NCBI GenBank assembly: GCA_963740905.1 | Contig: CAVUFY010000012.1 | Coordinates: 213,040-277,039 of the forward strand | Direction: 5' to 3' | Length of the DNA: 64,000 bases | Origin: an uncultured delta proteobacterium | GTDB taxonomy: Bacteria; Desulfobacterota; DSM-4660; Desulfatiglandales; HGW-15 | Shown: piece after piece, positions 1 to 64,000 of the stretch | How positions within the stretch are numbered: position 1 is the first letter of the stretch | Layout of the letters: the number at the start of each line of letters is the position of its first letter | The notes under the pieces: generated by a model | Database searches by the model: none | Told to the model about the DNA's origin: nothing | The model's input: the letters and a program-made list of their open reading frames with translations, nothing else | Program-made: the position numbers and the translations under genes

Positions 1-2
1 CC

Positions 3-170
3 TGGCAATACCTGCCACGAATTCGGCACCTGCATCTTGTGGCAGTGGTCGCCCTGAGTCTGGCGACGGTGTATTGCCGCTATCATTATGGTGTGGACGT
101 ACTCGCGGGTGCGGCAACAGCGGCGATGACGATTCCGCTCGGGGAGTGGCTCTATCGAAGGCGGCCTTAG
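3..170 (+). CDS. PAP2-like phosphatase, C-terminal fragment (5' end lies outside the window)
   Basis: Frame-3 translation ...VAVVALSLATVYCRYHYGVDVLAGAATAAMTIPLGEWLYRRRP* stops at TAG 168-170. The R-x5-H-x3-D pattern resembles PAP2 motif 3. It is absent from the ORF track because it has no start codon. Confidence 0.4.
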   Translation, partial: WQYLPRIRHLHLVAVVALSLATVYCRYHYGVDVLAGAATAAMTIPLGEWLYRRRP

Positions 171-212
171 CCTGCCCCTTTCATGCAGGCGTTTGCCGCT
201 GATAGTCTTTTG

Positions 213-1195
213 CTATCTGATAGAGGTGTTCGGATCAAAGCCGTGCCTTATGCCGATCTTCGTGAACATTTGGGCGAGGCCGGTTCCCAGGTTGAAGACA
301 GAGCCGATATCGAGGTTTCGATCCGCTGTTTCATCGAAGAAGATATAGAGGCTTGAATCCATCCCGTCCTCGGGGAGCCAATAGCAAATCATGACAGGGA
401 CCTTGGGCAGGGGATGGAGAACTACGGATATATCGGACTCGAACTGTTTGTCCACCTGCTTACCGCCAAAAAGATGAACGATGTCATCAAAGAGTAGGCG
501 TGTAAAGGTCAGCCACTTTTTTCATGGGCTCCTCACAGCGCTTATGAAACAGCGGATAGCGATCCCGCCCCGCCCTCAATTCTCTGAAGGATACCCATTT
601 GTCCGATATTCGGCAGCCCTTGCCCGTGAAGAACGTAGGTGAGAAACGGAACAGCTACCCACGGGTTAATGTGGATTTCCGTGGTGAGATTCCCTCTTGT
701 ATCGACGCTGAAGTCTTTGCCGAGAATTTTAAGGGTCAACTTCTCGCCGGAGAAGCCGGCTCCTACTCGGCTGGCCGCCTCGGCCAGATCGAGATGACCG
801 ATCTCGGATTTGAGCTTTTCCAGGAGATCGCCAGGATCTTGTTCAAGGGTGATCGTCTTGTTAGGTTCCCCTGCCACCTGTTCAAGAGCCTCCCGGTTCA
901 GATTAGGACACTCATTGATCTTTCTCTGGCCCAGGAAAACAGCTCCGGCAAAGGCAAGACAAGTTGTTTCGCCGCACTTCCCACAGTTCGACCTGTCCAA
1001 AAAATGAAAGATCTCAAAGGCGTTCTTGGGTCTGCTCAACCGCTTTCTCCTGTTGTCTCCTGCTTTCCGTCGATATGCCGAGCGCGACCGAGCCGCCGTT
1101 TGCACGGTCCTACAACAACGAAACTTCGGATCGGATCCCCTCGGACTCTCATCGAGGCTCTTTCTCTTGCTCTCGTCGCCATCCGATACGCGCAC
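213..1195 (-). pseudogene. Fe-S-domain + DUF3786 protein with one break in the reading frame (start uncertain)
   Basis: The 217-aa ORF carries FHFLDRSNCGKCGETTCLAFAGAV (an RnfB/AcsC-type N-terminal Fe-S motif) followed by DUF3786-like sequence. Homology continues in the +1 frame as KWVSFRELRAGRDRYPLFHK...VDKQFESDISVVLHPLPKVPVMICYWLPEDG, which is ORF 213-455. Removing one base near 598-604 restores a single ORF. Confidence 0.65.
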
Positions 1196-1706
1196 CGGGG
1201 TATGAATCGATGCCTGCCGAGTAGGGCTTGATATCTATCATGGGTGATCCGTCCAGTGCATCCAGGCCGTTCACCTTCACAAAGCGTCCATCACGTTCCA
1301 GAAAATCGACGACACATAACCCGATCGGATTGGGACGATTCGGCGATCGCGTCGAAAAAACCCCATGGGTTTCAGGTCCCCAGGGAGTCCTAGTCTGCAG
1401 GATGCTTCTGTCACTCCTGTCCTGCCAATACAAGACGAAGAGATGGGTGCACGTATCGATGTCGAGAAGGCCGGGTTCGTATTCCTCGTATATTTCTATG
1501 GTGGAGACTCTTTTTTCGTGCCTCCCCTGGTGAGGCGTTCCCTTTCTTTCTTTGTACGGGGAATGAATCACTCCGATAGACCGCAAAAGAGCTGTTTCCA
1601 CCTCTTTCTTTTTCGACAAAACCGGTCTCCTTCTTCTTCCTGTTGTTCCTTTTGCATTTTCCGCTGACAATAAAGAGAAACGAGTTCTCCCGCTCTCGGT
1701 TCCCAT
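1149..1706 (-). CDS. tsaA: tRNA m6t6A37 methyltransferase, TsaA/TrmO (YaeB) family; the true start is probably internal
   Basis: IGVIHSPY...GTPHQG...LFVLYWQDR...GVFSTRSPNRPNPIGLCVV...LDALDGSPMIDIKPY is the typical UPF0066/TsaA pattern. Confidence 0.8.
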   Translation of the reverse strand: MGTESGRTRFSLLSAENAKGTTGRRRRPVLSKKKEVETALLRSIGVIHSPYKERKGTPHQGRHEKRVSTIEIYEEYEPGLLDIDTCTHLFVLYWQDRSDRSILQTRTPWGPETHGVFSTRSPNRPNPIGLCVVDFLERDGRFVKVNGLDALDGSPMIDIKPYSAGIDSYPGARIGWRREQEKEPR

Positions 1707-1853
1707 CGTGCATCGATCCTCAACGCAGGTCTAGAGGATCAGATCCAGCCGGCTCAACACCGGCACGATCCAGGCCCGGGCGTAATCTTCCGACTTGCCT
1801 GGACCCCAACCCCGGTCGAATTCCGGGTCGATGCCTTCAGGGAATCCCTGTGA

Positions 1854-2042
1854 CTACGTTTCGAAGAGGATCTTGTGGTCCACCAGGTTCATGCTCTTGA
1901 GCTTCGCCTTGATGATTTTCTGCTCGCCGAAAAGGTTGACAAGCCGGAATCGGCCTTCCTCCTCGGGCTCGACGACATCCACGCCCTCCAGAATCAACTC
2001 CTCTTCACCGTTCTTGTGATAGTAAGCATTGGCTTCGCACAT
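1854..2042 (-). CDS. CooT-family small metal-binding protein
   Basis: 62 aa starting MCEANAYY, with the CooT-like beta-barrel pattern ...LEGVDVVEPEEEG.FRLVNLFGEQK. Confidence 0.7.
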   Translation of the reverse strand: MCEANAYYHKNGEEELILEGVDVVEPEEEGRFRLVNLFGEQKIIKAKLKSMNLVDHKILFET

Positions 2043-2094
2043 CTTTCAAACCCTCTTTTGAATACTCGTTGATCATACTTTCAACCGGCCGATC

Positions 2095-2712
2095 TCATCG
2101 TTTTTCAAGGGACTCGAAACAGGGGATGCACAGAATCTGACCGTTGAGACGGCGGGTCCGGGATTCCATTACCCGTTCGCCGCAGGACTCACACGTCAAG
2201 CTTCCCAAGATACGTGCCTTCTTCGGAACCTGGTTCTCCGGCGTCCTGAAATCAAATACCTCTCCGAGATCCGATTCCATGATCCTTCGGGAAACCCCGG
2301 CCCTTGTCTCTTCCCATGTCTTCCGCTCTTCTTCACTCAACCCTTCGGTCTGCATTTTGCGATTCAGACGCCCCAGGGTTAATTCGGTATCGCCATAGAT
2401 CGTCTGGCGAGTGACGAGGCGGGCCGCCTTCCCGTCACTGCGTCTGTAAAACGTAAAAGCGTTCTTTCCATAGTCCTTGTGAATCAGGTTTCCCTTGCCG
2501 AAAGTGCAGCCGGTGAGGAATTGAATGGCGTCCACGCCGCACATATCCGTCTCCACAACGGCCACGATCTCTTCGTCAGGTGCCTTGCCCATTTCGCTCA
2601 AAGCCCATTCCGCCGCCCGAATCCCGATGGCCAGTCCAGGGCACCAGTGGCCATGGAAATCGGTCACCTGTCTGATTCGTTCCTCGTCTATCCGATCCTG
2701 GTTCATCTCCAT
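2095..2712 (-). CDS. FmdE-family protein with a C-terminal zinc ribbon
   Basis: FHGHWCPGLAIGIRAA...ETDMCGVDAIQFLTGCTFGKGNL is the FmdE domain. The C-terminus has CESCGE...CIPC. Confidence 0.85.
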   Translation of the reverse strand: MEMNQDRIDEERIRQVTDFHGHWCPGLAIGIRAAEWALSEMGKAPDEEIVAVVETDMCGVDAIQFLTGCTFGKGNLIHKDYGKNAFTFYRRSDGKAARLVTRQTIYGDTELTLGRLNRKMQTEGLSEEERKTWEETRAGVSRRIMESDLGEVFDFRTPENQVPKKARILGSLTCESCGERVMESRTRRLNGQILCIPCFESLEKR

Positions 2713-3118
2713 ACTCCTCGTCCGGGTTCACTTTATCTCATAAATTAAAATGAAAAAGGGCCGACGGCAAACCAGGCCGCACGGTGAGGCGGAACTTCGC
2801 TCGCAGTGTCGATCATTCTGTTTTCCTGCACTTTTACACTCCTTTGATGAGGGAACTCGATGCCGGAAACCGCCCGTCTCCCAAAAAAAAGCCGCGAAGA
2901 GCCCCGGTTTCATGGGGGCAAAGACCTTCGTGGCCTGGGTTCCCTTCTCTGCGTTATTAAAAGCCGAGCCGTTCGTACATCAAGAGACTCTTACAAACTC
3001 GGCAGGCCCTTCATGGGCTCAGATCCTTGTTTATTTATTGCCACTTCTCTTTCTTCTGTCAAGCCAATTCCCGCCCCGAGGCGGTATAGGTTGACGAAGA
3101 AGGTCAAAACTGAATAAG

Positions 3119-3547
3119 ATGACTAAAATGGAAATGATGAATCTCCTCGTCGGAGCTGGAGTGCTCCTCGTCATCGTGCTTCTCTGGTTCCTTCTGTCCT
3201 ACTTTCTGACCCCCCACGTGGAGTCTCCGAGCGGTGAAGCCCGGTTGACCGGGTCCTGCGGAGACACCATGCAGATCTCCTTGAAATTTCACAACGACCG
3301 GGTGGCGGCGACATCCTACTGGACAAACGGGTGTGCTTACAGCTTCAATTGCATTTATGTAGCCTCCGAACTGGCAAAAGGAAAGAGCCCAGATGAAATC
3401 CTGAAAATTGATCCCGAATTGATCCGGGAAGCCGTGGGCGGCTTGCCTGGGGATCAGATGCATTGCGCTCGGCTGAGCGTCGAGACCCTCCATGCGGCGT
3501 TGGATGACTTCATGCGCAAACAAACCTCCTCGCATTTCCAAGCTTGA
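3119..3547 (+). CDS. IscU/NifU-N-like Fe-S scaffold protein with an N-terminal TM helix
   Basis: TGSCGDTMQISL...WTNGCAYSFNC...GDQMHCARLSVETLHAAL shows the three-Cys IscU pattern. The N-terminus is hydrophobic (LLVGAGVLLVIVLLWFLL). Confidence 0.75.
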   Translation: MTKMEMMNLLVGAGVLLVIVLLWFLLSYFLTPHVESPSGEARLTGSCGDTMQISLKFHNDRVAATSYWTNGCAYSFNCIYVASELAKGKSPDEILKIDPELIREAVGGLPGDQMHCARLSVETLHAALDDFMRKQTSSHFQA

Positions 3548-3660
3548 CAGCCCAGAGCTCACCATGACCCACTGACTTTTCGGCGTCGGTTCACGTCTCG
3601 GTAAAAGTGGTTGCGCCTCTGAAGAGACCTCCCCATCGGGTTGGCTTGGGATAAACGTTC

Positions 3661-3687
3661 GGTTGCGGCCTGAGACCTGCATTAGGA
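3661..3687. repeat. 27-nt dispersed motif GGTTGCGGCC-N6-CTGCATTAGGA, copy 1
   Basis: ggttgcggcctgagacctgcattagga. This is 25/27 identical to 57778-57804 and about 22/27 identical to 17613-17639. A degenerate half-copy (gtggttgcgcctctgaagagacct) lies at 3608-3631. Confidence 0.6.
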
Positions 3688-3719
3688 AAAGCAGTGAGAC
3701 AAGCGATGCCCCTGCCAGC

Positions 3720-5063
3720 CTATGTTGGGGCCTCTATGTTGAATCGCTTCATCTTGCGCCAAAGAGTGGTGGGGTGAACGCCCATTTCCGCAGCGGTCGC
3801 CGTTTTGTTCCAATGGTTTCGTCTTAAGACTTCATAAAGATAGCTCCTCTGCATGTCTTCCAGCGAGTGCGCTTTCTCACGAGAGGGCTTTTCCTTCATG
3901 GATTCTTCCTTTTGCTTGAGGTAGTCGGGAAGGTGTTCGATACCGATGAGACCATTCTTGCAAACGACCGTTCCGTACTCGATGATGTTCTCCAGTTCCC
4001 TGACGTTGCCGGGAAAATCATGGGACATGAGAACCGGTACCACTTCCGGGGAGAGCCCTTGGATCTCCTTACTGTTCAATCGACCGAACTTGCGGATGAA
4101 GTGCTCAACAAGAAGAGGAATGTCCTCTTTCCTTTCCCGCAAAGGGGGAAGAACCAGCCTGACTACGTTGATTCGATAATAGAGGTCCTGTCTGAATTCT
4201 CCTTGCTTCGCTAGGTCTCCCAAGTTCTTGTTCGTGGCAGCCACAATCCGAACATCAACCTTCATGGATTTCGTGCCGCCCAGAGGCTCATAGGTCTTAT
4301 CTTGAAGGACCCGGAGAAGCCGGACTTGTAATGCGGGAGAAATGTCGCCGATTTCGTCGAGAAACAGGGTTCCTCCCTCCGCGATCGCAACCCTCCCAGG
4401 CTTATCCTTGAAGGCTGTACTGTGGGCCCCCTTTTCGTAGCCGAAAAGCTCAGATTCCAGGAGGGTATCCGGTAAGGAAGCACAATTGATAGTGATAAAA
4501 GGTCCTGTTTTTCTCGGGCTGAGAGCGTGGATGGCTTTGGCAAACAATTCCTTTCCCGTCCCGCTTTCTCCTTCGAGCAAAATTGTTGCATCGCTCTCCG
4601 AAGCCTGTTCCAGGACACCGAAGAGGCGCTGCATTTCTTTGTTCTTGCTTAGGATGTCCTGAAAGGAGTGGCGACGGGAAAGCTCTTTCCGAAGTTGCTC
4701 CACAACGCTCAAATCCCGGAAGGTCTCCACTCCACCGATCACCTTGCCGTGCTCGTCCTTCAAGAGGGCGGTGGAAATGCTCACAGGAACCTGATCCCCT
4801 CTGAGATTGACGATGTATATCGACTGGTTCACCACCGGCCGACTTGTTGCCATGGTGTGCTTCAAGGAACATCTTTTTTCGCAAATACCGGCCCGTAATA
4901 CTTCCCAGCAATAACGACCGATGGCCTCTTTTTTCTTGATGCCCGTGATGTTTTCAGCGGAACGATTAAATGAAGTGACTCTTAATTCGGAGTTGACAGT
5001 GAAAACCCCATCTGCAATACTATCTAGGATAATCTGGGTTTGATTTCTGAGATGCTCTTCCAT
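3720..5063 (-). CDS. sigma54-dependent transcriptional activator (PAS - AAA+ - Fis-type HTH)
   Basis: PAS domain with a Cys-rich insert (CWEVLRAGICEKRC), Walker A GESGTGKE, RVLQDK...VDVRIVAATN, and a C-terminal HTH ...AAEMGVHPTTLWRKMKRF. The GAFTGA loop reads GAHSTA. Confidence 0.9.
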   Translation of the reverse strand: MEEHLRNQTQIILDSIADGVFTVNSELRVTSFNRSAENITGIKKKEAIGRYCWEVLRAGICEKRCSLKHTMATSRPVVNQSIYIVNLRGDQVPVSISTALLKDEHGKVIGGVETFRDLSVVEQLRKELSRRHSFQDILSKNKEMQRLFGVLEQASESDATILLEGESGTGKELFAKAIHALSPRKTGPFITINCASLPDTLLESELFGYEKGAHSTAFKDKPGRVAIAEGGTLFLDEIGDISPALQVRLLRVLQDKTYEPLGGTKSMKVDVRIVAATNKNLGDLAKQGEFRQDLYYRINVVRLVLPPLRERKEDIPLLVEHFIRKFGRLNSKEIQGLSPEVVPVLMSHDFPGNVRELENIIEYGTVVCKNGLIGIEHLPDYLKQKEESMKEKPSREKAHSLEDMQRSYLYEVLRRNHWNKTATAAEMGVHPTTLWRKMKRFNIEAPT

Positions 5064-5169
5064 GGATGAAAACCTAAGACCGCCTTGCCAAATTGCAACG
5101 CCGGCCTGCTCGTTTTGACAACATTATCGCTTGCCTTTCCCCTTCAATCCGATATTATTGATATAGGGC

Positions 5170-5428
5170 TATTGGCAATAAGGGCAACAGCGACTAGGCA
5201 GTGGACTTCGTGCAATTACGCAATATGTTATAATATATGGCTTGCCTATTTGCAATAATTTTTTGGAGAGCGTCGAAAGCCTTCCATAGGAAGGTATCTA
5301 TAAGCCACTAATATAACGAGCAAAATCCCGTTAAACCCAGGTAAATCTATGGGGTGGCATGGCCGATGCACAGCGCCATTCATTTAATCGCAAATCGGCA
5401 CATGGCAACTGAGTCCTTATTGGCAATA
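5170..5428. promoter_or_regulatory. Three copies of the 11-bp palindrome TATTG-G-CAATA in the divergent control region
   Basis: Exact TATTGGCAATA at 5170-5180 and 5418-5428. A one-mismatch copy TATTTGCAATA lies at 5247-5257. The copies flank the sigma54 promoter. Confidence 0.4.
5355..5370 (+). promoter_or_regulatory. Candidate sigma54 (-24/-12) promoter of the metF-like/hdrA operon
   Basis: TGGCAT-ggccg-ATGCA with correct GG..GC spacing, about 85-100 nt upstream of the 5455/5470 start and next to a divergent sigma54 activator gene. Confidence 0.5.
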
Positions 5429-5454
5429 CATCTTACCAGCCTTGGTTTGCCAAG

Positions 5455-6342
5455 GTGGAAAGGGGACATATGAGTTTTCAAAAGCGATTGTCATCAGGTG
5501 AATTCGTCGTCCTGGCCCAGATGAACACGCCGAAAGGAGTGAACATCTCCGAAATGGTGAACAACGCTCGGCGCATCAAGGAACGAGTACACGGCGTTGT
5601 CATCCCTGACATGGACAACGGGGTCATGAGAATGAGCGCCCTTGCCGGAGGCGTTCTCATGCGCCAACAGGGGCTGGAGCCAATCATCCATGTCTATGGC
5701 CGGGACAGGAACAGGATGGCCCTCCAGGGAGACATCCTCGCGGCTCATGTTCTAGGTATCCAAAACCTTCTTGTAGTGCGTGGTGAAGCGATGGCCTCGG
5801 GCGATCACGTCGATGCCAAAGCGGTGGACGATCTGGATGAGTTTGGCCTTCTTCAAGCTGTGCGGAGCCTTCAGAAGGGCACGGACCTGGCGGGACTTGA
5901 ACTGAACGGCATTCCCAGTTTTACGGTGGGTTGCAGTCTTGGTCCTTTTGTGGATGAGAAGACGCTGGACGAAGAAATAGAGCGCGCAAGGAAAAAAATC
6001 GAAGCCGGCGCACAATTCCTTCTGTCCCCTTCTGTTTTTGACATCGACCGGTTTTCCAGGTTCATGGAGAAAGCAAGAGCGCTGGGAGTCCCCGTGATTC
6101 CCACCGTGTTCCTGCTGAAGACGGTGGGTATTGCGAGGTATATGGCCACCTATGAGCCCGGTGCATTCATTCCGGAACAACTGATCAAGCGCATGCGGCA
6201 GGCTAAAGATCGTGAACTGGAAGGATTCGTCATTGCAGGGGAAACGATCAAACAACTCAGAGGCATTGCCCAGGGCGTGCAGATCGTGACCCTAGGATGG
6301 GAGCACAGGCTCCCCACTATCCTGGACTATGCCGGGCTTTAG
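5455..6342 (+). CDS. Methylenetetrahydrofolate reductase-like protein (MetF paralog 1)
   Basis: MTHFR-family pattern ...FVVLAQMNTPKG...VIPDMDNGVMRMSALAGGVLMRQQGLEPIIHVYGRDRNRMALQGDILAAHVLGIQNLLVVRG. It is paralogous to 10668-11591. Confidence 0.8.
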   Translation: MERGHMSFQKRLSSGEFVVLAQMNTPKGVNISEMVNNARRIKERVHGVVIPDMDNGVMRMSALAGGVLMRQQGLEPIIHVYGRDRNRMALQGDILAAHVLGIQNLLVVRGEAMASGDHVDAKAVDDLDEFGLLQAVRSLQKGTDLAGLELNGIPSFTVGCSLGPFVDEKTLDEEIERARKKIEAGAQFLLSPSVFDIDRFSRFMEKARALGVPVIPTVFLLKTVGIARYMATYEPGAFIPEQLIKRMRQAKDRELEGFVIAGETIKQLRGIAQGVQIVTLGWEHRLPTILDYAGL

Positions 6343-6360
6343 AAAATGCGAAGTTAGGGA

Positions 6361-9300
6361 ATGGACCCTGGGTTACGAACAAATAAGAGTGAATTCGAGA
6401 TGAAAATGGAAGATCAAAAAGTGGTTCAAAGCAACAACAAGGCCCTCGTGATCGGCGGCGGCGTAGGAGGTATCAAGGCTGCTCTGGATTTGGCTGAGGC
6501 GGGCAGGGATGTCGTCCTTATTGATAAGGCTCCCTCAATCGGTGGTCTCATGACCCAACTCGACCGGACCTTTCCGACCAACAACTGTGATTTGTGCACT
6601 CTTTCACCCCACCTGGCGGAAAGCGGACGGCAGCTTCATATCGAGCTTATGCCGCTGACTCAGGTAGGTAGTGTAGAAGGGAAAGCAGGAAATTTCACGG
6701 TAAGGTTGACCACAGGGCCTCGATTTATTGATCTAGGGAAATGTACGGCCTGCGGTGAATGCCTCAAAGCATACCCCGAGTGCGTTCTGTTTACGCCGGG
6801 TCTGGATCACAGAGCCCCCACATGCATGCGCTACCCAAAGGCGACGCCCTATGCCTATTCCATCGACATGGAGAAGTGCACAGACGTTGACCGCCTGGTC
6901 AAAGTCTGCCGGGAAGGTGCGATCCTGCCGAAGGATTCTGAAAAAACGCGGGAGGTTCGTGTCGGTTCCATCGTTCTGGCAGCCGGCGCAACCCTTTTCG
7001 ATCCTGACCTGTTGGATACCTATGGCCACGGAGCCTATCCAAACGTGCTCACAGGGTTGGAATATGAACGCATTCTCTCGGCTTCAGGACCCACGCTGGG
7101 GGAACTTCTGCGGCCATCGGATGGAAAACAGCCCAAAAAGATAGCCTGGATTCAGTGCGTGGGGTCTCGAAGCCTCAAGGAGTCCTGTCTTGCCTATTGT
7201 TCGAGTGCCTGCTGCATGTATGCGTTGAAGGAAGCCATGGTGACCAAGGAAAGATTCCAGAACGGTATCGAAACGGTCATCTTCTACATGGACATGCGCA
7301 CTTCCGGCAAGGACTATGAGATGTATCTGAACCGAGCGAAGGAAGAATTCGGGATTCGCTTCGAACGAGCGAGGCCTCATTCGGTGGAGCCGGTGCCGGA
7401 AGGCGACGACCTCTCCATTACCTATCTTCCCGCCGGCGCCGGTTTGCCCAGGAAAGAGGTCTTTGATCTGGTAGTCCTTTCCACGGGCTTCGTGGTCTCT
7501 CCTGATTTGGTGAAATTGGCAGACAAGCTTGGGATCGAGACCAACGAGCACCATTTTGTCAAAACAGGAAGCTTCGAACCGGTGCAGAGCTCAAGACCTG
7601 GAATCTTCGTGTGCGGACTTCTGGAAAGCCCGAAGGATATTCCTGAGACCATGGTTCAGGCCAGTGCGGCAGCCTGTATGGCGTCTCAGTGCCTTCAGGT
7701 CTCGGAGAAGACGGCGGAAGACGAGGAGGACCTTCCTCCTGAGCGGGACGTGAGCCTCGAAGAACCCCGGGTGGGTGTTTTCGTTTGTGATTGCGGCACC
7801 AATATCGGTGGGTTCATCGATGTCTTTGATCTCGTGGAATATACACGACGACTGCCCCAGGTGGTCGTCACTCGGATGATCGGCCACGGTTGTTCCCGCG
7901 AGTCCCTGGAAGAGATTCAGAGGCTCGTAAGAGAGGAAAGTCTGAACCGTGTGGTCATCGGGGGATGCTCGCCGAGAACCCATGAACCTCTTTTTCAGGA
8001 TGCGGTGCGAAAGGCGGGACTCAATAAGTATCTGGTCGAAATCGCCAACCTCCGCGACCAAGACACATGGGTTCATCTGGACCATCCCGCGGAAGCTCTG
8101 GACAAAGCCAAGGACTTAATCCGAATGGCCGTCTCGAGCGTAGCCCTGGCTCATCCTCTCAGCGAACACATTCTGCCCATGAACAAGAACATCCTGGTGG
8201 TGGGAGGGGGCATTGCAGGGATGAACTCAGCTCTGGCTTTGGCTGATCAGGGGTTCAAAGTGTACCTCGTGGAGAGGTCTCCGCAGCTCGGAGGGTTGGC
8301 CATGAATCTTCGCCGGACACTGGAAGGAGAAGATGTCCGGGCGTACCTGTCCGGTCTCATCAACCGTATCATGCATCATGACAACATCCAGGTCATGACC
8401 CGGGCGGTGATCGTCGATCACAGCGGCATGCCGGGTCTTTTTACAACCGGGGTCCAGGCAGGGCCTCAAATGTTCTACCGGCAGATCACCCACGGCGTCA
8501 CGATTCTGGCTACCGGCGCCACTGCCAACCGACCGGGAGAATACCTCCTGGATGAGCATCCCGGTGTGGTGACGCAGCTCGACCTCGACCGGGTGATCGA
8601 GGATGATCCGGAAAGAGCCAAGGCGTGGCAGAACGTGGTCATGATCCAGTGCGTAGGTTCAAGATGTCCGGACAATCCCAACTGTTCGCGCATTTGCTGT
8701 CAATCGGCGGTCAAGAACGCTCTCCGATTGCTGGACTTGAATTCCCATATGCAGATCTCAGTCCTCTACCGGGACATGCGAACTTACGGGTTCCAGGAAG
8801 ACTACTACCGGAAAGCAAGAGAGCGGGGAGTCCTTTTCTTCCGCTATGAACCGGAAGACAAACCTGTTGTGGAGGCAGAAGGCGGCAAGGTGAGCGTGTC
8901 ATTCAAAGAACCGGTTCTTGGAAGAGAACTCAGGGTTTCGGCCGACTGTCTTGCCTTGAGCACCGGACTGATCGCGGATGAGGAGGGAACCGAAGATCTG
9001 GCCATGGTGTTCCGCTTGCCCCGGACAAAGGACGGATATTTCCTGGAGGATCACGTCAAACTTCGGCCTGTGGACTTGCCGGTTCCGGGGTTTTTTGTGG
9101 CCGGAACCGCCCATGCGCCCAAGACGATTCGTGAGAGCATCGCCCAAGCTCAAGCGGCCGCAGGCCGTGCCCAGACGCTACTGGCCAAAGAGGTGATCAA
9201 CCTGGGAGCCTCGGTAGCGAGGGTGGAGAGCAAGAGGTGCGCGGCTTGTCTTGTTTGTGTCAGGGCCTGTCCCTTTGACGTGCCTTACATCAATGCGGAC

Positions 9301-9444
9301 GGTTACTCCGAGATTGATCCGTCCAGGTGTCAGGGCTGCGGCATCTGTGCCGCGGCCTGTCCTGCAAAGGCCATACAGCTTATGCAGTATGAAGATGATC
9401 ATATTATGGCGAAACTCGAAGGTCTTTTGGAAGAGGTTATATAG
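6361..9444 (+). CDS. hdrA: HdrA-like flavoprotein (duplicated FAD/NAD domains with C-terminal 2x[4Fe-4S]); Cys form
   Basis: VIGGGVGGIKAALDLAEAG...LDRTFPTNNCDLCTLSP has Cys where the downstream paralogs have TGA. There is a second GGGIAGM dinucleotide fold, and C-terminal CAACLVCVRACP and CQGCGICAAACP motifs. Confidence 0.9.
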   Translation: MDPGLRTNKSEFEMKMEDQKVVQSNNKALVIGGGVGGIKAALDLAEAGRDVVLIDKAPSIGGLMTQLDRTFPTNNCDLCTLSPHLAESGRQLHIELMPLTQVGSVEGKAGNFTVRLTTGPRFIDLGKCTACGECLKAYPECVLFTPGLDHRAPTCMRYPKATPYAYSIDMEKCTDVDRLVKVCREGAILPKDSEKTREVRVGSIVLAAGATLFDPDLLDTYGHGAYPNVLTGLEYERILSASGPTLGELLRPSDGKQPKKIAWIQCVGSRSLKESCLAYCSSACCMYALKEAMVTKERFQNGIETVIFYMDMRTSGKDYEMYLNRAKEEFGIRFERARPHSVEPVPEGDDLSITYLPAGAGLPRKEVFDLVVLSTGFVVSPDLVKLADKLGIETNEHHFVKTGSFEPVQSSRPGIFVCGLLESPKDIPETMVQASAAACMASQCLQVSEKTAEDEEDLPPERDVSLEEPRVGVFVCDCGTNIGGFIDVFDLVEYTRRLPQVVVTRMIGHGCSRESLEEIQRLVREESLNRVVIGGCSPRTHEPLFQDAVRKAGLNKYLVEIANLRDQDTWVHLDHPAEALDKAKDLIRMAVSSVALAHPLSEHILPMNKNILVVGGGIAGMNSALALADQGFKVYLVERSPQLGGLAMNLRRTLEGEDVRAYLSGLINRIMHHDNIQVMTRAVIVDHSGMPGLFTTGVQAGPQMFYRQITHGVTILATGATANRPGEYLLDEHPGVVTQLDLDRVIEDDPERAKAWQNVVMIQCVGSRCPDNPNCSRICCQSAVKNALRLLDLNSHMQISVLYRDMRTYGFQEDYYRKARERGVLFFRYEPEDKPVVEAEGGKVSVSFKEPVLGRELRVSADCLALSTGLIADEEGTEDLAMVFRLPRTKDGYFLEDHVKLRPVDLPVPGFFVAGTAHAPKTIRESIAQAQAAAGRAQTLLAKEVINLGASVARVESKRCAACLVCVRACPFDVPYINADGYSEIDPSRCQGCGICAAACPAKAIQLMQYEDDHIMAKLEGLLEEVI

Positions 9445-9881
9445 TGGAATCATTTGAACCTGTCATTGTAGCTTTTTGCTGTCACTATTGCGCCTATACC
9501 GCGGCGGACATGGCCGGGAGCATGAGGCGCTGTTATCCTGCCAATGTCCATATCATAAAAGTCCCTTGTTCGGGAAAGGTGGATGCGCTCCATCTTTTGA
9601 AGGCATTTCAAAAGGGCGCCGACGGCGTCTACGTAGCCGGGTGCCTGGAAGGAGACTGTCATTTCAAGAACGGCAACATTCAGGCGGCTCGCAGGGTGGC
9701 GTACGTGAAACGGCTTCTGGACGAGATCGGCGTGGGTGGGGAAAGGCTTGAAATGATCACCATGTCAGCCGGCATGGGGGAGCGCTTTGCCGCTACAGCA
9801 GCGGATTTTACCGAAAAGATTCGCCGTCTTGGTCCTAATCCGGCGAAAAGGCCAGGGGTAGGCAAGAGGGCCACCGGTTGA
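9444..9881 (+). CDS. mvhD: MvhD/FlpD-like [2Fe-2S] protein; Cys form
   Basis: IVAFCCHYCAYTAADMAG...IIKVPCSGKVD...GADGVYVAGCLEGDCHFKNGN. The start overlaps the hdrA stop. Confidence 0.9.
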   Translation: MESFEPVIVAFCCHYCAYTAADMAGSMRRCYPANVHIIKVPCSGKVDALHLLKAFQKGADGVYVAGCLEGDCHFKNGNIQAARRVAYVKRLLDEIGVGGERLEMITMSAGMGERFAATAADFTEKIRRLGPNPAKRPGVGKRATG

Positions 9882-10002
9882 CCGGCTGGCTGAAACGCCA
9901 CAAGAGGGTTCCTTTCCTCCCGACTGGGAGGACAGGGTGAAATGGCTCCGATCCTTACAGGAATGAAGACGATCGGATGAGTGCAAAGGAGAAAGGAAAG
10001 AA

Positions 10003-10671
10003 ATGATCACTGCTGAACGAAAACCGATCCTGGAAATCATGGAATACGTCAGGCCCTTTGGCCGAATTCTTCTCCTGGGGTGCAACGAATGTGTCACGGT
10101 GTGCGCCGCAGGAGGTCGTAAGGAAGTGGGGCTCTTGTCCTCGGCTCTCCAGATGGCCTGTATGAAGGAAGGGAAAGTCCTGGATGTGAAGGAGATGACC
10201 CTGGAGCGACAGTGTGACCCCGAATATATTGAAGAGCTGCTTCCTGTCATCAACCAGGTGGATGCGGTCGTGTCGATGGCGTGCGGATGCGGGGTTCAAG
10301 AAGTGGCAAGGCGGTTCAAGGAGAAAGCCGTCTTTCCCGCGGTGAACACGAAATTCATGGGGGCATCAGAGCGGCAAGGTGTATGGGCAGAAAGATGTCA
10401 GGGCTGCGGGGATTGTGTGCTCGGATTGACAGGGGGAGTGTGCCCTATTGCCCGGTGTTCCAAGCGCTTGTTGAACGGCCCGTGTGGCGGTTCCAGTCGA
10501 GGGAAGTGTGAAATCAACCCTGACATCGATTGCGCCTGGCAGCTCATCTGGGACAGGCTAAAGGCTCTAGGGCAGGAAAAGCGTTATGAGGAAATCGCTG
10601 GTGCAAAAGATTGGAGGACCAGTCGCGACGGCGGCCCTAGAAAGATTATCAGAGAGGATCTGGCATCATGA
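10003..10671 (+). CDS. metV: MetV (MTHFR C-terminal-domain-like Zn/Fe-S protein)
   Basis: LLLGCNECVTVCAAGG...CQGCGDCVLGLTGGVCPIARCSKRLLNGPCGGSSRGKCE is characteristic of MetV. There is a 4-nt overlap with metF. Confidence 0.85.
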   Translation: MITAERKPILEIMEYVRPFGRILLLGCNECVTVCAAGGRKEVGLLSSALQMACMKEGKVLDVKEMTLERQCDPEYIEELLPVINQVDAVVSMACGCGVQEVARRFKEKAVFPAVNTKFMGASERQGVWAERCQGCGDCVLGLTGGVCPIARCSKRLLNGPCGGSSRGKCEINPDIDCAWQLIWDRLKALGQEKRYEEIAGAKDWRTSRDGGPRKIIREDLAS

Positions 10672-11591
10672 GAACGGAAAGTGCACTGGAAAAGGTATTG
10701 ACGGCAGGTCATGTGGCGGTGACGTCTGAATGCGGTCCCCCGCGAGGAGCATTGCCGGAGAAAATCAAAGAGAAGGCGGAAATGCTGCGCGGCTATGTGG
10801 ATGCCATCAATGTGACCGACAATCAGACGGCAATGGTACGCATGTCGAGTTTTGCCGCGTGTCTCATCATCAGGCAAATGGGGCTGAATCCCATCCTTCA
10901 AATGGTCACAAGGGATCGGAACCGACTGGCCATGCAAAGCGATATCATCGGTGCCTATTCTCATGGAATTAACACCATGCTTTGCCTTTCGGGAGATCAT
11001 CCCTGTTTTGGAGACCATCCCATGGCGGCAAACGTCTACGATCTGGACTCCATCCAGTTCATTCAGATGGTCAGAACCATGCGGGATAAAGGAAAATTCC
11101 AGGGAGGGGATGAGATCCTGAATCCCCCGAAAATGTTCATCGGCGCCGCGGCTAATCCCTTTGCCGATCCTTTCGAACTGCGGGTGGCCCGGCTGGCGAA
11201 GAAAGTCAATGCGGGAGCGGACTTTGTCCAGACTCAGTGTATCTATGACCTGGAAAGATTTGAAAAGTGGATGGAAGGAGTTCGGGACCGGGGGCTTCAT
11301 GAACGGATCAGCATTCTGGCAGGGGTTACACCTCTCAAGTCGGCCGGTATGGCCAAATACATGAAAAACAAGGTCCCCGGCATGATTGTTCCGGACGAAC
11401 TGATCAAGCGGATGTCAGGCGTTCCGAAGGAAAGGCAACCCGAGGAAGGGCTGAGTATTTGCGTGGAGACTATTCAGAGGCTTAAAGAGGTGAAGGGCGT
11501 CCGCGGTTTCCATATCATGGCCATCGAATGGGAGCAGAAGGTTCCCGAGATCGTGGAAAGGGCAGGGCTCTACCCTCGGCCTGCTGTGTAA
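10668..11591 (+). CDS. metF: Methylenetetrahydrofolate reductase MetF (paralog 2)
   Basis: VTSECGPPRG...INVTDNQTAMVRMSSFAACLIIRQMGLNPILQMVTRDRNRLAMQSDIIGAYSHGINTMLCLSGD. Confidence 0.9.
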   Translation: MRTESALEKVLTAGHVAVTSECGPPRGALPEKIKEKAEMLRGYVDAINVTDNQTAMVRMSSFAACLIIRQMGLNPILQMVTRDRNRLAMQSDIIGAYSHGINTMLCLSGDHPCFGDHPMAANVYDLDSIQFIQMVRTMRDKGKFQGGDEILNPPKMFIGAAANPFADPFELRVARLAKKVNAGADFVQTQCIYDLERFEKWMEGVRDRGLHERISILAGVTPLKSAGMAKYMKNKVPGMIVPDELIKRMSGVPKERQPEEGLSICVETIQRLKEVKGVRGFHIMAIEWEQKVPEIVERAGLYPRPAV

Positions 11592-11685
11592 GAGGCATGG
11601 AAGCTTGGCGAGCCTGATGCCCTCCGGGGCGGAGAAGGTAAGGTGGGAGCGAACAATCTGAGCAACAGAACAAGGAGGAAAATCG

Positions 11686-12072
11686 ATGGACAACAAGAAG
11701 CTCATCTTGGTGGTGGATGATGATCCTGACCTGGTGGAAGCCATATCCATGAAACTCGTCAGCGAAAACTACCGGGTTGCTAAAGCCTATGACGGCATCC
11801 AGGCCTGGGACCGGATCAAGCAGGAAAGACCTCACTTGGTCATCCTGGATGTGATGATGCCTAACAAGGATGGCTACACGGTGTGTAACGAGCTGAAGAA
11901 AGATCCCCAGTACGAAAACATCACCGTGGTCCTGCTGACTGCGGTGGGGGAAGCCGTGACTTCCACCAAATACACCCACATGGACGGTAAGACAGCGCTG
12001 GCGGACGAATTTATCCCGAAGCCGGTTGATCTGGACAGTCTTATGGAGATAGTGAAGGACTACACCCGGTAA
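11686..12072 (+). CDS. Single-domain response regulator (REC)
   Basis: KLILVVDDDPDL...HLVILDVMMPNKDG...FIPKP. Confidence 0.85.
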   Translation: MDNKKLILVVDDDPDLVEAISMKLVSENYRVAKAYDGIQAWDRIKQERPHLVILDVMMPNKDGYTVCNELKKDPQYENITVVLLTAVGEAVTSTKYTHMDGKTALADEFIPKPVDLDSLMEIVKDYTR

Positions 12073-12075
12073 GGG

Positions 12076-12582
12076 ATGGAGCGAACGGGGCCGTCAATGT
12101 TCGAAAAGATCCCCATGGATGGGGTGAAGGTGGTCGGCGAACTGGTCCGCTTGAACGTCGGAGGAGCATCTCTCCAGCGGGAGGGAATGGTGGATGTGCT
12201 TCGGGGTCTGGCTCAATGCCGGATCAACCTGAACATGTTCATAGGCGGAGAAGAGGAAGAAGGGATTCAGTTTTCATGCTGCGTGGCTGCCACGGATGAA
12301 AGCGGTGTGAGGAAATTGACCGGCTCGATGTCTGATCTCCAGGAAAGCATCCAGTTTCATACTCCCGTCGATCTGCTTACGGTGTTTCCGCACCAGTTCA
12401 AGCTGAAAGTCTTGGGTTTGGGCTTGATGGCGTTTGCAAGGGCGAATGTCCCCATCTACGGTTTCTGTTCTTCTTTGTCCGCACTCACTTTCATCACCGA
12501 TCACATCCATTCCGAGAGAGCTCTTGCCGTCCTAGGGAACTGTTTCGAACTTCCAACAAGGTCGCCCAGAATTTCCTGCTGA
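12076..12582 (+). CDS. ACT-like (aspartate-kinase C-terminal-like) domain protein, paralog A
   Basis: Two beta-alpha-beta-beta-alpha-beta-like halves. The second half (LLTVFPHQFKLKVLGLGLMAFARANVPIYGFCSSLSALTFITDHIHSERALAVLGNCFEL) resembles ACT repeats. This is a weak call from pattern only. Confidence 0.4.
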   Translation: MERTGPSMFEKIPMDGVKVVGELVRLNVGGASLQREGMVDVLRGLAQCRINLNMFIGGEEEEGIQFSCCVAATDESGVRKLTGSMSDLQESIQFHTPVDLLTVFPHQFKLKVLGLGLMAFARANVPIYGFCSSLSALTFITDHIHSERALAVLGNCFELPTRSPRISC

Positions 12583-12614
12583 ATGATAAGGCCATACTAT
12601 CTCCGGGTCATGCA

Positions 12615-13142
12615 TTGGAAACCACTGCTTCATACTGGGAGTCTCGGATCAAGACCTACGGGTTCCACAGGTTAACGAATCTTGTTCTGTTCGAGATGGC
12701 CGCAGCAGGCGCCGGAATGGATTCGCTGGGACTTGCTTTTTGTCGGATGGGAGAAGCAAACATCGGATTCCATCTCGTATTCTCCCGAGAATCTTCGGAG
12801 GGGATGGTCATCTGTCTTCTCGTGCCGGCGCGCCAGGCCGGGGCCGTAAGACATCACATCGATCAGTCAGTTCCCGGCGGTTCTGCGAAAATCATCCGGC
12901 GGAGCAGTGCCGCCGACCTTGTGTTTTTCCAGGGGCCCCATTTTGGAGACCGATACGGGATCCTCGATATTGCCGTTCAGGCCTTGACAGCCAGAGGGAT
13001 CCGGATGATGGGCATAGCGTGCTCGGGAGCATGCATTTACATGGCTGTGCCCGAAGGCCGATCGGAGGAGGCGGTTGTGGCTTTGGGTGAATGTTTTGAA
13101 ATTCCCAAGCTCTCCGGCCGTAAGTCTCCAGCAGCCGTTTGA
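12615..13142 (+). CDS. ACT-like domain protein, paralog B
   Basis: DLVFFQGPHFGDRYGILDIAVQALTARGIRMMGIACSGACIYMAVPEGRSEEAVVALGECFEIP parallels the preceding gene. Confidence 0.4.
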   Translation: METTASYWESRIKTYGFHRLTNLVLFEMAAAGAGMDSLGLAFCRMGEANIGFHLVFSRESSEGMVICLLVPARQAGAVRHHIDQSVPGGSAKIIRRSSAADLVFFQGPHFGDRYGILDIAVQALTARGIRMMGIACSGACIYMAVPEGRSEEAVVALGECFEIPKLSGRKSPAAV

Positions 13143-13152
13143 ATGTGGTATT

Positions 13153-14673
13153 ATGAACGAAAAAACCATTGCAGAAAAAGACTGGCGATTAAGGGTGTTC
13201 GACTCCCTTTCCTTCCCCAGCCTTATCCTGAGGCCTGACAAAACCATCGTCACGGCGAACCAGAAACTCCTCGACAAATTCGGCATGGAGATGAACGAAA
13301 TCGTGGGGAAAACCTGTCACGAAATCTTCTACCAGTCGAAAACATCCTGCTCCATGAATATGTGTCCTCTTCCGAGAGTGTTGGCCTACGGCGAGGGACA
13401 CTCGGTTCTGCGCCAGGTTGTCCGCGGGGATGGTGACGAAGCCTGGGAGGATCGTGTCTTTTCGCCCATCCTGGACGACAAGGGCCAGGTCATTTACGTC
13501 TTGGAAAGCCTCCGGGATGTAACGAGGATCAAAACCCTCGAAAAAGCTCTGGAAGAGACCAGAGAGTTTCTTGAGAAGGTTGTTCAGAGCTCGGTCAGTG
13601 CCATCGTTGCTGCGGACCGGGACGGCAATCTCCTGATCATGAACCGGGCGTCTGAAGAACTTTTCGGTTTTTCCCTTAAGGAGGCAGCGGGTACGAAAAC
13701 CGTGGAAGACCTGTATCCCCCGGGAAAGGCCAAAGAGATTATGCGAGCGCTCAGAGACGGAAAAAGGGGAGGAAAGGGCAAGCTCCCCGCGACAAAAATC
13801 ATGATAATGAATGCAAAAGGTGTGGAAATCCCGGTGGAGATCACCGCCTCGATCATCTACGAGGATGGGAAGGAACTGGCAACCATGGGGATCTACAATG
13901 ATCTCAGGGAAAGGCTGGCCGTGGAAAAGGTCCTAAAGGAAACCCAGGCCCAGCTCGCCCAATCGGAGAAGTTGGCGTCCCTCGGTCAACTGGCGGCAGG
14001 AGTGGCCCATGAGATCAACAACCCCCTCACGGGAATCCTGCTGTATGCGAGCATGGCCCTCGAGAAGCTGGGTAAGAATGATCCCTTGTGCGAGCACTTG
14101 AAATACGTCGTGGAAGACGTGAATCGATGTAAAGGGATTGTGAAAAACCTGCTTGCCTACAGCAGACGATCGACGACGACCAAAGAAATCATCCCTCTCA
14201 ACGACCTGGTAAATCAGAGCTTGAATCTGATCCGCGATCAGAAAGTCTTCGGAAATATTATAGTCAGTAAAGAAATGTCGGGAGAGCTTATTCTCATCCA
14301 TGGAGATAGAAACCAGTTGGCCCAGGTGATCATCAACCTCGTCATGAACTCGAGCGGCGCCATGGATGGAGAAGGGGTGCTCACCTTCCGTACCTATCGG
14401 GATAAGCCGAACAAGAAGGCCTATCTTGAAGTGAGTGATACAGGCTGTGGAATCCCCCCAGGGAACCTTCCGAGAATTTTCGATCCTTTTTTTACAACGA
14501 AGGAGCCCGGCAAGGGCACAGGGCTGGGGCTCAGCACTTCCCTCGGCATCATCCAGGAAAGCGGAGGGAATATTTCCGTCAAGGAAACGGCTCCTCAGGG
14601 GACCACTTTTCTTGTGGAACTTCCCCTCTTTGTTCCTTCGGAAGATCCCGAGGAGTCCATAGAACAGCAATGA
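13153..14673 (+). CDS. PAS/PAS sensor histidine kinase
   Basis: PAS domain with a Cys cluster (KTCHEIFYQSKTSCSMNMCPLP), H-box LAAGVAHEINNPL, and HATPase N/G boxes (VINLVMNS, DTGCGI, GKGTGLGLS). The ATG at 13153 follows the upstream stop. Confidence 0.9.
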   Translation: MNEKTIAEKDWRLRVFDSLSFPSLILRPDKTIVTANQKLLDKFGMEMNEIVGKTCHEIFYQSKTSCSMNMCPLPRVLAYGEGHSVLRQVVRGDGDEAWEDRVFSPILDDKGQVIYVLESLRDVTRIKTLEKALEETREFLEKVVQSSVSAIVAADRDGNLLIMNRASEELFGFSLKEAAGTKTVEDLYPPGKAKEIMRALRDGKRGGKGKLPATKIMIMNAKGVEIPVEITASIIYEDGKELATMGIYNDLRERLAVEKVLKETQAQLAQSEKLASLGQLAAGVAHEINNPLTGILLYASMALEKLGKNDPLCEHLKYVVEDVNRCKGIVKNLLAYSRRSTTTKEIIPLNDLVNQSLNLIRDQKVFGNIIVSKEMSGELILIHGDRNQLAQVIINLVMNSSGAMDGEGVLTFRTYRDKPNKKAYLEVSDTGCGIPPGNLPRIFDPFFTTKEPGKGTGLGLSTSLGIIQESGGNISVKETAPQGTTFLVELPLFVPSEDPEESIEQQ

Positions 14674-16175
14674 CTGAAAAGGAACAGGAACCCCGGACGA
14701 TGAAAGAAAATGGAAAATCCCCGAACGCTTATGGCACCCGGATTTTGGTCGTAGACGACGAGAAAAGAATTCGGGACGGCTGTCAAAGCATCCTCAAAGC
14801 CGAAGGCTTTGAAGTGGAGGTGGCTGAGAACGGTTACGCCGGATTGGCCAAGATCGAGGAACAGCACTTCGACATTATCCTCCTCGATCTTATGATGCCT
14901 GGCCTGCGAGGCATCGACTTGCTGGATCACGTAAAATCTCGGCACCCCGACACGCTTGTCATCGTGATCACGGGGTACGCCACCCTAGAGCATGCCATCG
15001 AAGCCATGAAGAAAGGAGCCTTTGACTTCATTTCAAAGCCCTTTGCACCGGAGGACTTGAGGGCGGTGATCGGCAAGGCGATCGAGTATATTCGAACCCT
15101 TGAAGATATCTCTCACGAGAAATCGCGGATCCGTGTGCTGATCAACCACATTTCAGATGGGGTGATGGCCACAGACGCCGAAAAGCGGGTGGCCTTGGCC
15201 AACCCGGCATTTCTAAAGAGCATCGGCTATCAGGGCGAAAGTGCGATCGGAGTGCCGGTAAAGGACCTGGTTCAGAATGAAAGACTCCTGCAGATGATCG
15301 ATGAAGCGCTTTCCATGCCTGCGGAACAGTTCACCGAACTGACGGAAGAATTCGAGGAGGGGTCCCTTTCGAAATCGAAAGGCGAGCCAACTGTCATGGC
15401 CGTGAGATGCGTGCCCTTCAGGGACAGGCTTCACCGGAACATGGGGACCTTGACGGTCATGCACGACATCACTGCTCAGAGAAAAATAGACAAGGTTAAA
15501 TCGGAGTTCGTTTCCATGGTGGCCCACGAGATCAAAAGCCCCATGAATTCGGTCCTCGCTCTGGTTAAAGTCATTCAGGACGGCCTGGCAGGGGACCTTA
15601 CTGAGAAGCAGCAGGAAATCCTGGGAAGGGTCTCGGAAAAGATCAAAGGCCTCTCAGATCTTGCAGCCGATCTTCTTGACCTTTCCCGGATCGAGTCAGG
15701 GTTGATCACCATGGAAAAAGAGAGGCTCCATGCGGTCACCCTCCTGGAAGAGCAAGTGGCGTTTCAACAGACCAGAGCGCAGAGCAAGGGCATCCATCTC
15801 CAACTGGAGCCTGTTCCGGAACTCCCGCCCGTTCTTGCCAACAAACGCTCGATCGAAGAAGTGATCTCCAATCTCCTTACCAACGCCATTAAGTACACGC
15901 CCGAAGGAGGGGAGGTAACGGTTTCGGCTGTTGGAGAAAAAGACTACCTTCATATCAGCGTCAAGGACACCGGATTCGGCATTGCCCAGGAAGATCTGGG
16001 TAGGATCTTTGATCGGTTCTATCGGGTGAAGGATGATCGGACCCGATTCATCTCAGGCACGGGGCTTGGCCTCGACATCGTAAAGAGCATTGTGGAAGCC
16101 CACAACGGAAGGGTGAAGGCGGAAAGCGTGCCGAATCAAGGTTCGACCTTTCATGTCTTTCTGCCGATCATGTAA
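14670..16175 (+). CDS. Hybrid REC-PAS-histidine kinase
   Basis: ILVVDDE...DIILLDLMMPG...SKPF (REC domain), SMVAHEIKSPMN (H-box) and DTGFGI...GTGLGLDIV (ATPase). ATGA overlap with the upstream kinase. Confidence 0.9.
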   Translation: MTEKEQEPRTMKENGKSPNAYGTRILVVDDEKRIRDGCQSILKAEGFEVEVAENGYAGLAKIEEQHFDIILLDLMMPGLRGIDLLDHVKSRHPDTLVIVITGYATLEHAIEAMKKGAFDFISKPFAPEDLRAVIGKAIEYIRTLEDISHEKSRIRVLINHISDGVMATDAEKRVALANPAFLKSIGYQGESAIGVPVKDLVQNERLLQMIDEALSMPAEQFTELTEEFEEGSLSKSKGEPTVMAVRCVPFRDRLHRNMGTLTVMHDITAQRKIDKVKSEFVSMVAHEIKSPMNSVLALVKVIQDGLAGDLTEKQQEILGRVSEKIKGLSDLAADLLDLSRIESGLITMEKERLHAVTLLEEQVAFQQTRAQSKGIHLQLEPVPELPPVLANKRSIEEVISNLLTNAIKYTPEGGEVTVSAVGEKDYLHISVKDTGFGIAQEDLGRIFDRFYRVKDDRTRFISGTGLGLDIVKSIVEAHNGRVKAESVPNQGSTFHVFLPIM

Positions 16176-16249
16176 GCCTGAGGCGGGACGAAGATTTTCG
16201 GACTCGACATTCCCGCCACACAGCGGCCGAAGATAGACATTTTGAACGG

Positions 16250-17026
16250 TTACTTTCCCGTCCACTTGGGCTTCCGTTTGTTCAGAAACGCATCAACCCC
16301 TTCCTTGGCGTCTTCCGTCACGCACAAAGCGGCAAAAAGTTCGTTCGTGTATGCGAGGGCTTTGCCGTATTCCAGATCGGACATGCCGTAGAAAGCCTCT
16401 TTCCCCATCTGGAGAGCAAGAGGGCTCTTGCTTGCCAGCTTGTTGGCAAGGGCCATGGTCTCTTCCTCAAGCTTTTCAGGAGGAACCACCTTGTTGACCA
16501 TCCCCCAACGTTCGGCATCGCGCGCATCGACCAGATCACCGGTCATAAGCATCTCGAGGCATCGCTTTCTGCCGAGGGATCTGGACATAGGGACAGCCGG
16601 GCCCATGCAAAAAAGTCCCACGTTTATGGCAGTCGCACCGATCTTGGTCCCTTCGGCGACGACGGCAAGGTCGCAGGCTGCGATTATGCCTGCGCCGTTG
16701 GCTACGGCATAGCCGTGAGCCGAGGCAATGACCGGCTTTTTCATGGATCCGATGATATAAACCGCCCGCTCCATGAGGCCAACCCATTCTCTGTACTCCT
16801 GAAGAGTCTTTCCGAAGAATTCGGAGACATCAATGCCCGTGCAAAACGCTTTCCCTGCCCCTTTGATCACAATAACGCGGATAGAGCCGTCCATCTCAAG
16901 TTCAAGGAGGGCCTTGCACAATTCCTGCGCAAGGGAAGTGTTGAAGGTATTTAACTGGTCTGGGCGATTCAGGATGATGATTCCAACCTGTTCTTTTCTC
17001 TCCACGATAAGACTCTGGTAAGACAT
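16250..17026 (-). CDS. Enoyl-CoA hydratase/isomerase (crotonase) family
   Basis: IILNRPDQLN...VIVIKGAGKAFCTGIDV...ASAHGYAVANGAGIIAACDLAV. GAGGAGG RBS upstream of the ATG at 17026. Confidence 0.9.
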   Translation of the reverse strand: MSYQSLIVERKEQVGIIILNRPDQLNTFNTSLAQELCKALLELEMDGSIRVIVIKGAGKAFCTGIDVSEFFGKTLQEYREWVGLMERAVYIIGSMKKPVIASAHGYAVANGAGIIAACDLAVVAEGTKIGATAINVGLFCMGPAVPMSRSLGRKRCLEMLMTGDLVDARDAERWGMVNKVVPPEKLEEETMALANKLASKSPLALQMGKEAFYGMSDLEYGKALAYTNELFAALCVTEDAKEGVDAFLNKRKPKWTGK

Positions 17027-17070
17027 GGCAGCCTCCTCATTAGGCTTTTTGAACGAAGGGGTCAACTACG

Positions 17071-17472
17071 CTAAGTCGCCCTGACTATGAATTCGGGGGG
17101 ATTCAGAATCTGCTTTTTGACGGTGCAAAGGTCCATGGCCTTCACCACAGCCTTTTTATATCCATCCGGAAAGCTGGCCGGCAACCTAAGCTCTATGTCT
17201 ATCTTCTCTATGGCGTGTTTCTTCTCATCCCATTCATAGGTCATGGTTAGGGTCATCTCCTCGCCGGGTATCCCACGGGCCCGGCAGAATTCCAGGGCAT
17301 AGATGCCTGCACAAGTTGCAATCGACGCCAGGAAAAGCTGAAAAGGCGCGGGCGCAATCCCTTCACCACCGCGATCCCTGTTCTGGTCGGTAGGTATCAG
17401 GACGCCATCCATCTGGGCATTCACCCTTTTTCCGCCGGGGAAAGAAACTTCGATCATCTTTTTCACCGTCAC
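17071..17472 (-). CDS. OsmC/Ohr-family protein
   Basis: GGEGIAPAPFQLFLASIATCAGIYALEF...AMDLCTVKK. Confidence 0.75.
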   Translation of the reverse strand: MTVKKMIEVSFPGGKRVNAQMDGVLIPTDQNRDRGGEGIAPAPFQLFLASIATCAGIYALEFCRARGIPGEEMTLTMTYEWDEKKHAIEKIDIELRLPASFPDGYKKAVVKAMDLCTVKKQILNPPEFIVRAT

Positions 17473-17612
17473 AGCACCTCCATGTGCTTCATATCACAGA
17501 GACCCTTTTCTGTTCAACACCTACCAATCGCTCTAGGAGTCTTAATCTGCAACTTCTTCGCAGGTTGCGAGTTACACTTTGCCGCCCCATGGGGAGGCTC
17601 AGGACATACTGT

Positions 17613-17639
17613 GGTTGCGGCCAAAAGCCTGCATTAGGA
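17613..17639. repeat. 27-nt dispersed motif, copy 2
   Basis: ggttgcggccaaaagcctgcattagga, located in the wtpC-osmC intergenic region. Confidence 0.5.
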
Positions 17640-17742
17640 GGTCTGTCCGACAACTTCCTCTTATCGTCCAGGAATGCCAAGATTTCCGGTTGCCACCTCG
17701 AAATAACATTGTGATGCAGCGCGCCGGAGGGAAAGAGCAGGT

Positions 17743-18780
17743 CTAAAAGGTATGGACCGAGGCGGGATCAAAGGAGATGAAAACGTCCATCCCTTCACGT
17801 AACCCCAAATCGACAAGCGATTTTTTGGTCACCAGCGCTCTGAAAGTGAGATCATCCGTTCTCACATGAACTTCATAAGTGAATCCCTGGCCCACCACTG
17901 TCGAAACGACCCCGGGAAAGGAGTTTCCCCGGTTTGAAAGGAAAGGAACGCTATTGACTGTGATGTCTTCCGGTCGAATTGCCAAATGCCGGTGATGATG
18001 CTCGGGTTGGTGGCTTAATAGAACCTGGCATCCCTTTACACGTGCGGTGCCCTTCTGAAATCTCGCTTCAAAGAGGTTCTTCATGCCCACGAATTCGGCC
18101 ACGGCCATAGAGACAGGACTGTGAAAGATATCATGGATGGTACCTACCTGTTCGATTGAGCCCTGGTGAATGACGGCTCCCCGGTCGGCCAGGGCCAGGG
18201 CTTCGCCGAAATCATGGGTCACCATCAGAAAGGTCGTCGTGGAGTTCTGATGGAGCAGCTTTAGGGCGTTGCGGATTTCCTCCCTGAAAACGGGATCGAT
18301 GGCGGAGAGGGGTTCGTCCAGGAGAAGGACGTGGGGTTGGACGATGAGGGCTCTTGCCAGGGCAACGCGCTGTTTTTCTCCTCCGCTCAGGTTAACAGGG
18401 AGCCTGGAAAGCAAGTGGCCGATGCTCAGCGATTCGGTCAGAATTTCGAGCCGGCTTTTCCCTTCTTCCCTGCTCAGGCGGTGGAAACGCAGACCGTAGG
18501 TGACGTTTTCTTTTACACTCAGGTGGGGGAAAAGGGCTTGGTCCTGATAGACGATGCCCACTTCCCTTTTCTCGGAAGGCAGTGCGGTGACGTCTCTTCC
18601 CTGGATGAAGATTTTTCCTCCATCTGCGCGAATCAGCCCGGCGATGGCTTCAAGAAGGACGGTCTTGCCTGCCCCCGTAGGCCCCATGAGCATGAAGAAT
18701 TCGTTCTTTTCAACCTCCAGGTTGATGTTCCTGAGATGAAATGCCAGGAGCCGGATATTCAAATCTTCGATCTTGATCAT
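17743..18780 (-). CDS. wtpC: Molybdate/tungstate ABC transporter ATPase with a C-terminal TOBE-like domain
   Basis: GPTGAGKT, LSGGEKQRVALARAL and LLLDEP motifs. The C-terminal beta-rich tail is typical of ModC/WtpC. Confidence 0.85.
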   Translation of the reverse strand: MIKIEDLNIRLLAFHLRNINLEVEKNEFFMLMGPTGAGKTVLLEAIAGLIRADGGKIFIQGRDVTALPSEKREVGIVYQDQALFPHLSVKENVTYGLRFHRLSREEGKSRLEILTESLSIGHLLSRLPVNLSGGEKQRVALARALIVQPHVLLLDEPLSAIDPVFREEIRNALKLLHQNSTTTFLMVTHDFGEALALADRGAVIHQGSIEQVGTIHDIFHSPVSMAVAEFVGMKNLFEARFQKGTARVKGCQVLLSHQPEHHHRHLAIRPEDITVNSVPFLSNRGNSFPGVVSTVVGQGFTYEVHVRTDDLTFRALVTKKSLVDLGLREGMDVFISFDPASVHTF

Positions 18781-19562
18781 GTCTCCTTTGCCTTTCTAAC
18801 GGCCAGGATGCGGAGGAGAAAGAAAAGAACGAGAGAAATCAGGACCAGCCAGACGGCCACAGGCTGGGAGTACTTCAATCCATACCCCTCAAAGCGCTCG
18901 TAGATGAGCACGGGAGCCGTCATGGGATGATAGGCTACAACGACCACGGCTCCGAATTCGCTGATCGCCCGGGCACTGCACATGATGATGCCGATGAGCA
19001 TGCTGCGCCAGGCAAGAGGAAAGGTGATTCGCAAAAAGGTGCCGAGCATGGGCGCACCAAGGCTCCGCGAAACCTTTTCGAGCCTGGGCGAGACGGCTTC
19101 AAACCCGTTTTTCGCGGAGTGGATGTAAAAAGGAATCCCTACAAAAGTCAGGACAACAATGATGCCTGTGACACTCCCCATCACCCGGATTCCCAGTTCT
19201 CCAAGGACTCGCCCGATCCAGTAATTCCTGCCTACGACGCTCAAAATGGCAATCCCGACGACCGGATGGGGGATGACGATGGGAAGGTCTATTACCCCCT
19301 CGATGAATCGCTTTCCCTTGAAATCCTGACGGGCGAGCACATAGGCGAGCGGCGTTCCAAACGCAAAGGAGATGAGGGCGGCCGACCCGGCTGTGTAGAT
19401 GCTGAGCCAGATCGACCGCACCACGTCCTTCTCCTGAATGCTTTCCCACAGAGCTGGAATGGAAGGCGAGGTCATCAACTCGACAAGAGGCAGAAGGATG
19501 AAGGCCATGATGACCACGCCGCAGGCCAGGGTGAACCAGAAAAAGGGCTCTCTTTTGATCAT
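18777..19562 (-). CDS. wtpB: Molybdate/tungstate ABC transporter permease
   Basis: Multi-TM protein with the EAA-like loop ...ARAISEFGAVVVVAY. It overlaps both neighbouring genes. Confidence 0.85.
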   Translation of the reverse strand: MIKREPFFWFTLACGVVIMAFILLPLVELMTSPSIPALWESIQEKDVVRSIWLSIYTAGSAALISFAFGTPLAYVLARQDFKGKRFIEGVIDLPIVIPHPVVGIAILSVVGRNYWIGRVLGELGIRVMGSVTGIIVVLTFVGIPFYIHSAKNGFEAVSPRLEKVSRSLGAPMLGTFLRITFPLAWRSMLIGIIMCSARAISEFGAVVVVAYHPMTAPVLIYERFEGYGLKYSQPVAVWLVLISLVLFFLLRILAVRKAKET

Positions 19563-19577
19563 CAGATCTGTTTCCGA

Positions 19578-20564
19578 CTAGTCCTTCACCTCGACCAGTG
19601 GTTTCAGTTCTTGCGGCAGTTTGGCTTCCATCGCTGCGGTCGGGACCCTACACGGGATAAACGGGGGCTGTCCCTGGTCTTTGAGCACCTTGAGACCTCC
19701 GTCAGGAGCGAGCATGTACCTGAGGAAAGCTACAGCCGCCTCCTTGTTGGGGGCGCTCTTGATGAGCGTTATGCCGTAAGTGACCGAGCCTCCTTTGATT
19801 TCCATAAACGTCCCCGGCTGCTTGCCCGTGACCTTGACCGACGCCTGGGCATAAAAATCGTCGAACTTGTAGTTGCCAAGGTTGATCTCATCGGGAAGAA
19901 GGACATACTTGAGCCCGTGCTGCACGGCGACAGACAGATACTCCCAGGCATAATCCATATTGCCCGTCTGAAGCAGGGAAACCAGTTCCACGGATTTGGG
20001 CCGGACATTTTCCTTGGGCCTGTTGGCAAGTAGGGCGTCATAAAGCCCCCGTTTCTTGTAGAGCTTTTCCGCCAGTTGCAGGACCATGAGGGCGCGATAC
20101 CCGCAGGGATCCAGATTTGGATCGGAGTGTCCCCACACTACCCCCTTCTTTTGGAGAATATCATACCAATTGTTCTTGCTGATTTTGTCTGCATCCTTGC
20201 TCTGTTGCGTGTAGCAGAGAACGAGTTGATTGGATGCAAAGCGAATATTCCAATCCGCGTAATCGGGAATGAGCAACTTATCAATGACCTTGTAATCCGC
20301 CGAGGCCATGATGTCGCACGGCTTCTTGAGATCTGTTATTTTGCGGGCACAGGCCTGACTCCCGGCTGCTTCGCGGAGAAGGTCCACCTTCGGATACTTG
20401 GCCTCAAAGGCCTTTTCCATGGCTTCGAATGGCACCGAAAGGCTTCCCGCGTGAAACATGGTCAGTTTACCTTGGGGCTCGCTATAGGCAAACCCACTTA
20501 GCAGCATCGTGGCAAACAGAAAACACAATGCTGTGATCATTCCGAACCTAAACGATTCTCTCAT
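19578..20564 (-). CDS. wtpA: WtpA-type tungstate/molybdate-binding protein
   Basis: Signal peptide followed by [56 protein letters not shown], which resembles archaeal-type WtpA. AAGGAGG RBS upstream of the ATG at 20564. Confidence 0.75.
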
Positions 20565-20700
20565 GAATTGTTCCTCCTTAGTTCTCATTTAAATTTCCCT
20601 TTTTGGCGGTGGTAGATATGCCGTGTCAGCTTCCGCGCCGTCCCCCATTGCAAGCCTCAACGATTCCTAGTGTCAGGACGGAGGCCGACTCCACGATCGC

Positions 20701-21576
20701 TTACTTCGGTCCTTCGACGGGTTTTCCTCTGTACGGGTAATCTTTCAACCTGGTGTCAGCCCGTTTGTGAGGATTAGACAGGGTCTTGGAAGGATCAATC
20801 CATTCTTCCCATTTGAAATTCTCGATCACTTTCGCCTGGTAGCTTTCCTCCAGGGGGCGACTGAGGATGTCGTTGATGTGCATGTACTGGTGATAGCGCA
20901 TCAGGTCCACCTGATAAGGAGTGGGTTTGCCTCCTGCAGCCTTGACCACCTTCTTAAGCTCTAAGACCTCTTGCATGCTGACTTTGGGCGTCCATGTGAT
21001 TTTGCCGGGAAGCATCACGGATTCTCCCGGGATATTGTTGATTCCCTCCTTCCATGTAGCAAGAACGGCAACTTTCGTATCCTCGCGATACAGGATAATT
21101 GCGTGACCATAACGACTATCTTTGAAATATCCGAGATTCCCGTATTGAATCCTGGCACCTGTGAGAAACGCCACGGCGTCTGTCCAGCAAGGGGAAGTGC
21201 CCGTGATTCCCCAGACGACACTGCGATCTATGATGCCGTCCGGAAAGAGAATGTCCAAAGCAACCTTGCAGCAGGAAGTTGCATGCGAAATCCCCTCACA
21301 GTCATGGCCGTGCCACTTAATGATGTCTTTGAGTGTAACGGCGTAGGTGTAAGGATAATATCTTCCTTGGGTACCTCTTGTTGCGAGAATCTCGAAGACA
21401 GGCGCATAGGGTTTGTCCACCATGGACGCATACCAGGTTGGGGTCCGGTCCGGGGGCGTCACACCTGTCTCGATGAAGATGTTTTTTCCCTGCACATATG
21501 TGGGCTCCCCGGCCCAGCAAGACAAACCGATGAAAACTAGAATGCTAATCAGCGTGATGCAAACGACTTTTTTCAT
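20701..21576 (-). CDS. Secreted FmdE-domain protein
   Basis: Signal peptide MKKVVCITLISILVFIGLSCWA. FmdE motif KWHGHDCEGISHATSCCKVAL...CWTDAVAFLTGARIQYGNL. Confidence 0.7.
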   Translation of the reverse strand: MKKVVCITLISILVFIGLSCWAGEPTYVQGKNIFIETGVTPPDRTPTWYASMVDKPYAPVFEILATRGTQGRYYPYTYAVTLKDIIKWHGHDCEGISHATSCCKVALDILFPDGIIDRSVVWGITGTSPCWTDAVAFLTGARIQYGNLGYFKDSRYGHAIILYREDTKVAVLATWKEGINNIPGESVMLPGKITWTPKVSMQEVLELKKVVKAAGGKPTPYQVDLMRYHQYMHINDILSRPLEESYQAKVIENFKWEEWIDPSKTLSNPHKRADTRLKDYPYRGKPVEGPK

Positions 21577-21634
21577 CCTTTTCCTCCTTTCCTTTCTCCC
21601 TATATCAATACAGCCATATTGCTATTTTGATCTA

Positions 21635-21650
21635 AGCAACTCCTGTGCCG
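21635..21650 (-). promoter_or_regulatory. Candidate sigma54 promoter for the FmdE-like/wtpABC genes
   Basis: The minus strand reads cGGCAC-aggag-TTGCT, about 60 nt upstream of the ATG at 21576. Confidence 0.55.
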
Positions 21651-22026
21651 TCCGAGAGGCAAATAGATTGAGAAATATTTAGCAAGTACTATCCATCACT
21701 TAGTTAAAACCATCGAAGAAAGTAGGTGATCCGGTTTACAAGAAAGGTCGCATTTTTGCAATCCTTCGGAATGTAAAGGCTGCAAATCTGCAATATGTGG
21801 TTGAGTGAGGCCAGTGGGTGAGCTCGATCGCTCCTCCGTTTCTTGACACACAAGTCCCCTGTTCCTATACTCCCACTTCAAAAGACAGGCTTCTCATCAT
21901 CACCTCGCTTGCGCAGCATCGCTCTCGGAATCCAGTTCGCGGTAATTTGGCCGCTCATGGTGAGGCCGGTAAAGATCGCAAAACAAAGACGCAGTGCAAA
22001 CAGATCGAAGGGAGGTTCACCTCGCA

Positions 22027-23448
22027 ATGCAGAAGCTTGAAAAGCTTATGGATCGCGTCATACGGCGTGTGAACATCAACTTGCGAGGCCGGGAATTCGA
22101 CGCGGGTCCTTTCCTGAAACCCTGCGTGCCCCTGCGCAAGCTGTCTGAGTTCTACGCATTCTACGGGATTACAGGCCACCATCCCCTGCATTTCCACTTC
22201 AGTCGTTCAAACCTCGCCGGCAGCTATTTCCTTGGCAAGTGCCAGGTGGATGGTTCGATCCTCTATAAGTCCGATATCCGGGGGGATGAACTCAGGTCCA
22301 AAGGGGACAGCTTTGAGTACCGAGGGATTAAGATGACCATGGACCAGGATGAGAGCATTTTCGTATCCGACAGTCTGCTCATCAAGACCCTGGTGCATAA
22401 CAAATCCCACGACCCTGAAAACCCCGAGATTTTCCTGATTAAAAACTCCGCAGCCTGTCCTTTTGCAAACATTCACGGATCTCCTTTGGAAGGTAGCTTT
22501 CTCGGTGCGTTTGCGACAGCGGACCTGACTACCCTCCATGGATGCATCCTCGGCCACTTCACCTACGTACAGGCCGGTGAGCTTTGGCACAAACGGATCG
22601 AACCCGGCCGGATCTGGATCAACCAGGAGAACGCCTTTGATTTCAGCTACCAGTTTCCGAAAGAAAACCTCGAAGACTACATACGCGTCAAGCCCGGCGA
22701 GCAGCCTCAGGGCCGGTTCATGGAGTTTCTCAACGCTCGCAAGGAGGATTTTCGGCGGGTGTTCGATGTGGTTCACCTGGCCCCGCTTCCTGCGGTGCCG
22801 AAAAACGCGTCGGTGAGTCGCTACGCGGTCATCAAACCCAAGACCCGCATCGGCGCCAATGTCTTGATCGCCCAACGTGCCTATGTCGAAAATTCAATCC
22901 TAGGAAAAGGAGCCAACGCCCAGGAGAACTGCTTCATCATCAATTCCCGGCTGGAAGGGAACGACGTGACAGCCCACGGGGCCAAACTGATCAACGCCCA
23001 TCTGGCCGAAAAAGTCTTTGTAGGATTCAATTCCTTCCTGTGTGGGATGCAGAACTCACCGCTCCTCGTCGGGAGAGGAAGTATCATCATGCCCCATACC
23101 ATCATCGACCTGAAAGAGCCGGTTTCCATTCCGCCGGATCATCTGGTGTGGGGGCATATCTCAAACCCGCAAAGTCTCAACGAAAACAGTGTCTCCCTGG
23201 CGGCCCTTGACGCCACAAACGGAATGATGACCATCGGTACGATGGGATTCGCCGGTTCCGGCTCCCAATTTGTCAGGTCCTTTCGCAGTCGGATCGATCA
23301 CATTTTGCAAGCCAACGGGGCTTATTTCGACGGCAGGAAAAACAAGGGTCACGCTCAAAAAGGGCAGAGCATCGCTTACAACATCATCCAACCTTATCCG
23401 GTAGGCGTGCAGAAGGGCATCTATCCCACGATCAATATCGAGCCCTGA
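22027..23448 (+). CDS. Hexapeptide-repeat (left-handed beta-helix) domain protein, function unknown
   Basis: The C-terminal half has imperfect hexapeptide repeats (IGANVLIAQRAYVENSILGKGANAQENCFIINSRLEGNDVTAHGAKLINAHLAEKVFVGFNS). The N-terminal half was not recognised. Confidence 0.5.
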   Translation: MQKLEKLMDRVIRRVNINLRGREFDAGPFLKPCVPLRKLSEFYAFYGITGHHPLHFHFSRSNLAGSYFLGKCQVDGSILYKSDIRGDELRSKGDSFEYRGIKMTMDQDESIFVSDSLLIKTLVHNKSHDPENPEIFLIKNSAACPFANIHGSPLEGSFLGAFATADLTTLHGCILGHFTYVQAGELWHKRIEPGRIWINQENAFDFSYQFPKENLEDYIRVKPGEQPQGRFMEFLNARKEDFRRVFDVVHLAPLPAVPKNASVSRYAVIKPKTRIGANVLIAQRAYVENSILGKGANAQENCFIINSRLEGNDVTAHGAKLINAHLAEKVFVGFNSFLCGMQNSPLLVGRGSIIMPHTIIDLKEPVSIPPDHLVWGHISNPQSLNENSVSLAALDATNGMMTIGTMGFAGSGSQFVRSFRSRIDHILQANGAYFDGRKNKGHAQKGQSIAYNIIQPYPVGVQKGIYPTINIEP

Positions 23449-23546
23449 CGATTTTTCCCAGTCCGGTTTCCAAGTCTCCATCCTCTGTGATGAAGGATGA
23501 TTTTCGCCCTGTACCGTGCACCTTGTGCCATGCGCCCTTTTTATTA

Positions 23547-23599
23547 TGAGCATATGCTCAAAAAAATGCTTGACATACAAAGGCGCAAATTTATATTAT
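23547..23599 (+). promoter_or_regulatory. Candidate sigma70 promoter with palindromic operator upstream of the DUF134 gene
   Basis: Perfect 14-bp palindrome TGAGCATATGCTCA at 23547-23560. TTGACA at 23570-23575 with TATATTAT at 23592-23599. The half-site ATTATGAGC recurs at 23595-23603, over the -10 element. Confidence 0.45.
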
Positions 23600-23628
23600 G
23601 AGCGTAGGCCCATAATTGGAGATTGACT

Positions 23629-23958
23629 ATGCCCAGGCCCAGAAAGATGAGATGGGTGCAAGGACGTCCGGTGGTCGCCGCTTTCCTGCCCGATCAAATG
23701 CCACCGTGGGGGAGGGAAGAGGTCGTCCTTCCCGTGGAAGGGCTGGAGGCGATCCGGCTCGTAGACTACCAAGGGTTGGATCAGGAAACGGCGGCCGGGA
23801 TGATGAACATATCCCGCCAGACTTTCGGCAGGATTCTTGCGGAGGCCAGGGCGGTTGTGGCGGATGCTCTCATTATGGGCAAGATCCTCCGAATCGAAGG
23901 GGGTCATTTCGAAATGCCTCCCCGAGGACGGGGCCGCCGCTGGCGCGGCGGATTTTAA
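23629..23958 (+). CDS. DUF134 (UPF0251) putative DNA-binding protein
   Basis: MPRPRKMRWV...LPVEGLEAIRLVDYQGLDQETAAGMMNISRQTFGRILAEAR. Confidence 0.85.
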   Translation: MPRPRKMRWVQGRPVVAAFLPDQMPPWGREEVVLPVEGLEAIRLVDYQGLDQETAAGMMNISRQTFGRILAEARAVVADALIMGKILRIEGGHFEMPPRGRGRRWRGGF

Positions 23959-23977
23959 AGAAAAGGAGGTGTGTGCT

Positions 23978-24373
23978 ATGCCGGGATTTGATGGAACAGG
24001 ACCAATGGGGGCCGGTTCAATGACCGGCGGAGGACGTGGATTCTGTAACCCTGCCTATGCGGGTTACGGCCCGGTGTACGGCAGAGGATTTGGCTACGGC
24101 CGCGGCTATGGTCGAGGTATGGGTCGTGGCCGAGGTTTCCGGAGAGGGTTTGGCCCCGGCCTTGCCTCGGGCCGTGGATACGGCCAAGGCGTTGGAGGGC
24201 GGGCCTTTTATCCGGCATGGGGCGCAGGATACGGCCCGGCTTACGGGCCTTATGCCACGAACCCACAGGATGAAGCCGGAATGCTCAGAGAAGAGGCCAA
24301 CTACATCAAGGAAGAACTCGAGGCCATCAACAAGCGCATCGAGGAGTTGGAAGCCAAGTCCCAACAGTCTTAA
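23978..24373 (+). CDS. DUF5320 protein (Gly/Arg-rich with a C-terminal coiled coil)
   Basis: MPGFDGTGPMGAGSMTGGGRGFC..., GYGRG repeats, then ...EEANYIKEELEAINKRIEELEAK. AAAGGAGG RBS. Confidence 0.8.
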   Translation: MPGFDGTGPMGAGSMTGGGRGFCNPAYAGYGPVYGRGFGYGRGYGRGMGRGRGFRRGFGPGLASGRGYGQGVGGRAFYPAWGAGYGPAYGPYATNPQDEAGMLREEANYIKEELEAINKRIEELEAKSQQS

Positions 24374-24416
24374 TAAATTGAGAGATCGAACACTATCTCA
24401 TTTCCCTCTCCCCTTT

Positions 24417-24441
24417 CTCCCCTCCCTCCAACGGAGGGGAG
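24417..24441. terminator. Hairpin between convergent genes (possible bidirectional terminator)
   Basis: CTCCCCTCC-ctccaac-GGAGGGGAG gives a 9-bp perfect stem. The flanking U-tract is weak. Confidence 0.35.
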
Positions 24442-24512
24442 AATAGTTGTCGAACAGCCCGCCAGGGGAGCCTTTTGAGAGGGGAGAACTGACCTACAGC
24501 AGATGCTCGGGA

Positions 24513-25631
24513 TTATGGAAGGTTGGCATTCTGAGAAGAGGATACAGGAAGGACGACGGTGAAAGTGGATCCCTTCCCCGGCTCACTTTCCACAAGGACT
24601 CTTCCGCCGTGAGCCTCGACAATCGCTTTGACAGAGGCCAATCCCAAACCAAAGCCCTTGACCTTTTCGTCGGCTTTTCCTCGATGGAAGGCGTCAAAAA
24701 TAAAAGGAAGTTCTTCAGGCGGAATACCCCGACCTTCATCTTTAACGGTTACGACGACGCTGTTTTCCTTGCCATGTCGTATAGAAACCGTGACGGAACC
24801 CGGCTTGTCGGAGAATTTCAGCGCATTATCCAGAAGATTGGTGAAAACTCTACGCAACTGGCGGGCGTCCCCTTCAATGATGGGAAGATCGTCACCATTC
24901 TCAAGACGGAGACTTAGCCCCAGTTCGGCCGCTTTGGGTTCATAAGCTTCACGGAGTTCCATGAGAAGTCGGTCAACAGAGGTGGCACCTAAATTGAGCT
25001 TGAGCCTTCCTGTCTGAAGCCGAGAGAATTCCAGGAAATCTTCGACGAGAGTCTCAAGTTTGTCAGTTTCATCCTTAATGATGGACAAGTACTTCTTTTC
25101 CTTTTCCCCGTTCAATCGGCTCCCCTTCTGAAAAAGCCGCAGGGCGAAACCTCCGATAATGGTCAAAGAAGATTTCATATCATGGGCGATCATGGAGACA
25201 AAACCCTCTTTTTCCCGCTCAAGAGCCTTCAGATAGGACATATCTTGAAAAGCTTCTACCCCACCGAGCAGATGTCCCTCGTGGTCGAGCAAGGCGGCCG
25301 TGTTCATCCTCACGGGAAGCGTCTTTCCAAGCTTGTTTTCTATAGTGCTCTCCAGTCTCAAGATCGGGTTTTTAAGGGAGAGAATGGTGTTCAAGGGGCA
25401 CTCGGTTCCGCATTTTCCGCCGTGAAGAACGTCTCCGCAAAACCTACCCAGAGCCTCCTGCGCCGTATAGCCGGTCAGCTTCTCAGCCCAGTGGTTGAAA
25501 CTAGTGATCCTTCGGTCGGAATCCACTGTGATGACGCCGACAGGGATGCTGTTGATAACAAAACGATAAAAGGTGAGATCGTCGTTCACCGTTTTGTGTT
25601 TGATCGAAGCAGTCTTCTGACTCTCTTCCAT
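24513..25631 (-). CDS. PAS sensor histidine kinase
   Basis: PAS domain with a Cys motif (RFCGDVLHGGKCGTECP), H-box SMIAHDMKSSL, and DEGRGI...GFGLGLA. Confidence 0.9.
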   Translation of the reverse strand: MEESQKTASIKHKTVNDDLTFYRFVINSIPVGVITVDSDRRITSFNHWAEKLTGYTAQEALGRFCGDVLHGGKCGTECPLNTILSLKNPILRLESTIENKLGKTLPVRMNTAALLDHEGHLLGGVEAFQDMSYLKALEREKEGFVSMIAHDMKSSLTIIGGFALRLFQKGSRLNGEKEKKYLSIIKDETDKLETLVEDFLEFSRLQTGRLKLNLGATSVDRLLMELREAYEPKAAELGLSLRLENGDDLPIIEGDARQLRRVFTNLLDNALKFSDKPGSVTVSIRHGKENSVVVTVKDEGRGIPPEELPFIFDAFHRGKADEKVKGFGLGLASVKAIVEAHGGRVLVESEPGKGSTFTVVLPVSSSQNANLP

Positions 25632-25648
25632 CCCTTCTCCTTCGTGAT

Positions 25649-26917
25649 CTAATCACCAAAGGCGTGGCTATCATTAATCAGCTCTTTGGTGTTCTGAGCT
25701 TTTGTTATAGTGGTTGTGACGCCTGCGTTGCCGAACACATAGCCGGGGCCCTTGTGGGAGAGGTCTTCCCTCATGAAGACCTCATCCACCTTCTGATGAA
25801 CCAGCCACTCCGCCACACGAATGCCCTTGGCTTTATCCACATTTAAGTGCGGGTTTTCAATCACTTCCTGTTTTTCGACGTGGCGATCTGCGAGACGAAT
25901 AGTGAGGAGGGCAAAATACGGCGAGTCCCCGAAATGATCGCTGATCAGCCCGGAAGGGTCCGAGAGAGGGATGGCAATTCGAGTATGGGTACGGGGCTGA
26001 GGCTCGTAGTGTATCACGACCCTTTCTACATGAGGGATCTTCTCTCGAATCTCGCTCTCCAGGCTCTCGCTGGTCTGATGGGCTTTCTGAAGGTCGCCCG
26101 TTCTCATGATCACGTTGACCATGAGGAATCGGTACCGTCCCGCATTCCTGCCTATCAGTGATTGGACCTTGACCACCATGGGGTGGTGCTCCAGGATGCT
26201 TTTGACTTGATCGAGCGTTTGAAAATCAATGGATGCGTCAAGGAGCACTCGCATCCCGTCTGTAAGGAGTTCCCAGCCTGCCCAGGCGATGAAAATCACC
26301 ACTACACCAGCTGCGACCTGGTCAAAGGAGATACCGAAAAGAGAAAATTTCCAGCCGAAATAACTCATCGCCACTGAGACGAGGACGACGATCGAGGACA
26401 CAACGTCCACCCGCCGGTGCTTTCCCTCTGCAATAAGGGTGGGCGACCCGGTCCTTTGTCCCACCCTGGTGGCATAGAGCCCGAAGAGGTAAATAGCCAG
26501 CATTCCGGCTGCAAGCAGGATGATGACGGTGATAGATATCTCCGGTGGGCTTTTGGTCGCGCTCAAAGCCTCTCGGGCAATTTCATATCCGGCGAAGAAA
26601 ATAAAAAAAGCCACCATGACGGAAATGAGATTTTCGATCTTATAAAGGCCAAGGGGAAAAGAAGGGGTTTTTCGAATGGAGAGCATCACCCCTCCATAGA
26701 GGACCAGCGAGGCTACGGCGTCCGTCCCTGAGTCAATCGCGCCGGCTGTCACGGCCAGGCTGTTGGAGAAAAGGGCTAGAAGGCCCTTCATGATCGCAAG
26801 CCCCAGGTTCAAAAGAAATGCATATAAAGCCACCTTCCTGATAAGTCGAGTCTCTAGATCAGTGCTTCTGTCAATGTGCCCATTAAGCTCGTCTGATTGT
26901 GTAAGATCCATGATCAC
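25649..26917 (-). CDS. Cation diffusion facilitator (CDF) transporter fused to a C-terminal NifX/NifB-like domain
   Basis: Six-TM CDF core (AVTAGAIDSGTDAVAS; HRRVDVVSS). The C-terminus RIAIPLSDPSGLISDHFGDSPYFALL...AKGIRVAEWLVHQKVDEVF matches the Nitro_FeMo-Co fold pattern. Confidence 0.8.
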   Translation of the reverse strand: MIMDLTQSDELNGHIDRSTDLETRLIRKVALYAFLLNLGLAIMKGLLALFSNSLAVTAGAIDSGTDAVASLVLYGGVMLSIRKTPSFPLGLYKIENLISVMVAFFIFFAGYEIAREALSATKSPPEISITVIILLAAGMLAIYLFGLYATRVGQRTGSPTLIAEGKHRRVDVVSSIVVLVSVAMSYFGWKFSLFGISFDQVAAGVVVIFIAWAGWELLTDGMRVLLDASIDFQTLDQVKSILEHHPMVVKVQSLIGRNAGRYRFLMVNVIMRTGDLQKAHQTSESLESEIREKIPHVERVVIHYEPQPRTHTRIAIPLSDPSGLISDHFGDSPYFALLTIRLADRHVEKQEVIENPHLNVDKAKGIRVAEWLVHQKVDEVFMREDLSHKGPGYVFGNAGVTTTITKAQNTKELINDSHAFGD

Positions 26918-26956
26918 CCGAGCATGAAACGTGATGAAACAATATGGGTAATCCGT

Positions 26957-27682
26957 TCAGGCTTTTGTCATGGTGAGTCGCCTTGTCCCTTTGATTTGCC
27001 GGAAATTGGCGCCCTGGCTGACGCACTGAAGGGCAAGGCCGGAATCAATGACCCTTGTCCCGGAAAGAGCATCGACGCCGTGATCAAAAAGAATCGGAGA
27101 GAGCGGGACCGTATCCCCAAGCATGATGATGTAAGCCTTGCTGTCACAGAGTCCAAGTAAATGCTCAAGGGTGTGATTGGTCAAGGAAGTCCCCGTAAGG
27201 GCAACAACATGAGCCTGAGGAATCAGGCGATCGGCTTCGGCTTCGGGAAAGTCGCCCTCTTTGGGGTTCTTCTCGATGACCCAGAGAGCCCCGGCTTTCT
27301 CTCGAATCCGGGGCAGGAATGGGAAATGACCGACAATCGCCACGTTCTTCCCTTCGCCTTTCTCCAGAATAACCTCTGCCGCATTAAGCTCGGTGCATGA
27401 ATCAACGTCGACTTCGAGGAGGGAGTTGATCGCCGCCATTCCTATAGCAGCCTCGAGAATGCTTTCTGAGTGAGCCATTTGGGCAAGCTGCCTTGCATTC
27501 TTATTCAAGAGCAATCCGGGCTCCTTTACCATCGGGCCTTCTTGCTTAAGGGCGTCTCTCGGCAGAGTGGCTGCAAGACCGCAATACCGGGTTAGAACGC
27601 CGGTGTGAAAGACGCCCTGTCGAATGTCTTTTACCGGAGCGTCGTAATTGAGCGTGGCAAGGAGATCATCAAGTATTTTCAT
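26957..27682 (-). CDS. DUF4213/DUF364 protein (putative heavy-metal chelation domain)
   Basis: ...GLAATLP...AAIGMAAINSLL...NVAIVGHFPF...AHVVALTGTSLTNHTLEHLL...IIMLGDTVPLSPILFDHGVDALSG. Confidence 0.7.
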   Translation of the reverse strand: MKILDDLLATLNYDAPVKDIRQGVFHTGVLTRYCGLAATLPRDALKQEGPMVKEPGLLLNKNARQLAQMAHSESILEAAIGMAAINSLLEVDVDSCTELNAAEVILEKGEGKNVAIVGHFPFLPRIREKAGALWVIEKNPKEGDFPEAEADRLIPQAHVVALTGTSLTNHTLEHLLGLCDSKAYIIMLGDTVPLSPILFDHGVDALSGTRVIDSGLALQCVSQGANFRQIKGTRRLTMTKA

Positions 27683-27799
27683 GAAATCTAAACGTCCTCC
27701 TATGAATATATGAAATTCCAGATAATTTCAATATCGTTCGACCACTCACCCTATGATCGCGGCAAAGGGCCTGGATGAGAGTGAATAGAAAATCATCTC

Positions 27800-27820
27800 T
27801 TAAAGCCCAGGGAAACTAAA
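27800..27820. promoter_or_regulatory. 21-nt motif TTAAAGCCCAGGGAAACTAAA, copy 1 (upstream of the DUF364 gene)
   Basis: Identical 21-mer at 32579-32599, upstream of yqeB. The core CCCAGGG is palindromic. Confidence 0.35.
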
Positions 27821-28096
27821 GAGAAAAAAGTGCCAACAATAACAATAAGAGGGCCTGCAAGAAGACCAAACACACCGGCACCAGGATAGAATTCTCCAAT
27901 CACAGCAGAACTTTCTTACTTTGGCTGACCGTCGTACCACAAAGTGTTTCGCCAAGGACCCGGTTCGATAGTCCTTCCTTCTTTTCGGACCGAATCAAGG
28001 TCTCTGAAATGCTTCCGCAAGGATAATTCCGTATCCATCACCTTCGTGTATGCTTTATTCCCTCCCGCGCGGAAGAAGAGGGGATTCCGAACGTTC

Positions 28097-29053
28097 CTAC
28101 TGCACGATCCAGATCGCCATGTCCGGCGAACGATGTTGCAGGATTTTGCCGGTAACGCTGCCGAATATGAATTCCTTCAGCCCGGATCGCCCGCGTCTTC
28201 CGAGGACGATCGTGCCGTATCCGCCGTCAAGAGCCTCGCAGAGAATATCGTTCGCCGCACTCCGGGCTCCGTCCACAACTTTCACGGCAATCTGTTTTTC
28301 CATGAAGCCCGAATTTAGAAGCATTGACCGCGCTCCTTCCACGAATCGCGTGATTTGCTCGCCTTCTGTGTCTTTCCAGAGCTTTTGAAGTTCTTGCTCG
28401 CCATCCAACACTTCCTCAGGAACATAGTCCTTCAGGTGCCTTGCGCTGTAAAAGATCGTAAGAGAGCAATCAGTCTTGGAAAGCATGAACCGCACATGAT
28501 CAAGCGCCCTGAGAGCATTTTCCGAACTGTCTACGCATACGAGCACCTTGTTTGAACGCACATTGCCTTCCACGATCCAGACAGGACGGTTGACACAGTA
28601 CTCGACGAGCTTCCTCGAGACCCCTCCGAAAATAAAGGTCTCGAAATCCGTTAAGCCGCGTTTGGTTAGAAGTATGGCGTCCGCCTGTTTCGCATTTGCC
28701 CCACGGCAGATATCCTTGGCAGTGCTGATTTCTTTTTCCTGAGAAACCGTCGTTATTCGTTTTTCATCAAACCCTTTCATAACAAGATTTTCTTTTGCTT
28801 CCGCGAGGATTCGTTCGGCCAGAAGCCTATTTTTTTCTGAAACGGCCGTTCGCTTGCGACGAATTTGCTGATCCATGGTTTTATCGTCGGCAAAAACAGG
28901 CGGCAAAGAAGGGACTATATGGAGAAGAGTCAAGTCTAGGCCGTGTCTTGGTCCGTAGATAAGACTAACATAATCCAAGGATCGCCATGAGTTTTGCGAT
29001 CCATCCAAAGAAATGACGATGCTTTTGCTCCTGGGTTCCATCTTTACCTCCAT
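28097..29053 (-). CDS. Tandem universal stress protein (2x Usp domain)
   Basis: Two Usp repeats ending ...ADAILLTKRGLTDFETFIFGGVSRKLV and ...YGTIVLGRRGRSGLKEFIFGSVTGKIL. Confidence 0.85.
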   Translation of the reverse strand: MEVKMEPRSKSIVISLDGSQNSWRSLDYVSLIYGPRHGLDLTLLHIVPSLPPVFADDKTMDQQIRRKRTAVSEKNRLLAERILAEAKENLVMKGFDEKRITTVSQEKEISTAKDICRGANAKQADAILLTKRGLTDFETFIFGGVSRKLVEYCVNRPVWIVEGNVRSNKVLVCVDSSENALRALDHVRFMLSKTDCSLTIFYSARHLKDYVPEEVLDGEQELQKLWKDTEGEQITRFVEGARSMLLNSGFMEKQIAVKVVDGARSAANDILCEALDGGYGTIVLGRRGRSGLKEFIFGSVTGKILQHRSPDMAIWIVQ

Positions 29054-29999
29054 TTAGCCAAACAGGTCTCAAAGGAAATCCAAAAAAACGGGCTCTTGAT
29101 AAAGCTATTCCCCTGCGTTTACAGGCGCGGATCAATATTTCCAAGTCCTCCGCACTCGGGAGTATGGCAGGTCGATCTATTTTCCCAACGCCGCTTTCCA
29201 AGTAATCTGCCCCGAATTTTTCTCTGAACAGTTTTCGTGTCCCCTCTCCGCTGCAGTGACAGGGTGCGACCTTCCTCACTGAAAGGTGGAGGAGTTCCTT
29301 GGCGATCAATTCAATCCGCGAGGGCTGTTCACTGCCCAAGTGAAAACCGCCCACTACCAGGTACACCGTGTCTTCCCCGGTGATCCCTCTCGCTTTCCGA
29401 ACCATGTTCACGATGCCAGGGTGGGCACAACCGGTGATGACCACGAGACCTTCCGTCGTCTTCAGGGCCAAGGCCTGCTCCCTGATCCCGTCTCCGAGTT
29501 CCCCGGTGGTGTAAACCCCCGGAAAGATCTCCCTTGCTTCAAGGACTTCCTCAACACGGCCGCCCAGCGAATTGACGGCCTTCTTGAAGTTTTCGGGAAA
29601 CGAATCGGGCAAGTAGACAACCACACAGCTGTTCCTTTCGAGGAATCGTTCAAGTCCTCCGGTGTGATCGCCATGAATATGGGACAGAACCACAATGTCG
29701 ACCTCAGCGGGTTGGATCCCAAGCTGCCGCATGTTTCCAATCAAGGTGGAACCGTCGCCGCCGGTATCAAAAAGAATGGTCTTTTCCAGCCCCTGAACCA
29801 CACAGGAAAATCCCCATGCCGCCTTCAAGCGGGGGTGAAAGCGATTGTTATCGTAGAGAATCGTCATGTTCACTTCAACGGGCTTTTCAACAAGCTGCTG
29901 TGGCAGAGCGATTGAAGAAAGGGGGCCAATGAAAATGGAGGCGCTCGACAAACAGAGGAAGTAGACAGCCGTGCCTACACGGGTTGCACTCAGATCCAT
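28965..29999 (-). CDS. MBL-fold metallo-hydrolase with an N-terminal signal/TM segment
   Basis: VVLSHIHGDHTGGL, ...VVITGCAHPG, ...VGGFHL. The last ~60 aa are atypical and overlap the next gene. Confidence 0.75.
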   Translation of the reverse strand: MDLSATRVGTAVYFLCLSSASIFIGPLSSIALPQQLVEKPVEVNMTILYDNNRFHPRLKAAWGFSCVVQGLEKTILFDTGGDGSTLIGNMRQLGIQPAEVDIVVLSHIHGDHTGGLERFLERNSCVVVYLPDSFPENFKKAVNSLGGRVEEVLEAREIFPGVYTTGELGDGIREQALALKTTEGLVVITGCAHPGIVNMVRKARGITGEDTVYLVVGGFHLGSEQPSRIELIAKELLHLSVRKVAPCHCSGEGTRKLFREKFGADYLESGVGKIDRPAILPSAEDLEILIRACKRRGIALSRARFFGFPLRPVWLNGGKDGTQEQKHRHFFGWIAKLMAILGLC

Positions 30000-30010
30000 C
30001 TCTTGCCCCT

Positions 30011-30226
30011 TTATATGGAGAGGGCCAACTCGACTTCCTGTTTTCTGAGGGTAATAAAGTGGCCGTCCGTGAGATTAACAGTCTGCATTTTCCCTTCCAC
30101 AAATCTTCTTTCTCCGAATAGATTGATTAGCCAGAAACCCTGCCCCTCGGCTTCTATTCTGGCCACGTCCTTCATAATCTCAACTTGTTCATTCCCTGAA
30201 TCCATGTAAACAGTGCTCAAACACAT
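30011..30226 (-). CDS. CooT-family protein (second copy)
   Basis: Internal start MCLSTVYMD... preceded by a GGAGG RBS, then ...IEAEGQGFWLINLFGERRFVEG. Confidence 0.65.
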   Translation of the reverse strand: MCLSTVYMDSGNEQVEIMKDVARIEAEGQGFWLINLFGERRFVEGKMQTVNLTDGHFITLRKQEVELALSI

Positions 30227-30257
30227 GTTGTCCTCCATGTCCCCATTTCCGATTTCT

Positions 30258-30629
30258 CTAGGTGTCCCAGAGCCATCTCCTGCATCCTCTTTTCCCGAAG
30301 CCCCTTCTCTTACAGGAACCCATCCTCTGTCTATCCGGCCCCACATAAAAAAGATCCCACAAATCATGTGCGAAGTCACTGTCCCGCACTACCCGGTAAG
30401 GTGGGCCTTCCCTGGAGTTCCACCTACGCAGAAGATCATAGCGTGTTCTGCGTTCATCATCTCCCAGAGTCTGGTAGGCTTCGTTCAGCTCCTTGAGTCG
30501 CTCTTCACATTGAGGATCTCCCATGTTGCGGTCGGGGTGATATTGCATGACCAGCTTACGGTAAGTCTTTTTGATCTCTTCTTCCGCCACATCCGGGCTC
30601 AAGCCCAGGATTTCGTAATAGTCTTTCAT
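30258..30629 (-). CDS. J-domain (DnaJ-like) protein
   Basis: DYYEILGLSPDVAEEEIKKTYRKLVMQYHPDRN. Confidence 0.8.
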   Translation of the reverse strand: MKDYYEILGLSPDVAEEEIKKTYRKLVMQYHPDRNMGDPQCEERLKELNEAYQTLGDDERRTRYDLLRRWNSREGPPYRVVRDSDFAHDLWDLFYVGPDRQRMGSCKRRGFGKRGCRRWLWDT

Positions 30630-30647
30630 GATCAGTGTGCCTCCGGT

Positions 30648-30890
30648 TCAATCTCTTCTACATGCTCCTCCTTCGGAGCAGGGTGGGGTCTCACATCGCT
30701 CCTGCCTGCCGCAACAGGTTCGGCCCGTTGCATGTTGCGCCGGGTGCAGCGTAAAAGAGCCGGCTGAAAGAATCCTGCTCATTCCGGAGCTGCCGCATTG
30801 TTTGCACTCGATGGAATCCTCATCTCGAACGCCCACGAGATACTCCGATACAGCCCCGCATTTCTGACACCGGTACTCGTAGATTGGCAT
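30648..30890 (-). CDS. FmdB-family zinc-ribbon protein
   Basis: MPIYEYRCQKCG...CKQCGS, with an AAGGAG RBS upstream. Confidence 0.75.
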   Translation of the reverse strand: MPIYEYRCQKCGAVSEYLVGVRDEDSIECKQCGSSGMSRILSAGSFTLHPAQHATGRTCCGRQERCETPPCSEGGACRRD

Positions 30891-31059
30891 ATCTTTTCTC
30901 CTTTGTTTGCTTAACCCGACTCTTGTCCATTCCATGACAGAAGCGGTTTGTAAAGCTCGGGCGGGCGTATGGCGGTAGGTCGGTGATGAATCAAGGAGGC
31001 TTACGGAAATACCAACAGTCCATCAAAGAAGGGACCCGCCCAAGCTGACAGAAATTGAA

Positions 31060-31422
31060 TTATGCCTCATGCTCTCTCGCTGTATCGCGCCGCGAGCCTC
31101 TCATCATATATCTGGGACTCAGCAGGGATTCATTCATAAAAGCGTTCAGAACATCATCGATCTGCCCACGGACAAAAGGTATTAAACGGATGCCATACCC
31201 TTCCACAAGGCCTCCATAGAAGTCGGATATGGCTCCGCATATGAACGTTTTAACACCAAGGTCAGCCAGTTTTTTCGCACGATAAAAAAGCGATTCACCG
31301 CTATAGCGCTCATGATACCGTTTCAGAATGCTTTCGCCCTCCATGTCCACCACGAGCACTTCCCGGGCTGAATCGGCAACAGGAGATACCCGGTTCTCCC
31401 ATATCGTCAACGCCACCTTCAT
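31060..31422 (-). CDS. NifX/NifB-like (Nitro_FeMo-Co fold) small protein
   Basis: MKVALTIWENRVSPVADSAREVLVVD...FICGAISDFYGGLVEGYGIRLIPFVRGQIDDVLNAF. Paralog of 49660-50001. Confidence 0.65.
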   Translation of the reverse strand: MKVALTIWENRVSPVADSAREVLVVDMEGESILKRYHERYSGESLFYRAKKLADLGVKTFICGAISDFYGGLVEGYGIRLIPFVRGQIDDVLNAFMNESLLSPRYMMRGSRRDTAREHEA

Positions 31423-31436
31423 GGTATCTAGAAGAT

Positions 31437-31452
31437 AGCAATCCATGTGCCA
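31437..31452 (-). promoter_or_regulatory. sigma54 promoter abutting the start codon of the NifX-like gene
   Basis: The minus strand reads TGGCAC-atgga-TTGCT. Only 14 nt separate TTGCT from the ATG at 31422. Confidence 0.65.
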
Positions 31453-31536
31453 TTGGGTGATGAGAAGGGTAGTGTTAACTAATGCTAAAATTATGAGTGA
31501 CTTGAGGACCAAGGGTAGAAACGATGAGGGCGAGAA

Positions 31537-31583
31537 GTCGCATCTTTGCGACGCCTGAAGCCAGCGAGTCGCGTTCAGGCGAC
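31537..31583. promoter_or_regulatory. Tandem inverted repeats GTCGC-N6-GCGAC (candidate enhancer/UAS)
   Basis: gtcgcatctttgcgac at 31537-31552 and gtcgcgttcaggcgac at 31568-31583, located 85-130 nt upstream of the sigma54 promoter. An AT-rich tract lies between them. Confidence 0.5.
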
Positions 31584-31629
31584 TTCTGCCCCTCAAACTT
31601 CTGCCTAAGGCACTCCGGTTCCTCGACAA

Positions 31630-31702
31630 GGATATCATTCCCCGAGTAATGCATCAGGCAACGCTTGTTCAGGCAGTGGGCCATGTTGAAGAAGTGGCCC
31701 AA
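31630..31702 (-). pseudogene. Archaemetzincin (amzA) C-terminal remnant
   Basis: MGHFFNMAHCLNKRCLMHYSG matches LGHLFNMAHCLNTQCLMHYSG of the intact amzA at 51021-51638. The remnant is truncated against the yqeB stop. Confidence 0.55.
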
Positions 31703-31710
31703 TCAGCTCT

Positions 31711-32514
31711 TTACCTGTTGTAATGGTACATAATGGCTTCCAGTACTCCCCCGGCAATTGCCCTCGCTTTGTCCGAGATAGTGTAGCAGTTCTCTTTCTT
31801 GCCCCGAGGATCGATATCACCGGCCTTCATTCCCTCGTAGACCTCAGTCCGGTCCCTCAGCAGGCCCCTGAGAACACCACTGATCAGGGCTTTAACGGGT
31901 TCATTATCTACGGTGGCAACCACATCACCAGCCTGTACCAAATCTCCTATCTTTTTAACGTTTAAGAATTTACCGACCCCGGGGGCGCGAAACACGCGAT
32001 CCGCAGCGAATCCGGCAATTTCGCCGGGTACACCAGTATTGGGTTCGGCCTCGCCGGTTAAGAGCATCCTTCCCAAATTATGACCGCGATTGGTCTCAAT
32101 GACCACGTGCACATCCTTTTTGGCCATGAAGCCAGGACCAAGCCCGATCACTAGAGGGGCATCTTTGATCCTGGTACCGAGGTTTTTCTTGGCCAGAATG
32201 GCATCCACCAGAACATCCGGTTTCAGGGAGTTCTTGATTTGAGCCTCAGGGTCCACCAACAGCGGAATTTTGCCCTCCTGCCATGCAAGGGTGATCTCCT
32301 CGGGAGAAGTAACCAGCCTTGCCGTCACGCCCTCCACTTCTTTCTCACCGTCATAGACTGCCTCACAGAAGGAAACCTCACGCCTTACAGCCTGGGGCTG
32401 ATCGATTTCCGTGAGACAAACACGAAAATGGCAGGAATATAATCGTCGTGCCACCCCACTGGCCAATTCTCCCGCACCCCTGATAAGAACTACCAGATCG
32501 GTCAAATTTTTCAC
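31711..32514 (-). CDS. yqeB: YqeB-family selenium-dependent molybdenum hydroxylase system protein
   Basis: VVLIRGAGELASGVARRL...VDAILAKKNLGT...GLGPGF...VVIETNRGHNLGRML..GEAEPNTGVPGEIAG...RVFRAP...ISGVLRGLLRD...GDIDPRG...ISDKARAIAGGVLEAI. GTG start with a GGGAGG RBS. Confidence 0.75.
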   Translation of the reverse strand: MKNLTDLVVLIRGAGELASGVARRLYSCHFRVCLTEIDQPQAVRREVSFCEAVYDGEKEVEGVTARLVTSPEEITLAWQEGKIPLLVDPEAQIKNSLKPDVLVDAILAKKNLGTRIKDAPLVIGLGPGFMAKKDVHVVIETNRGHNLGRMLLTGEAEPNTGVPGEIAGFAADRVFRAPGVGKFLNVKKIGDLVQAGDVVATVDNEPVKALISGVLRGLLRDRTEVYEGMKAGDIDPRGKKENCYTISDKARAIAGGVLEAIMYHYNR

Positions 32515-32578
32515 GCCAACCTCCCGATGTATCCGCAAAAGACTGCCCTCATGTCCTTCAAAGATAGAAAATTATTTT

Positions 32579-32599
32579 TTAAAGCCCAGGGAAACTAAA
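32579..32599. promoter_or_regulatory. 21-nt motif TTAAAGCCCAGGGAAACTAAA, copy 2 (upstream of yqeB)
   Basis: Identical to 27800-27820. Confidence 0.35.
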
Positions 32600-32677
32600 A
32601 AGAAAAATTCTTTTTTCATCTTCAGGCCATCCCCCAATAGCCTTCTTGATTTTCTGAACTCTCATGGAAGCCGATTT

Positions 32678-33139
32678 CTATTTGCTTTTCTTTAGCTTAT
32701 AGGGATTAATGACTAAAACCGGAACCGAGGATTTCTTCACCACATTCTCCGCCACACTCCCAAAGATCGTGTGTTCCAGGCCCTTAAATCCATGTGTCCC
32801 CATGATCACAAGATCGATATCGTTGGCCTGGATTGCTTTGAGGATTTCCTGCGCCGGATCCCCTGTGACGATTATCCTCTTGAAGTCGCGACAGCCTTGC
32901 AACTGATTCTCGCATATTTCCGCCATTTTCTCCTCGGCATTCTTGTGCATTTCCGTCTGGTATTGGTTCAACGAGGGATGCGGAACATAGAATCCGCCCC
33001 ATTTGAGCAAATCCTCCACGACATGGAGGAGGTGAATAGTGCCGTCGTACTTCTGGGAAAGAGACACTGCATACGGCAGGATTTTGCTGCAGTTTTCCGA
33101 AAAATCACATGGAAAGAGAATCTGCTTTATCTCGATCAT
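32678..33139 (-). CDS. Universal stress protein
   Basis: ILFPCDFSENC...IHLLHVVED...DLVIMGTHGFKGLEHTIFGSVAENVV. Confidence 0.85.
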   Translation of the reverse strand: MIEIKQILFPCDFSENCSKILPYAVSLSQKYDGTIHLLHVVEDLLKWGGFYVPHPSLNQYQTEMHKNAEEKMAEICENQLQGCRDFKRIIVTGDPAQEILKAIQANDIDLVIMGTHGFKGLEHTIFGSVAENVVKKSSVPVLVINPYKLKKSK

Positions 33140-33200
33140 AGGTTTTAACCTCACCTTCCCTCTGAATAGGGGCGGGATTCCTCCCCTCGGTTCTTTCCAA

Positions 33201-33485
33201 TTACTTTCCTTCAGGTGCCAACGCTTCCGCATGAGCCCCCGTAAACTTCAAAAGCATGTGCCTGCAGGGCTTGAGATCGCCCAGATGATTTCTGAACACT
33301 GACGATCCAAAGGGCTCTACCTGCTTGAGGCCGTTGGTGTGGATGAATGCCTTGGAAGCTAAACGGCATCGCTTTTCAATGGTATTCAGCAGTAGATAAG
33401 CCGAACTTCCATCGAAATCTCCGTCCAACTTGAGGTGCAGGTTGTCGGAGTTTTGGTGCACTGTAATCCTGAAATTCATTGCCAT
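33201..33485 (-). CDS. Hypothetical STAS-like small protein
   Basis: MAMNFRITVHQNSDNLHLKLDGDFDGSSAYLLLNTI... is a loose STAS/anti-sigma-antagonist pattern. A truncated paralog lies at 43304-43411. Confidence 0.35.
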   Translation of the reverse strand: MAMNFRITVHQNSDNLHLKLDGDFDGSSAYLLLNTIEKRCRLASKAFIHTNGLKQVEPFGSSVFRNHLGDLKPCRHMLLKFTGAHAEALAPEGK

Positions 33486-33508
33486 GACACACCTTCTTTC
33501 TTGTAATC

Positions 33509-33763
33509 TCAATACCGGAGGGCAAGCTGGTAGCCTGCCTGAACGGCGCTGAAGATGTCCTGCACCTCCCTGGCGCCTCCGATCACTTCGATGTTGGGCA
33601 CCCCCTTGCGGATCTCCTCACTAGGGCCTTCAGCGGAAACCATACCGGAGGCAAGAATCACCGTCTGAAAGGGCTCCAGCGACATCCTCACCCCATCCTG
33701 GTCAATGTCCACGCGCATCCCAATTGAGGTTTCTCGGGGAGACTGCCGTGGTGGAAATACCAT
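33509..33763 (-). pseudogene. C-terminal remnant of a flavin/NAD(P) oxidoreductase (2,4-dienoyl-CoA-reductase-like)
   Basis: ...FQTVILASGMV...VPNIEVIGGAREVQDIFSAVQAGYQLAL resembles the end of the pyridine-nucleotide-disulfide oxidoreductase module. The matching OYE-like N-terminal part sits at 38056-38940. Confidence 0.45.
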
Positions 33764-33850
33764 GGAGGGCTAAAGCAGGCATGGCCCATTCCCACATGAA
33801 CTGCGGCGATGCCCTGACCCTCAAGCCACCCGAGCAAAAGATCCAGATTC

Positions 33851-33999
33851 GAATGATTATGATCATCTTCCCTGTTAAGGTTCATAAGCAGGATGTGTGC
33901 CAAAAGACGAGTTCCTGGCTATTCTGGAGCAAATCCAGAGTTACGGTTTGGAACCGGATGAAAAAATTCAACCTCGATCTGCGACGAACCGTGCGCTAG
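33851..33999 (+). pseudogene. Deletion derivative of the PAS-HTH sigma54-activator remnant (HTH tail only)
   Basis: 33851-33935 matches 39579-39665 and 33937-33999 matches 40297-40359 (...SRVTVWNRMKKFNLDLRRTV). The ~630 bp between those segments is missing here. Confidence 0.55.
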
Positions 34000-34095
34000 C
34001 AAGATTATTGCGATGAATCAGGAACTAGAAATCGCGATCAACCGATTTCAGCTTCTCGATGCCGACTCTCCTGGACGGTTTAGTGCCAAGGTCTT

Positions 34096-34458
34096 TCATC
34101 TATTGTCGGCATCAAGCTTTATGATGTTTGAGACTTTTTCTTCCAGAATTTTGACTTTTTCATAAATGATTTTGAGGTATTGTCTATGATGATCATTGCC
34201 GGTTGATTTTTCGTTGAGCCTCCGTGCAAGCCCCCCTACTACGGTGAGCGAATTTCTCAGTTCATGGGTTATCCTTTTTGACATATCTCCTAAGGCGGCG
34301 AGCCTTTCCGCTGCTATCAACTGATGAGTTCTTTTTTCCAGTTCTGCCATACGTTCCCTGACTTTTTGCTCCAGTGCCTGATTCAAGCTATGGATTTCCT
34401 CATACAGTTGGGAAATTCTTATGACAATGCCGATCTGGTTGGATATGACATAGATCAC
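34096..34458 (-). pseudogene. Truncated paralog of the GAF/HisKA-like gene (C-terminal 120 aa only)
   Basis: IYVISNQIGIVIRISQLYEEIHSLNQALEQKVRERMAELE...ITHELRNSLTVVGGLARRL aligns with the C-terminus of 36963-37835. Confidence 0.5.
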
Positions 34459-34750
34459 GTCGTTGAAGCGCTCATGAAAGTATTTTTGTTTCTTGGCCGA
34501 TGTAACTAAGCAGACCGCAGCTTCCCATAAGACATACTGATCGATTCTCCTGCTGCGAAGAGCCGAGCTTTATTAACCGTCTCATAATTATGTAGATACA
34601 AAATAGTTTTTTGTGATATGACGGCATCCATGAAAACTACAGATGCCAGACGCCTTAATCATGCGATGTTGACGGAGCTGCGAAGGCATTCAACTTCCCA
34701 GCAAAAAATGCTAAGAAGTCTGATAATCAGCTCTTTTGAGGAGAACAAAA

Positions 34751-35188
34751 ATGGCACACGAAGATAAAGGGCACTTCAGTCTGAAGCATTCCCCTGATCG
34801 AAAAATCAATGAACGCGTGGCCGCGATGGTCAAGGGTAAAGTCAGGGATGGAACCATGGCCTGCGCCGTCGCCTTTGAAATAGCGGAGGGCTTGGCCCTT
34901 CCTGTGGAAGAAGTGGGGTTCACCCTCGATTTACTGGAAGTTAGCGTCGTTAAATGCCAGCTTGGCCTCTTTGGGTACGGGCCAGCCAGGAGGATTGTCA
35001 AACCGGCCGAGAGGCTTTCTCCCGGTTTAGAAAAAGCCATCCGGGAATCTCTGGTAAACAATCGCCTGCCCTGTGCCTCTGCCTGGGCTATAGCAGAGAA
35101 ACTGCGCTTGAGAAAAATGGAAGTCTCTTCCGGCTGCGAGACCCTTGGAATCAAAATCGGCTCATGCCAGTTGGGAACGTTCGAGTGA
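34751..35188 (+). CDS. Hypothetical protein with two ~55-aa internal repeats, each ending in CQLG(L/T)F
   Basis: ACAVAFEIAEGLALPVEEVGFTLDLLEVSVVKCQLGLFG and PCASAWAIAEKLRLRKMEVSSGCETLGIKIGSCQLGTFE. GAGGAG RBS upstream. Confidence 0.5.
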   Translation: MAHEDKGHFSLKHSPDRKINERVAAMVKGKVRDGTMACAVAFEIAEGLALPVEEVGFTLDLLEVSVVKCQLGLFGYGPARRIVKPAERLSPGLEKAIRESLVNNRLPCASAWAIAEKLRLRKMEVSSGCETLGIKIGSCQLGTFE

Positions 35189-35429
35189 ATGCAGCTCCGC
35201 CTGAAGAGCGGTGGCTTCAATCCGTCAACGGCAAGTCGAATGGAGGAAGGAATTCCGAAGCACGAAATCCGAATTTTGAAACAATACCCAATGACCAAAA
35301 TCTCAACGACCCAAACCCCTATGCGCCGAGTTAATAATGCCTCTCCTTATAGTTTTGCGAAAGTAGGACATTCAGAATTAGAAATTTTAGGATCTCGATA
35401 TTCGAATTTCGGACTTATTAAAGCTTAGT

Positions 35430-35453
35430 CTTCGCCTGAAGGCGAGGTTTTTT
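35430..35453 (+). terminator. Rho-independent terminator
   Basis: CTTCGCC-tgaa-GGCGAGG followed by TTTTTT. Confidence 0.55.
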
Positions 35454-35697
35454 CCCCAATCCCCGAGGGGGACAATAAGTTTCTTGTTGGTAGGGTTTGA
35501 GCCGCTCCGGCAGTCCCCGGTGGCCATACTTTCATGCGCAAAGTACCTCATTCAGAATAGACAAAGAGAGCCAGCCGGACTATAGTTCTCATTGGTAACT
35601 GCAAGTCTTCCTGTCTTCTTTATTCGATTGCATCTCCCCCTCCTCTGTAGCCCCCGCCTTGCCAAGCTGTCTCAACTTTTCGAATCTACCTGCGAGC

Positions 35698-36048
35698 CTA
35701 GAAGTTGAAGACCTTGGCTTCGGCGGCAAGATCGATCAGATGAGGCGCTCCATCAAGCAACATGTTGGGGAAGAATTTCGACTCGTCAACCTGACGAGCC
35801 TTGGCGCAGGGGATTCAGACCCCGATCCGGACTTCCTTTTCCACCAGGTACGGTAGATAGTCGTTTGGGCAGTCACCGGTAGCTGTCTTGATATCCAGAT
35901 TGCGGGTTTTGTCCGCCCAGCCGACGCCTCCGTCAACGAAGAAAATGTTGACCTTGTATTTTTTGGAGTGAGCGATCTTGGCGAACTGGAAGCATCTCGT
36001 CGCCGCCTCATTGTCGTCCTTGCTCAGCACAAACAAGAAATTCTCCAT
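35698..36048 (-). CDS. DsrE-like selenoprotein (116 aa; Sec encoded by TGA 35815-35817), copy 1
   Basis: MENFLFVLSKDD...KVNIFFVDGGV...EVRIGV-[TGA]-IPCAKARQVDESKFFPNMLLDGAPHLIDLAAEAKVFNF*. The frame stays open for 38 codons after the TGA, and the TGA sits where the DsrE active-site Cys (..yvC..CakaRG..) is expected. Confidence 0.75.
35782..35798 (-). other. Candidate bacterial SECIS hairpin (DsrE-like copy 1)
   Basis: mRNA CUCGUCA-GGU-UGACGAG: a perfect 7-bp stem with a GGU loop, starting 16 nt after the UGA. Confidence 0.65.
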
Positions 36049-36312
36049 GACTTCCTCCCTTGGTCTCGAATTCCTCCTATTTCCTACCCTTCCCACTTGT
36101 CATTGTCACCTTCGGCAGCTCAGGCCTCTTCCCTTGCACCCGCCTCCTCTAATCCCAAGAGTTTTGTGAAAAGCAAAGATCTTATCAGGGTCAAGAATTC
36201 CGACCATAATCTGATCCGGATCCGGAGTTTCGCTGAGGAAGAAAATCGTAGAGCCTTCTCTTCCCCTCTTGGAAAAGAGCCAAGGGCACAAGCTTGAGGT
36301 TTACATTGTTTT

Positions 36313-36329
36313 GCAGTCGCCCCGACTGC
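36313..36329 (-). other. Conserved 17-nt hairpin 11 nt after the TGA of the MoaD-like gene (SECIS-like), copy 1
   Basis: mRNA GCAGUCG-GGG-CGACUGC. It is followed by AAAAC, not a U-tract, and there is no U-tract on the other strand either. Confidence 0.6.
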
Positions 36330-36340
36330 ATGCCTCAAGC

Positions 36341-36622
36341 TCACCCTACGGTCATCAGATGGAGTGTGTCACCATCATTCAGAGCGGCATCCATTCGATT
36401 TTCGTAGGACAGGACCGAGAAATTGACCGCCACTCGCAATCCCATGTCAATCGCTCCATTCTGATCCAGCAGGACCTGATCCACCCCACGACCGTATTTC
36501 CTTGCCATTCCGACGGCAAAATCTCTGATCGTACGGCCCGGAAACTCAAAATCAAGGGCCTTTTTCTTGTTCAGAATCTTGTAGAGCTGCGGCAGACCTT
36601 CAATCTTGAGATGGATTTTCAC
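36341..36622 (-). CDS. MoaD/ThiS-like beta-grasp protein ending ...LMTVG-TGA-GCT-TGA, copy 1
   Basis: (M)KIHLKIEGLPQLYKIL..LDFEFPGRTIRDFAVGMARKYG...LLDQNG...VAVNFSVL....MDAALNDGDTLHLMTVG. AAAGGAGG RBS lies 7 nt upstream of the GTG at 36622. A single Gly stands where MoaD/ThiS proteins end in GG. Confidence 0.7.
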   Translation of the reverse strand: MKIHLKIEGLPQLYKILNKKKALDFEFPGRTIRDFAVGMARKYGRGVDQVLLDQNGAIDMGLRVAVNFSVLSYENRMDAALNDGDTLHLMTVG

Positions 36623-36733
36623 TCGTAGACCTCCTTTCACACGGGTTACAAGGACACGCTCGCTTCCCTCAATAATCCACGGTCGGGAAGAGCCTCCTGT
36701 CCGTGAGCGGCAGAAACATGATTTTATGAATTC

Positions 36734-36982
36734 TCAATCCCAGGGCCGGACCAACCGCTTTCCATCCCTCAGCTCACCCTTCACTTTTTCCATATGGCGC
36801 AGCGAGGCGAGTTCACGCTCGATGTCCTCCTTTTTTGATTGAAGGAGTTCGGAGAGTTTACCTGGTTCAACGGGACCTTGCGGGCATTGCTCATTTTTCT
36901 CCTTTGACTTGACAAGAGAACCCTTCTTCCACTCGCTCATCCCACCAACCGGCGTCTGGCGGTCACTCTTCCCCGGTACCAA
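36734..36982 (-). pseudogene. Truncated copy of the Zn-ribbon/wHTH gene (C-terminal wHTH part only)
   Basis: ...GPVEPGKLSELLQSKKEDIERELASLRHMEKVKGELRDGKRLVRPWD matches the C-terminus of 44404-44766. The N-terminal 35 aa are unrelated and the Zn ribbon is missing. Confidence 0.45.
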
Positions 36983-37835
36983 AATTTATGAGGTTTGAAA
37001 CCTTTTCTTCCAAAACCTTAACCTCTTCGAGGATGATCTCGATGTACTTTGCATTAGGATCATTTTCGTTCGATTTCTCATGGAGCCTCCGGGCAAAGCC
37101 CCCGACGACTGTAAGGGAATTCCTGACTTCATGGGCTATTCTTCTTGACATTTCGCCTAATGTGGCAAGCCTTTCGGCCTCTAAGAGCTGCTGAGTTTTT
37201 GCTTCCAATTCTGCAGTTCTTTCTCGTACCTTTTGTTCGAGGTCTTGATTCAATTTGGAGATTTCCTCATACAGTGATGAAATCCTTATCGCGATGCCAA
37301 TCTGGTTCGATATGACATAGATCACGTCATTGAAGCGCTCGTGGAAGTAATTCTTTCTCTTGGAAGACGTCACCAAAACCCCAATCGTTTCTCCTTCAAC
37401 TTTTATAGGCGTAACCGCAAAAGACTTGATACCCTCGCAGACGATGCGATTCGTTGAGATGGGTTTGTCAGTTTGTTCAGCATCGTTGACAATGACGATT
37501 CTGCCCGTAAGAAAACAGTCCCCCGAGAAGCTATCAATAGTGGGTTTTCTTGTCGTTTGTTCTACGAATGCTTTGCTCAAGCCCTTCTGACTTTTGATTC
37601 TTAGGTTGCCATCGCTGTCCAGCAAACGGATGGAACAGGCATCTAGGTTGAACTCGTCTACAAGCAGATTAATAATGGCATCAAGGACAAGCTGGACATC
37701 GAGAAGAGATGAAACATACCTCGTAATCTCATAGAGGATTCTGATCTTCTGTTCAGCCTCTCTAGTTCGTCTGGAGATCGGATCCATTTCCAGGGTGACC
37801 TTCTCTTTTCCCTTCAAAGAAGTATTCAAAGCCAA
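36963..37835 (-). CDS. GAF + HisKA-like dimerisation domain protein lacking an ATPase domain
   Basis: GAF-like region (...LDACSIRLLDSDGNLRI...FLTGRIVIVNDA...), a coiled coil and an H-box-like RIAHEVRNSLTVVGGFARRL. The ORF ends ~40 aa later with no N/G boxes. Confidence 0.7.
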   Translation of the reverse strand: MALNTSLKGKEKVTLEMDPISRRTREAEQKIRILYEITRYVSSLLDVQLVLDAIINLLVDEFNLDACSIRLLDSDGNLRIKSQKGLSKAFVEQTTRKPTIDSFSGDCFLTGRIVIVNDAEQTDKPISTNRIVCEGIKSFAVTPIKVEGETIGVLVTSSKRKNYFHERFNDVIYVISNQIGIAIRISSLYEEISKLNQDLEQKVRERTAELEAKTQQLLEAERLATLGEMSRRIAHEVRNSLTVVGGFARRLHEKSNENDPNAKYIEIILEEVKVLEEKVSNLINFGTGEE

Positions 37836-38055
37836 GGAAACCCCTGGCTCCGAGCGAATGCGAGGAGAACAACGGGAGGGGGCAAAACTCCCTCGTAGAT
37901 AAACCGTAGAAAAGACCAGCCTGGGAGCCTCGGAACGAAAGAAAAAGAATCATGATCCTCTCGTCATAGTTTCATAGCGCTAACATGATACCTATTTTCA
38001 TAGTTTCACGTCCAACTGTCGTCTTGGTCAAAGGGCAAAGCATGGGTCACTGATA

Positions 38056-38940
38056 TTAACATAAGGTGATTGGGGTGTCCAGAAACCCCACCTGTCTAAG
38101 ATGGGCAGCTCCATGCTTAAGTGCCGCTATCCCCCCCCCAGCATCCCGCCGGTTTGTTCGCTGCCTAGGCGTCAAACACAATGGTTCCTTCTTCAATATC
38201 TCGCGGCCAATTCGTATCCAGCCCTTGTAGCGCCCGAGCAAAGGATCCAGATCCTCTCCGCTGATTCCGAAATCGGGAGACATCTCATTGCCCGACACCG
38301 TAACGATAATAGGTTTGCCCGGCGCTCCCGCTTTTACGGCGGCGAATACTTCTCTTGCGAAGAGCATTCGATCCCGGCCATAGGGATCCTCTCTTCGGTT
38401 GATCTTGCCGTTGAGAAATTGGGAGATCAGGTACCCGTGGCCAGCCTGGACCTCGATGAGATCGAATCCCGCGGCCACCGCTTTTTCCGCTGCCGCTTCA
38501 TACCCGCAAACAACGGTTCGCACTTCCTCTTCGCTCAGAGGATCCGCCTCCTGACGATACGTGGGGCAGGTGACGGCAGAAGGGGCTTTCGGTTTGCCGC
38601 CTATGAGCTTGGGATTGGCGGCGGCGCCGGCGTGATTCAGGTGGAGGCAGGCGACACGATGCTCCTCATGGATGACATCCGCGATTCTCTTGAGCTGCGC
38701 AACACTACCGGGGAGATGGATGCAGAGCTGTCTGGGGTGTTCCCTCCCCTCGGGTGTGACGCCAACAGGCTCCAGGATGACCAGTGCAGGGCCGTCTTGG
38801 GCGATTCGGCGGTAGAAAAGCAGTTGACGGTTTGTCACCGTGCCGTCAGGATCCCCGTAGCCGAGTTTGATCGGTAGGAACACGAACCGGTTTGCGAGCT
38901 TGACGGAATCCAGTGAAAACGGCTTGAAGAGATCTTCCAT
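38056..38940 (-). pseudogene. Old-yellow-enzyme-like NADH:flavin oxidoreductase, N-terminal TIM-barrel part only
   Basis: FKPFSLDSVKLANRFVFLPI...LNHAGAAAN...FDLIEVQAGHGYLISQFLNGKINRREDPYG is OYE-like. After ~235 aa the sequence loses family resemblance in all three frames. Confidence 0.55.
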
Positions 38941-39021
38941 GCCTGTCTCCTTTCTTGCAACATCTCAGGTTTTTATATGAGTGTAGCCATCATTGATGTA
39001 ATGATAGGCTCAGAGGCCGCG

Positions 39022-39336
39022 TCAACAACCCGATCCAACTCCTCCCCCCGCTTTCCCTCCGCCCTTCCTGAGGCGAATAAGATAATGATCGATTTCATCC
39101 CGTATGCACATCACTTCGCAGGAACAGATCCCTAAGATCTTCAAGAACTCTCTGCGGGTATCTGGATCCGAACCGATGATCTCCATGATTTCTCCGACTC
39201 TAATCTTCCTGAACTTCTGGGCGATTTTCAGCAAGGTAAGAGGAATGATCATTCCTCTCAGATCAAGAATGTTTTCCACTGCTGGTTCCAATAGAGAACT
39301 TGTTTTCTCGCCTTTTTCCCCGTCTCTTCTGATCAT
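39022..39336 (-). CDS. TusA/SirA-like protein lacking the conserved Cys (start uncertain)
   Basis: ILDLRGMIIPLTLLKIAQKFRKIRVGEIMEIIGSDPDTRREF resembles TusA LD.RG..CP.P.L. However, Cys-Pro is replaced by Ile-Pro. Confidence 0.45.
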   Translation of the reverse strand: MIRRDGEKGEKTSSLLEPAVENILDLRGMIIPLTLLKIAQKFRKIRVGEIMEIIGSDPDTRREFLKILGICSCEVMCIRDEIDHYLIRLRKGGGKAGGGVGSGC

Positions 39337-39362
39337 ACTTGGTATAGGTGGAAGACCGGAAA

Positions 39363-39560
39363 TCACCTTCCTCCTGTTGGAAAGGCCATTTCGTCGCACC
39401 TCCAGCATCCCTGCTTCCTGAGATCTTTATGGGGGTTGATATTCTTGTCGCAGAGCCACGTGCATCCACTGTCATCCTTGAAGAATTTCAATGGACGGGC
39501 CGCCATGTGGCCGCAAAGCTCAGTGTAGTCATCCACTCTTGCTTCGTTCCTGTTTTCCAT
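39363..39560 (-). CDS. Small Cys-rich hypothetical protein
   Basis: 65 aa with a GGAGG RBS 6 nt upstream. The Cys pattern is C-x16-C-x3-C-x14-C-x2-C. Confidence 0.4.
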   Translation of the reverse strand: MENRNEARVDDYTELCGHMAARPLKFFKDDSGCTWLCDKNINPHKDLRKQGCWRCDEMAFPTGGR

Positions 39561-39578
39561 GATGCCCTCCTTTGGGTT

Positions 39579-40359
39579 GAATGACTATGATCATCTTTCC
39601 CTGTTAAGATTTCTGAGCAGGATGTGTGCCAAAAGAGGAGTTCTAGGCTATCCTGCGGCAAATGCGAGGAAATTGGTTCTTATCGTGGGAAGCACAGGAT
39701 TTCTTGTTTGTTCCAGGCAGGAGGTTATGTTAAGATATGTTAACACTTGTTAAGTTAAGGGAAGGGCCATGCTTGAACAAGAATTGAACAGCTATTGGAA
39801 GACGGTAGTGGACACGATCCAGGACGGTTTGATGGTTGTGGATCGGGGAGGGATGATTGTCTCCGACAATCAAGCGCGAAATCATCACGGGCTACTCAAG
39901 GAAAGACCTGTTAGGGAAGCCCTGCTCGGCTCTGAACTGCGATGTTTGCGAAATCGCCCGGGACAGACAAGGAGAACACTGGTGCGCTTTGTTCAGGACC
40001 GGGAGTCTTAAAATGCGCCGGTGTAAAGTGCTGAGGAAGGACGGGGAAAGTATTCATGTCCTGAAGAACGCCTCACTGCTTCGTGATTCCGAAGGAGAAG
40101 TCATCGGTGCCGTGGAAACCTTGACCGACTCCAGCCCTACCATCTTCCTCCCACGATGTTCCGCGTCCAGGAACAGGCCATAAAGCCTCGACGTCTCATC
40201 GTAGACGCAACCGAAGTCCAGAAAAGGGAGCCCGTCGATGTCTTGGAAAAGTCAGGTGGAAACCAGTCCGAAGCGGCTCGTTTGCTTGGCGTGTCCAGAG
40301 TTACGGTTTGGAACCGGATGAAAAAATTCAACCTCGATCTGCGACGAACCGTGGGTTAG
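39579..40359 (+). pseudogene. Degenerate sigma54-activator relic: PAS + Fis-HTH with no AAA+ domain and broken frames
   Basis: PAS-like MLEQELNSYWKTVVDTIQDGLMVVDRGGMIVS / (frame change near 39860-39875) / EIITGYSRKDLLGKPCSALNCDVCE...GEVIGAVETLTD. About 20 codons later, in another frame, comes ...GNQSEAARLLGVSRVTVWNRMKKFNL. Confidence 0.55.
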
Positions 40360-40634
40360 GAAGAGCCGGAGGGCACGCCCATATTGGATCGGGCACAATA
40401 TCTGATATCTACGCAATTCCTCGCGCCCTTTGGAGCGCCTGTGTAACCGGTCGAAATGATCTCGTCATGATTGATGATGACGGCTCCGTAATTTCTTCGG
40501 AGGCACGTTCCCCGGCGTGACACCTCCAAGGCAATGTTCACATCGTAATCATCCTTGCCGATTCTCTCTGCGAATCCTGGCGCTTCCGAGCAAACACCCG
40601 GCCTCGCCTGTGAAGATCTTCTCGAAGAACGCAC
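40356..40634 (-). pseudogene. dCMP/cytidine deaminase-like N-terminal fragment
   Basis: ...ALEVSRRGTCLRRNYGAVIINHDEIISTGYTGAPKG..NC... resembles the ComEB/dCMP deaminase N-terminus. It ends before the HAE/PCxxC zinc motifs, abutting the relic at 40359. Confidence 0.5.
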
Positions 40635-40644
40635 CTTCTTGTCC

Positions 40645-41670
40645 TCAACCTCCTATACTATTCATAGAGCGAACGCATTTCCGTGGACCATATATATCCA
40701 AACCATGGTTTGCGGGTTTATTGAAGATCACGTTCGTGATGAGTTCAAGCAAATGCGAATTCTCTTTTCCTTGCCTTAGAGGTGTTTTGATATCTGTTTC
40801 CTGCTCGGAGAAAAGACACCCTCTCAAGTGGCCGTCCGCCGTCAACCGAAGGCGGTTGCATTTCTCGCAAAAATGGTGACTTAGAGCACCGATCAGCCCG
40901 ATCTCCCCTTTGGCATCTTTCAGGGCGTACCGCTGAGCGGGGCCGTCCAGTGGCTTGGAATCCAGGGGCGTGATGGGTCCCAGGCGCCGAATCATGCTAA
41001 GGATTTCCTTGATAGAGACAAACCTCTCAGCGGTCCAGGAATTTTTTACGCCCACAGGCATCATTTCGATAAAGCGGACATGATAGGGTTTTCTGAACGT
41101 GAGGCATGCAAAATCCAGGATCTCGTCGTCATTCATACCCCTCATTGCAACCATGTTGATCTTGATGGGTTGCAGCCCCGCAGATTCCGCTGCTTCAATT
41201 CCTTCCCAGACCCGTTCAAAATAGTCTCGCCCGGTAATCTGGTAGAATCTTTCCGGCCTTAGCGTGTCCATGCTCACGTTAACTCGGCAGATTCCACATT
41301 CCCGGAGGGGACGGGCAAAGTCCTTGAGAAGAACGCCGTTGGTGGTCAAGCTGATTTCTTCCAGTCCATCGATGTCACAAAGCCTCTCGATAAAGGGGAT
41401 AATGCCTTTTCTAACCAGCGGCTCGCCGCCTGTAAGCCTTACCTTTCGGATACCGTGCAGGACGCTAAGGCTTACCACGCGAAGCATTTCTTCATAGGTC
41501 AAAATTTCATTGTGGGGTACGAATTCGACACCTTCTTCAGGCATGCAGTAGATACACCTCAGATTGCAACGATCGGTCACGGAAAGACGCAGGTAGTTAA
41601 TTATTCGGTGGTTGTTATCCACAAAATCGGTCTTCGTGCTCAACGCGAGCGGTGATTTCAGCTTCTGCAT
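40645..41670 (-). CDS. moaA: GTP 3',8-cyclase MoaA
   Basis: YLRLSVTDRCNLRCIYCMPEEG...RLTGGEPLVR...C-terminal ...CEKCNRLRLTADGHLRGCLF. Confidence 0.92.
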   Translation of the reverse strand: MQKLKSPLALSTKTDFVDNNHRIINYLRLSVTDRCNLRCIYCMPEEGVEFVPHNEILTYEEMLRVVSLSVLHGIRKVRLTGGEPLVRKGIIPFIERLCDIDGLEEISLTTNGVLLKDFARPLRECGICRVNVSMDTLRPERFYQITGRDYFERVWEGIEAAESAGLQPIKINMVAMRGMNDDEILDFACLTFRKPYHVRFIEMMPVGVKNSWTAERFVSIKEILSMIRRLGPITPLDSKPLDGPAQRYALKDAKGEIGLIGALSHHFCEKCNRLRLTADGHLRGCLFSEQETDIKTPLRQGKENSHLLELITNVIFNKPANHGLDIYGPRKCVRSMNSIGG

Positions 41671-41852
41671 GGATCAGTCCCTCTCGACGAAACCGGAGAA
41701 CCATTCAAGCCCAGGTCCCCAGGGCAATTCTCTGAGCTCCTCCTACTGTCCGAAAGACAGAATACATCCACCTCGGGGAAAAGGAGATTGACTAAAACTC
41801 GCAAACACTCAAATGTTTCTTTGTCGGACGAAAGAATGGTTACATTCTTCAT
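41658..41852 (-). other. Short ORF with a strong RBS upstream of moaA (REC-like N-terminal fragment?)
   Basis: GGAGGAGG RBS 5 nt before the ATG. MKNVTILSSDKETFECLRVLVNLLFPEVDVFCLSD resembles the first beta-alpha-beta of a receiver domain. It overlaps the moaA start by 13 nt. Confidence 0.3.
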
Positions 41853-41965
41853 ATCGCCTCCTCCTTAACATGCGTTCATCAAAATCAGGCTGTTTTTTGG
41901 TTTTCATTCGTTAAGCCTCCATATCTCACATGTCATATCGCATTCATAGGTCAATCTTTGTCATT

Positions 41966-42511
41966 TTACCGTGACCTGTCTGGAGAATCCAAGAAGGTGC
42001 CCACGATGAAGCCTACACAAAGTGAGCCTGCTATCGTCAGAAAAGTGAGCGCCAACACATAGGTCAAACCGAAAAATGAAATCATCATCGGTAAAAGAAA
42101 GGGCTTGACTGCCCGATTTACGAGAAAAACGGCAATCAGAGAAGGTTCCGCTCCCTTTTCACGAAAATCCTTGAGTAAAGGATACCAGGCATAAATCGGC
42201 CCTGCCGAAATGATCCCTGCAAAGGCCGAAAAAAGATTTCTTGGGATGGCTGTTCCTTTTCCCAGGAATTTTGCGAGGTCCGGAGGACTCAAAAAGACAT
42301 TCAGTCCAATCATGACAAGAAATACCATGCCCAACGGCAGCAAGACATGAGAAAAGACACCTATGCTGCTTCGCAGCGCCACCATGGTTTTCTCGGGAGC
42401 AACATGCCACAGCACAAGATAAAGACCCAGAACCGACAACGGAAACACCAGCGGTATAGGAGACATTACCTTCCACAATTTCTTTTTCTCATCCATTCGA
42501 TACCAATTCAA
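41966..42511 (-). CDS. Predicted permease, second half (DUF318/ArsP-like)
   Basis: Five or six hydrophobic helices. It lies immediately downstream of 42513-43307 and is complementary to its TM region. Confidence 0.55.
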   Translation of the reverse strand: MNWYRMDEKKKLWKVMSPIPLVFPLSVLGLYLVLWHVAPEKTMVALRSSIGVFSHVLLPLGMVFLVMIGLNVFLSPPDLAKFLGKGTAIPRNLFSAFAGIISAGPIYAWYPLLKDFREKGAEPSLIAVFLVNRAVKPFLLPMMISFFGLTYVLALTFLTIAGSLCVGFIVGTFLDSPDRSR

Positions 42512-42512
42512 A

Positions 42513-43307
42513 TTACATCCCGAAAAGGCCTAAAATAAACATCATCACAAAGGATATTGCAATTGAGAGACCAAAACAGGAGAGATTTCTGACGAAAGCA
42601 AACTTCCAGCCCAGGGCTGCGCTTTCAGCGGGAAACTGGATAAGACCGACGGTAACCCAAGAGCAGATAAAGGCGGTCACGGCCACAAGGCTTACACCCC
42701 GTTCGAGCATTTGTCCGCCGATAATGTAGCTGTTGATAGGGTTGCCGGCAAATAAACTTCCTATGCACGCGCCACAGAGAGAGTCCCGCCACATACTTCC
42801 AGAGAAGAAAGGGGTTAGAGAGTCTTTCGATACGAATGCGTTGAAAAGACCCACCAAAAAGATTACTCCGGTCATAATAGGCAACATGTTTTTGATCTGA
42901 TTGAAGGCACTTCGAAACGCCAGGACAACATCCTTTTGGTCTATCTTCCATGCCGTCAAGCCCAAACTCTCGATCTCTTCTATTTGCCTTTTCCTGTTTT
43001 CTTTTTCAAATTTATCGAGGACTTCCTCTACCGTACCGCCAATGCCCGTCACGACTTTAACACCATGGGCAGAAAGATACCTCTCCGCAATGGGGCTGCA
43101 CCAGTCTGTAAGCACAACGTTGCTCTTCTTCGCTATAATCAGGGCAACCACATGCATCCCGGCTCCGCTCCCGGAGCCTCTTGGACTCCGAAGAGCTTCA
43201 AAGTCCTTGGATTCAAGATCTACAACAAGCAAATAGGGTGACAGCCCCAGCCTGTCGCCCACTCTTGCGGTGAAATCCGGACCTTCTGCTGGAATGGCAA
43301 CCTTCAA
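42513..43307 (-). CDS. NifX/NifB-like domain fused to a permease half
   Basis: (TTG start) MKVAIPAEGPDFTARVGDRLGLSPYLLVVDLES...VVALIIAKKSNVVLTDWCSPIAERYLSAHGVKVVTGIGGTVEEVL, followed by TM helices. Confidence 0.65.
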   Translation of the reverse strand: MKVAIPAEGPDFTARVGDRLGLSPYLLVVDLESKDFEALRSPRGSGSGAGMHVVALIIAKKSNVVLTDWCSPIAERYLSAHGVKVVTGIGGTVEEVLDKFEKENRKRQIEEIESLGLTAWKIDQKDVVLAFRSAFNQIKNMLPIMTGVIFLVGLFNAFVSKDSLTPFFSGSMWRDSLCGACIGSLFAGNPINSYIIGGQMLERGVSLVAVTAFICSWVTVGLIQFPAESAALGWKFAFVRNLSCFGLSIAISFVMMFILGLFGM

Positions 43308-43411
43308 GGCGCCTGCCCTCCTGGATATCCCCTCCCATCGAAATCCCCGTCCAACCTGAGATGAAGGTTATCGGAATTTTGGTGCAAGGTGATTCTGAAA
43401 TTCGTAGCCAT
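43304..43411 (-). pseudogene. Truncated paralog of the STAS-like gene
   Basis: MATNFRITLHQNSDNLHLRLDGDFDG then out-of-family sequence and a stop. It matches the first 26 aa of 33201-33485. Confidence 0.4.
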
Positions 43412-43466
43412 GATATGCCTCCTTTCTGCTCAGAGCTGTCTCAACTTTTCGAATCTACCTGCGAGC

Positions 43467-43817
43467 CTAGAAGTTGAAGACCTTGGCTTCGGAGGCAAGA
43501 TCGATCAGATGAGGCGCTCCATCAAGCAACATGTTGGGGAAGAATTTCGACTCGTCAACCTGACGAGCCTTGGCGCAGGGGATTCAGACCCCGATCCGGA
43601 CTTCCTTTTCCACCAGGTACGGTAGATAGTCGTTTGGGCAGTCACCGGTAGCTGTCTTGATATCCAGATTGCGGGTTTTGTCCGCCCAGCCGACGCCTCC
43701 GTCAACGAAGAAAATGTTGACCTTGTATTTTTTGGAGTGAGCGATCTTGGCGAACTGGAAGCATCTCGTCGCCGCCTCATTGTCGTCCTTGCTCAGCACA
43801 AACAAGAAATTCTCCAT
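43467..43817 (-). CDS. DsrE-like selenoprotein (Sec encoded by TGA 43584-43586), copy 2
   Basis: Same protein as copy 1. The ORF-track entry 43584-43817 stops at the in-frame TGA, and the frame stays open to TAG 43467-43469. Confidence 0.75.
43551..43567 (-). other. Candidate SECIS hairpin (DsrE-like copy 2)
   Basis: Identical CUCGUCA-GGU-UGACGAG. Confidence 0.65.
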
Positions 43818-43982
43818 GACTTCCTCCCCTATTCTCCAATTCCTCCTTCCTCCTACCCGTCCTCACTTCTCATTTCCACCTTCGGCAGCCCATGCCTCTT
43901 CCCTTGCAACCGTCTGTTTCCTCCCCGATCTTCTCCTCTTGGAAAAGAGCCGAGGGCGTAAGGTTGATGTTTACTTTGTTTT

Positions 43983-43999
43983 GCAGTCGCCCCGACTGC
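43983..43999 (-). other. Conserved post-TGA hairpin of the MoaD-like gene, copy 2
   Basis: GCAGUCG-GGG-CGACUGC, 11 nt after TGA 44011-44013. Confidence 0.6.
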
Positions 44000-44010
44000 A
44001 TGCCTCAAGC

Positions 44011-44292
44011 TCACCCTACGGTCATCAGATGGAGTGTGTCACCATCATTCAGAGCGGCATCCATTCGATTTTCGTAGGACAGGACCGAGAAATTGACCGC
44101 CACTCGCAATCCCATGTCAATCGCTCCATTCTGATCCAGCAGGACCTGATCCACCCCACGACCGTATTTCCTTGCCATTCCGACGGCAAAATCTCTGATC
44201 GTACGGCCCGGAAACTCAAAATCAAGGGCCTTTTTCTTGTTCAGAATCTTGTAGAGCTGCGGCAGACCTTCAATCTTGAGATGGATTTTCAC
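44011..44292 (-). CDS. MoaD/ThiS-like beta-grasp protein, copy 2
   Basis: Protein identical to copy 1, with the same RBS and the same TGA-GCT-TGA ending. Confidence 0.7.
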   Translation of the reverse strand: MKIHLKIEGLPQLYKILNKKKALDFEFPGRTIRDFAVGMARKYGRGVDQVLLDQNGAIDMGLRVAVNFSVLSYENRMDAALNDGDTLHLMTVG

Positions 44293-44403
44293 TCGTAGAC
44301 CTCCTTTCACACGGGTTACAAGGACACGCTCGCTTCCCTCAATAATCCACGGTCGGGAAGAGCCTCCTGTCCGTGAGCGGCAGAAACATGATTTTATGAA
44401 TTC

Positions 44404-44766
44404 TCAATCCCAGGGCCGGACCAACCGCTTTCCTTCCCTCAGCTCACCCCTCACTTTTTCCATATGGCGCAGCGAGGCGAGTTCACGCTCGATGTCCTCC
44501 TTTTTTGATTGAAGGAGTTCGGAGAGTTTACCTGGTTCAATGGGCCCTTGCATGTGGAGCAATTCAAGGATCTCCTTTTGAAGCTTGTTGAGTTGCGGTT
44601 CATCCTCCTGTTCTTTCAAGAACGTCTTTGCGCTATACACCGCCCACGGATCACAACCTTTTACCGGGGAAAGGAGGTCCATGTAACAATCTTCACAAAG
44701 AATCAGCCCGTGAAGTTCTTTTTCTTCCCCCTCGATGATAACGACGTTACATCTCTGACATTGCAT
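44404..44766 (-). CDS. Zn-ribbon + winged-helix protein (full-length copy)
   Basis: MQCQRCNVV...LILCEDCYMDLLSPVKGCDPWAV (CxxC...CxxC) followed by ...LNKLQKEILELLHMQGPIEPGKLSELLQSKKEDIERELASLRHMEKVRGE (wHTH-like). Confidence 0.55.
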   Translation of the reverse strand: MQCQRCNVVIIEGEEKELHGLILCEDCYMDLLSPVKGCDPWAVYSAKTFLKEQEDEPQLNKLQKEILELLHMQGPIEPGKLSELLQSKKEDIERELASLRHMEKVRGELREGKRLVRPWD

Positions 44767-44997
44767 AATGAATTCTCTTAAACATTTGATTTGCACCTAT
44801 GCCGACCTGGCAAATCCCTAATGCCTGACACGTCAGGTGGGACAAGACGTCCTGCCCATAGGCGGATCCGTCCGTACCACTGGCTATCCATTTCAGAAAC
44901 CTCTGCAGCAACCCGAGGTTCTCAGGTTTTTGTCGGAACGAAGTTACGGCCGGAGGGGAGGAAACCTGACTCAAACCGCTTTCATTTCCGATTCTAG

Positions 44998-45363
44998 TTA
45001 CATTCCTGCGCGGCACATGGTAGCGATCCTTTGATAAAGCCGCAACACGATGGCTCCCCGAGGGCATTCCTCGGCGCATCTTCCGCAGCCGATGCAGCGA
45101 GATGCACGCACCAGAGCAGTGTTTTTGATTGCAATGGCCCCGACCGGACAGACAGTCTCGCATACGCCGCAGCCAAGACACCTTTCTGAATCGATAACGG
45201 CGACGTACAAAGGGAGTCCTGGCTTTTGTTGGATCTCACTGATACGCCGGCTTAACGTATCGAGGCGTGCTCCTATCGCTTGAGCCCTTTGTTTCAGTAA
45301 CAGGAGTTCCTCTCGCTGGCCGTCCGTCACTTTTTCCGCCCCGCTCGCATCTCGCCCTTTCAC
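44998..45363 (-). CDS. Coiled-coil + 2x[4Fe-4S] ferredoxin-domain protein
   Basis: The GTG start overlaps the upstream stop (GTGA). ...REELLLLKQRAQAIGARLDTLSRRISEIQQ then CLGCGVCETVCP and CIGCGRCAEECP. Confidence 0.65.
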   Translation of the reverse strand: MKGRDASGAEKVTDGQREELLLLKQRAQAIGARLDTLSRRISEIQQKPGLPLYVAVIDSERCLGCGVCETVCPVGAIAIKNTALVRASRCIGCGRCAEECPRGAIVLRLYQRIATMCRAGM

Positions 45364-45601
45364 TCCCTTGTCATGGCCGTTCCACACTTGGGACATTTCT
45401 GTTCGTAACAGGGGCTCCCCATCTGATGGGTTGCTCTTTCCCCGCAGTTCGGGCAAACGCAATATCCGCCCGGGCCGGCGCCAAAACCACCTCCTCGCCC
45501 TTTCCCCACTTCCTCCTTGGCCCCGGCCGCCGCCTCTTCCCCATACCTCTGCCTGTTCCCGGTCCCTGGCCTCTCGGGCCTGTTCCGTCTCCTCTCGGCA
45601 T
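45360..45601 (-). pseudogene. DUF5320-like Gly-rich + Zn-ribbon protein, frame broken twice
   Basis: MPRGDGTGPRGQGPGTGRGMG (frame A), RGGGRGQGGSGE (frame +1), then GRGGGFGAGPGGYCVCPNCGERATHQMGSPCYEQKCPKCGTAMTRE* (frame +2). Both shifts fall in G/A runs within 45493-45545. Confidence 0.55.
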
Positions 45602-45656
45602 TTTGCTTACCTCCTTTCGAATTGATTTAACGGAAAACCTCCGATCGTTTTATATG

Positions 45657-46518
45657 TCAAGACCTTGTGCCAGATCTTCGCCAGATCTTTTTGACTGCCC
45701 CGGCGGCCTCGGAATGGCCGTCATATTCAAAAATGGTCTTCCCCTGGACCATTGCCTTTGTAAAGACTGGATCAAATGGGATTCGACCCATCACCCTTAT
45801 CTGCTTTCTCCCGGGCAAAGTCTTCTATGGCCCGTCCCTGGTCGGGATTGAGATCGAATTTGTTGACGCAGACTATGGCCGGGACCTTGAAAAAGGCAGC
45901 CAGTTCGGCTACGCGCTCCATGTCGTGCCTGCCCGAAACCGTGGGCTCTGCCACGATGAGGACCGCCGTTGCCCCGCCAAGGGAAGCGATCACCGGACAC
46001 CCAATGCCTGGAGGGCCGTCTGTGAGCAGCAAATCCAGGTTCTTTTCTTCCGCAAGCTTCTTGCCTTGCTGCCGGATAAGGGTCACGAGTTTGCCCGAGT
46101 TTTCTTCCGCAATGCCCAGCCTTGCGTGGGCCATGGGGCCGAAGCGGGTGTCGGAAATGAACCATTCCCCGCATGTGTTCAGGGGAAAATCAATCGCTTC
46201 TTCAGGGCAGAAATAGTGACACACACCACAGCCCTCGCAGGCGATGGGGTCCACCACAAAATCTTCGCTGATGGCGTTCCACCTGCACAAATCTCGGCAA
46301 CGACCACATTGGGTGCATTTGTCCTGATTGATTACGGCCATATGACCGGACTGAAAATCATGGCGCTCCATGATCCGTGGGTCCATGATCAGATGAAGAT
46401 CCGCCGCATCCACATCCGCATCACAAAGCACCTTGCCCTTTGCCAGGGAAGCGAAGGCGGCCAATATGCTTGTCTTCCCTGTCCCTCCCTTGCCGCTTAT
46501 GACAACCAGTTCCTTCAT
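45657..46518 (-). pseudogene. MinD/ParA-like P-loop ATPase with a 4Fe-4S ferredoxin insert, C-terminal frameshift
   Basis: ISGKGGTGKTS, two Cys clusters (CTQCGRCRDLC; CEGCGVCHYFCP) and DGPPGIGCPVI. After ...EDFAREK the homology continues in the +1 frame as QIRVMGRIPFDPVFTKAMVQGKTIFEYDG... (shift window 45797-45817). Confidence 0.7.
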
Positions 46519-46561
46519 CCAAATCTACCCCGCCTTACCTTTCATGTTTATAAGACTCCAT

Positions 46562-47403
46562 CTATTGAGCAATAATTTCTTCAATTCGATGGAATAAATC
46601 CTGGAATTTCTGCTTCCACTCGGGCATCACCTCGACGAGCATCTCCCCCTTCGAGTAGGACTCCGCGATTTTACGATCAAAAGGGATCTCCATCAGGATG
46701 GGCATCCCCTCGCTCTCTGCATATGTCCCTCACCTGATCATCGCCCATATCCGAGCGATTGATGACTAGCCCGCAGGGAATCCCGAGAATATTCACGGCC
46801 CCCACAGCCAGCTTGAGGTCATGGAGGCCGAAAGGGGTGGGTTCTGTAACCAGCAAGACGAAATCCGCTCCTTTCATGGAGGCGATCACTGGACATGAAG
46901 TCCCGGGAGGGGCATCAATGATGGTCAACAACCCCGGTCGTGTATATTCTCGGACTTTTCTGAATAAGAGGAGGGGACATGGCCTCTCCGACCCTTAACC
47001 TGCCGTGCACGAATTCCAGGCCGTCCCTGTGCCCGATCTGGATGACACCCAGTTCACGCCCCACCTCGGTAATGGCCCCATCGGGGCACACCTCCATGCA
47101 TCCGCCGCAACTGTGGCAGAGCTCGTGGAACGGCAAAACGGTCTCACCAATGACCACAATCGCCTTGAACTGGCAGATCTCATTGCACTTCCCGCAGAGG
47201 GTGCATTTTTCCATATCCACTTCGGGCACAGGGGTGGTTATGGTCTTAACCCCTTCAATCGCAGGCTGGATAAAGAGATGGGCGTTGGGTTCTTCTACAT
47301 CGCAGTCCAGGAGCTGCACGCCGGATTCAAGTGATACGGCCAGATTGGTGGCCACGGTCGTCTTTCCCGTTCCTCCTTTTCCGCTCGCTATGCTGATAAT
47401 CAT
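46562..47403 (-). pseudogene. Second MinD/ParA-like Fe-S ATPase, two frameshifts
   Basis: IASGKGGTGKTT, CTLCGKCNEIC, CHSCGGCMEVCP. The frame changes at the A4 run 46956-46959 (...PPLIQK / VREYTRPGLLTIIDAPPGTSCPVI...) and at the G4 run 46706-46709 (...ICRERG / MPILMEIPFDRKIAESYSKGE...IIAQ*). Confidence 0.7.
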
Positions 47404-47433
47404 CCGTCGCTCCTCATCGTCTTGATGCGTGTC

Positions 47434-47904
47434 TCATTTTTCGGGTCGTGTTCCCGGTTCGAGATTATCTTTTCTAAGCTGTTTCCTCATATAGTCGTCG
47501 AGGGCTTCCTGGAGCGTTTCCGCAGCGAGAAAGGCGCAGTGCCGATCCTCCTTGGGCAGACCGCCAAGAACATCGAGGATCATTTCGCCCGTAATCTCCG
47601 CAATCTCGTCGGAACTCCTGCCGTGGGCAAGCTCGGCTGCGAAAGAACCGCAAACCGTGCTGGAGCCACATCCATCAGTTTGAAATGTCGCCTCTTTCAC
47701 CCTGTCCTTTTCGAATCTCAAAAAAATCTCCATCGTGTCGCCGCATGTCCCCTTGACACGGCCGTACCCTTCCGGATTGGGAATCACTCCGATGTACAGA
47801 GGCTTAAGCCATCTTTCGAAAGCTACCTGCCCGTATGTCTCCCTTGTCTCTTCATAGATCTGATCCTGTAACGCCCTGGCAAATTCATCGAGTTCGTCAG
47901 CCAT
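47434..47904 (-). CDS. IscU/NifU-N-like Fe-S scaffold protein
   Basis: KGTCGDTMEIFL...QTDGCGSSTVCG...EDRHCAFLAAETLQEAL. Confidence 0.8.
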   Translation of the reverse strand: MADELDEFARALQDQIYEETRETYGQVAFERWLKPLYIGVIPNPEGYGRVKGTCGDTMEIFLRFEKDRVKEATFQTDGCGSSTVCGSFAAELAHGRSSDEIAEITGEMILDVLGGLPKEDRHCAFLAAETLQEALDDYMRKQLRKDNLEPGTRPEK

Positions 47905-47921
47905 TGCGCATTCCTCGTTCT

Positions 47922-48495
47922 CTATTTATCCTCAATTTCTCTGAGTCTTGATTCGATCGATTCCATTTGCTTTCGCATTTCGTCAGCCTGTTGTCTGAGA
48001 CGGGCAATTTCTTCCTTTCGGGATGGGAGATCCGGCTCCGGATTGATCGGCACTCCTGCCGCCGGTCATGCCTCTCCCGCGGCCTATTCCCCCGCCCATG
48101 CCGCGGCCCATCCCGCGGCCCATCCCGAAATGGCTCTGTACACTGGGGGCTGTTGTGGGGGAAAGCTCCCCTGCCTTGAATCGCTCAACCGCCTTCCGGA
48201 CCTGGCCCGTTATTCCGGTTAGCACCTGAATTCCGGCGGCTCCAAAGGTTTGAAAGGCATTGGGGCCGCAGTTCCCGGTCAGCACAACCGAAACGCCTTT
48301 GCTTGCCATGAGCTGGGCCGACTGAATGCCGGCGCCGCCCCCCAGCGCGATGTTCGGATTCTCTATGGGTTCGAAATCCAAACCGTCCGGATCGATGATT
48401 AAAAAGTATGCACATCGTCCAAACCGTGATTCCACTGTGTCTTCGAGTGTGGGTCCGGTAGAAGTCACAGCGATTTTCATCCTATTCTTCGACAT
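47922..48495 (-). pseudogene. NifX/NifB-like domain + Gly/Met-rich linker + DUF5320-like coiled coil, one frameshift
   Basis: MKIAVTSTGPTLEDTVESRFGRCAYFLIID...VVLTGNCGPNAFQTFGAAGIQV..., then GMGRGMGRGMGGG. After ...GAGSPI the +1 frame reads RKEEIARLRQQADEMRKQMESIESRLREIEDK* (shift window 48018-48030). Confidence 0.65.
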
Positions 48496-48642
48496 AGTTT
48501 CTTTCTCCTGTTTTAGTTTTTTCTTCTTTGACGATAAGATCTCTGTTCCGTCCGAACTGACGCGAGGTTAATCAGCCGGCTGAAAGGCGTCTCTTCCTTC
48601 GGATCGTTTCTTGATTCCTCCTCACTAAGCGCTCAGGAAACT

Positions 48643-49635
48643 TCAAACGCAGAAACGGCATCCTTTTTTAACATTATTCACACGCGGGTATGAGCCTATC
48701 CCTTCTCTGATTGCGGCGACAAAGTAAATGGAACCACTTGAGCGTTCAGTGTGGATTTGTCCTTGCCGCAGGAGGTTGCCAAGGTATTTAGACACCTCGT
48801 TGAGATGCATACCGAAGGCACCCGCAATCTCCTCCGCCGTGCAGGGCCGCCTGTTTAGCATGGAAATGATCGCCTCCCGATTGGCTCGGATTTCAAAACC
48901 GCCTTTATCCTTGTACTCTGCAATCACTTCCGCCGGGGGTCGAAATAGATGACACAGGGAGGCTAAGCGCTCGCTGGAAAGGGGTGCAACAAAATCCTCT
49001 GCGGGAGGGCGAACAGCCGTATTCAAATGAATCCGATCCGGTTTGAGCAGATCCGCCAGCGCAGCAATCTTTGCCACATCGGAAGGAATCGAGTTCATAC
49101 CCGCAACAAGGAACACTTCTATCCACATCTCTCCTTTGAACTCATTGCGGAAGGCCTTTTGCCCCTCAATCAACCGCTTGAAATCGAGATCCGGATGCGG
49201 ACGGTTCACCCATCCGTAAGACGCCTGGTCCCACGCGCTCAGAGAAATCTTGACGATATGGGCTTGCAAGGCTTGCCTGCGGACTTCCGGCAGATAAAAG
49301 AGAGAGCCATTTGTCAGCAAAACCGCTTTTATAACGCTATTCTTTCTGACAAACCCGAGCACCTCCCCAAAGCAGGAATGAAGCGTTGGTTCTCCGGAAC
49401 CGGAAAGGGTGATATGATCCGCCTTTCCACCCCTTTTCAACCAGTTCCCGAGCTCATCGAGCACTTCCCCAACAGGCACATATTCCCGCCTGGTGACCGT
49501 CTTGCTTGGGGTTGGTCCAAGCTGGCAAAAGACGCAATCCTGGCTGCATGTCTTATAAGGCGTTACATCCACTCCCAGAGACCGTCCCAGTCGACGTGAC
49601 GGAACAGGTCCGAATATATATTTGTATTCTCCCAT
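48643..49635 (-). CDS. Radical SAM protein with a C-terminal winged-helix-like domain
   Basis: PSRRLGRSLGVDVTPYKTCSQDCVFCQLG (CxxxCxxC)...ITLSGSGEPTL. The C-terminus is ...EEIAGAFGMHLNEVSKYLGNLLRQGQI. Confidence 0.8.
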   Translation of the reverse strand: MGEYKYIFGPVPSRRLGRSLGVDVTPYKTCSQDCVFCQLGPTPSKTVTRREYVPVGEVLDELGNWLKRGGKADHITLSGSGEPTLHSCFGEVLGFVRKNSVIKAVLLTNGSLFYLPEVRRQALQAHIVKISLSAWDQASYGWVNRPHPDLDFKRLIEGQKAFRNEFKGEMWIEVFLVAGMNSIPSDVAKIAALADLLKPDRIHLNTAVRPPAEDFVAPLSSERLASLCHLFRPPAEVIAEYKDKGGFEIRANREAIISMLNRRPCTAEEIAGAFGMHLNEVSKYLGNLLRQGQIHTERSSGSIYFVAAIREGIGSYPRVNNVKKGCRFCV

Positions 49636-49659
49636 TGGCTAACTGGTCTTCCTTTCGAT

Positions 49660-50001
49660 TCAACAGTGGGGGCATCCTGTCATTATAAATCTTGGGCCTC
49701 TCAGGGAACCGTTCAGATAAGCATCCAACACTTGATCTGCTTGTCCGCAGATGAACGGGATCAACCGAATCCCATAGCCTTCCACGAGACTGACGAAGAA
49801 ATCCGAGATAGCGCCGCAGATAAAAATCTTTGCCTCGAGGTGAGCGAGCCTTCTGGCGCGGTAGAACACGGACTCTGTGTTAAGAGAGTCAGTACGCCGG
49901 CACCGAATGGCTCGATCTTCAACATCCACGACAAGCAACTGCCTGGCCGAGTCTGCAACAGGAGAAATCCGGTCTTCCCAGACGGTCAGGACCACTTTCA
50001 T
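49660..50001 (-). CDS. NifX/NifB-like small protein (paralog of 31060-31422)
   Basis: MKVVLTVWEDRISPVADSARQLLVVD...FICGAISDFFVSLVEGYGIRLIPFICGQADQVLDAY. Confidence 0.65.
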   Translation of the reverse strand: MKVVLTVWEDRISPVADSARQLLVVDVEDRAIRCRRTDSLNTESVFYRARRLAHLEAKIFICGAISDFFVSLVEGYGIRLIPFICGQADQVLDAYLNGSLRGPRFIMTGCPHC

Positions 50002-50030
50002 TGTCTATCTCCCCCTGTTGCGTCTAGTAC

Positions 50031-50046
50031 GGCAAGATATGTGCCA
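50031..50046 (-). promoter_or_regulatory. Candidate sigma54 promoter of the NifX-like gene
   Basis: The minus strand reads TGGCAC-atatc-TTGCC, 29 nt upstream of the ATG, with a GGGGGAG RBS in between. Confidence 0.6.
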
Positions 50047-50259
50047 CAGATAGCAGGGAATCCTACAAGGGCATAAAATATTGAGCTATCAGTAAGTTAG
50101 CTTAAGAAAGAGAAGGGGAGGGCAACAAGGAAGATTTCTTTTTTTGCAACCCGAAGATATTTGAAGTAGCATCATTGCGACCTTATTGGTTTCAGGCCCA
50201 GATAGCTCCCTCAAGCTAACCATCCGCAGTGTAACCACATAGAGCTCAAGACGTTTTTT

Positions 50260-50276
50260 GCAGTCGTCCCGACTGC
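50260..50276 (-). other. Conserved post-TGA hairpin of the MoaD-like gene, copy 3
   Basis: mRNA GCAGUCG-GGA-CGACUGC, again exactly 11 nt after TGA 50288-50290. Confidence 0.6.
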
Positions 50277-50287
50277 GTAACTCAGGC

Positions 50288-50569
50288 TCACCCTACGGTC
50301 ATCAGATGGATTGTGTCACCATCATGGAGAGCAGTGTCCATTCGATTTTCATACGACAGGACCGAGAAATTGATCGCTACTCGCAATCCCATGTCAATCG
50401 CACCATTCTGATCCAGCAGGACCTGATCCACCCCGCGACCGTATTTCCTTGCCAGACAAGCGGCGAAATCCCTGATCGTCTGGCCCGGAAAGTCAAAATC
50501 AAGGGCCTTTTTCTTGTTCAGGATCTTGTAGAGCTGTGGCAGACCTTCGATCTTGAGATGGATTTTCAT
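50288..50569 (-). CDS. MoaD/ThiS-like beta-grasp protein, copy 3 (ends ...LMTVG-TGA-GCC-TGA)
   Basis: MKIHLKIEGLPQLYKILNKKKALDFDFPGQTIRDFAACLARKYG...MDTALHDGDTIHLMTVG. ATG start with an AAAGGAGG RBS. Confidence 0.7.
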   Translation of the reverse strand: MKIHLKIEGLPQLYKILNKKKALDFDFPGQTIRDFAACLARKYGRGVDQVLLDQNGAIDMGLRVAINFSVLSYENRMDTALHDGDTIHLMTVG

Positions 50570-50763
50570 TTGTAGACCTCCTTTCACATGTATTTCAGAA
50601 ACGGTTCGCTTCCCTCGATTTCAGTTCTTCCTAGAGAGAAAGGGCCTTTTCTTCATTTTTCTCAATCTTGATTCGCTTTGAACCGGCAAAATAGATTTCT
50701 TTCGGATGATTTCCCTGTTCCTCCCTTTCCGCTGACGACGACCGATTCTCTGACTTAAGAGAT

Positions 50764-50779
50764 AGCAATCCATATGCCA
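50764..50779 (-). promoter_or_regulatory. Candidate sigma54 promoter with a ~190-nt leader to MoaD-like copy 3
   Basis: The minus strand reads TGGCAT-atgga-TTGCT. Confidence 0.6.
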
Positions 50780-50863
50780 TTGGGTCGTGAGAAAGGCAGG
50801 GTTAATTAATGCTAAAATTATGAATGAGTTGTGGACCAAGGGTAGAAACGATAAGGGTGGGAA

Positions 50864-50910
50864 GTTGCATCTTTGCGACGCCTGGGACCAACGAGTCGCG
50901 TTCAGGCGAC
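50864..50910. promoter_or_regulatory. Tandem inverted repeats (GTTGC/GTCGC)-N6-GCGAC (candidate UAS), copy 2
   Basis: gttgcatctttgcgac at 50864-50879 and gtcgcgttcaggcgac at 50895-50910. Confidence 0.5.
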
Positions 50911-51020
50911 TTCAACCCCTTAAATCGAATCGCCGGTTTGGGCTTGAGACTTCGTTGGTTGATCAACTCCCGAGTCCAGAGATAGAAACAACCCATTAAG
51001 GCAAAGGACTCCGATCAGAT

Positions 51021-51638
51021 TTATTCCGGCTCACTTGGTTCATCATAATGAAGGAGACGCTCCCGCCTGATCGAGTACGCCAGGAATTCTGAGCAGTAGT
51101 CACAAAAGGCGAGAGATGCCCTATCCAGGTCAGCAAGGTTTCCCGAGTAGTGCATCAGGCACTGTGTGTTCAGGCAATGGGCCATATTGAAGAGGTGGCC
51201 CAACTCATGAATGGCCACCTTGACCAGTCTCTCGACGATTTGATCGAAAGAAACGGGAAGCCTATCTGTGGCCTTGCCCAGTCTGTAGAGGGAGGCAAGA
51301 GCATACCTGCCCCCCTCATTGGCTTCTCCCAGAACATGGGTGAAGATAGGAATGAAAAGATCCACGTCCATCACGCAGATCACTTTATCCATCTCCTCAT
51401 CAAAGGGCATGGAATTTAAAGCCTTGAGGATAATCGCAGCATTGTACTGTCCCCGCTTTTGATCGTAGGCGTAGGCGGGGTTTTGAAAAGGAGAAAGAAT
51501 ATGGGCCTCCAGATTGAGGTGGGTTTGGATATAGGTCGCGACACCATCCAGCGCCGCGTCAGAGACCTCACCAAAGGGTGCCACACCGATGCATATTTTT
51601 TTCAGATTCATAAGGGAAGGGGATTCCAAAAGGGTCAT
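51021..51638 (-). CDS. amzA: Archaemetzincin (peptidase M54)
   Basis: HELGHLFNMAHCLNTQCLMHYSGNLADLD......CDYC. Confidence 0.8.
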   Translation of the reverse strand: MTLLESPSLMNLKKICIGVAPFGEVSDAALDGVATYIQTHLNLEAHILSPFQNPAYAYDQKRGQYNAAIILKALNSMPFDEEMDKVICVMDVDLFIPIFTHVLGEANEGGRYALASLYRLGKATDRLPVSFDQIVERLVKVAIHELGHLFNMAHCLNTQCLMHYSGNLADLDRASLAFCDYCSEFLAYSIRRERLLHYDEPSEPE

Positions 51639-51654
51639 TCAGCGGAGACCCCGT

Positions 51655-53001
51655 TCAAAGAGGTCTTTTCAGTTGATAGCGATTGATCATCTTGTGAAGG
51701 GACACCCGGTTAACCCCTAAAATTTTGGCCGATTCCGTGATATTCCAGTCCTGCTCTTCAAGAATTTCTTGAATATAATCCTTTTCCATCTCCTTAAGGG
51801 TTCGCCCTTTCCTGAATTGGATAGGAGAAGGTCGGAGGAAAGAGAAGTCCTCTACCCCAAGAGTCCTGGATTTGGAAAGCACCACCGCGCGTTCGATAGC
51901 GTTCTCGAGTTCCCTCACATTTCCGGGCCAGCCGTAACTCTTCAGGAATTCAATGGCCTCAGTGGCCACTCGGTCTACCAGCTTGGTGGTCTCATGACTG
52001 TACTTGTTCAGGAAGTGCTTGACCAGAAGCAGAATATCTTCCTTCCTTTTTCTCAGAGGAGGCATGTGCAGTGTGATCACATTAATCCTATACAATAGGT
52101 CTTCCCTGAACCGACCCGCGGCAACTTCCTCATCCAAGTCTCGTCTGGTCGAAGATAACAGTCTGAAATCCACATCGATCGGCTCTCTATCGCCGATTCT
52201 TATGATCTTTTTCTCTTCCAGGACCCGCAAGAGATCCACTTGCATTCTGGGGCTGATCTCTCCAATCTCGTCAAGGAAAAGCGTCCCCCCGGAGGCCACC
52301 TCGATGAATCCTTTCCGAGCTCGATTCGCCCCGGTAAAGGCACCTTTTTGGTGGCCGAAGAGTTCACTCTCCAGGAGGGCCTCGGGCAGGGCGCCGCAGT
52401 TCATTGCGATAAAAGGGCCTTTGGATCGGAAGCTCTCGGCATGGATGGCCTTGGCCACCAACTCCTTACCGGTTCCCGTTTCTCCTGAGATGAGCACGGA
52501 TGATTCACTCTGGGCAACCTGCGGTATGAGCTCGAATATGGCCGTCATGGGCGGTGACTGGCCGATCATGTTATCAAATCGCGTGACCTCTTCCAAAAGC
52601 CCCTTGACATAGTGATATTCGGACGTCAGCTTTCGTTCACGGGCAATTTTCTCGAGGACCAGCGCCAGTTGATCAGGCTTGAAGGGTTTCAGCAAGTAGT
52701 CGCTCGCTCCCAGCTTCATTGCTTCAATGGATGATTCGATGGAACCATATGCGGTAATGATGATGACGACGGTGTCCGGATATCCCTCCTTAACGTGTTT
52801 CAAAAGTTTCAAACCGTTCATGCGGGGCATTTTCATATCCACGAACAGGACTTCAAAGGGTTTTTTCTCCAGGATAGCCAGTGCCTCATCGCCGCCGGAG
52901 GCAGCTTCCACCATGTGGCCGGCTTTTTTGAACCAGTGGTAAAGGGATTCCCGTACGATCAATTCGTCATCCACGACCATGATTCTCAATCTCTCATCCA
53001 T
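51655..53001 (-). CDS. NtrC-type response regulator (REC - sigma54 AAA+ - Fis HTH)
   Basis: IMVVDDE...VLFVDMKMPRMNG, GETGTGKE, a canonical GAFTGA loop, and ...SAKILGVNRVSLHKMINRY. Confidence 0.92.
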   Translation of the reverse strand: MDERLRIMVVDDELIVRESLYHWFKKAGHMVEAASGGDEALAILEKKPFEVLFVDMKMPRMNGLKLLKHVKEGYPDTVVIIITAYGSIESSIEAMKLGASDYLLKPFKPDQLALVLEKIARERKLTSEYHYVKGLLEEVTRFDNMIGQSPPMTAIFELIPQVAQSESSVLISGETGTGKELVAKAIHAESFRSKGPFIAMNCGALPEALLESELFGHQKGAFTGANRARKGFIEVASGGTLFLDEIGEISPRMQVDLLRVLEEKKIIRIGDREPIDVDFRLLSSTRRDLDEEVAAGRFREDLLYRINVITLHMPPLRKRKEDILLLVKHFLNKYSHETTKLVDRVATEAIEFLKSYGWPGNVRELENAIERAVVLSKSRTLGVEDFSFLRPSPIQFRKGRTLKEMEKDYIQEILEEQDWNITESAKILGVNRVSLHKMINRYQLKRPL

Positions 53002-53015
53002 CGTCTCGCTCCAGC

Positions 53016-54560
53016 TTATTGATCAGCCAACGGAAAGCGAAGGGAGAAACATGTCCCCTGTCCGACCTTGCTGTGGACCTCAATCCTGCCATCGTGATTC
53101 TTCACGATGCCATAGACGATCGAGAGCCCCAGGCCGGTGCCTTCTCCCTCTTCTTTGGTGGTGAAAAAGGGATCGAAGATCTTGTCGATATGTTTCTCAG
53201 GAATCCCATAGCCTGAGTCTTCGATGATAATCCAAGCCTCTTTGTCCGCGTCACCGGATTTCAGGGTCACCTTCAGATCTCCACCGTCGGGCATGGCCTC
53301 GACGGCGTTGAAGATCAGATTCAATAAACACTGCTGGAGCTGGTTTACGTCACCTCGAATAATCAGAGGTTCTTCAGCGCAGTCAAGAATCGGGGTGACG
53401 TCTTGGAGTTCCATCTTGTGCCGGGTTAGTGAGAGAACCGCTTGTATTACCTCTTTCAGTTCCACCTCCCTGGCTTCCATAGTAGACTCTCTGGCAAAGG
53501 AAAGGAGCCCGGATACAATCGCGCCGCAGCGCTCGAGCTCTTTCGACATGAGGCCGAGGTAATGGTTGAATTCTCCAAGGTCATTGGCAGTGGGTTTGCC
53601 TTTGCTCAACATGGACTGCATGAGATGGGAGAATGTCAGCAGGCCCTGGATGGGATTGTTGATTTCGTGGGCGCAGCTCGCGGCCAGCTTTCCGAGTGAT
53701 ATCAATCGATCCTCCTGAACCAGTTTTTCCAAGTCCGTCTTCAGCTCCCTGAGCCGCATCTCCCAGCGGGAAGAGAGCTGTTCCGTGATGTCTCTCCAAA
53801 TCTCGATCACCCGGACGATCTCTCCACTTTCATTGGTCCTGAGGGGATAAGTTTCAAGATCGCAGTATATTCTCCTTTCCCTGTCTATCACATGTTCATG
53901 GATCACGTGCGCCGATTGGCCGGTCCTCAACGTCTCAACCAGGGGGCATCCCATTTCCGGGAGCCAATTCGAGCAAGGGGAACTTAATCCATGGGTGATC
54001 TCGTGACAATGCCCTCCGATCACTTCTGCCTTGGACTTGTTCACGGCTTTCAGATAGCCCTCACTGGCCTCTACGATAGTGAAATCCGGTTTTAAAACCA
54101 CAATCCTTTCGTGGGCTTGCTGCAAGAGAAACCTTGAAACCATCCTTTCCAGGGCGACTTCCTTTTCCTTAAAGCCTAGATCCCTGATCGTAAGCAAGAG
54201 AGTCTGGAACAGACCGCTAATCCGATGATCGAGAATCCATAAGCCCTCTGGTCTGAGCCGAGTCAGTTCAAGGAGCACGTCCTGACTCTTGGTCAGTTCG
54301 AGGATACCGTCTAGATCTCGAATTTCTAAAATGTCCCGGTAGTCTTGAGTGGTGAATATCCCCAAATCCCGGGCGAGCCGAAACCCCTCGGCCTGCGGGT
54401 CAATGTCACAAACCCCCAGGATTCTGACCTTCACACGGGGAAAGGAGATTTGCCGAAAAAAATCGATGAAAAACCTGCAGGTTTCACCGCCTCCCACGAA
54501 AGCGAGGTTCAATGTCAGCCATTTTGAATTTCGGGGTGGCTTCTTGGTCTTTTTCTTCAT
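53016..54560 (-). CDS. Sensor histidine kinase (PAS with a Cys/His-rich pocket)
   Basis: [27 protein letters not shown]-box [13 protein letters not shown], and DSGYGI...GTGLGLSIV. Confidence 0.9.
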
Positions 54561-54664
54561 AGGTCCCGCTTTGGATAGGGCATTGGCTTATGTGAAACAC
54601 GGTGCGGAAGATAGGAGGAGTATAGGCCAAAAAAATTCCAGGGTCAACGGCGCCGGCCGCCCTC

Positions 54665-57600
54665 TCAAATCTGGTTGACCATGGCCATGATCTGCTCGTC
54701 ATCAAAACCCTTAAGCCGAATAGCTCCGCTCCGGCACGAGGCTACACACAATCCACAGCCCTTGCATAAAACCGGATTGATTTCCGGCGAACCGTTTCCG
54801 AAGACAGTAGGCGCCCCAAAAGAACAAATGTCTACGCAGACACCGCACCGGCTGCAAGAGGCAGGATGTATTTGAGCAATCAGGCCGCTCACGAGTGCTT
54901 TACCCGCTGCCAGGTATCCGGCGGCACGGCCGGCTGCTGCCATAGCTTGGGCAATGCTTTCGTCCACAGACTTGGGAGAATGGGCCAGTCCGCAGAGAAA
55001 CACCCCTTCGGTAGCAAAATCGACCGGTCGCAGCTTGGCATGGGCCTCCACGAAAAAGCCGTCCCCATCCACAGGAAGCTTAAAAAGTTTTGCGACTGGC
55101 CCATTGTCGGGGGCTATGATGGCAGTGGCCAGAACGAGTAGGTCTGTCTTTATTTGGATCGGTCTTTGCAAAGTCGGATCAAGGACCGTTACCTCCAAGG
55201 CATCATCCCCTCTTGACAGAACGCGGGGTTTGCTATCTACGTCGTATCGGATGAACAGGATGCCCTTTTTGCGGGCTTGAGTATACAATGCTTCTCTTTG
55301 CCCGTAGGTTCTCAGGTCGCGATAGAGGACACAGATATCCAAATCAGGATTTCGACGGCGCATTTCCAATGCGGCTTCTATGGTATGAGTGCAGCATACC
55401 CGGCTGCAATAGGGCCGGCCGGGCTCGCGAGAGCCCACACACTGGATGAAGATCGCCGAACGGATTCTTTTCAGTTCCGGGTCGTCTTGGACAAGAAGCC
55501 TGTCCAGCTCTAATTGAGTGATCACTTTGGGATGCTCGCCATAGCAGTACTCGTTGGGCTTGAACTCTTCTGCTCCAGTGGCTATGACGGTCACTCCGTG
55601 CTTTAGAACTGTCTTTGCGCCGTCCTCTTTTCGTGTGAGCGTCGATGTGAAGTTACCAACGAAGCCCTCGACCTTGGATAGGACTGTAGTGAGATAAACA
55701 CGGATGAGGGGACCATGTTCCACTTCATTGATCAGTTGCCTCAGGTAGTTGCGTATGGATTCTCCTTTCCATGTCTGGTGGAGAGACCTGGCCACGCCTC
55801 CCAGCTCACTGTTCCGCTCGACCAAATGAACCTGAAAGCCCTGATCCGCCAGGTTCCTGGCTGCCGTCATGCCTGCGATTCCTCCCCCGAGGACAAGGGC
55901 CTCAGGATGCATCCCCACTTCAGTTTCCTGAAGGGGCTCCAAAAGGGCCACCTTTGCAACAGCCATCCTTACCAGATCCTTAGCCTTTTCCGTGGCCGAA
56001 GTCGGGTGACCGCTGTGGACCCAGGAATCCTGATTCCGAATGTTGGCCATCTCGAAGAGGTATTTGTTCAAGCCGGCATTCAGCAGAGTCTCCTGGAAAA
56101 GGGGTTCATGGGTTTTTGGTGTGCAGGCGGCCACAACCACTCGATTAATCCCAATTTCCTTGATCACCTGTGACATCTTTACCTGGGTATCCTGAGAACA
56201 GGTGTAAAGGTTGTCTTCAACATAGACCACATAGGGAAGAGATTTTGCGTAATTCCGAACCGCTGGCACATCCACCACGCCCCCGATATTGATGCCGCAT
56301 TGGCATACAAAGACTCCAATGCGGGGAGATTCTCCGAGCACATTGATCTCTACCGGCCTCTCGGCAACCTGGGTTTGAGACCACCTGCTCTCCTTAAGCA
56401 ATGCGCTTGACGCGGCTGCAGCCGCAGAGGCCTCTATAACGGATTGGGGAATATCTTTGGGGCCTTGGAAGGATCCGCAGGCATAAATTCCAAGCCTTGA
56501 AGTGGCCACGGGGTGGAAACTGTCGGTCTTCGCGAAATGATGTTCGTCAAGCTCCACTCCCGCCCGGCGCGCAAGTTCAATGGTCTTTTTTCCAGCCTCA
56601 AAGCCTACCGACAAGACGACCATGTCAAAGATTTCGTCTTTGGTCTTTCCTGTGTCATCGACATACCTTATATTTAGATCACCCTCTCCCGACGTTTCAA
56701 CACTATGAATTCGGGAGCGAATGAAGCGAACGCCAAGCTCCTTTTGAGCGCGCGTGTAGTACTGCTCGAACGCCTTACCATAGGTGCGCATGTCCAGATA
56801 GAAAATGGTTGCGTCCAAGTCTGAATGTGCATGGTCCTTCGCAATCATCGCCTGCTTTATGGCATATGTGCAGCAGACCGAAGAGCAATAAGCGTTCCCG
56901 CTGTTACGATTGCTTCGTGAGCCGACGCACTGGACCCAGGCAATCCTTTTGGGCTCCTCCCGGTCATAAGGACGCATCAGACGCCCCATAAACGGGCCGG
57001 AAGCGCTGAGCAGTCTTTCAAATTCCAAGCTGGTGACCACGTTGGGGGAGGCGCTATAGCTGTACATGTCCAGTTTGGAGGGATCAAAAACCCTGTTGCC
57101 GGTTGCGATGATGATCGCTCCCACCTCCAGGACCCTTTTTCGAGGTTTGTCGTCGTAGCGCACCGCCCCTGCTAGGCAGATCTTTTCACAGAGCCCACAG
57201 CCAATGCACGCATCCCGATCGATCGCATACGACAGGGGCACAGCCTGCGCATAGGTGATGTAAGTGGCCGCGCGCCGGTCAAGACCGCAGTCGAACTCGT
57301 TGACCGCCCTGACCGGGCAGACCATACTGCACTGTCCGCAGGCGGTGCACTTCTTCGGGTCAATGTATCGCGGGCGGTTGGATAAAGTGACCCGAAAACG
57401 GCCGGGTTCACCTTCCAGTTCCTTGACTTCCGTACTGGTGATAACGTCAATGTTGCGATGCCGGCCGACCTCGACCAGTTTCGGCGAAATGATTCACATG
57501 GCGCAGTCGTTGGTGGGGAAAGTCTTGTCCAACTGGGACATGAGCCCGCCGATGGTAGGCGATTGGTCCACAAGGTGGACGTAGTATCCCAAAGCGGAAA

Positions 57601-57685
57601 GATCCAGAGCAGCTTGCATGCCTGCGATCCCAGCGCCCACCACCATCACGGCGCCTCTGTGGTTGTTGGCTGTCGATACGCTCAT
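54665..57685 (-). CDS. hdrA: HdrA-like flavoprotein selenoprotein (Sec encoded by TGA 57494-57496)
   Basis: ORFs 57494-57685 and 54665-57325 are in the same frame. ...[12 protein letters not shown]-[TGA][18 protein letters not shown]...[12 protein letters not shown]... has 56 open codons bridging the two, and the TGA replaces the Cys of the HdrA motif NDC.MC.LSPK. Confidence 0.85.
57461..57478 (-). other. Candidate SECIS hairpin (HdrA 1)
   Basis: mRNA CUGGUCG-AGGU-CGGCCGG: a 7-bp stem including 2 G-U pairs, starting 15 nt after the UGA. Confidence 0.55.
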
Positions 57686-57740
57686 TTTGGTCCCCTTGAT
57701 CTTCTATGTATATGGTGTCCTGCTTGAAAGACTTGACTCG

Positions 57741-58601
57741 TCAGAGACCACCCCGCGGCCGGGCCGGAACGGCGTTTGGTTGCGGCCTGAGGACTGCATT
57801 AGGATTAGAATCATGACTTCCTCGTGTCGATCTTTCCAGGGATCCATAACCCGGGTGGACAAATTTTGGTGTCGTTCCCTGATAGGATTCGATTTCAGCG
57901 TGGTGCTGTCTTTCCAGTTCGCCCAGCCGAAGGGAGACGGTGTAGACAGGCAACCCGGTCAAAAAGGCAATCTCCCTGACCGACAAAGGCTCCCGCATAA
58001 TCGCCTCTGAGACGAGGGCACTCTGGTATTCTTCCTCTGTGGCCTGCTGCAAAAGATTTTTGTAATGTTCTTCGGGGACGCTCTCACCATAAACATTTCC
58101 CTCCCGGGTAAGCGAAAGCTCTATTCCCATGAGCCACCGCAGTCTCTGTGAGGTTAAGGACGTTTCAACAGCCTCCAGTTCCATTTCATACCGGGCAGGA
58201 TCAAAAGGCCCAAGATTTCTTGTCATCTCACTGAACTGCGTCACATATTCTGCAAAAAGTTTACCTTCCGCTGCGCTCACCCAACGCAGGCAGAGTCGGT
58301 CACCACCAATCCCTGAGAGATCCAGCAGCCTTTTGACGACCTCCATCTCCTTCGCCACATGGACATTACCGTACAGGTAATGGCATTCCCCCATGTGTCA
58401 GCCGGAGACAAAGATGCTGTCAAATCCTGTTCTAAGACCACGTATCACGAAAATGGGGTCAACCCGTCCGGAGCACATGGTTCTGATGACCCTGATTGCA
58501 GGAGGGTATTGAATCCTCGACACACCTGCCAGATCCGCGCCTGCATAGGCACACCAGTTGCAGAGGAATGCCAAGATCTTCGGTTCAAATTGCTCAGTCA
58601 T
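57741..58601 (-). CDS. mvhD: MvhD-like selenoprotein (Sec encoded by TGA 58398-58400) with a ~200-aa C-terminal extension
   Basis: ...ILAFLCNWCAYAGADLAG...IRTMCSGRVD...FDSIFVSG-[TGA]-HMGECHYLYGN. The TGA replaces the first Cys of the G-C-x-x-G-(D/E)-C-H motif (GCLEGDCH in the Cys copy at 9444-9881). Both ORFs are in the same frame. Confidence 0.8.
57778..57804. repeat. 27-nt dispersed motif, copy 3 (inside the 3' end of the mvhD-fusion ORF)
   Basis: ggttgcggcctgaggactgcattagga. Confidence 0.55.
58364..58382 (-). other. Candidate SECIS hairpin (MvhD)
   Basis: mRNA CAUUACC-UGUAC-GGUAAUG: a perfect 7-bp stem starting 15 nt after the UGA. Confidence 0.55.
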
Positions 58602-58711
58602 GGCCTATCGTCCCTTTTCATCACTCCACTTTGACGGCTTCGTAAGAAGTCCATCTGCGGCGTTGCGCATTTCAGGCCGTCACCAAATGGTTTCTCAAAG
58701 CATGACACGGT

Positions 58712-61700
58712 TTACATCTGCACTTCAAAAAAGCTCTTCACCAGTCGATCCCATCCGATCTCGGGAAAGTGGCCGAAGAGATCCGGAATAATCTCGCCTC
58801 CGGTGGCGGCGAGACGCTCGTATTCCTCCCCGAGAAGTCGCAGAAGTCTTTCCGTTTCTTTCTCCATCCATCTCAGCCTTTGTTGACCGGAAAGCAAGCC
58901 TTTCAGATCGCTTTTAAACGCAACAGGTTCCAAGATGATCAGCCATCCCTTCTCATAGGGATCCTCAGAGAGGGTTTGAGTCTGATCCAGCACATTTGCG
59001 TTCACATCGAAGATCTTTCCTGTTACAGGAGAGAGGATATTCGCTCTGTGACCACCCCGTGTTAAGAGCCAGCCCATTCGGCCCTGATGTAAGAAGGTCC
59101 CCCTTCGCGGGATCTCCACGCCATCGGGCCGGCCGAGCACCTTAAGCGTGAAATCGTCGACACCGATCTTCACCCTGCCGCCACGTTCAAGAGATAGCCA
59201 ACTGTGGCCCCTGTGGAAGTAATAATCATCTGCCATGCGACAGCCTAAAACGGAGGAGGAAGATTTGCCTCTTGCAGGTCGATGAAGAGGCTTGAACGCC
59301 ATCGCGTTTTCTCCGCCCGCCTGAATAGCCGCATAGATCTCCGTGTCTCGGAAGTGCTTCATGTCTATGGCTTTCTGCGGACAAACCGCGGCACAGAGGC
59401 CACATCCCTTGCAAAGGGCCGGAAGGTTTTCCGCGCGGTATCCCTTGCCGTCAGCCTTAACAAGCCTCACCGCGCCAAAGGGACAGGATGTTTCACAAAG
59501 ACCACAGCCAATGCAAAGTTTTTCATCGATGACCGAAACGATCGGTTCGACCTCCACGTATTCCTGACTGAGCACCATGGATGCCCGCATCGCCGCCGCC
59601 TGTGCCTGGGCAATGGATTCTTCGATGGGTTTGGGGTAATGAGCCAGGCCGCAGAGGAAGATGCCCCCTGTTGAGAAATCCACTGGCCGCAGCTTTGCAT
59701 GAGCTTCCATGAAGAAGCCGTCCTTGTTCAGGGGGACCTTGAAGGATTTGGCGAGCGCCTCGTTCTCGGCGGGCACAATGGCGGTAAACAGGTTCACCAA
59801 GTCGACGTCCATGCTGATGTGGGCCCTTAAAATAGGATCCTTCACTGTGATCCGCACTTTCTCCTTTCCATTGACCAGGACCTTCTGCACAGAGGGTTTG
59901 TCGTCGGGAGAATAACGGATGAAGATTATCCCGAGTTCGCGAGCGCGGCGATAAAGGGATTCCCGTTGGGCATAGGTTCTCATGTCGCGGTAGAGGACAT
60001 AGATTTGCTGTTCCCGCTTTCGCTCTTTCAGTGAAATGGCCTTCTTGACAGATGCAGTGCAGCAAACCCTCGAGCAGTAAGGTCTTTCCGGCTCTCGCGA
60101 CCCGACGCACTGGATGAGGGCAATGGCCTCTGATCGTTCGATACGTTCCGGTTCCCTTTCAAAGAGGTCTTCCAACTCGTGCCAGCAGGTCACACGGTCC
60201 GTTTGGCCGCAGAGATACTCGTTCGTCTTGACAGGATGTCCGCCTGTCGCGAGGATGGTCACACCGTGAGACAGTCGACGTTCTTGGTGATCTATTTCCA
60301 CGGTGGTGGTGAAATTTCCAAGGAAGCCTTTAACATCCTTTACCTGAGTGCTCAGCAGAACTTCTATGTTGCGGTGCCCTTGGATCTCCTGTTTCAGCCG
60401 GTTAAGATAGGCCTTTACCTCTTCGCCTTTCCAGGTTTCTCGGACCTTCAAAGCATATCCGCCAAGCTGAGCATTCTTTTCGATGAGATGGGTCTTGAAT
60501 CCCTGCTCAGCAAGGTTCAAGGCAGCGCTCATGCCGGAAATCCCTCCGCCGATCACCATGGCAGAACGAACTATTTCAAGGCGCAGAGGCTCTATGGGTG
60601 AGGAAAGGCAGACCTTTGAAACGGCCATCCTCACAAGGTCCTTGGCCTTCTGGGTCGCCTGCCGGGGCGTTTCCTTATGCACCCAGGCGGCATGGTCACG
60701 GATATTTGTGAATTCAAGCAGGTAACGATTTAGTCCGGCCTCGCTCATCGTCTCCTGGAATAAAGACTCATGGGTTCTCGGCGAACAAGCGGCTACCACG
60801 ATGCGGTTGAGCCCTTGATCCCGGATGACGTCTCGGATCATTTGCTGAGTATCCTGACTGCAGGTGAACATGTTCTCGGCCGCGTAGACGACCCATGGAA
60901 GTTTTTTTGCATAGTCCTTTACCTCAGGCACGTCTATGACGCTCCCGATGTTCACGCCGCAATGGCAGACAAATACGCCGACCCGCGGAGGTTCCTCACT
61001 CACCGAGTTCTCTTCCGGGTAGCATTTTTTATGGGTAAGGGTATGGCGAGAATTCTTGAGCAGTGCTGCACACTGACTCGAAGCGGCGGAGGCCTCGGTG
61101 ACCGACTGGGGGATATCCTTGGGACCCGAAAAGCCGCCGCAAACGAAGATTCCCGGAACGGAGGTGCAGGTCGGGGAGGTGCAATCGGTCTGCACAAAGC
61201 CGTCAGAATCCAAGGCAATCCCCAATTTGTCCGCTATTTTCAATGAATCCTTGGAAACTTCGAGGCCCACGGAGAGCACGACCATGTTGAAAACCTCAAA
61301 GCAAATTTTGCCCTCCTCATCAACATAAGAGAGCTTAAGGTCATCAGAGCTTTGACCTGCGGGCTCTATGGTGTGTATGCGAGATCGAATGAAACGGATT
61401 CCGGCTTCCTCTCTGGCCCTTTGGTAGTACCGATCAAATTCTTTGCCATGGGTGCGTATATCAATGAAGAAAATAGCCGTGTCCAGGCCATGCCGTGTGT
61501 GCTCTTTCGCTGTAAGCGCCTCTTTGATGGTGTACATGCAGCAAACGGATGAACAATAGCCGTGGTTTAGATCTCTCGATCCCACGCACTGGAGAAAGGC
61601 AATCCTCCTGGGTTCTATTCCGTCGGAAGGGCGAGTCAGATGACCTTGAGAGGGTCCGGTGGAGCTGAGCATTCGTTCGAACTCCAAGCTGGTGACCACG

Positions 61701-62350
61701 TTCTGGAACTCATCGTAACCGTATTCACGGAGGGTCCGCGGATCGACAGGTTTGAGCCCCAAAGCGAGGACCAGGGCTCCCACTTTGATCTCATAGCGCT
61801 TTGCCTGTTGAGAAAAATCTATCGCTTTTGCCGGGCACAATTTCTCACAGGCTCGACATTTCCCCTTTTCAAAATAGAGGCAATGTTCAGCGTCAATAGC
61901 GTACTTCAGAGGAACAGCCTGGGGGTACCGCACATAGGCTGCTTTGCGCCGGCTCAGACCCTGGTTGAATTCGTCATCTACTTGGCGTGGACATTTTGTG
62001 GCACAAAGGCCACAGGCAATGCACCTGCTTGTGTCCACATAGCGCGGGACCTCATGGAGGGTGACCTCGAAACGGCCGGCCGAGCCCCTGACGGCTTCGA
62101 CCTCTGTTAACGTGTGGAGAAGAATGTTTGGGTTCCGGCCGACCTCGACCAGTTTGGGTGAGAGGATTCACATGGCGCAGTCATTGGTTGGAAACGTCTT
62201 GTCCAAGGCACTCATGATCCCGCCAATGGCCGAGTCTTTCTCAACAAGGTGTACCAGATATCCTGAGCCGGACAAGTCAAGGGAGGCCTGTATCCCGGCG
62301 ATTCCACCGCCGATGACCATAACCGATCCTGTGGTCTCCATACGAGTCAT
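58712..62350 (-). CDS. hdrA: HdrA-like selenoprotein (Sec encoded by TGA 62168-62170) fused to a C-terminal GcvH-like domain
   Basis: ...[12 protein letters not shown]-[TGA][17 protein letters not shown]... is in frame with the 1108-aa ORF (43 bridging codons). The last 174 aa (58712-59236), MADDYYFHRGHSWLSLERGGRVKIGVDDF...SPVTGKIFDVN...DPYEKGWL, are glycine-cleavage-H-like. Confidence 0.85.
62135..62152 (-). other. Candidate SECIS hairpin (HdrA 2)
   Basis: Same CUGGUCG-AGGU-CGGCCGG, 15 nt after the UGA. The spacer differs from HdrA 1. Confidence 0.55.
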
Positions 62351-62474
62351 GAGATGCTCCTTTTGAAGCGGGGTATGAACGACAACCGTGCATTGGTGGG
62401 CTTCTTTGAAGCGAATGAAGCCGTTATTTTCTTCATTTCGCGCTTAGGGTTTTCGGGTTTAGGAAGCCGAATCC

Positions 62475-63638
62475 TTATCCTTTTACTTGAGTACGAAGGA
62501 AGATGCGAACGAGCGAATCCCATCCCACCTCAGGGAAGCTTCCGAACAGGTCTTCTGTGGGCTCGCCGCCTGTGGCTGCCAGTCGCGCATACTCGGGTCC
62601 AAGGGACTCAAGGAGAAGCCGATTTTCCCTTTCCATCCATTCCGAGGTTTGCCGGCCGAAATAGAGCGCTTTCAACTCATTCTTGAGATAGTAAGGGTCG
62701 AGCAGGAACAACCATCCGCCGTGGTACGAATCCTGATGGCAGAGGGCCGGATTATCTATTGCTTTGGAGTTGAGAGCTACTACCTTCCCCGACAGAGGCG
62801 ATTGCATGGGCGCCTGGTGGCCGTTGCGAAACATCGCACATCCCACCTCTCCCTGCTTTAGGGAAGCCCCGACAACGGGAAGTCGCAACTCCCTTGCCTT
62901 GCCGAAAACCTTTGCCACGAAGTCGTCCATGCCGACCCGCACATACCCGCCCTGTTCGAGGTGGACCCACAAATGCCCTAAGTGATAGTAATAATCGTCA
63001 GCCAGCGTGTAACCTGATATCCTGCTGTACCTCGGCTCAATAAAAGATTCGTGTTTTGCTCTCGCGGAATGATTTTTGTAGACGCTGCAGCGGAAACATT
63101 CGTGGTTCTCTTTACACTCCTCTGGCATTCCGGCTTTGCCTAGCAGGGCATAGATACACGGCTTCGCGGCCGTTTCGTACGTCTCCTTTATCTGTTCAGC
63201 CCAGTCGGAGGGCGCAGCCCTTCTTCCCCAGCGAACCTCATGTCCCATGGCACGGCGCATGTTCAGGTCGAATTCGCAATGATCACAGTCACACTCATTG
63301 TCGCAAAGGTGAAAGTTGATGATGCGAGCCTTCATCCATATGCATTCCTGTCTTGCAAGAGGGGCAATAGGGGGATTCTTCTTGAGTTCCTCATAAGAGA
63401 CGAGCACGACGCCATCATGGTGCAAATTCTGAACATACTCAGCGCCGGTTACTTTGATCACCTCTTCGTAATCGAAAGGCTGATCAATGCTGATCCAATT
63501 TTGTGGAGCAGGTTGTTTGATGCATGCCGGATTGGTGTCTTTCTCCGGTTTTTCTTGAGCAGAACTCTTTTCCATGAGCACGAGAGCCGGTTGTTTTTTT
63601 TTAGTCTTCTTTCCCCTCCTTGATGGTTCAGTTTTCAT
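62475..63638 (-). CDS. Cys/His-rich protein with a C-terminal GcvH-like domain
   Basis: AAAGGAGG RBS 7 nt before the ATG at 63638 (MKTEPSRRGKK...). The middle has HLCDNECDCDHCEFD and CKENHECFRCSVY. The C-terminus, LADDYYYHLGHLWVHLEQGGYVRVGMDDF...SPLSGKVVALN...GGWLF..., is paralogous to the HdrA-fused domain. Confidence 0.6.
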   Translation of the reverse strand: MKTEPSRRGKKTKKKQPALVLMEKSSAQEKPEKDTNPACIKQPAPQNWISIDQPFDYEEVIKVTGAEYVQNLHHDGVVLVSYEELKKNPPIAPLARQECIWMKARIINFHLCDNECDCDHCEFDLNMRRAMGHEVRWGRRAAPSDWAEQIKETYETAAKPCIYALLGKAGMPEECKENHECFRCSVYKNHSARAKHESFIEPRYSRISGYTLADDYYYHLGHLWVHLEQGGYVRVGMDDFVAKVFGKARELRLPVVGASLKQGEVGCAMFRNGHQAPMQSPLSGKVVALNSKAIDNPALCHQDSYHGGWLFLLDPYYLKNELKALYFGRQTSEWMERENRLLLESLGPEYARLAATGGEPTEDLFGSFPEVGWDSLVRIFLRTQVKG

Positions 63639-63765
63639 CACACAGCCTCCTTTCTCATATGGCACGTTCATGCCGCCAGCCATCCCCTCGCTGCAAGAAC
63701 CGCATGCTTCATTGCGAAAGTCTTTAGGAAAGAGGACTGTCAGCATTCTTCTCATCCTTTGGAAA

Positions 63766-63781
63766 TGCAATGGGGATGCCA
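63766..63781 (-). promoter_or_regulatory. Candidate sigma54 promoter of the GcvH-like/hdrA/mvhD/hdrA operon
   Basis: The minus strand reads TGGCAT-cccca-TTGCA, about 125 nt upstream of the ATG at 63638. Confidence 0.65.
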
Positions 63782-64000
63782 GGGAAGAGGAGGCAGGTTG
63801 ATTCCTGCTCCTGTCTGAAATTGTTATATTTTCCTGTAAAAGGAAGTACAAAATTATCCCCTTGGGATGAGAGCGTGAAAAATTCCGGCTACAAGGAAGG
63901 CGTGCATCTCAGGAATCCGGGCTGGAATATCTTTTAACATCATCGGCTTATGGTACCGTAGCTTTTGTTTACACTAGCTGTAGCCCTTTTAAAGGCTAGG

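Follow-up and report, generated by a model that had tools for sequence, protein, structure and literature searches.

The stretch of DNA analyzed here (64,000 nucleotides, referred to as the window), originating from an uncultured member of the Desulfobacterota, encodes two paralogous domains of the glycine cleavage system protein H (GcvH) type that have lost the lipoyl lysine and gained a helical C-terminal tail. This lysine-less, tailed domain represents a previously undescribed form of the known GcvH fold. It is proposed, at a probability of roughly 0.55, to be a docking or adaptor module that has no cofactor and forms part of redox complexes under sigma54 control. One copy forms the C-terminus of an HdrA protein (HdrA 2), the other one that of a Cys-rich protein encoded upstream (Table 1).

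Table 1. Features of the window discussed in the text.
Feature	Position	Strand	Basis
Peptidase_M54 (archaemetzincin-like)	51021..51638	-	Pfam
Sigma54-dependent response regulator, REC-AAA+-HTH_8	51655..53001	-	Pfam
PAS histidine kinase	53016..54560	-	Pfam
HdrA 1, second HdrA paralogue, in-frame TGA 57494-57496, no GcvH-like domain	54665..57685	-	
MvhD (FlpD), in-frame TGA 58398-58400, C-terminal winged-helix-like domain	57741..58601	-	
HdrA 2, 1212 aa, in-frame TGA (predicted Sec) 62168-62170, C-terminal GcvH-like domain	58712..62350	-	translation
Family-specific helical C-terminal extension of the HdrA-fused copy (domain residues 128-174)	58715..58855	-	family conservation, AF2, covariation
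GcvH-fold core of the HdrA-fused copy (domain residues 1-127)	58856..59236	-	Pfam, AF2, Foldseek
Vestigial lipoyl hairpin TRGGHRAN, G62 at the lipoyl-Lys position, followed by H63	59039..59062	-	alignments
387-aa Cys-rich protein ending in the second GcvH-like domain	62475..63638	-	
GcvH-like domain and extension of the Cys-rich protein (residues 212-385), hairpin FRNGHQAP	62484..63005	-	
Two Cys4 modules of the Cys-rich protein	63087..63344	-	alignment A4, translation
Sigma54-type -24/-12 promoter candidate TGGCATCCCCATTGC	63767..63781	-	approximately 130 nt upstream of the ATG at 63638

Fold of the Domains and Loss of the Lipoyl Lysine

The Pfam model GCV_H (PF01597) matched the last 174 aa of HdrA 2 (E=5.4e-17, profile positions 2-120 of 122) as well as residues 217-335 of the 387-aa protein (E=3.8e-16), and both domains are 47% identical to each other, gap-free across all 174 residues (E=2e-59). 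In the AF2 model, the 174 aa of the HdrA-fused copy form a single compact domain (pLDDT 92.3, pTM 0.87); the GcvH-like part of the Cys-rich protein was modelled with pLDDT above 93. Foldseek superimposed the HdrA-fused domain onto 1onl, 3klr and 3ab9 with a TM-score of 0.9 and an rmsd of 1.3-1.7 Å over approximately 125 residues. The Pfam search, the sequence identity and the structural matches confirm the preliminary description, in which both domains were regarded as GcvH-related paralogues; they are true GcvH folds with an intact beta-sandwich core.

HMMER alignments of the HdrA 2 domain to solved H-proteins (1onl, 1dxm, 3ift) contain no gaps from G52 to P70 and place G62, with H63 adjacent, at the position of the lipoyl-Lys. 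The same placement was obtained in a MAFFT alignment with the E. coli GcvH. The replacement of the lysine by Gly-His, already noted in the preliminary description, is therefore supported by these alignments. A lysine elsewhere in the hairpin loop was also looked for, and neither hairpin (see Table 1) contains one. Moreover, the alignment of 162 family sequences has no conserved Lys column anywhere in the domain, and the lipoyl-Lys position is occupied across the family by a tight-turn residue (G, S, D or E). Since no lysine is present in either hairpin and none is conserved family-wide, lipoylation at the canonical site is impossible in both window domains.

Compared to GcvH, fold and hairpin length are the same, and the motifs H-x-W, G-x-(T/D)-D-(F/H/Y), S/A-P-x-x-G, V-N and P-Y-x-x-G-W are shared. 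The window domains differ in having Gly instead of the lipoyl Lys, in lacking the Glu that holds the arm and in possessing the additional helical tail. Ser12 and Glu14 of the pea H-protein, which are said to hold the lipoamide arm, align to G10 and S/T/A12, respectively. H8, G10, D27 and R60 are conserved specifically in the lysine-less family.

Family members are named 'glycine cleavage system protein H' in public sources, and, in line with this annotation, the Pfam GCV_H model is matched. That the two copies are ordinary glycine-cleavage or lipoyl-relay H proteins is nevertheless close to excluded, given the extra C-terminal tail and the scores of 65.6 and 55.9 bits (HdrA copy) as well as 58.3 and 47.8 bits (upstream copy), which are far below the NCBIfam cut-offs of 117 (NF002270) and 115.85 (TIGR00527). 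The genomic context within approximately 13 kb is different as well, with HdrA, MvhD, a two-component system and a peptidase as neighbours instead of GcvT/GcvP, and the missing lysine refutes a canonical GcvH. The models TIGR03077 ('not_gcvH', chlamydial) and NF045810 ('GcvH_rel_desulf') were likewise rejected (38.3 and 34.8; 22.7 and 25.9 bits versus cut-offs of 144 and 150).

A decaying relic domain was also rejected as an explanation, because residues are invariant across phyla and model confidence is high. The residues H8, H11, D27 and D28, invariant and specific to the family, surround the former lipoamide cleft and might constitute a site for a ligand or a metal; the domain would then be more than a passive adaptor.

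Helical Tail and Former Lipoyl Hairpin

The C-terminal extension, described previously as shared by both copies and unrecognised, proved to be a real feature: the tail of approximately 50 aa (approximately residues 128-174) is common to both window copies and nearly all of the best 150 family representatives. It carries the conserved residues L131, G146-G147, W162 and F169, and the family-conserved W123 is located shortly before it, where the core part ends. AF2 modelled helices at residues 117-135, 137-143, 153-156 and 162-169. Foldseek returned no PDB match for the tail, and Pfam did not recognise it.

The strongest covariation was observed between the strands of the hairpin and the tail, with 60-152 and 60-155 as the top pairs. 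These two pairs mostly mirror the split into two subfamilies, and shared ancestry could yield such a signal without contact. Furthermore, residue 63 covaries with tail residue 145, K/R occurring with D and H/N with T; this pair, which as a salt bridge would have been expected to lead the ranking, is only 271 of 13,861 after APC correction. Taken at the sequence level, the 63-145 pattern suggests an intramolecular contact rather than an exposed reactive residue, and the covariation as a whole suggests that the tail packs on the vestigial hairpin. Packing onto the former hairpin strands would be mediated by R60-D152, 65-155 and 63-145, and with the tail placed in this way the old lipoyl 'arm' would be clamped rather than free.

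These observations bear on two claims of the preliminary description, namely that a conserved His is presented at the former lipoyl site and that the domain might act as a swinging arm. Conservation of the His was retained for the close subfamily (H in 24, N in 12 and K in 3 of 42 sequences) and does not hold family-wide, where residue 63 is R in 48, K in 32 and H in 27 of 162 sequences; its presentation fits the covariation with residue 145 less well. A swinging arm, in which the hairpin His or a neighbouring residue bears a new covalent prosthetic group, would fit the His that comes directly after the former Lys position, as is the case for the two window copies and more than half of the close relatives, and also the hairpin length, which equals that of true GcvH. 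It is considered very improbable, since the position is variable and covaries with residue 145, the domain is directly fused to HdrA via a linker of approximately 40 residues, it forms a rigid unit with its tail in the model, and no modifying enzyme conserved in the neighbourhood was found. The docking module, mentioned as an alternative in the preliminary description, is the reading favoured by the evidence.

Distribution and Architectures of the Family

The family search yielded 3537 matches at E<=1e-3 and 1322 at E<=1e-10. The family was defined here by the GcvH core and tail being matched end to end together with the characteristic residues; it comprises at least 150 clusters at 50% identity, and nearly all of the best 150 representatives were matched over query residues 1-170. 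Both window copies possess H8, G10, H11, W13, D27, D28, F29, W123, G146-G147 and W162, and the profile of alignment A3 scored them at 1.3e-66 and 3.4e-64. Related loci were searched with 8 close domains; the best genome match to the domain was 54% identical.

HdrA carrying the GcvH-like domain was found in five of the 80 loci (L001, L010, L023, L025, L049), and C-terminal HdrA fusions constitute approximately 8 protein clusters (P0011, P0014, P0270-P0276). The fusion proposed from the window alone is thus real and recurrent. Further fusions include MvhD with Molydop_binding (P0022, P0033), REC domains (P0056, P0015, P0067), tandem double domains (P0012, P0043), Cys4 modules and transmembrane (TM) helices; fusion of the GcvH-like domain has occurred repeatedly and independently. 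One fusion is located within a MetF/MetV-HdrABC cluster without a two-component system nearby. Compared to the HdrA fusion, the free-standing Cys-rich form is encountered far more often, and homologues of the Cys-rich protein of approximately 300 aa are abundant. A gene for the Cys-rich protein is also present in the culturable Desulfonema magnum 4be13 (NZ_CP061800, around 1.31 Mb). Within the range fetched per locus, at least two domain copies are present in 19 of the 80 loci and a single copy in 61, so that pairing of two copies is not obligatory.

Other family members occur as HmcD-like membrane anchors adjoining Tat-FeS/NrfD genes; in L085, L087 and L088, two TM-anchored paralogues flank the Tat-Fer4_11 and NrfD genes, and L081 contains four copies of the domain. 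The family contexts do not share any one partner throughout. The literature searched, subscription journals excepted, does not describe a GcvH without the lysine in the context of Hdr or Hmc, which agrees with the earlier statement that the HdrA-fused form is uncharacterised.

HdrA 2, MvhD and the Cys-Rich Protein

The operon consists only of HdrA, MvhD, HdrA and the Cys-rich protein. The stop-to-stop frame 58715-62167 spans the GcvH-like domain, and this continuous frame identifies the C-terminal domain as a true HdrA fusion and not as a neighbouring ORF. The sole in-frame TGA of HdrA 2 is located in the HdrA motif NDCAM-U-ILSPK and is predicted to encode Sec at the conserved Cys position of HdrA; tblastn alignments to orthologues continue through this position. 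Hairpins downstream of the three TGA codons folded no better than shuffled sequences (z +0.4 to -1.2), so that the Sec assignment rests on homology and not on a SECIS call. Rfam gave no match in the window. The winged-helix tail of MvhD was present in all five loci with the HdrA-GcvH-like fusion and in none of 14 others.

Genes for HdrB/HdrC and for lipoylation are missing from the operon and its surroundings, and the region between 51 and 64 kb yielded neither a CCG-domain gene nor a ligase gene. The neighbours within approximately 13 kb are HdrA, MvhD, the kinase, the sigma54 regulator and the M54 peptidase.

In the 387-aa protein, the GcvH-like domain is preceded by two Cys4 modules, C-x12-C-x5-C-x2-C and C-x13-C-x5-C-x2-C, with nearly invariant Cys columns in alignment A4 (columns C-x11-C and C-x13-C). 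The modules were modelled with pLDDT 60-83; they had no Pfam match, and a PDB sequence search returned only noise (E above 0.7).

The architectures and the synteny of the family point to a cofactor-free protein-protein docking or adaptor module, and both window domains would belong to a GcvH-fold subfamily no longer carrying a cofactor. The domain would attach accessory parts, such as metal-binding modules of two Cys4 units, single-pass membrane anchors or REC domains, to HdrA/MvhD flavin-based complexes here and to Tat-FeS/NrfD membrane modules elsewhere. In the window, the Cys-rich protein would dock on the HdrA2-MvhD-HdrA1 assembly, and its GcvH-like domain could pair either with the HdrA2-fused copy or with the winged-helix tail of MvhD.

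The same gene content could also accommodate a protein-borne redox carrier. The Cys-rich GcvH-like protein would then be the substrate or acceptor of the HdrBC-less HdrA complex, with the GcvH-like domain as a recognition handle and the CxxC-containing Cys4 modules (disulfide/dithiol or a rubredoxin-like Fe site) replacing the redox role that lipoate has on GcvH or LbpA. An operon of HdrA and MvhD without HdrB/HdrC would leave room for such a second acceptor, and eight nearly invariant Cys are present in the two C-x11-13-C-x5-C-x2-C modules. Moreover, a lipoate-carrying GcvH-like protein, LbpA, serves Hdr-like complexes in sulfur oxidisers (PMC6067878). This explanation is judged doubtful: many family members, among them TM-anchored, REC-fused and HdrA-fused forms, have no Cys module, the HdrA-fused window copy contains no Cys, and the Cys modules are without a detectable relative of known function and could bind structural Zn.

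Comparison with Known GcvH-Like and Barrel-Sandwich Domains

LbpA is likewise a GcvH-fold protein encoded with Hdr-type genes. It possesses a strictly conserved lipoyl Lys and two conserved Cys near the N- and C-terminus (Cao et al. 2018, PMC6067878), and its genes adjoin sHdr (hdrC1B1A-hyp-hdrC2B2), a dedicated LplA and radical-SAM genes (PMC6067878). The window domains differ by having neither the Lys nor a conserved Cys, with no HdrB/C and no lipoylation genes nearby. Identity with LbpA was rejected, as the Lys, the conserved Cys and the sHdr/ligase neighbours are all missing.

A weaker structural match (Foldseek E=1e-6) was PDB 5a35, the GcvH-L of Streptococcus pyogenes and Staphylococcus aureus. 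GcvH-L is a GcvH paralogue that has diverged and does not take part in glycine cleavage; it is lipoylated and works with a macrodomain/sirtuin pair (PMC12440151). Unlike the window domains, it has no tail and no Hdr context.

The best functional analogy is provided by the N-terminal barrel-sandwich hybrid domains of RnfC and NqrA (PF13375, PF05896), lipoyl/biotinyl-type domains in which the modified Lys is missing and which form a structural part of a redox complex. Sequence similarity to these models was faint (E=0.04-0.2, one family member), and they differ in belonging to another branch of the fold, in their N-terminal position and in having no helical tail.

Family members of approximately 232 aa possess an N-terminal TM segment with a faint match to PF28260 (HmcD, DVU_0533) and follow HmcB-like (Tat-Fer4_11) and HmcC-like (NrfD) genes. 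HmcD, the small membrane subunit of the Hmc complex, is itself without a GcvH-like domain. This likeness concerns other family members and not the two window copies.

Regulatory Neighbourhood

Orthologues of the kinase (50-59% identity) are located beside family genes in 46 of the 80 loci and those of the regulator (64-75% identity) in 51. Peptidase_M54 was found in 59 loci, is co-inherited with kinase and regulator and also occurs beside membrane-anchored family members in other phyla. Among the 24 loci flanked by 6 kb or more on each side, 19 contain HdrA, 20 the orthologous regulator and 21 M54, with no locus having neither. In 46 of 74 loci, the orthologous gene is preceded by the -24/-12 motif (0.019 expected). 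The operon is probably transcribed from the sigma54 promoter under control of the adjacent kinase and response regulator.

This association also admits a signalling adaptor as explanation. The GcvH-like proteins would be transducers of the kinase/sigma54 regulator/M54 unit and not structural redox subunits, and would report the state of the redox module (cytoplasmic HdrA/MvhD or membrane Tat-FeS/NrfD) to the kinase or the regulator; in a variant, they would be phospho-controlled or protease-controlled effectors. The trio adjoins family members of distant phyla irrespective of the redox partner (Desulfobacterota, Bacteroidota, Calditrichia and other MAGs), and five full-flank loci contain the two-component system without HdrA. 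Single REC-GcvH-like proteins exist, HdrA with an inserted REC occurs in the same loci, and the N-terminal Cys4/TM segments may resemble the sensor-plus-interaction-domain layout of anti-sigma-type regulators. A signalling adaptor is regarded as possible and rather unlikely: a sigma54 promoter upstream of the GcvH-like gene is equally expected for a plain regulated target, and signalling alone hardly explains fusions to HdrA, MvhD and Molydop_binding, e.g., the one in the MetF/MetV-HdrABC cluster.

A slightly more tentative and likewise unlikely proposal is that the domain is the signature of an undescribed, phylum-spanning redox-signalling system, in which pseudo-carriers couple electron-transfer modules to the kinase, the sigma54 activator and the M54 protease. 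HdrA/MvhD or Tat-FeS/NrfD complexes, Cys4 sensor modules or REC domains would serve as anchors of these pseudo-carriers. If true, assembly or activity of redox enzymes would be set by phosphorylation or proteolysis and not by transcription alone.

Implications

In sulfate reducers, syntrophs, Bacteroidota and others, hundreds of entries bear the name 'glycine cleavage system protein H' and cannot be H proteins, and metabolic reconstructions in which they count towards glycine cleavage or lipoate metabolism are in error. HdrBC-less HdrA/MvhD complexes are common in Desulfobacterota, and the docking domain together with the Cys-rich protein provides concrete candidate subunits for them. The link to the kinase, the sigma54 regulator and M54, together with REC in HdrA, suggests a possible direct control of flavin-based electron-bifurcating modules by signalling. 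Moreover, the domain represents a clear case of a carrier-protein fold reused after cofactor loss.

Gene Organization and Loss of the Lipoyl Lysine

The interval 58712-59236 comprises the stop and the last 174 codons of HdrA2, one of two HdrA paralogues encoded in a minus-strand gene string. Since no stop interrupts the frame between 62167 and 58715, the GcvH-like domain is fused to HdrA2, as had been stated in the preliminary description. Both HdrA genes contain the same short hairpin CUGGUCGAGGUCGGCCGG approx. 16 nt 3' of the UGA (62110-62170 and 57433-57493, minus strand), which codes for the conserved KLVEVGR and is compatible with a SECIS element, yet its stability is not above that of shuffled sequence. 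The C-terminal extension of MvhD (approx. 150 aa) includes a winged-helix-like segment represented by weak MarR_2 and DprA_WH matches.

Genes of the HdrA/MvhD gene string and of the adjacent regulatory unit
Feature	Position	Strand	Remark
Cys-rich protein, 387 aa	62475-63638	-	first in gene string
HdrA paralogue (HdrA2), 1212 aa	58712-62350	-	one in-frame TGA, 62168-62170, within HdrA motif NDCAM-U-ILSPK
MvhD/FlpD, winged-helix-like tail	57741-58601	-	in-frame TGA, 58398-58400, motif VSG-U-H
Second HdrA (HdrA1)	54665-57685	-	TGA-containing
PAS histidine kinase	53016-54560	-	
Sigma54-dependent response regulator	51655-53001	-	
M54 peptidase	51021-51638	-	

The 174-aa HdrA2 domain matched nearly the whole Pfam model GCV_H (E=5.4e-17), as did residues 217-335 of the Cys-rich protein the same model (E=3.8e-16), and the paralogy claimed for both C-termini was borne out by a gap-free alignment of 174 residues at 47% identity (E=2e-59). 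An AF2 model calculated with 35 family sequences (pLDDT 92.3, pTM 0.87) superposed on solved H-proteins over approx. 125 residues with a TM-score of 0.9 and an rmsd of 1.3-1.7 Å; its tail (residues 128-174) had no structural match among the solved structures compared. In HMMER alignments with the T. thermophilus, pea and M. tuberculosis H-proteins, G52-P70 (HdrA2 domain numbering) was free of gaps and the hairpin is thus of canonical length. G62 is placed opposite the lipoyl Lys and followed by H63, which was also obtained by MAFFT with E. coli GcvH, and neither hairpin (TRGGHRAN in HdrA2, FRNGHQAP in the Cys-rich protein) contains a Lys. Furthermore, pea Ser12 and Glu14, which hold the loaded lipoamide arm in the pea H-protein structures, align with G10 and S/T/A12. 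These results show that the domains possess a GcvH fold incapable of lipoylation, with an added tail.

A true GcvH function is excluded, and GcvH identity was ruled out by the absent Lys and by NCBIfam GcvH scores at about half of the cut-offs. Likewise, the chlamydial and Desulfovibrio GcvH-related NCBIfam families were rejected on model scores, and LbpA because its Lys is strictly conserved and it has two conserved Cys and an sHdrBC/ligase context (PMC6067878). The nearest functional analogy is the N-terminal lysine-less barrel-sandwich domain of RnfC/NqrA.

Family Size, Conservation and Architectures

When 1.84 billion cluster representatives were scanned exhaustively with HMMER, 3537 matched at E<=1e-3, part of the weaker ones presumably being true GcvH, and 1322 matched at E<=1e-10. 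Of the 150 strongest matches (E<4e-22), almost all align from query residue 1 to approx. 170, i.e., over core and tail, so that the C-terminal extension noticed previously is indeed shared. Conserved core residues are H8, G10, H11, W13, G25, D27, D28, F29, P70, G73, N79, P93, Y94, G97 and W98; those listed for the tail are W123, L131, G146-G147, W162 and F169. Among 162 aligned sequences, the lipoyl-Lys column is occupied by tight-turn residues (G75/S21/D19/E18), and a conserved Lys is absent from every column. The domains accordingly represent a large conserved family rather than a local curiosity. All members are named 'glycine cleavage system (H) protein' in public sources, and no publication on the lysine-less family was found in the open literature, to which the search was confined.

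The presented His was reported as conserved, which applies to both window copies and partly to the close subfamily of Cys-rich and HdrA proteins (H24/N12/K3, n=42). Family-wide, the column is varied (R48/K32/H27, n=162), indicating a subfamily habit instead of a functional residue conserved throughout. That this His carries a new prosthetic group, the idea of the preliminary description, is considered very improbable.

Regarding architectures, members with nothing upstream of the domain occur besides those featuring a single N-terminal TM helix (~225 aa), an HmcD-like TM segment (~232 aa, recorded as PF28260 'DVU_0533') or one or two Cys4 modules (~230-310 aa) of the type present in the window's 387-aa protein. 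Other members carry an N-terminal REC domain (P0056, P0015, P0067), a second GcvH-like domain in tandem (P0012, P0043), Fer4, MvhD and Molydop_binding (P0022, P0033) or HdrA (P0011, P0014, P0270-P0276). The domain has thus been shown to be repeatedly fused to Hdr/Mvh-type and Hmc-type electron-transfer parts and to REC domains. HdrA fusions recur but are rare (approx. 8 clusters at 90% identity, 5/80 genome loci), compared to more than 200 free-standing Cys-rich clusters.

The Cys modules, modelled at pLDDT 60-83, had no match in Pfam or PDB. That they act as a protein-borne redox carrier would account for the missing HdrBC and leaves the Cys-free members unexplained; this explanation is regarded as quite doubtful. 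Within the 387-aa protein, the N-terminal segment ISIDQPFDYEEVIKVTGAEYVQNL...YEELKKNP (residues ~47-95; 63340-63500, minus strand) is disordered in the AF2 model and common to P0005 and P0009 (IGPDQPFDYDDVVAITGPEYVRYL...YEKLRKNF), both without Cys modules.

Genomic Context

Scanning one genome per species resulted in 80 loci, nearly all from Desulfobacterales, Desulfatiglandales or Desulfarculaceae MAGs, plus Desulfonema magnum 4be13; as the best locus identity was 54%, the window's own species is absent from this set. Using tblastn with the window proteins, the Cys-rich N-terminus was detected in 79, the M54 peptidase in 59, the orthologous sigma54 regulator (64-75% identity) in 51, the kinase in 46, HdrA in 40 and MvhD in 19 of the 80 loci. 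Where both flanks extend at least 6 kb (n=24), M54 was present in 21, the regulator in 20 and HdrA in 19 loci; HdrA and regulator occurred together in 15, and none lacked both. The window layout, i.e., Cys-rich protein, HdrA fusion, winged-helix MvhD, then HdrA or kinase and regulator, was repeated exactly in L001, L010, L023, L025 and L049, and the MvhD winged-helix tail was restricted to these five loci with the HdrA fusion.

Moreover, in L003 (9082-12531, minus strand) a complete REC domain is inserted after approx. residue 190 of a 1149-aa HdrA encoded next to the family locus (Pfam Response_reg, E=3e-31, residues 192-301); L008, L011, L013, L053, L065, L069 and L075 show the same insertion, and an HdrC-like gene lies 3' of the REC-inserted HdrA. 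Such a phospho-accepting domain within HdrA appears to be undescribed.

Outside Desulfobacterota, a TM-anchored layout was found in L081/L082, L085, L087 and L088: TM-GcvH-like, Tat-signal Fer4_11 (HmcB-like), NrfD (HmcC-like), HmcD-like-TM-GcvH-like, HAMP kinase, sigma54 regulator and M54 peptidase. L083 covers the FeS and NrfD part only. Two single-pass membrane GcvH-like paralogues thereby surround Tat-Fer4_11 and NrfD (L081 2395-7498, L085 4038-7702, L087 4147-7717, L088 4034-7717), the cytoplasmic parts of this HmcBCD-like module being GcvH-like domains only; the HmcD-like paralogue has a Lys one residue past the canonical lipoyl position (D-S-K-S). In Desulfobacterota, Bacteroidota, Calditrichia and other MAGs, lysine-less GcvH-like genes are inherited together with the trio of kinase, sigma54 regulator and archaemetzincin-like Peptidase_M54 (window 51021-54560, minus strand; L081, L085, L087, L088). 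In L089, a 977-aa fusion of Fer4, MvhD (FlpD), Molydop_binding and the GcvH-like domain (7001-9934) sits in a MetF/MetV-HdrA-MvhD-HdrC-HdrB cluster of the methylene-THF reductase type.

Linkage of the family to the sigma54 two-component system and M54 peptidase was shown to be near-constant. The main rival explanation, according to which the family is a transducer or effector of the kinase-regulator-peptidase unit, is considered unlikely; P0022 resides within a MetF/MetV-HdrA-MvhD-HdrC-HdrB cluster, and no two-component system was found near it.

Candidate Sigma54 Promoters

In 46 of the 74 loci, the first Cys-rich gene is preceded within 600 nt by the strict -24/-12 motif TGGCA[CT]-N5-TTGC, versus 0.019 expected per stretch; in the window it reads TGGCATCCCCATTGC (63767-63781), approx. 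130 nt 5' of the ATG. Across the window, 70 matches with up to two mismatches were counted versus 55 expected, and it seems to be rich in sigma54 promoters. Further minus-strand matches are located at 31438-31452, 33888-33902 and 39617-39631, comprising one exact match (TGGCACATGGATTGC) and two identical 15-mers (TGGCACACATCCTGC) approx. 5.7 kb apart. Downstream of the gene string, an orp-like cluster (42513-50046, minus strand) encodes a radical SAM protein, two Nitro_FeMo-Co family proteins, NifU_N and two MinD/ParA-type ATPases with ferredoxin inserts, with MoaA beyond its 42513 end (40645-41670); the exact sigma54 consensus TGGCACATATCTTGC lies at 50032-50046 and TGGCATATGGATTGC at 50765-50779.

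Tail-Hairpin Covariation and Proposed Function

Among 258 family domains, residue 63 covaries with tail residue 145 (K/R with D in 113 sequences, H/N with T in 55), and the top MI-APC pairs join both hairpin strands to the tail (60-152, 60-155, 65-155, 65-160, 68-171). R60 is combined with D152 in 117 sequences and V/I/A60 with G152 in 70, the latter group having a basic residue at 155. A tail lying on the former lipoyl hairpin would be expected to produce such covariation; the pattern, however, essentially separates two subfamilies, and part of it may be explicable by shared ancestry. Taken with the modelling as a single domain (pTM 0.87), the covariation speaks against the free swinging arm envisaged previously. 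The earlier observation thus stands, and its interpretation is supported in part.

The GcvH-like domain is proposed to be a cofactor-free docking or adaptor module, which in the window would connect the assembly of HdrA2, MvhD and HdrA1 with the Cys-rich accessory protein; a probability of roughly 0.55 is assigned to this reading. At least two copies per system are frequent, tandem proteins occur naturally, and the HdrA fusion strictly co-occurs with the MvhD winged helix; these observations suggest domain-domain or domain-winged-helix pairing as possible contacts. The domain, a variant GcvH fold with a putative docking role, is of relevance for researchers studying Hdr-type complexes and for the genome annotation of anaerobes.
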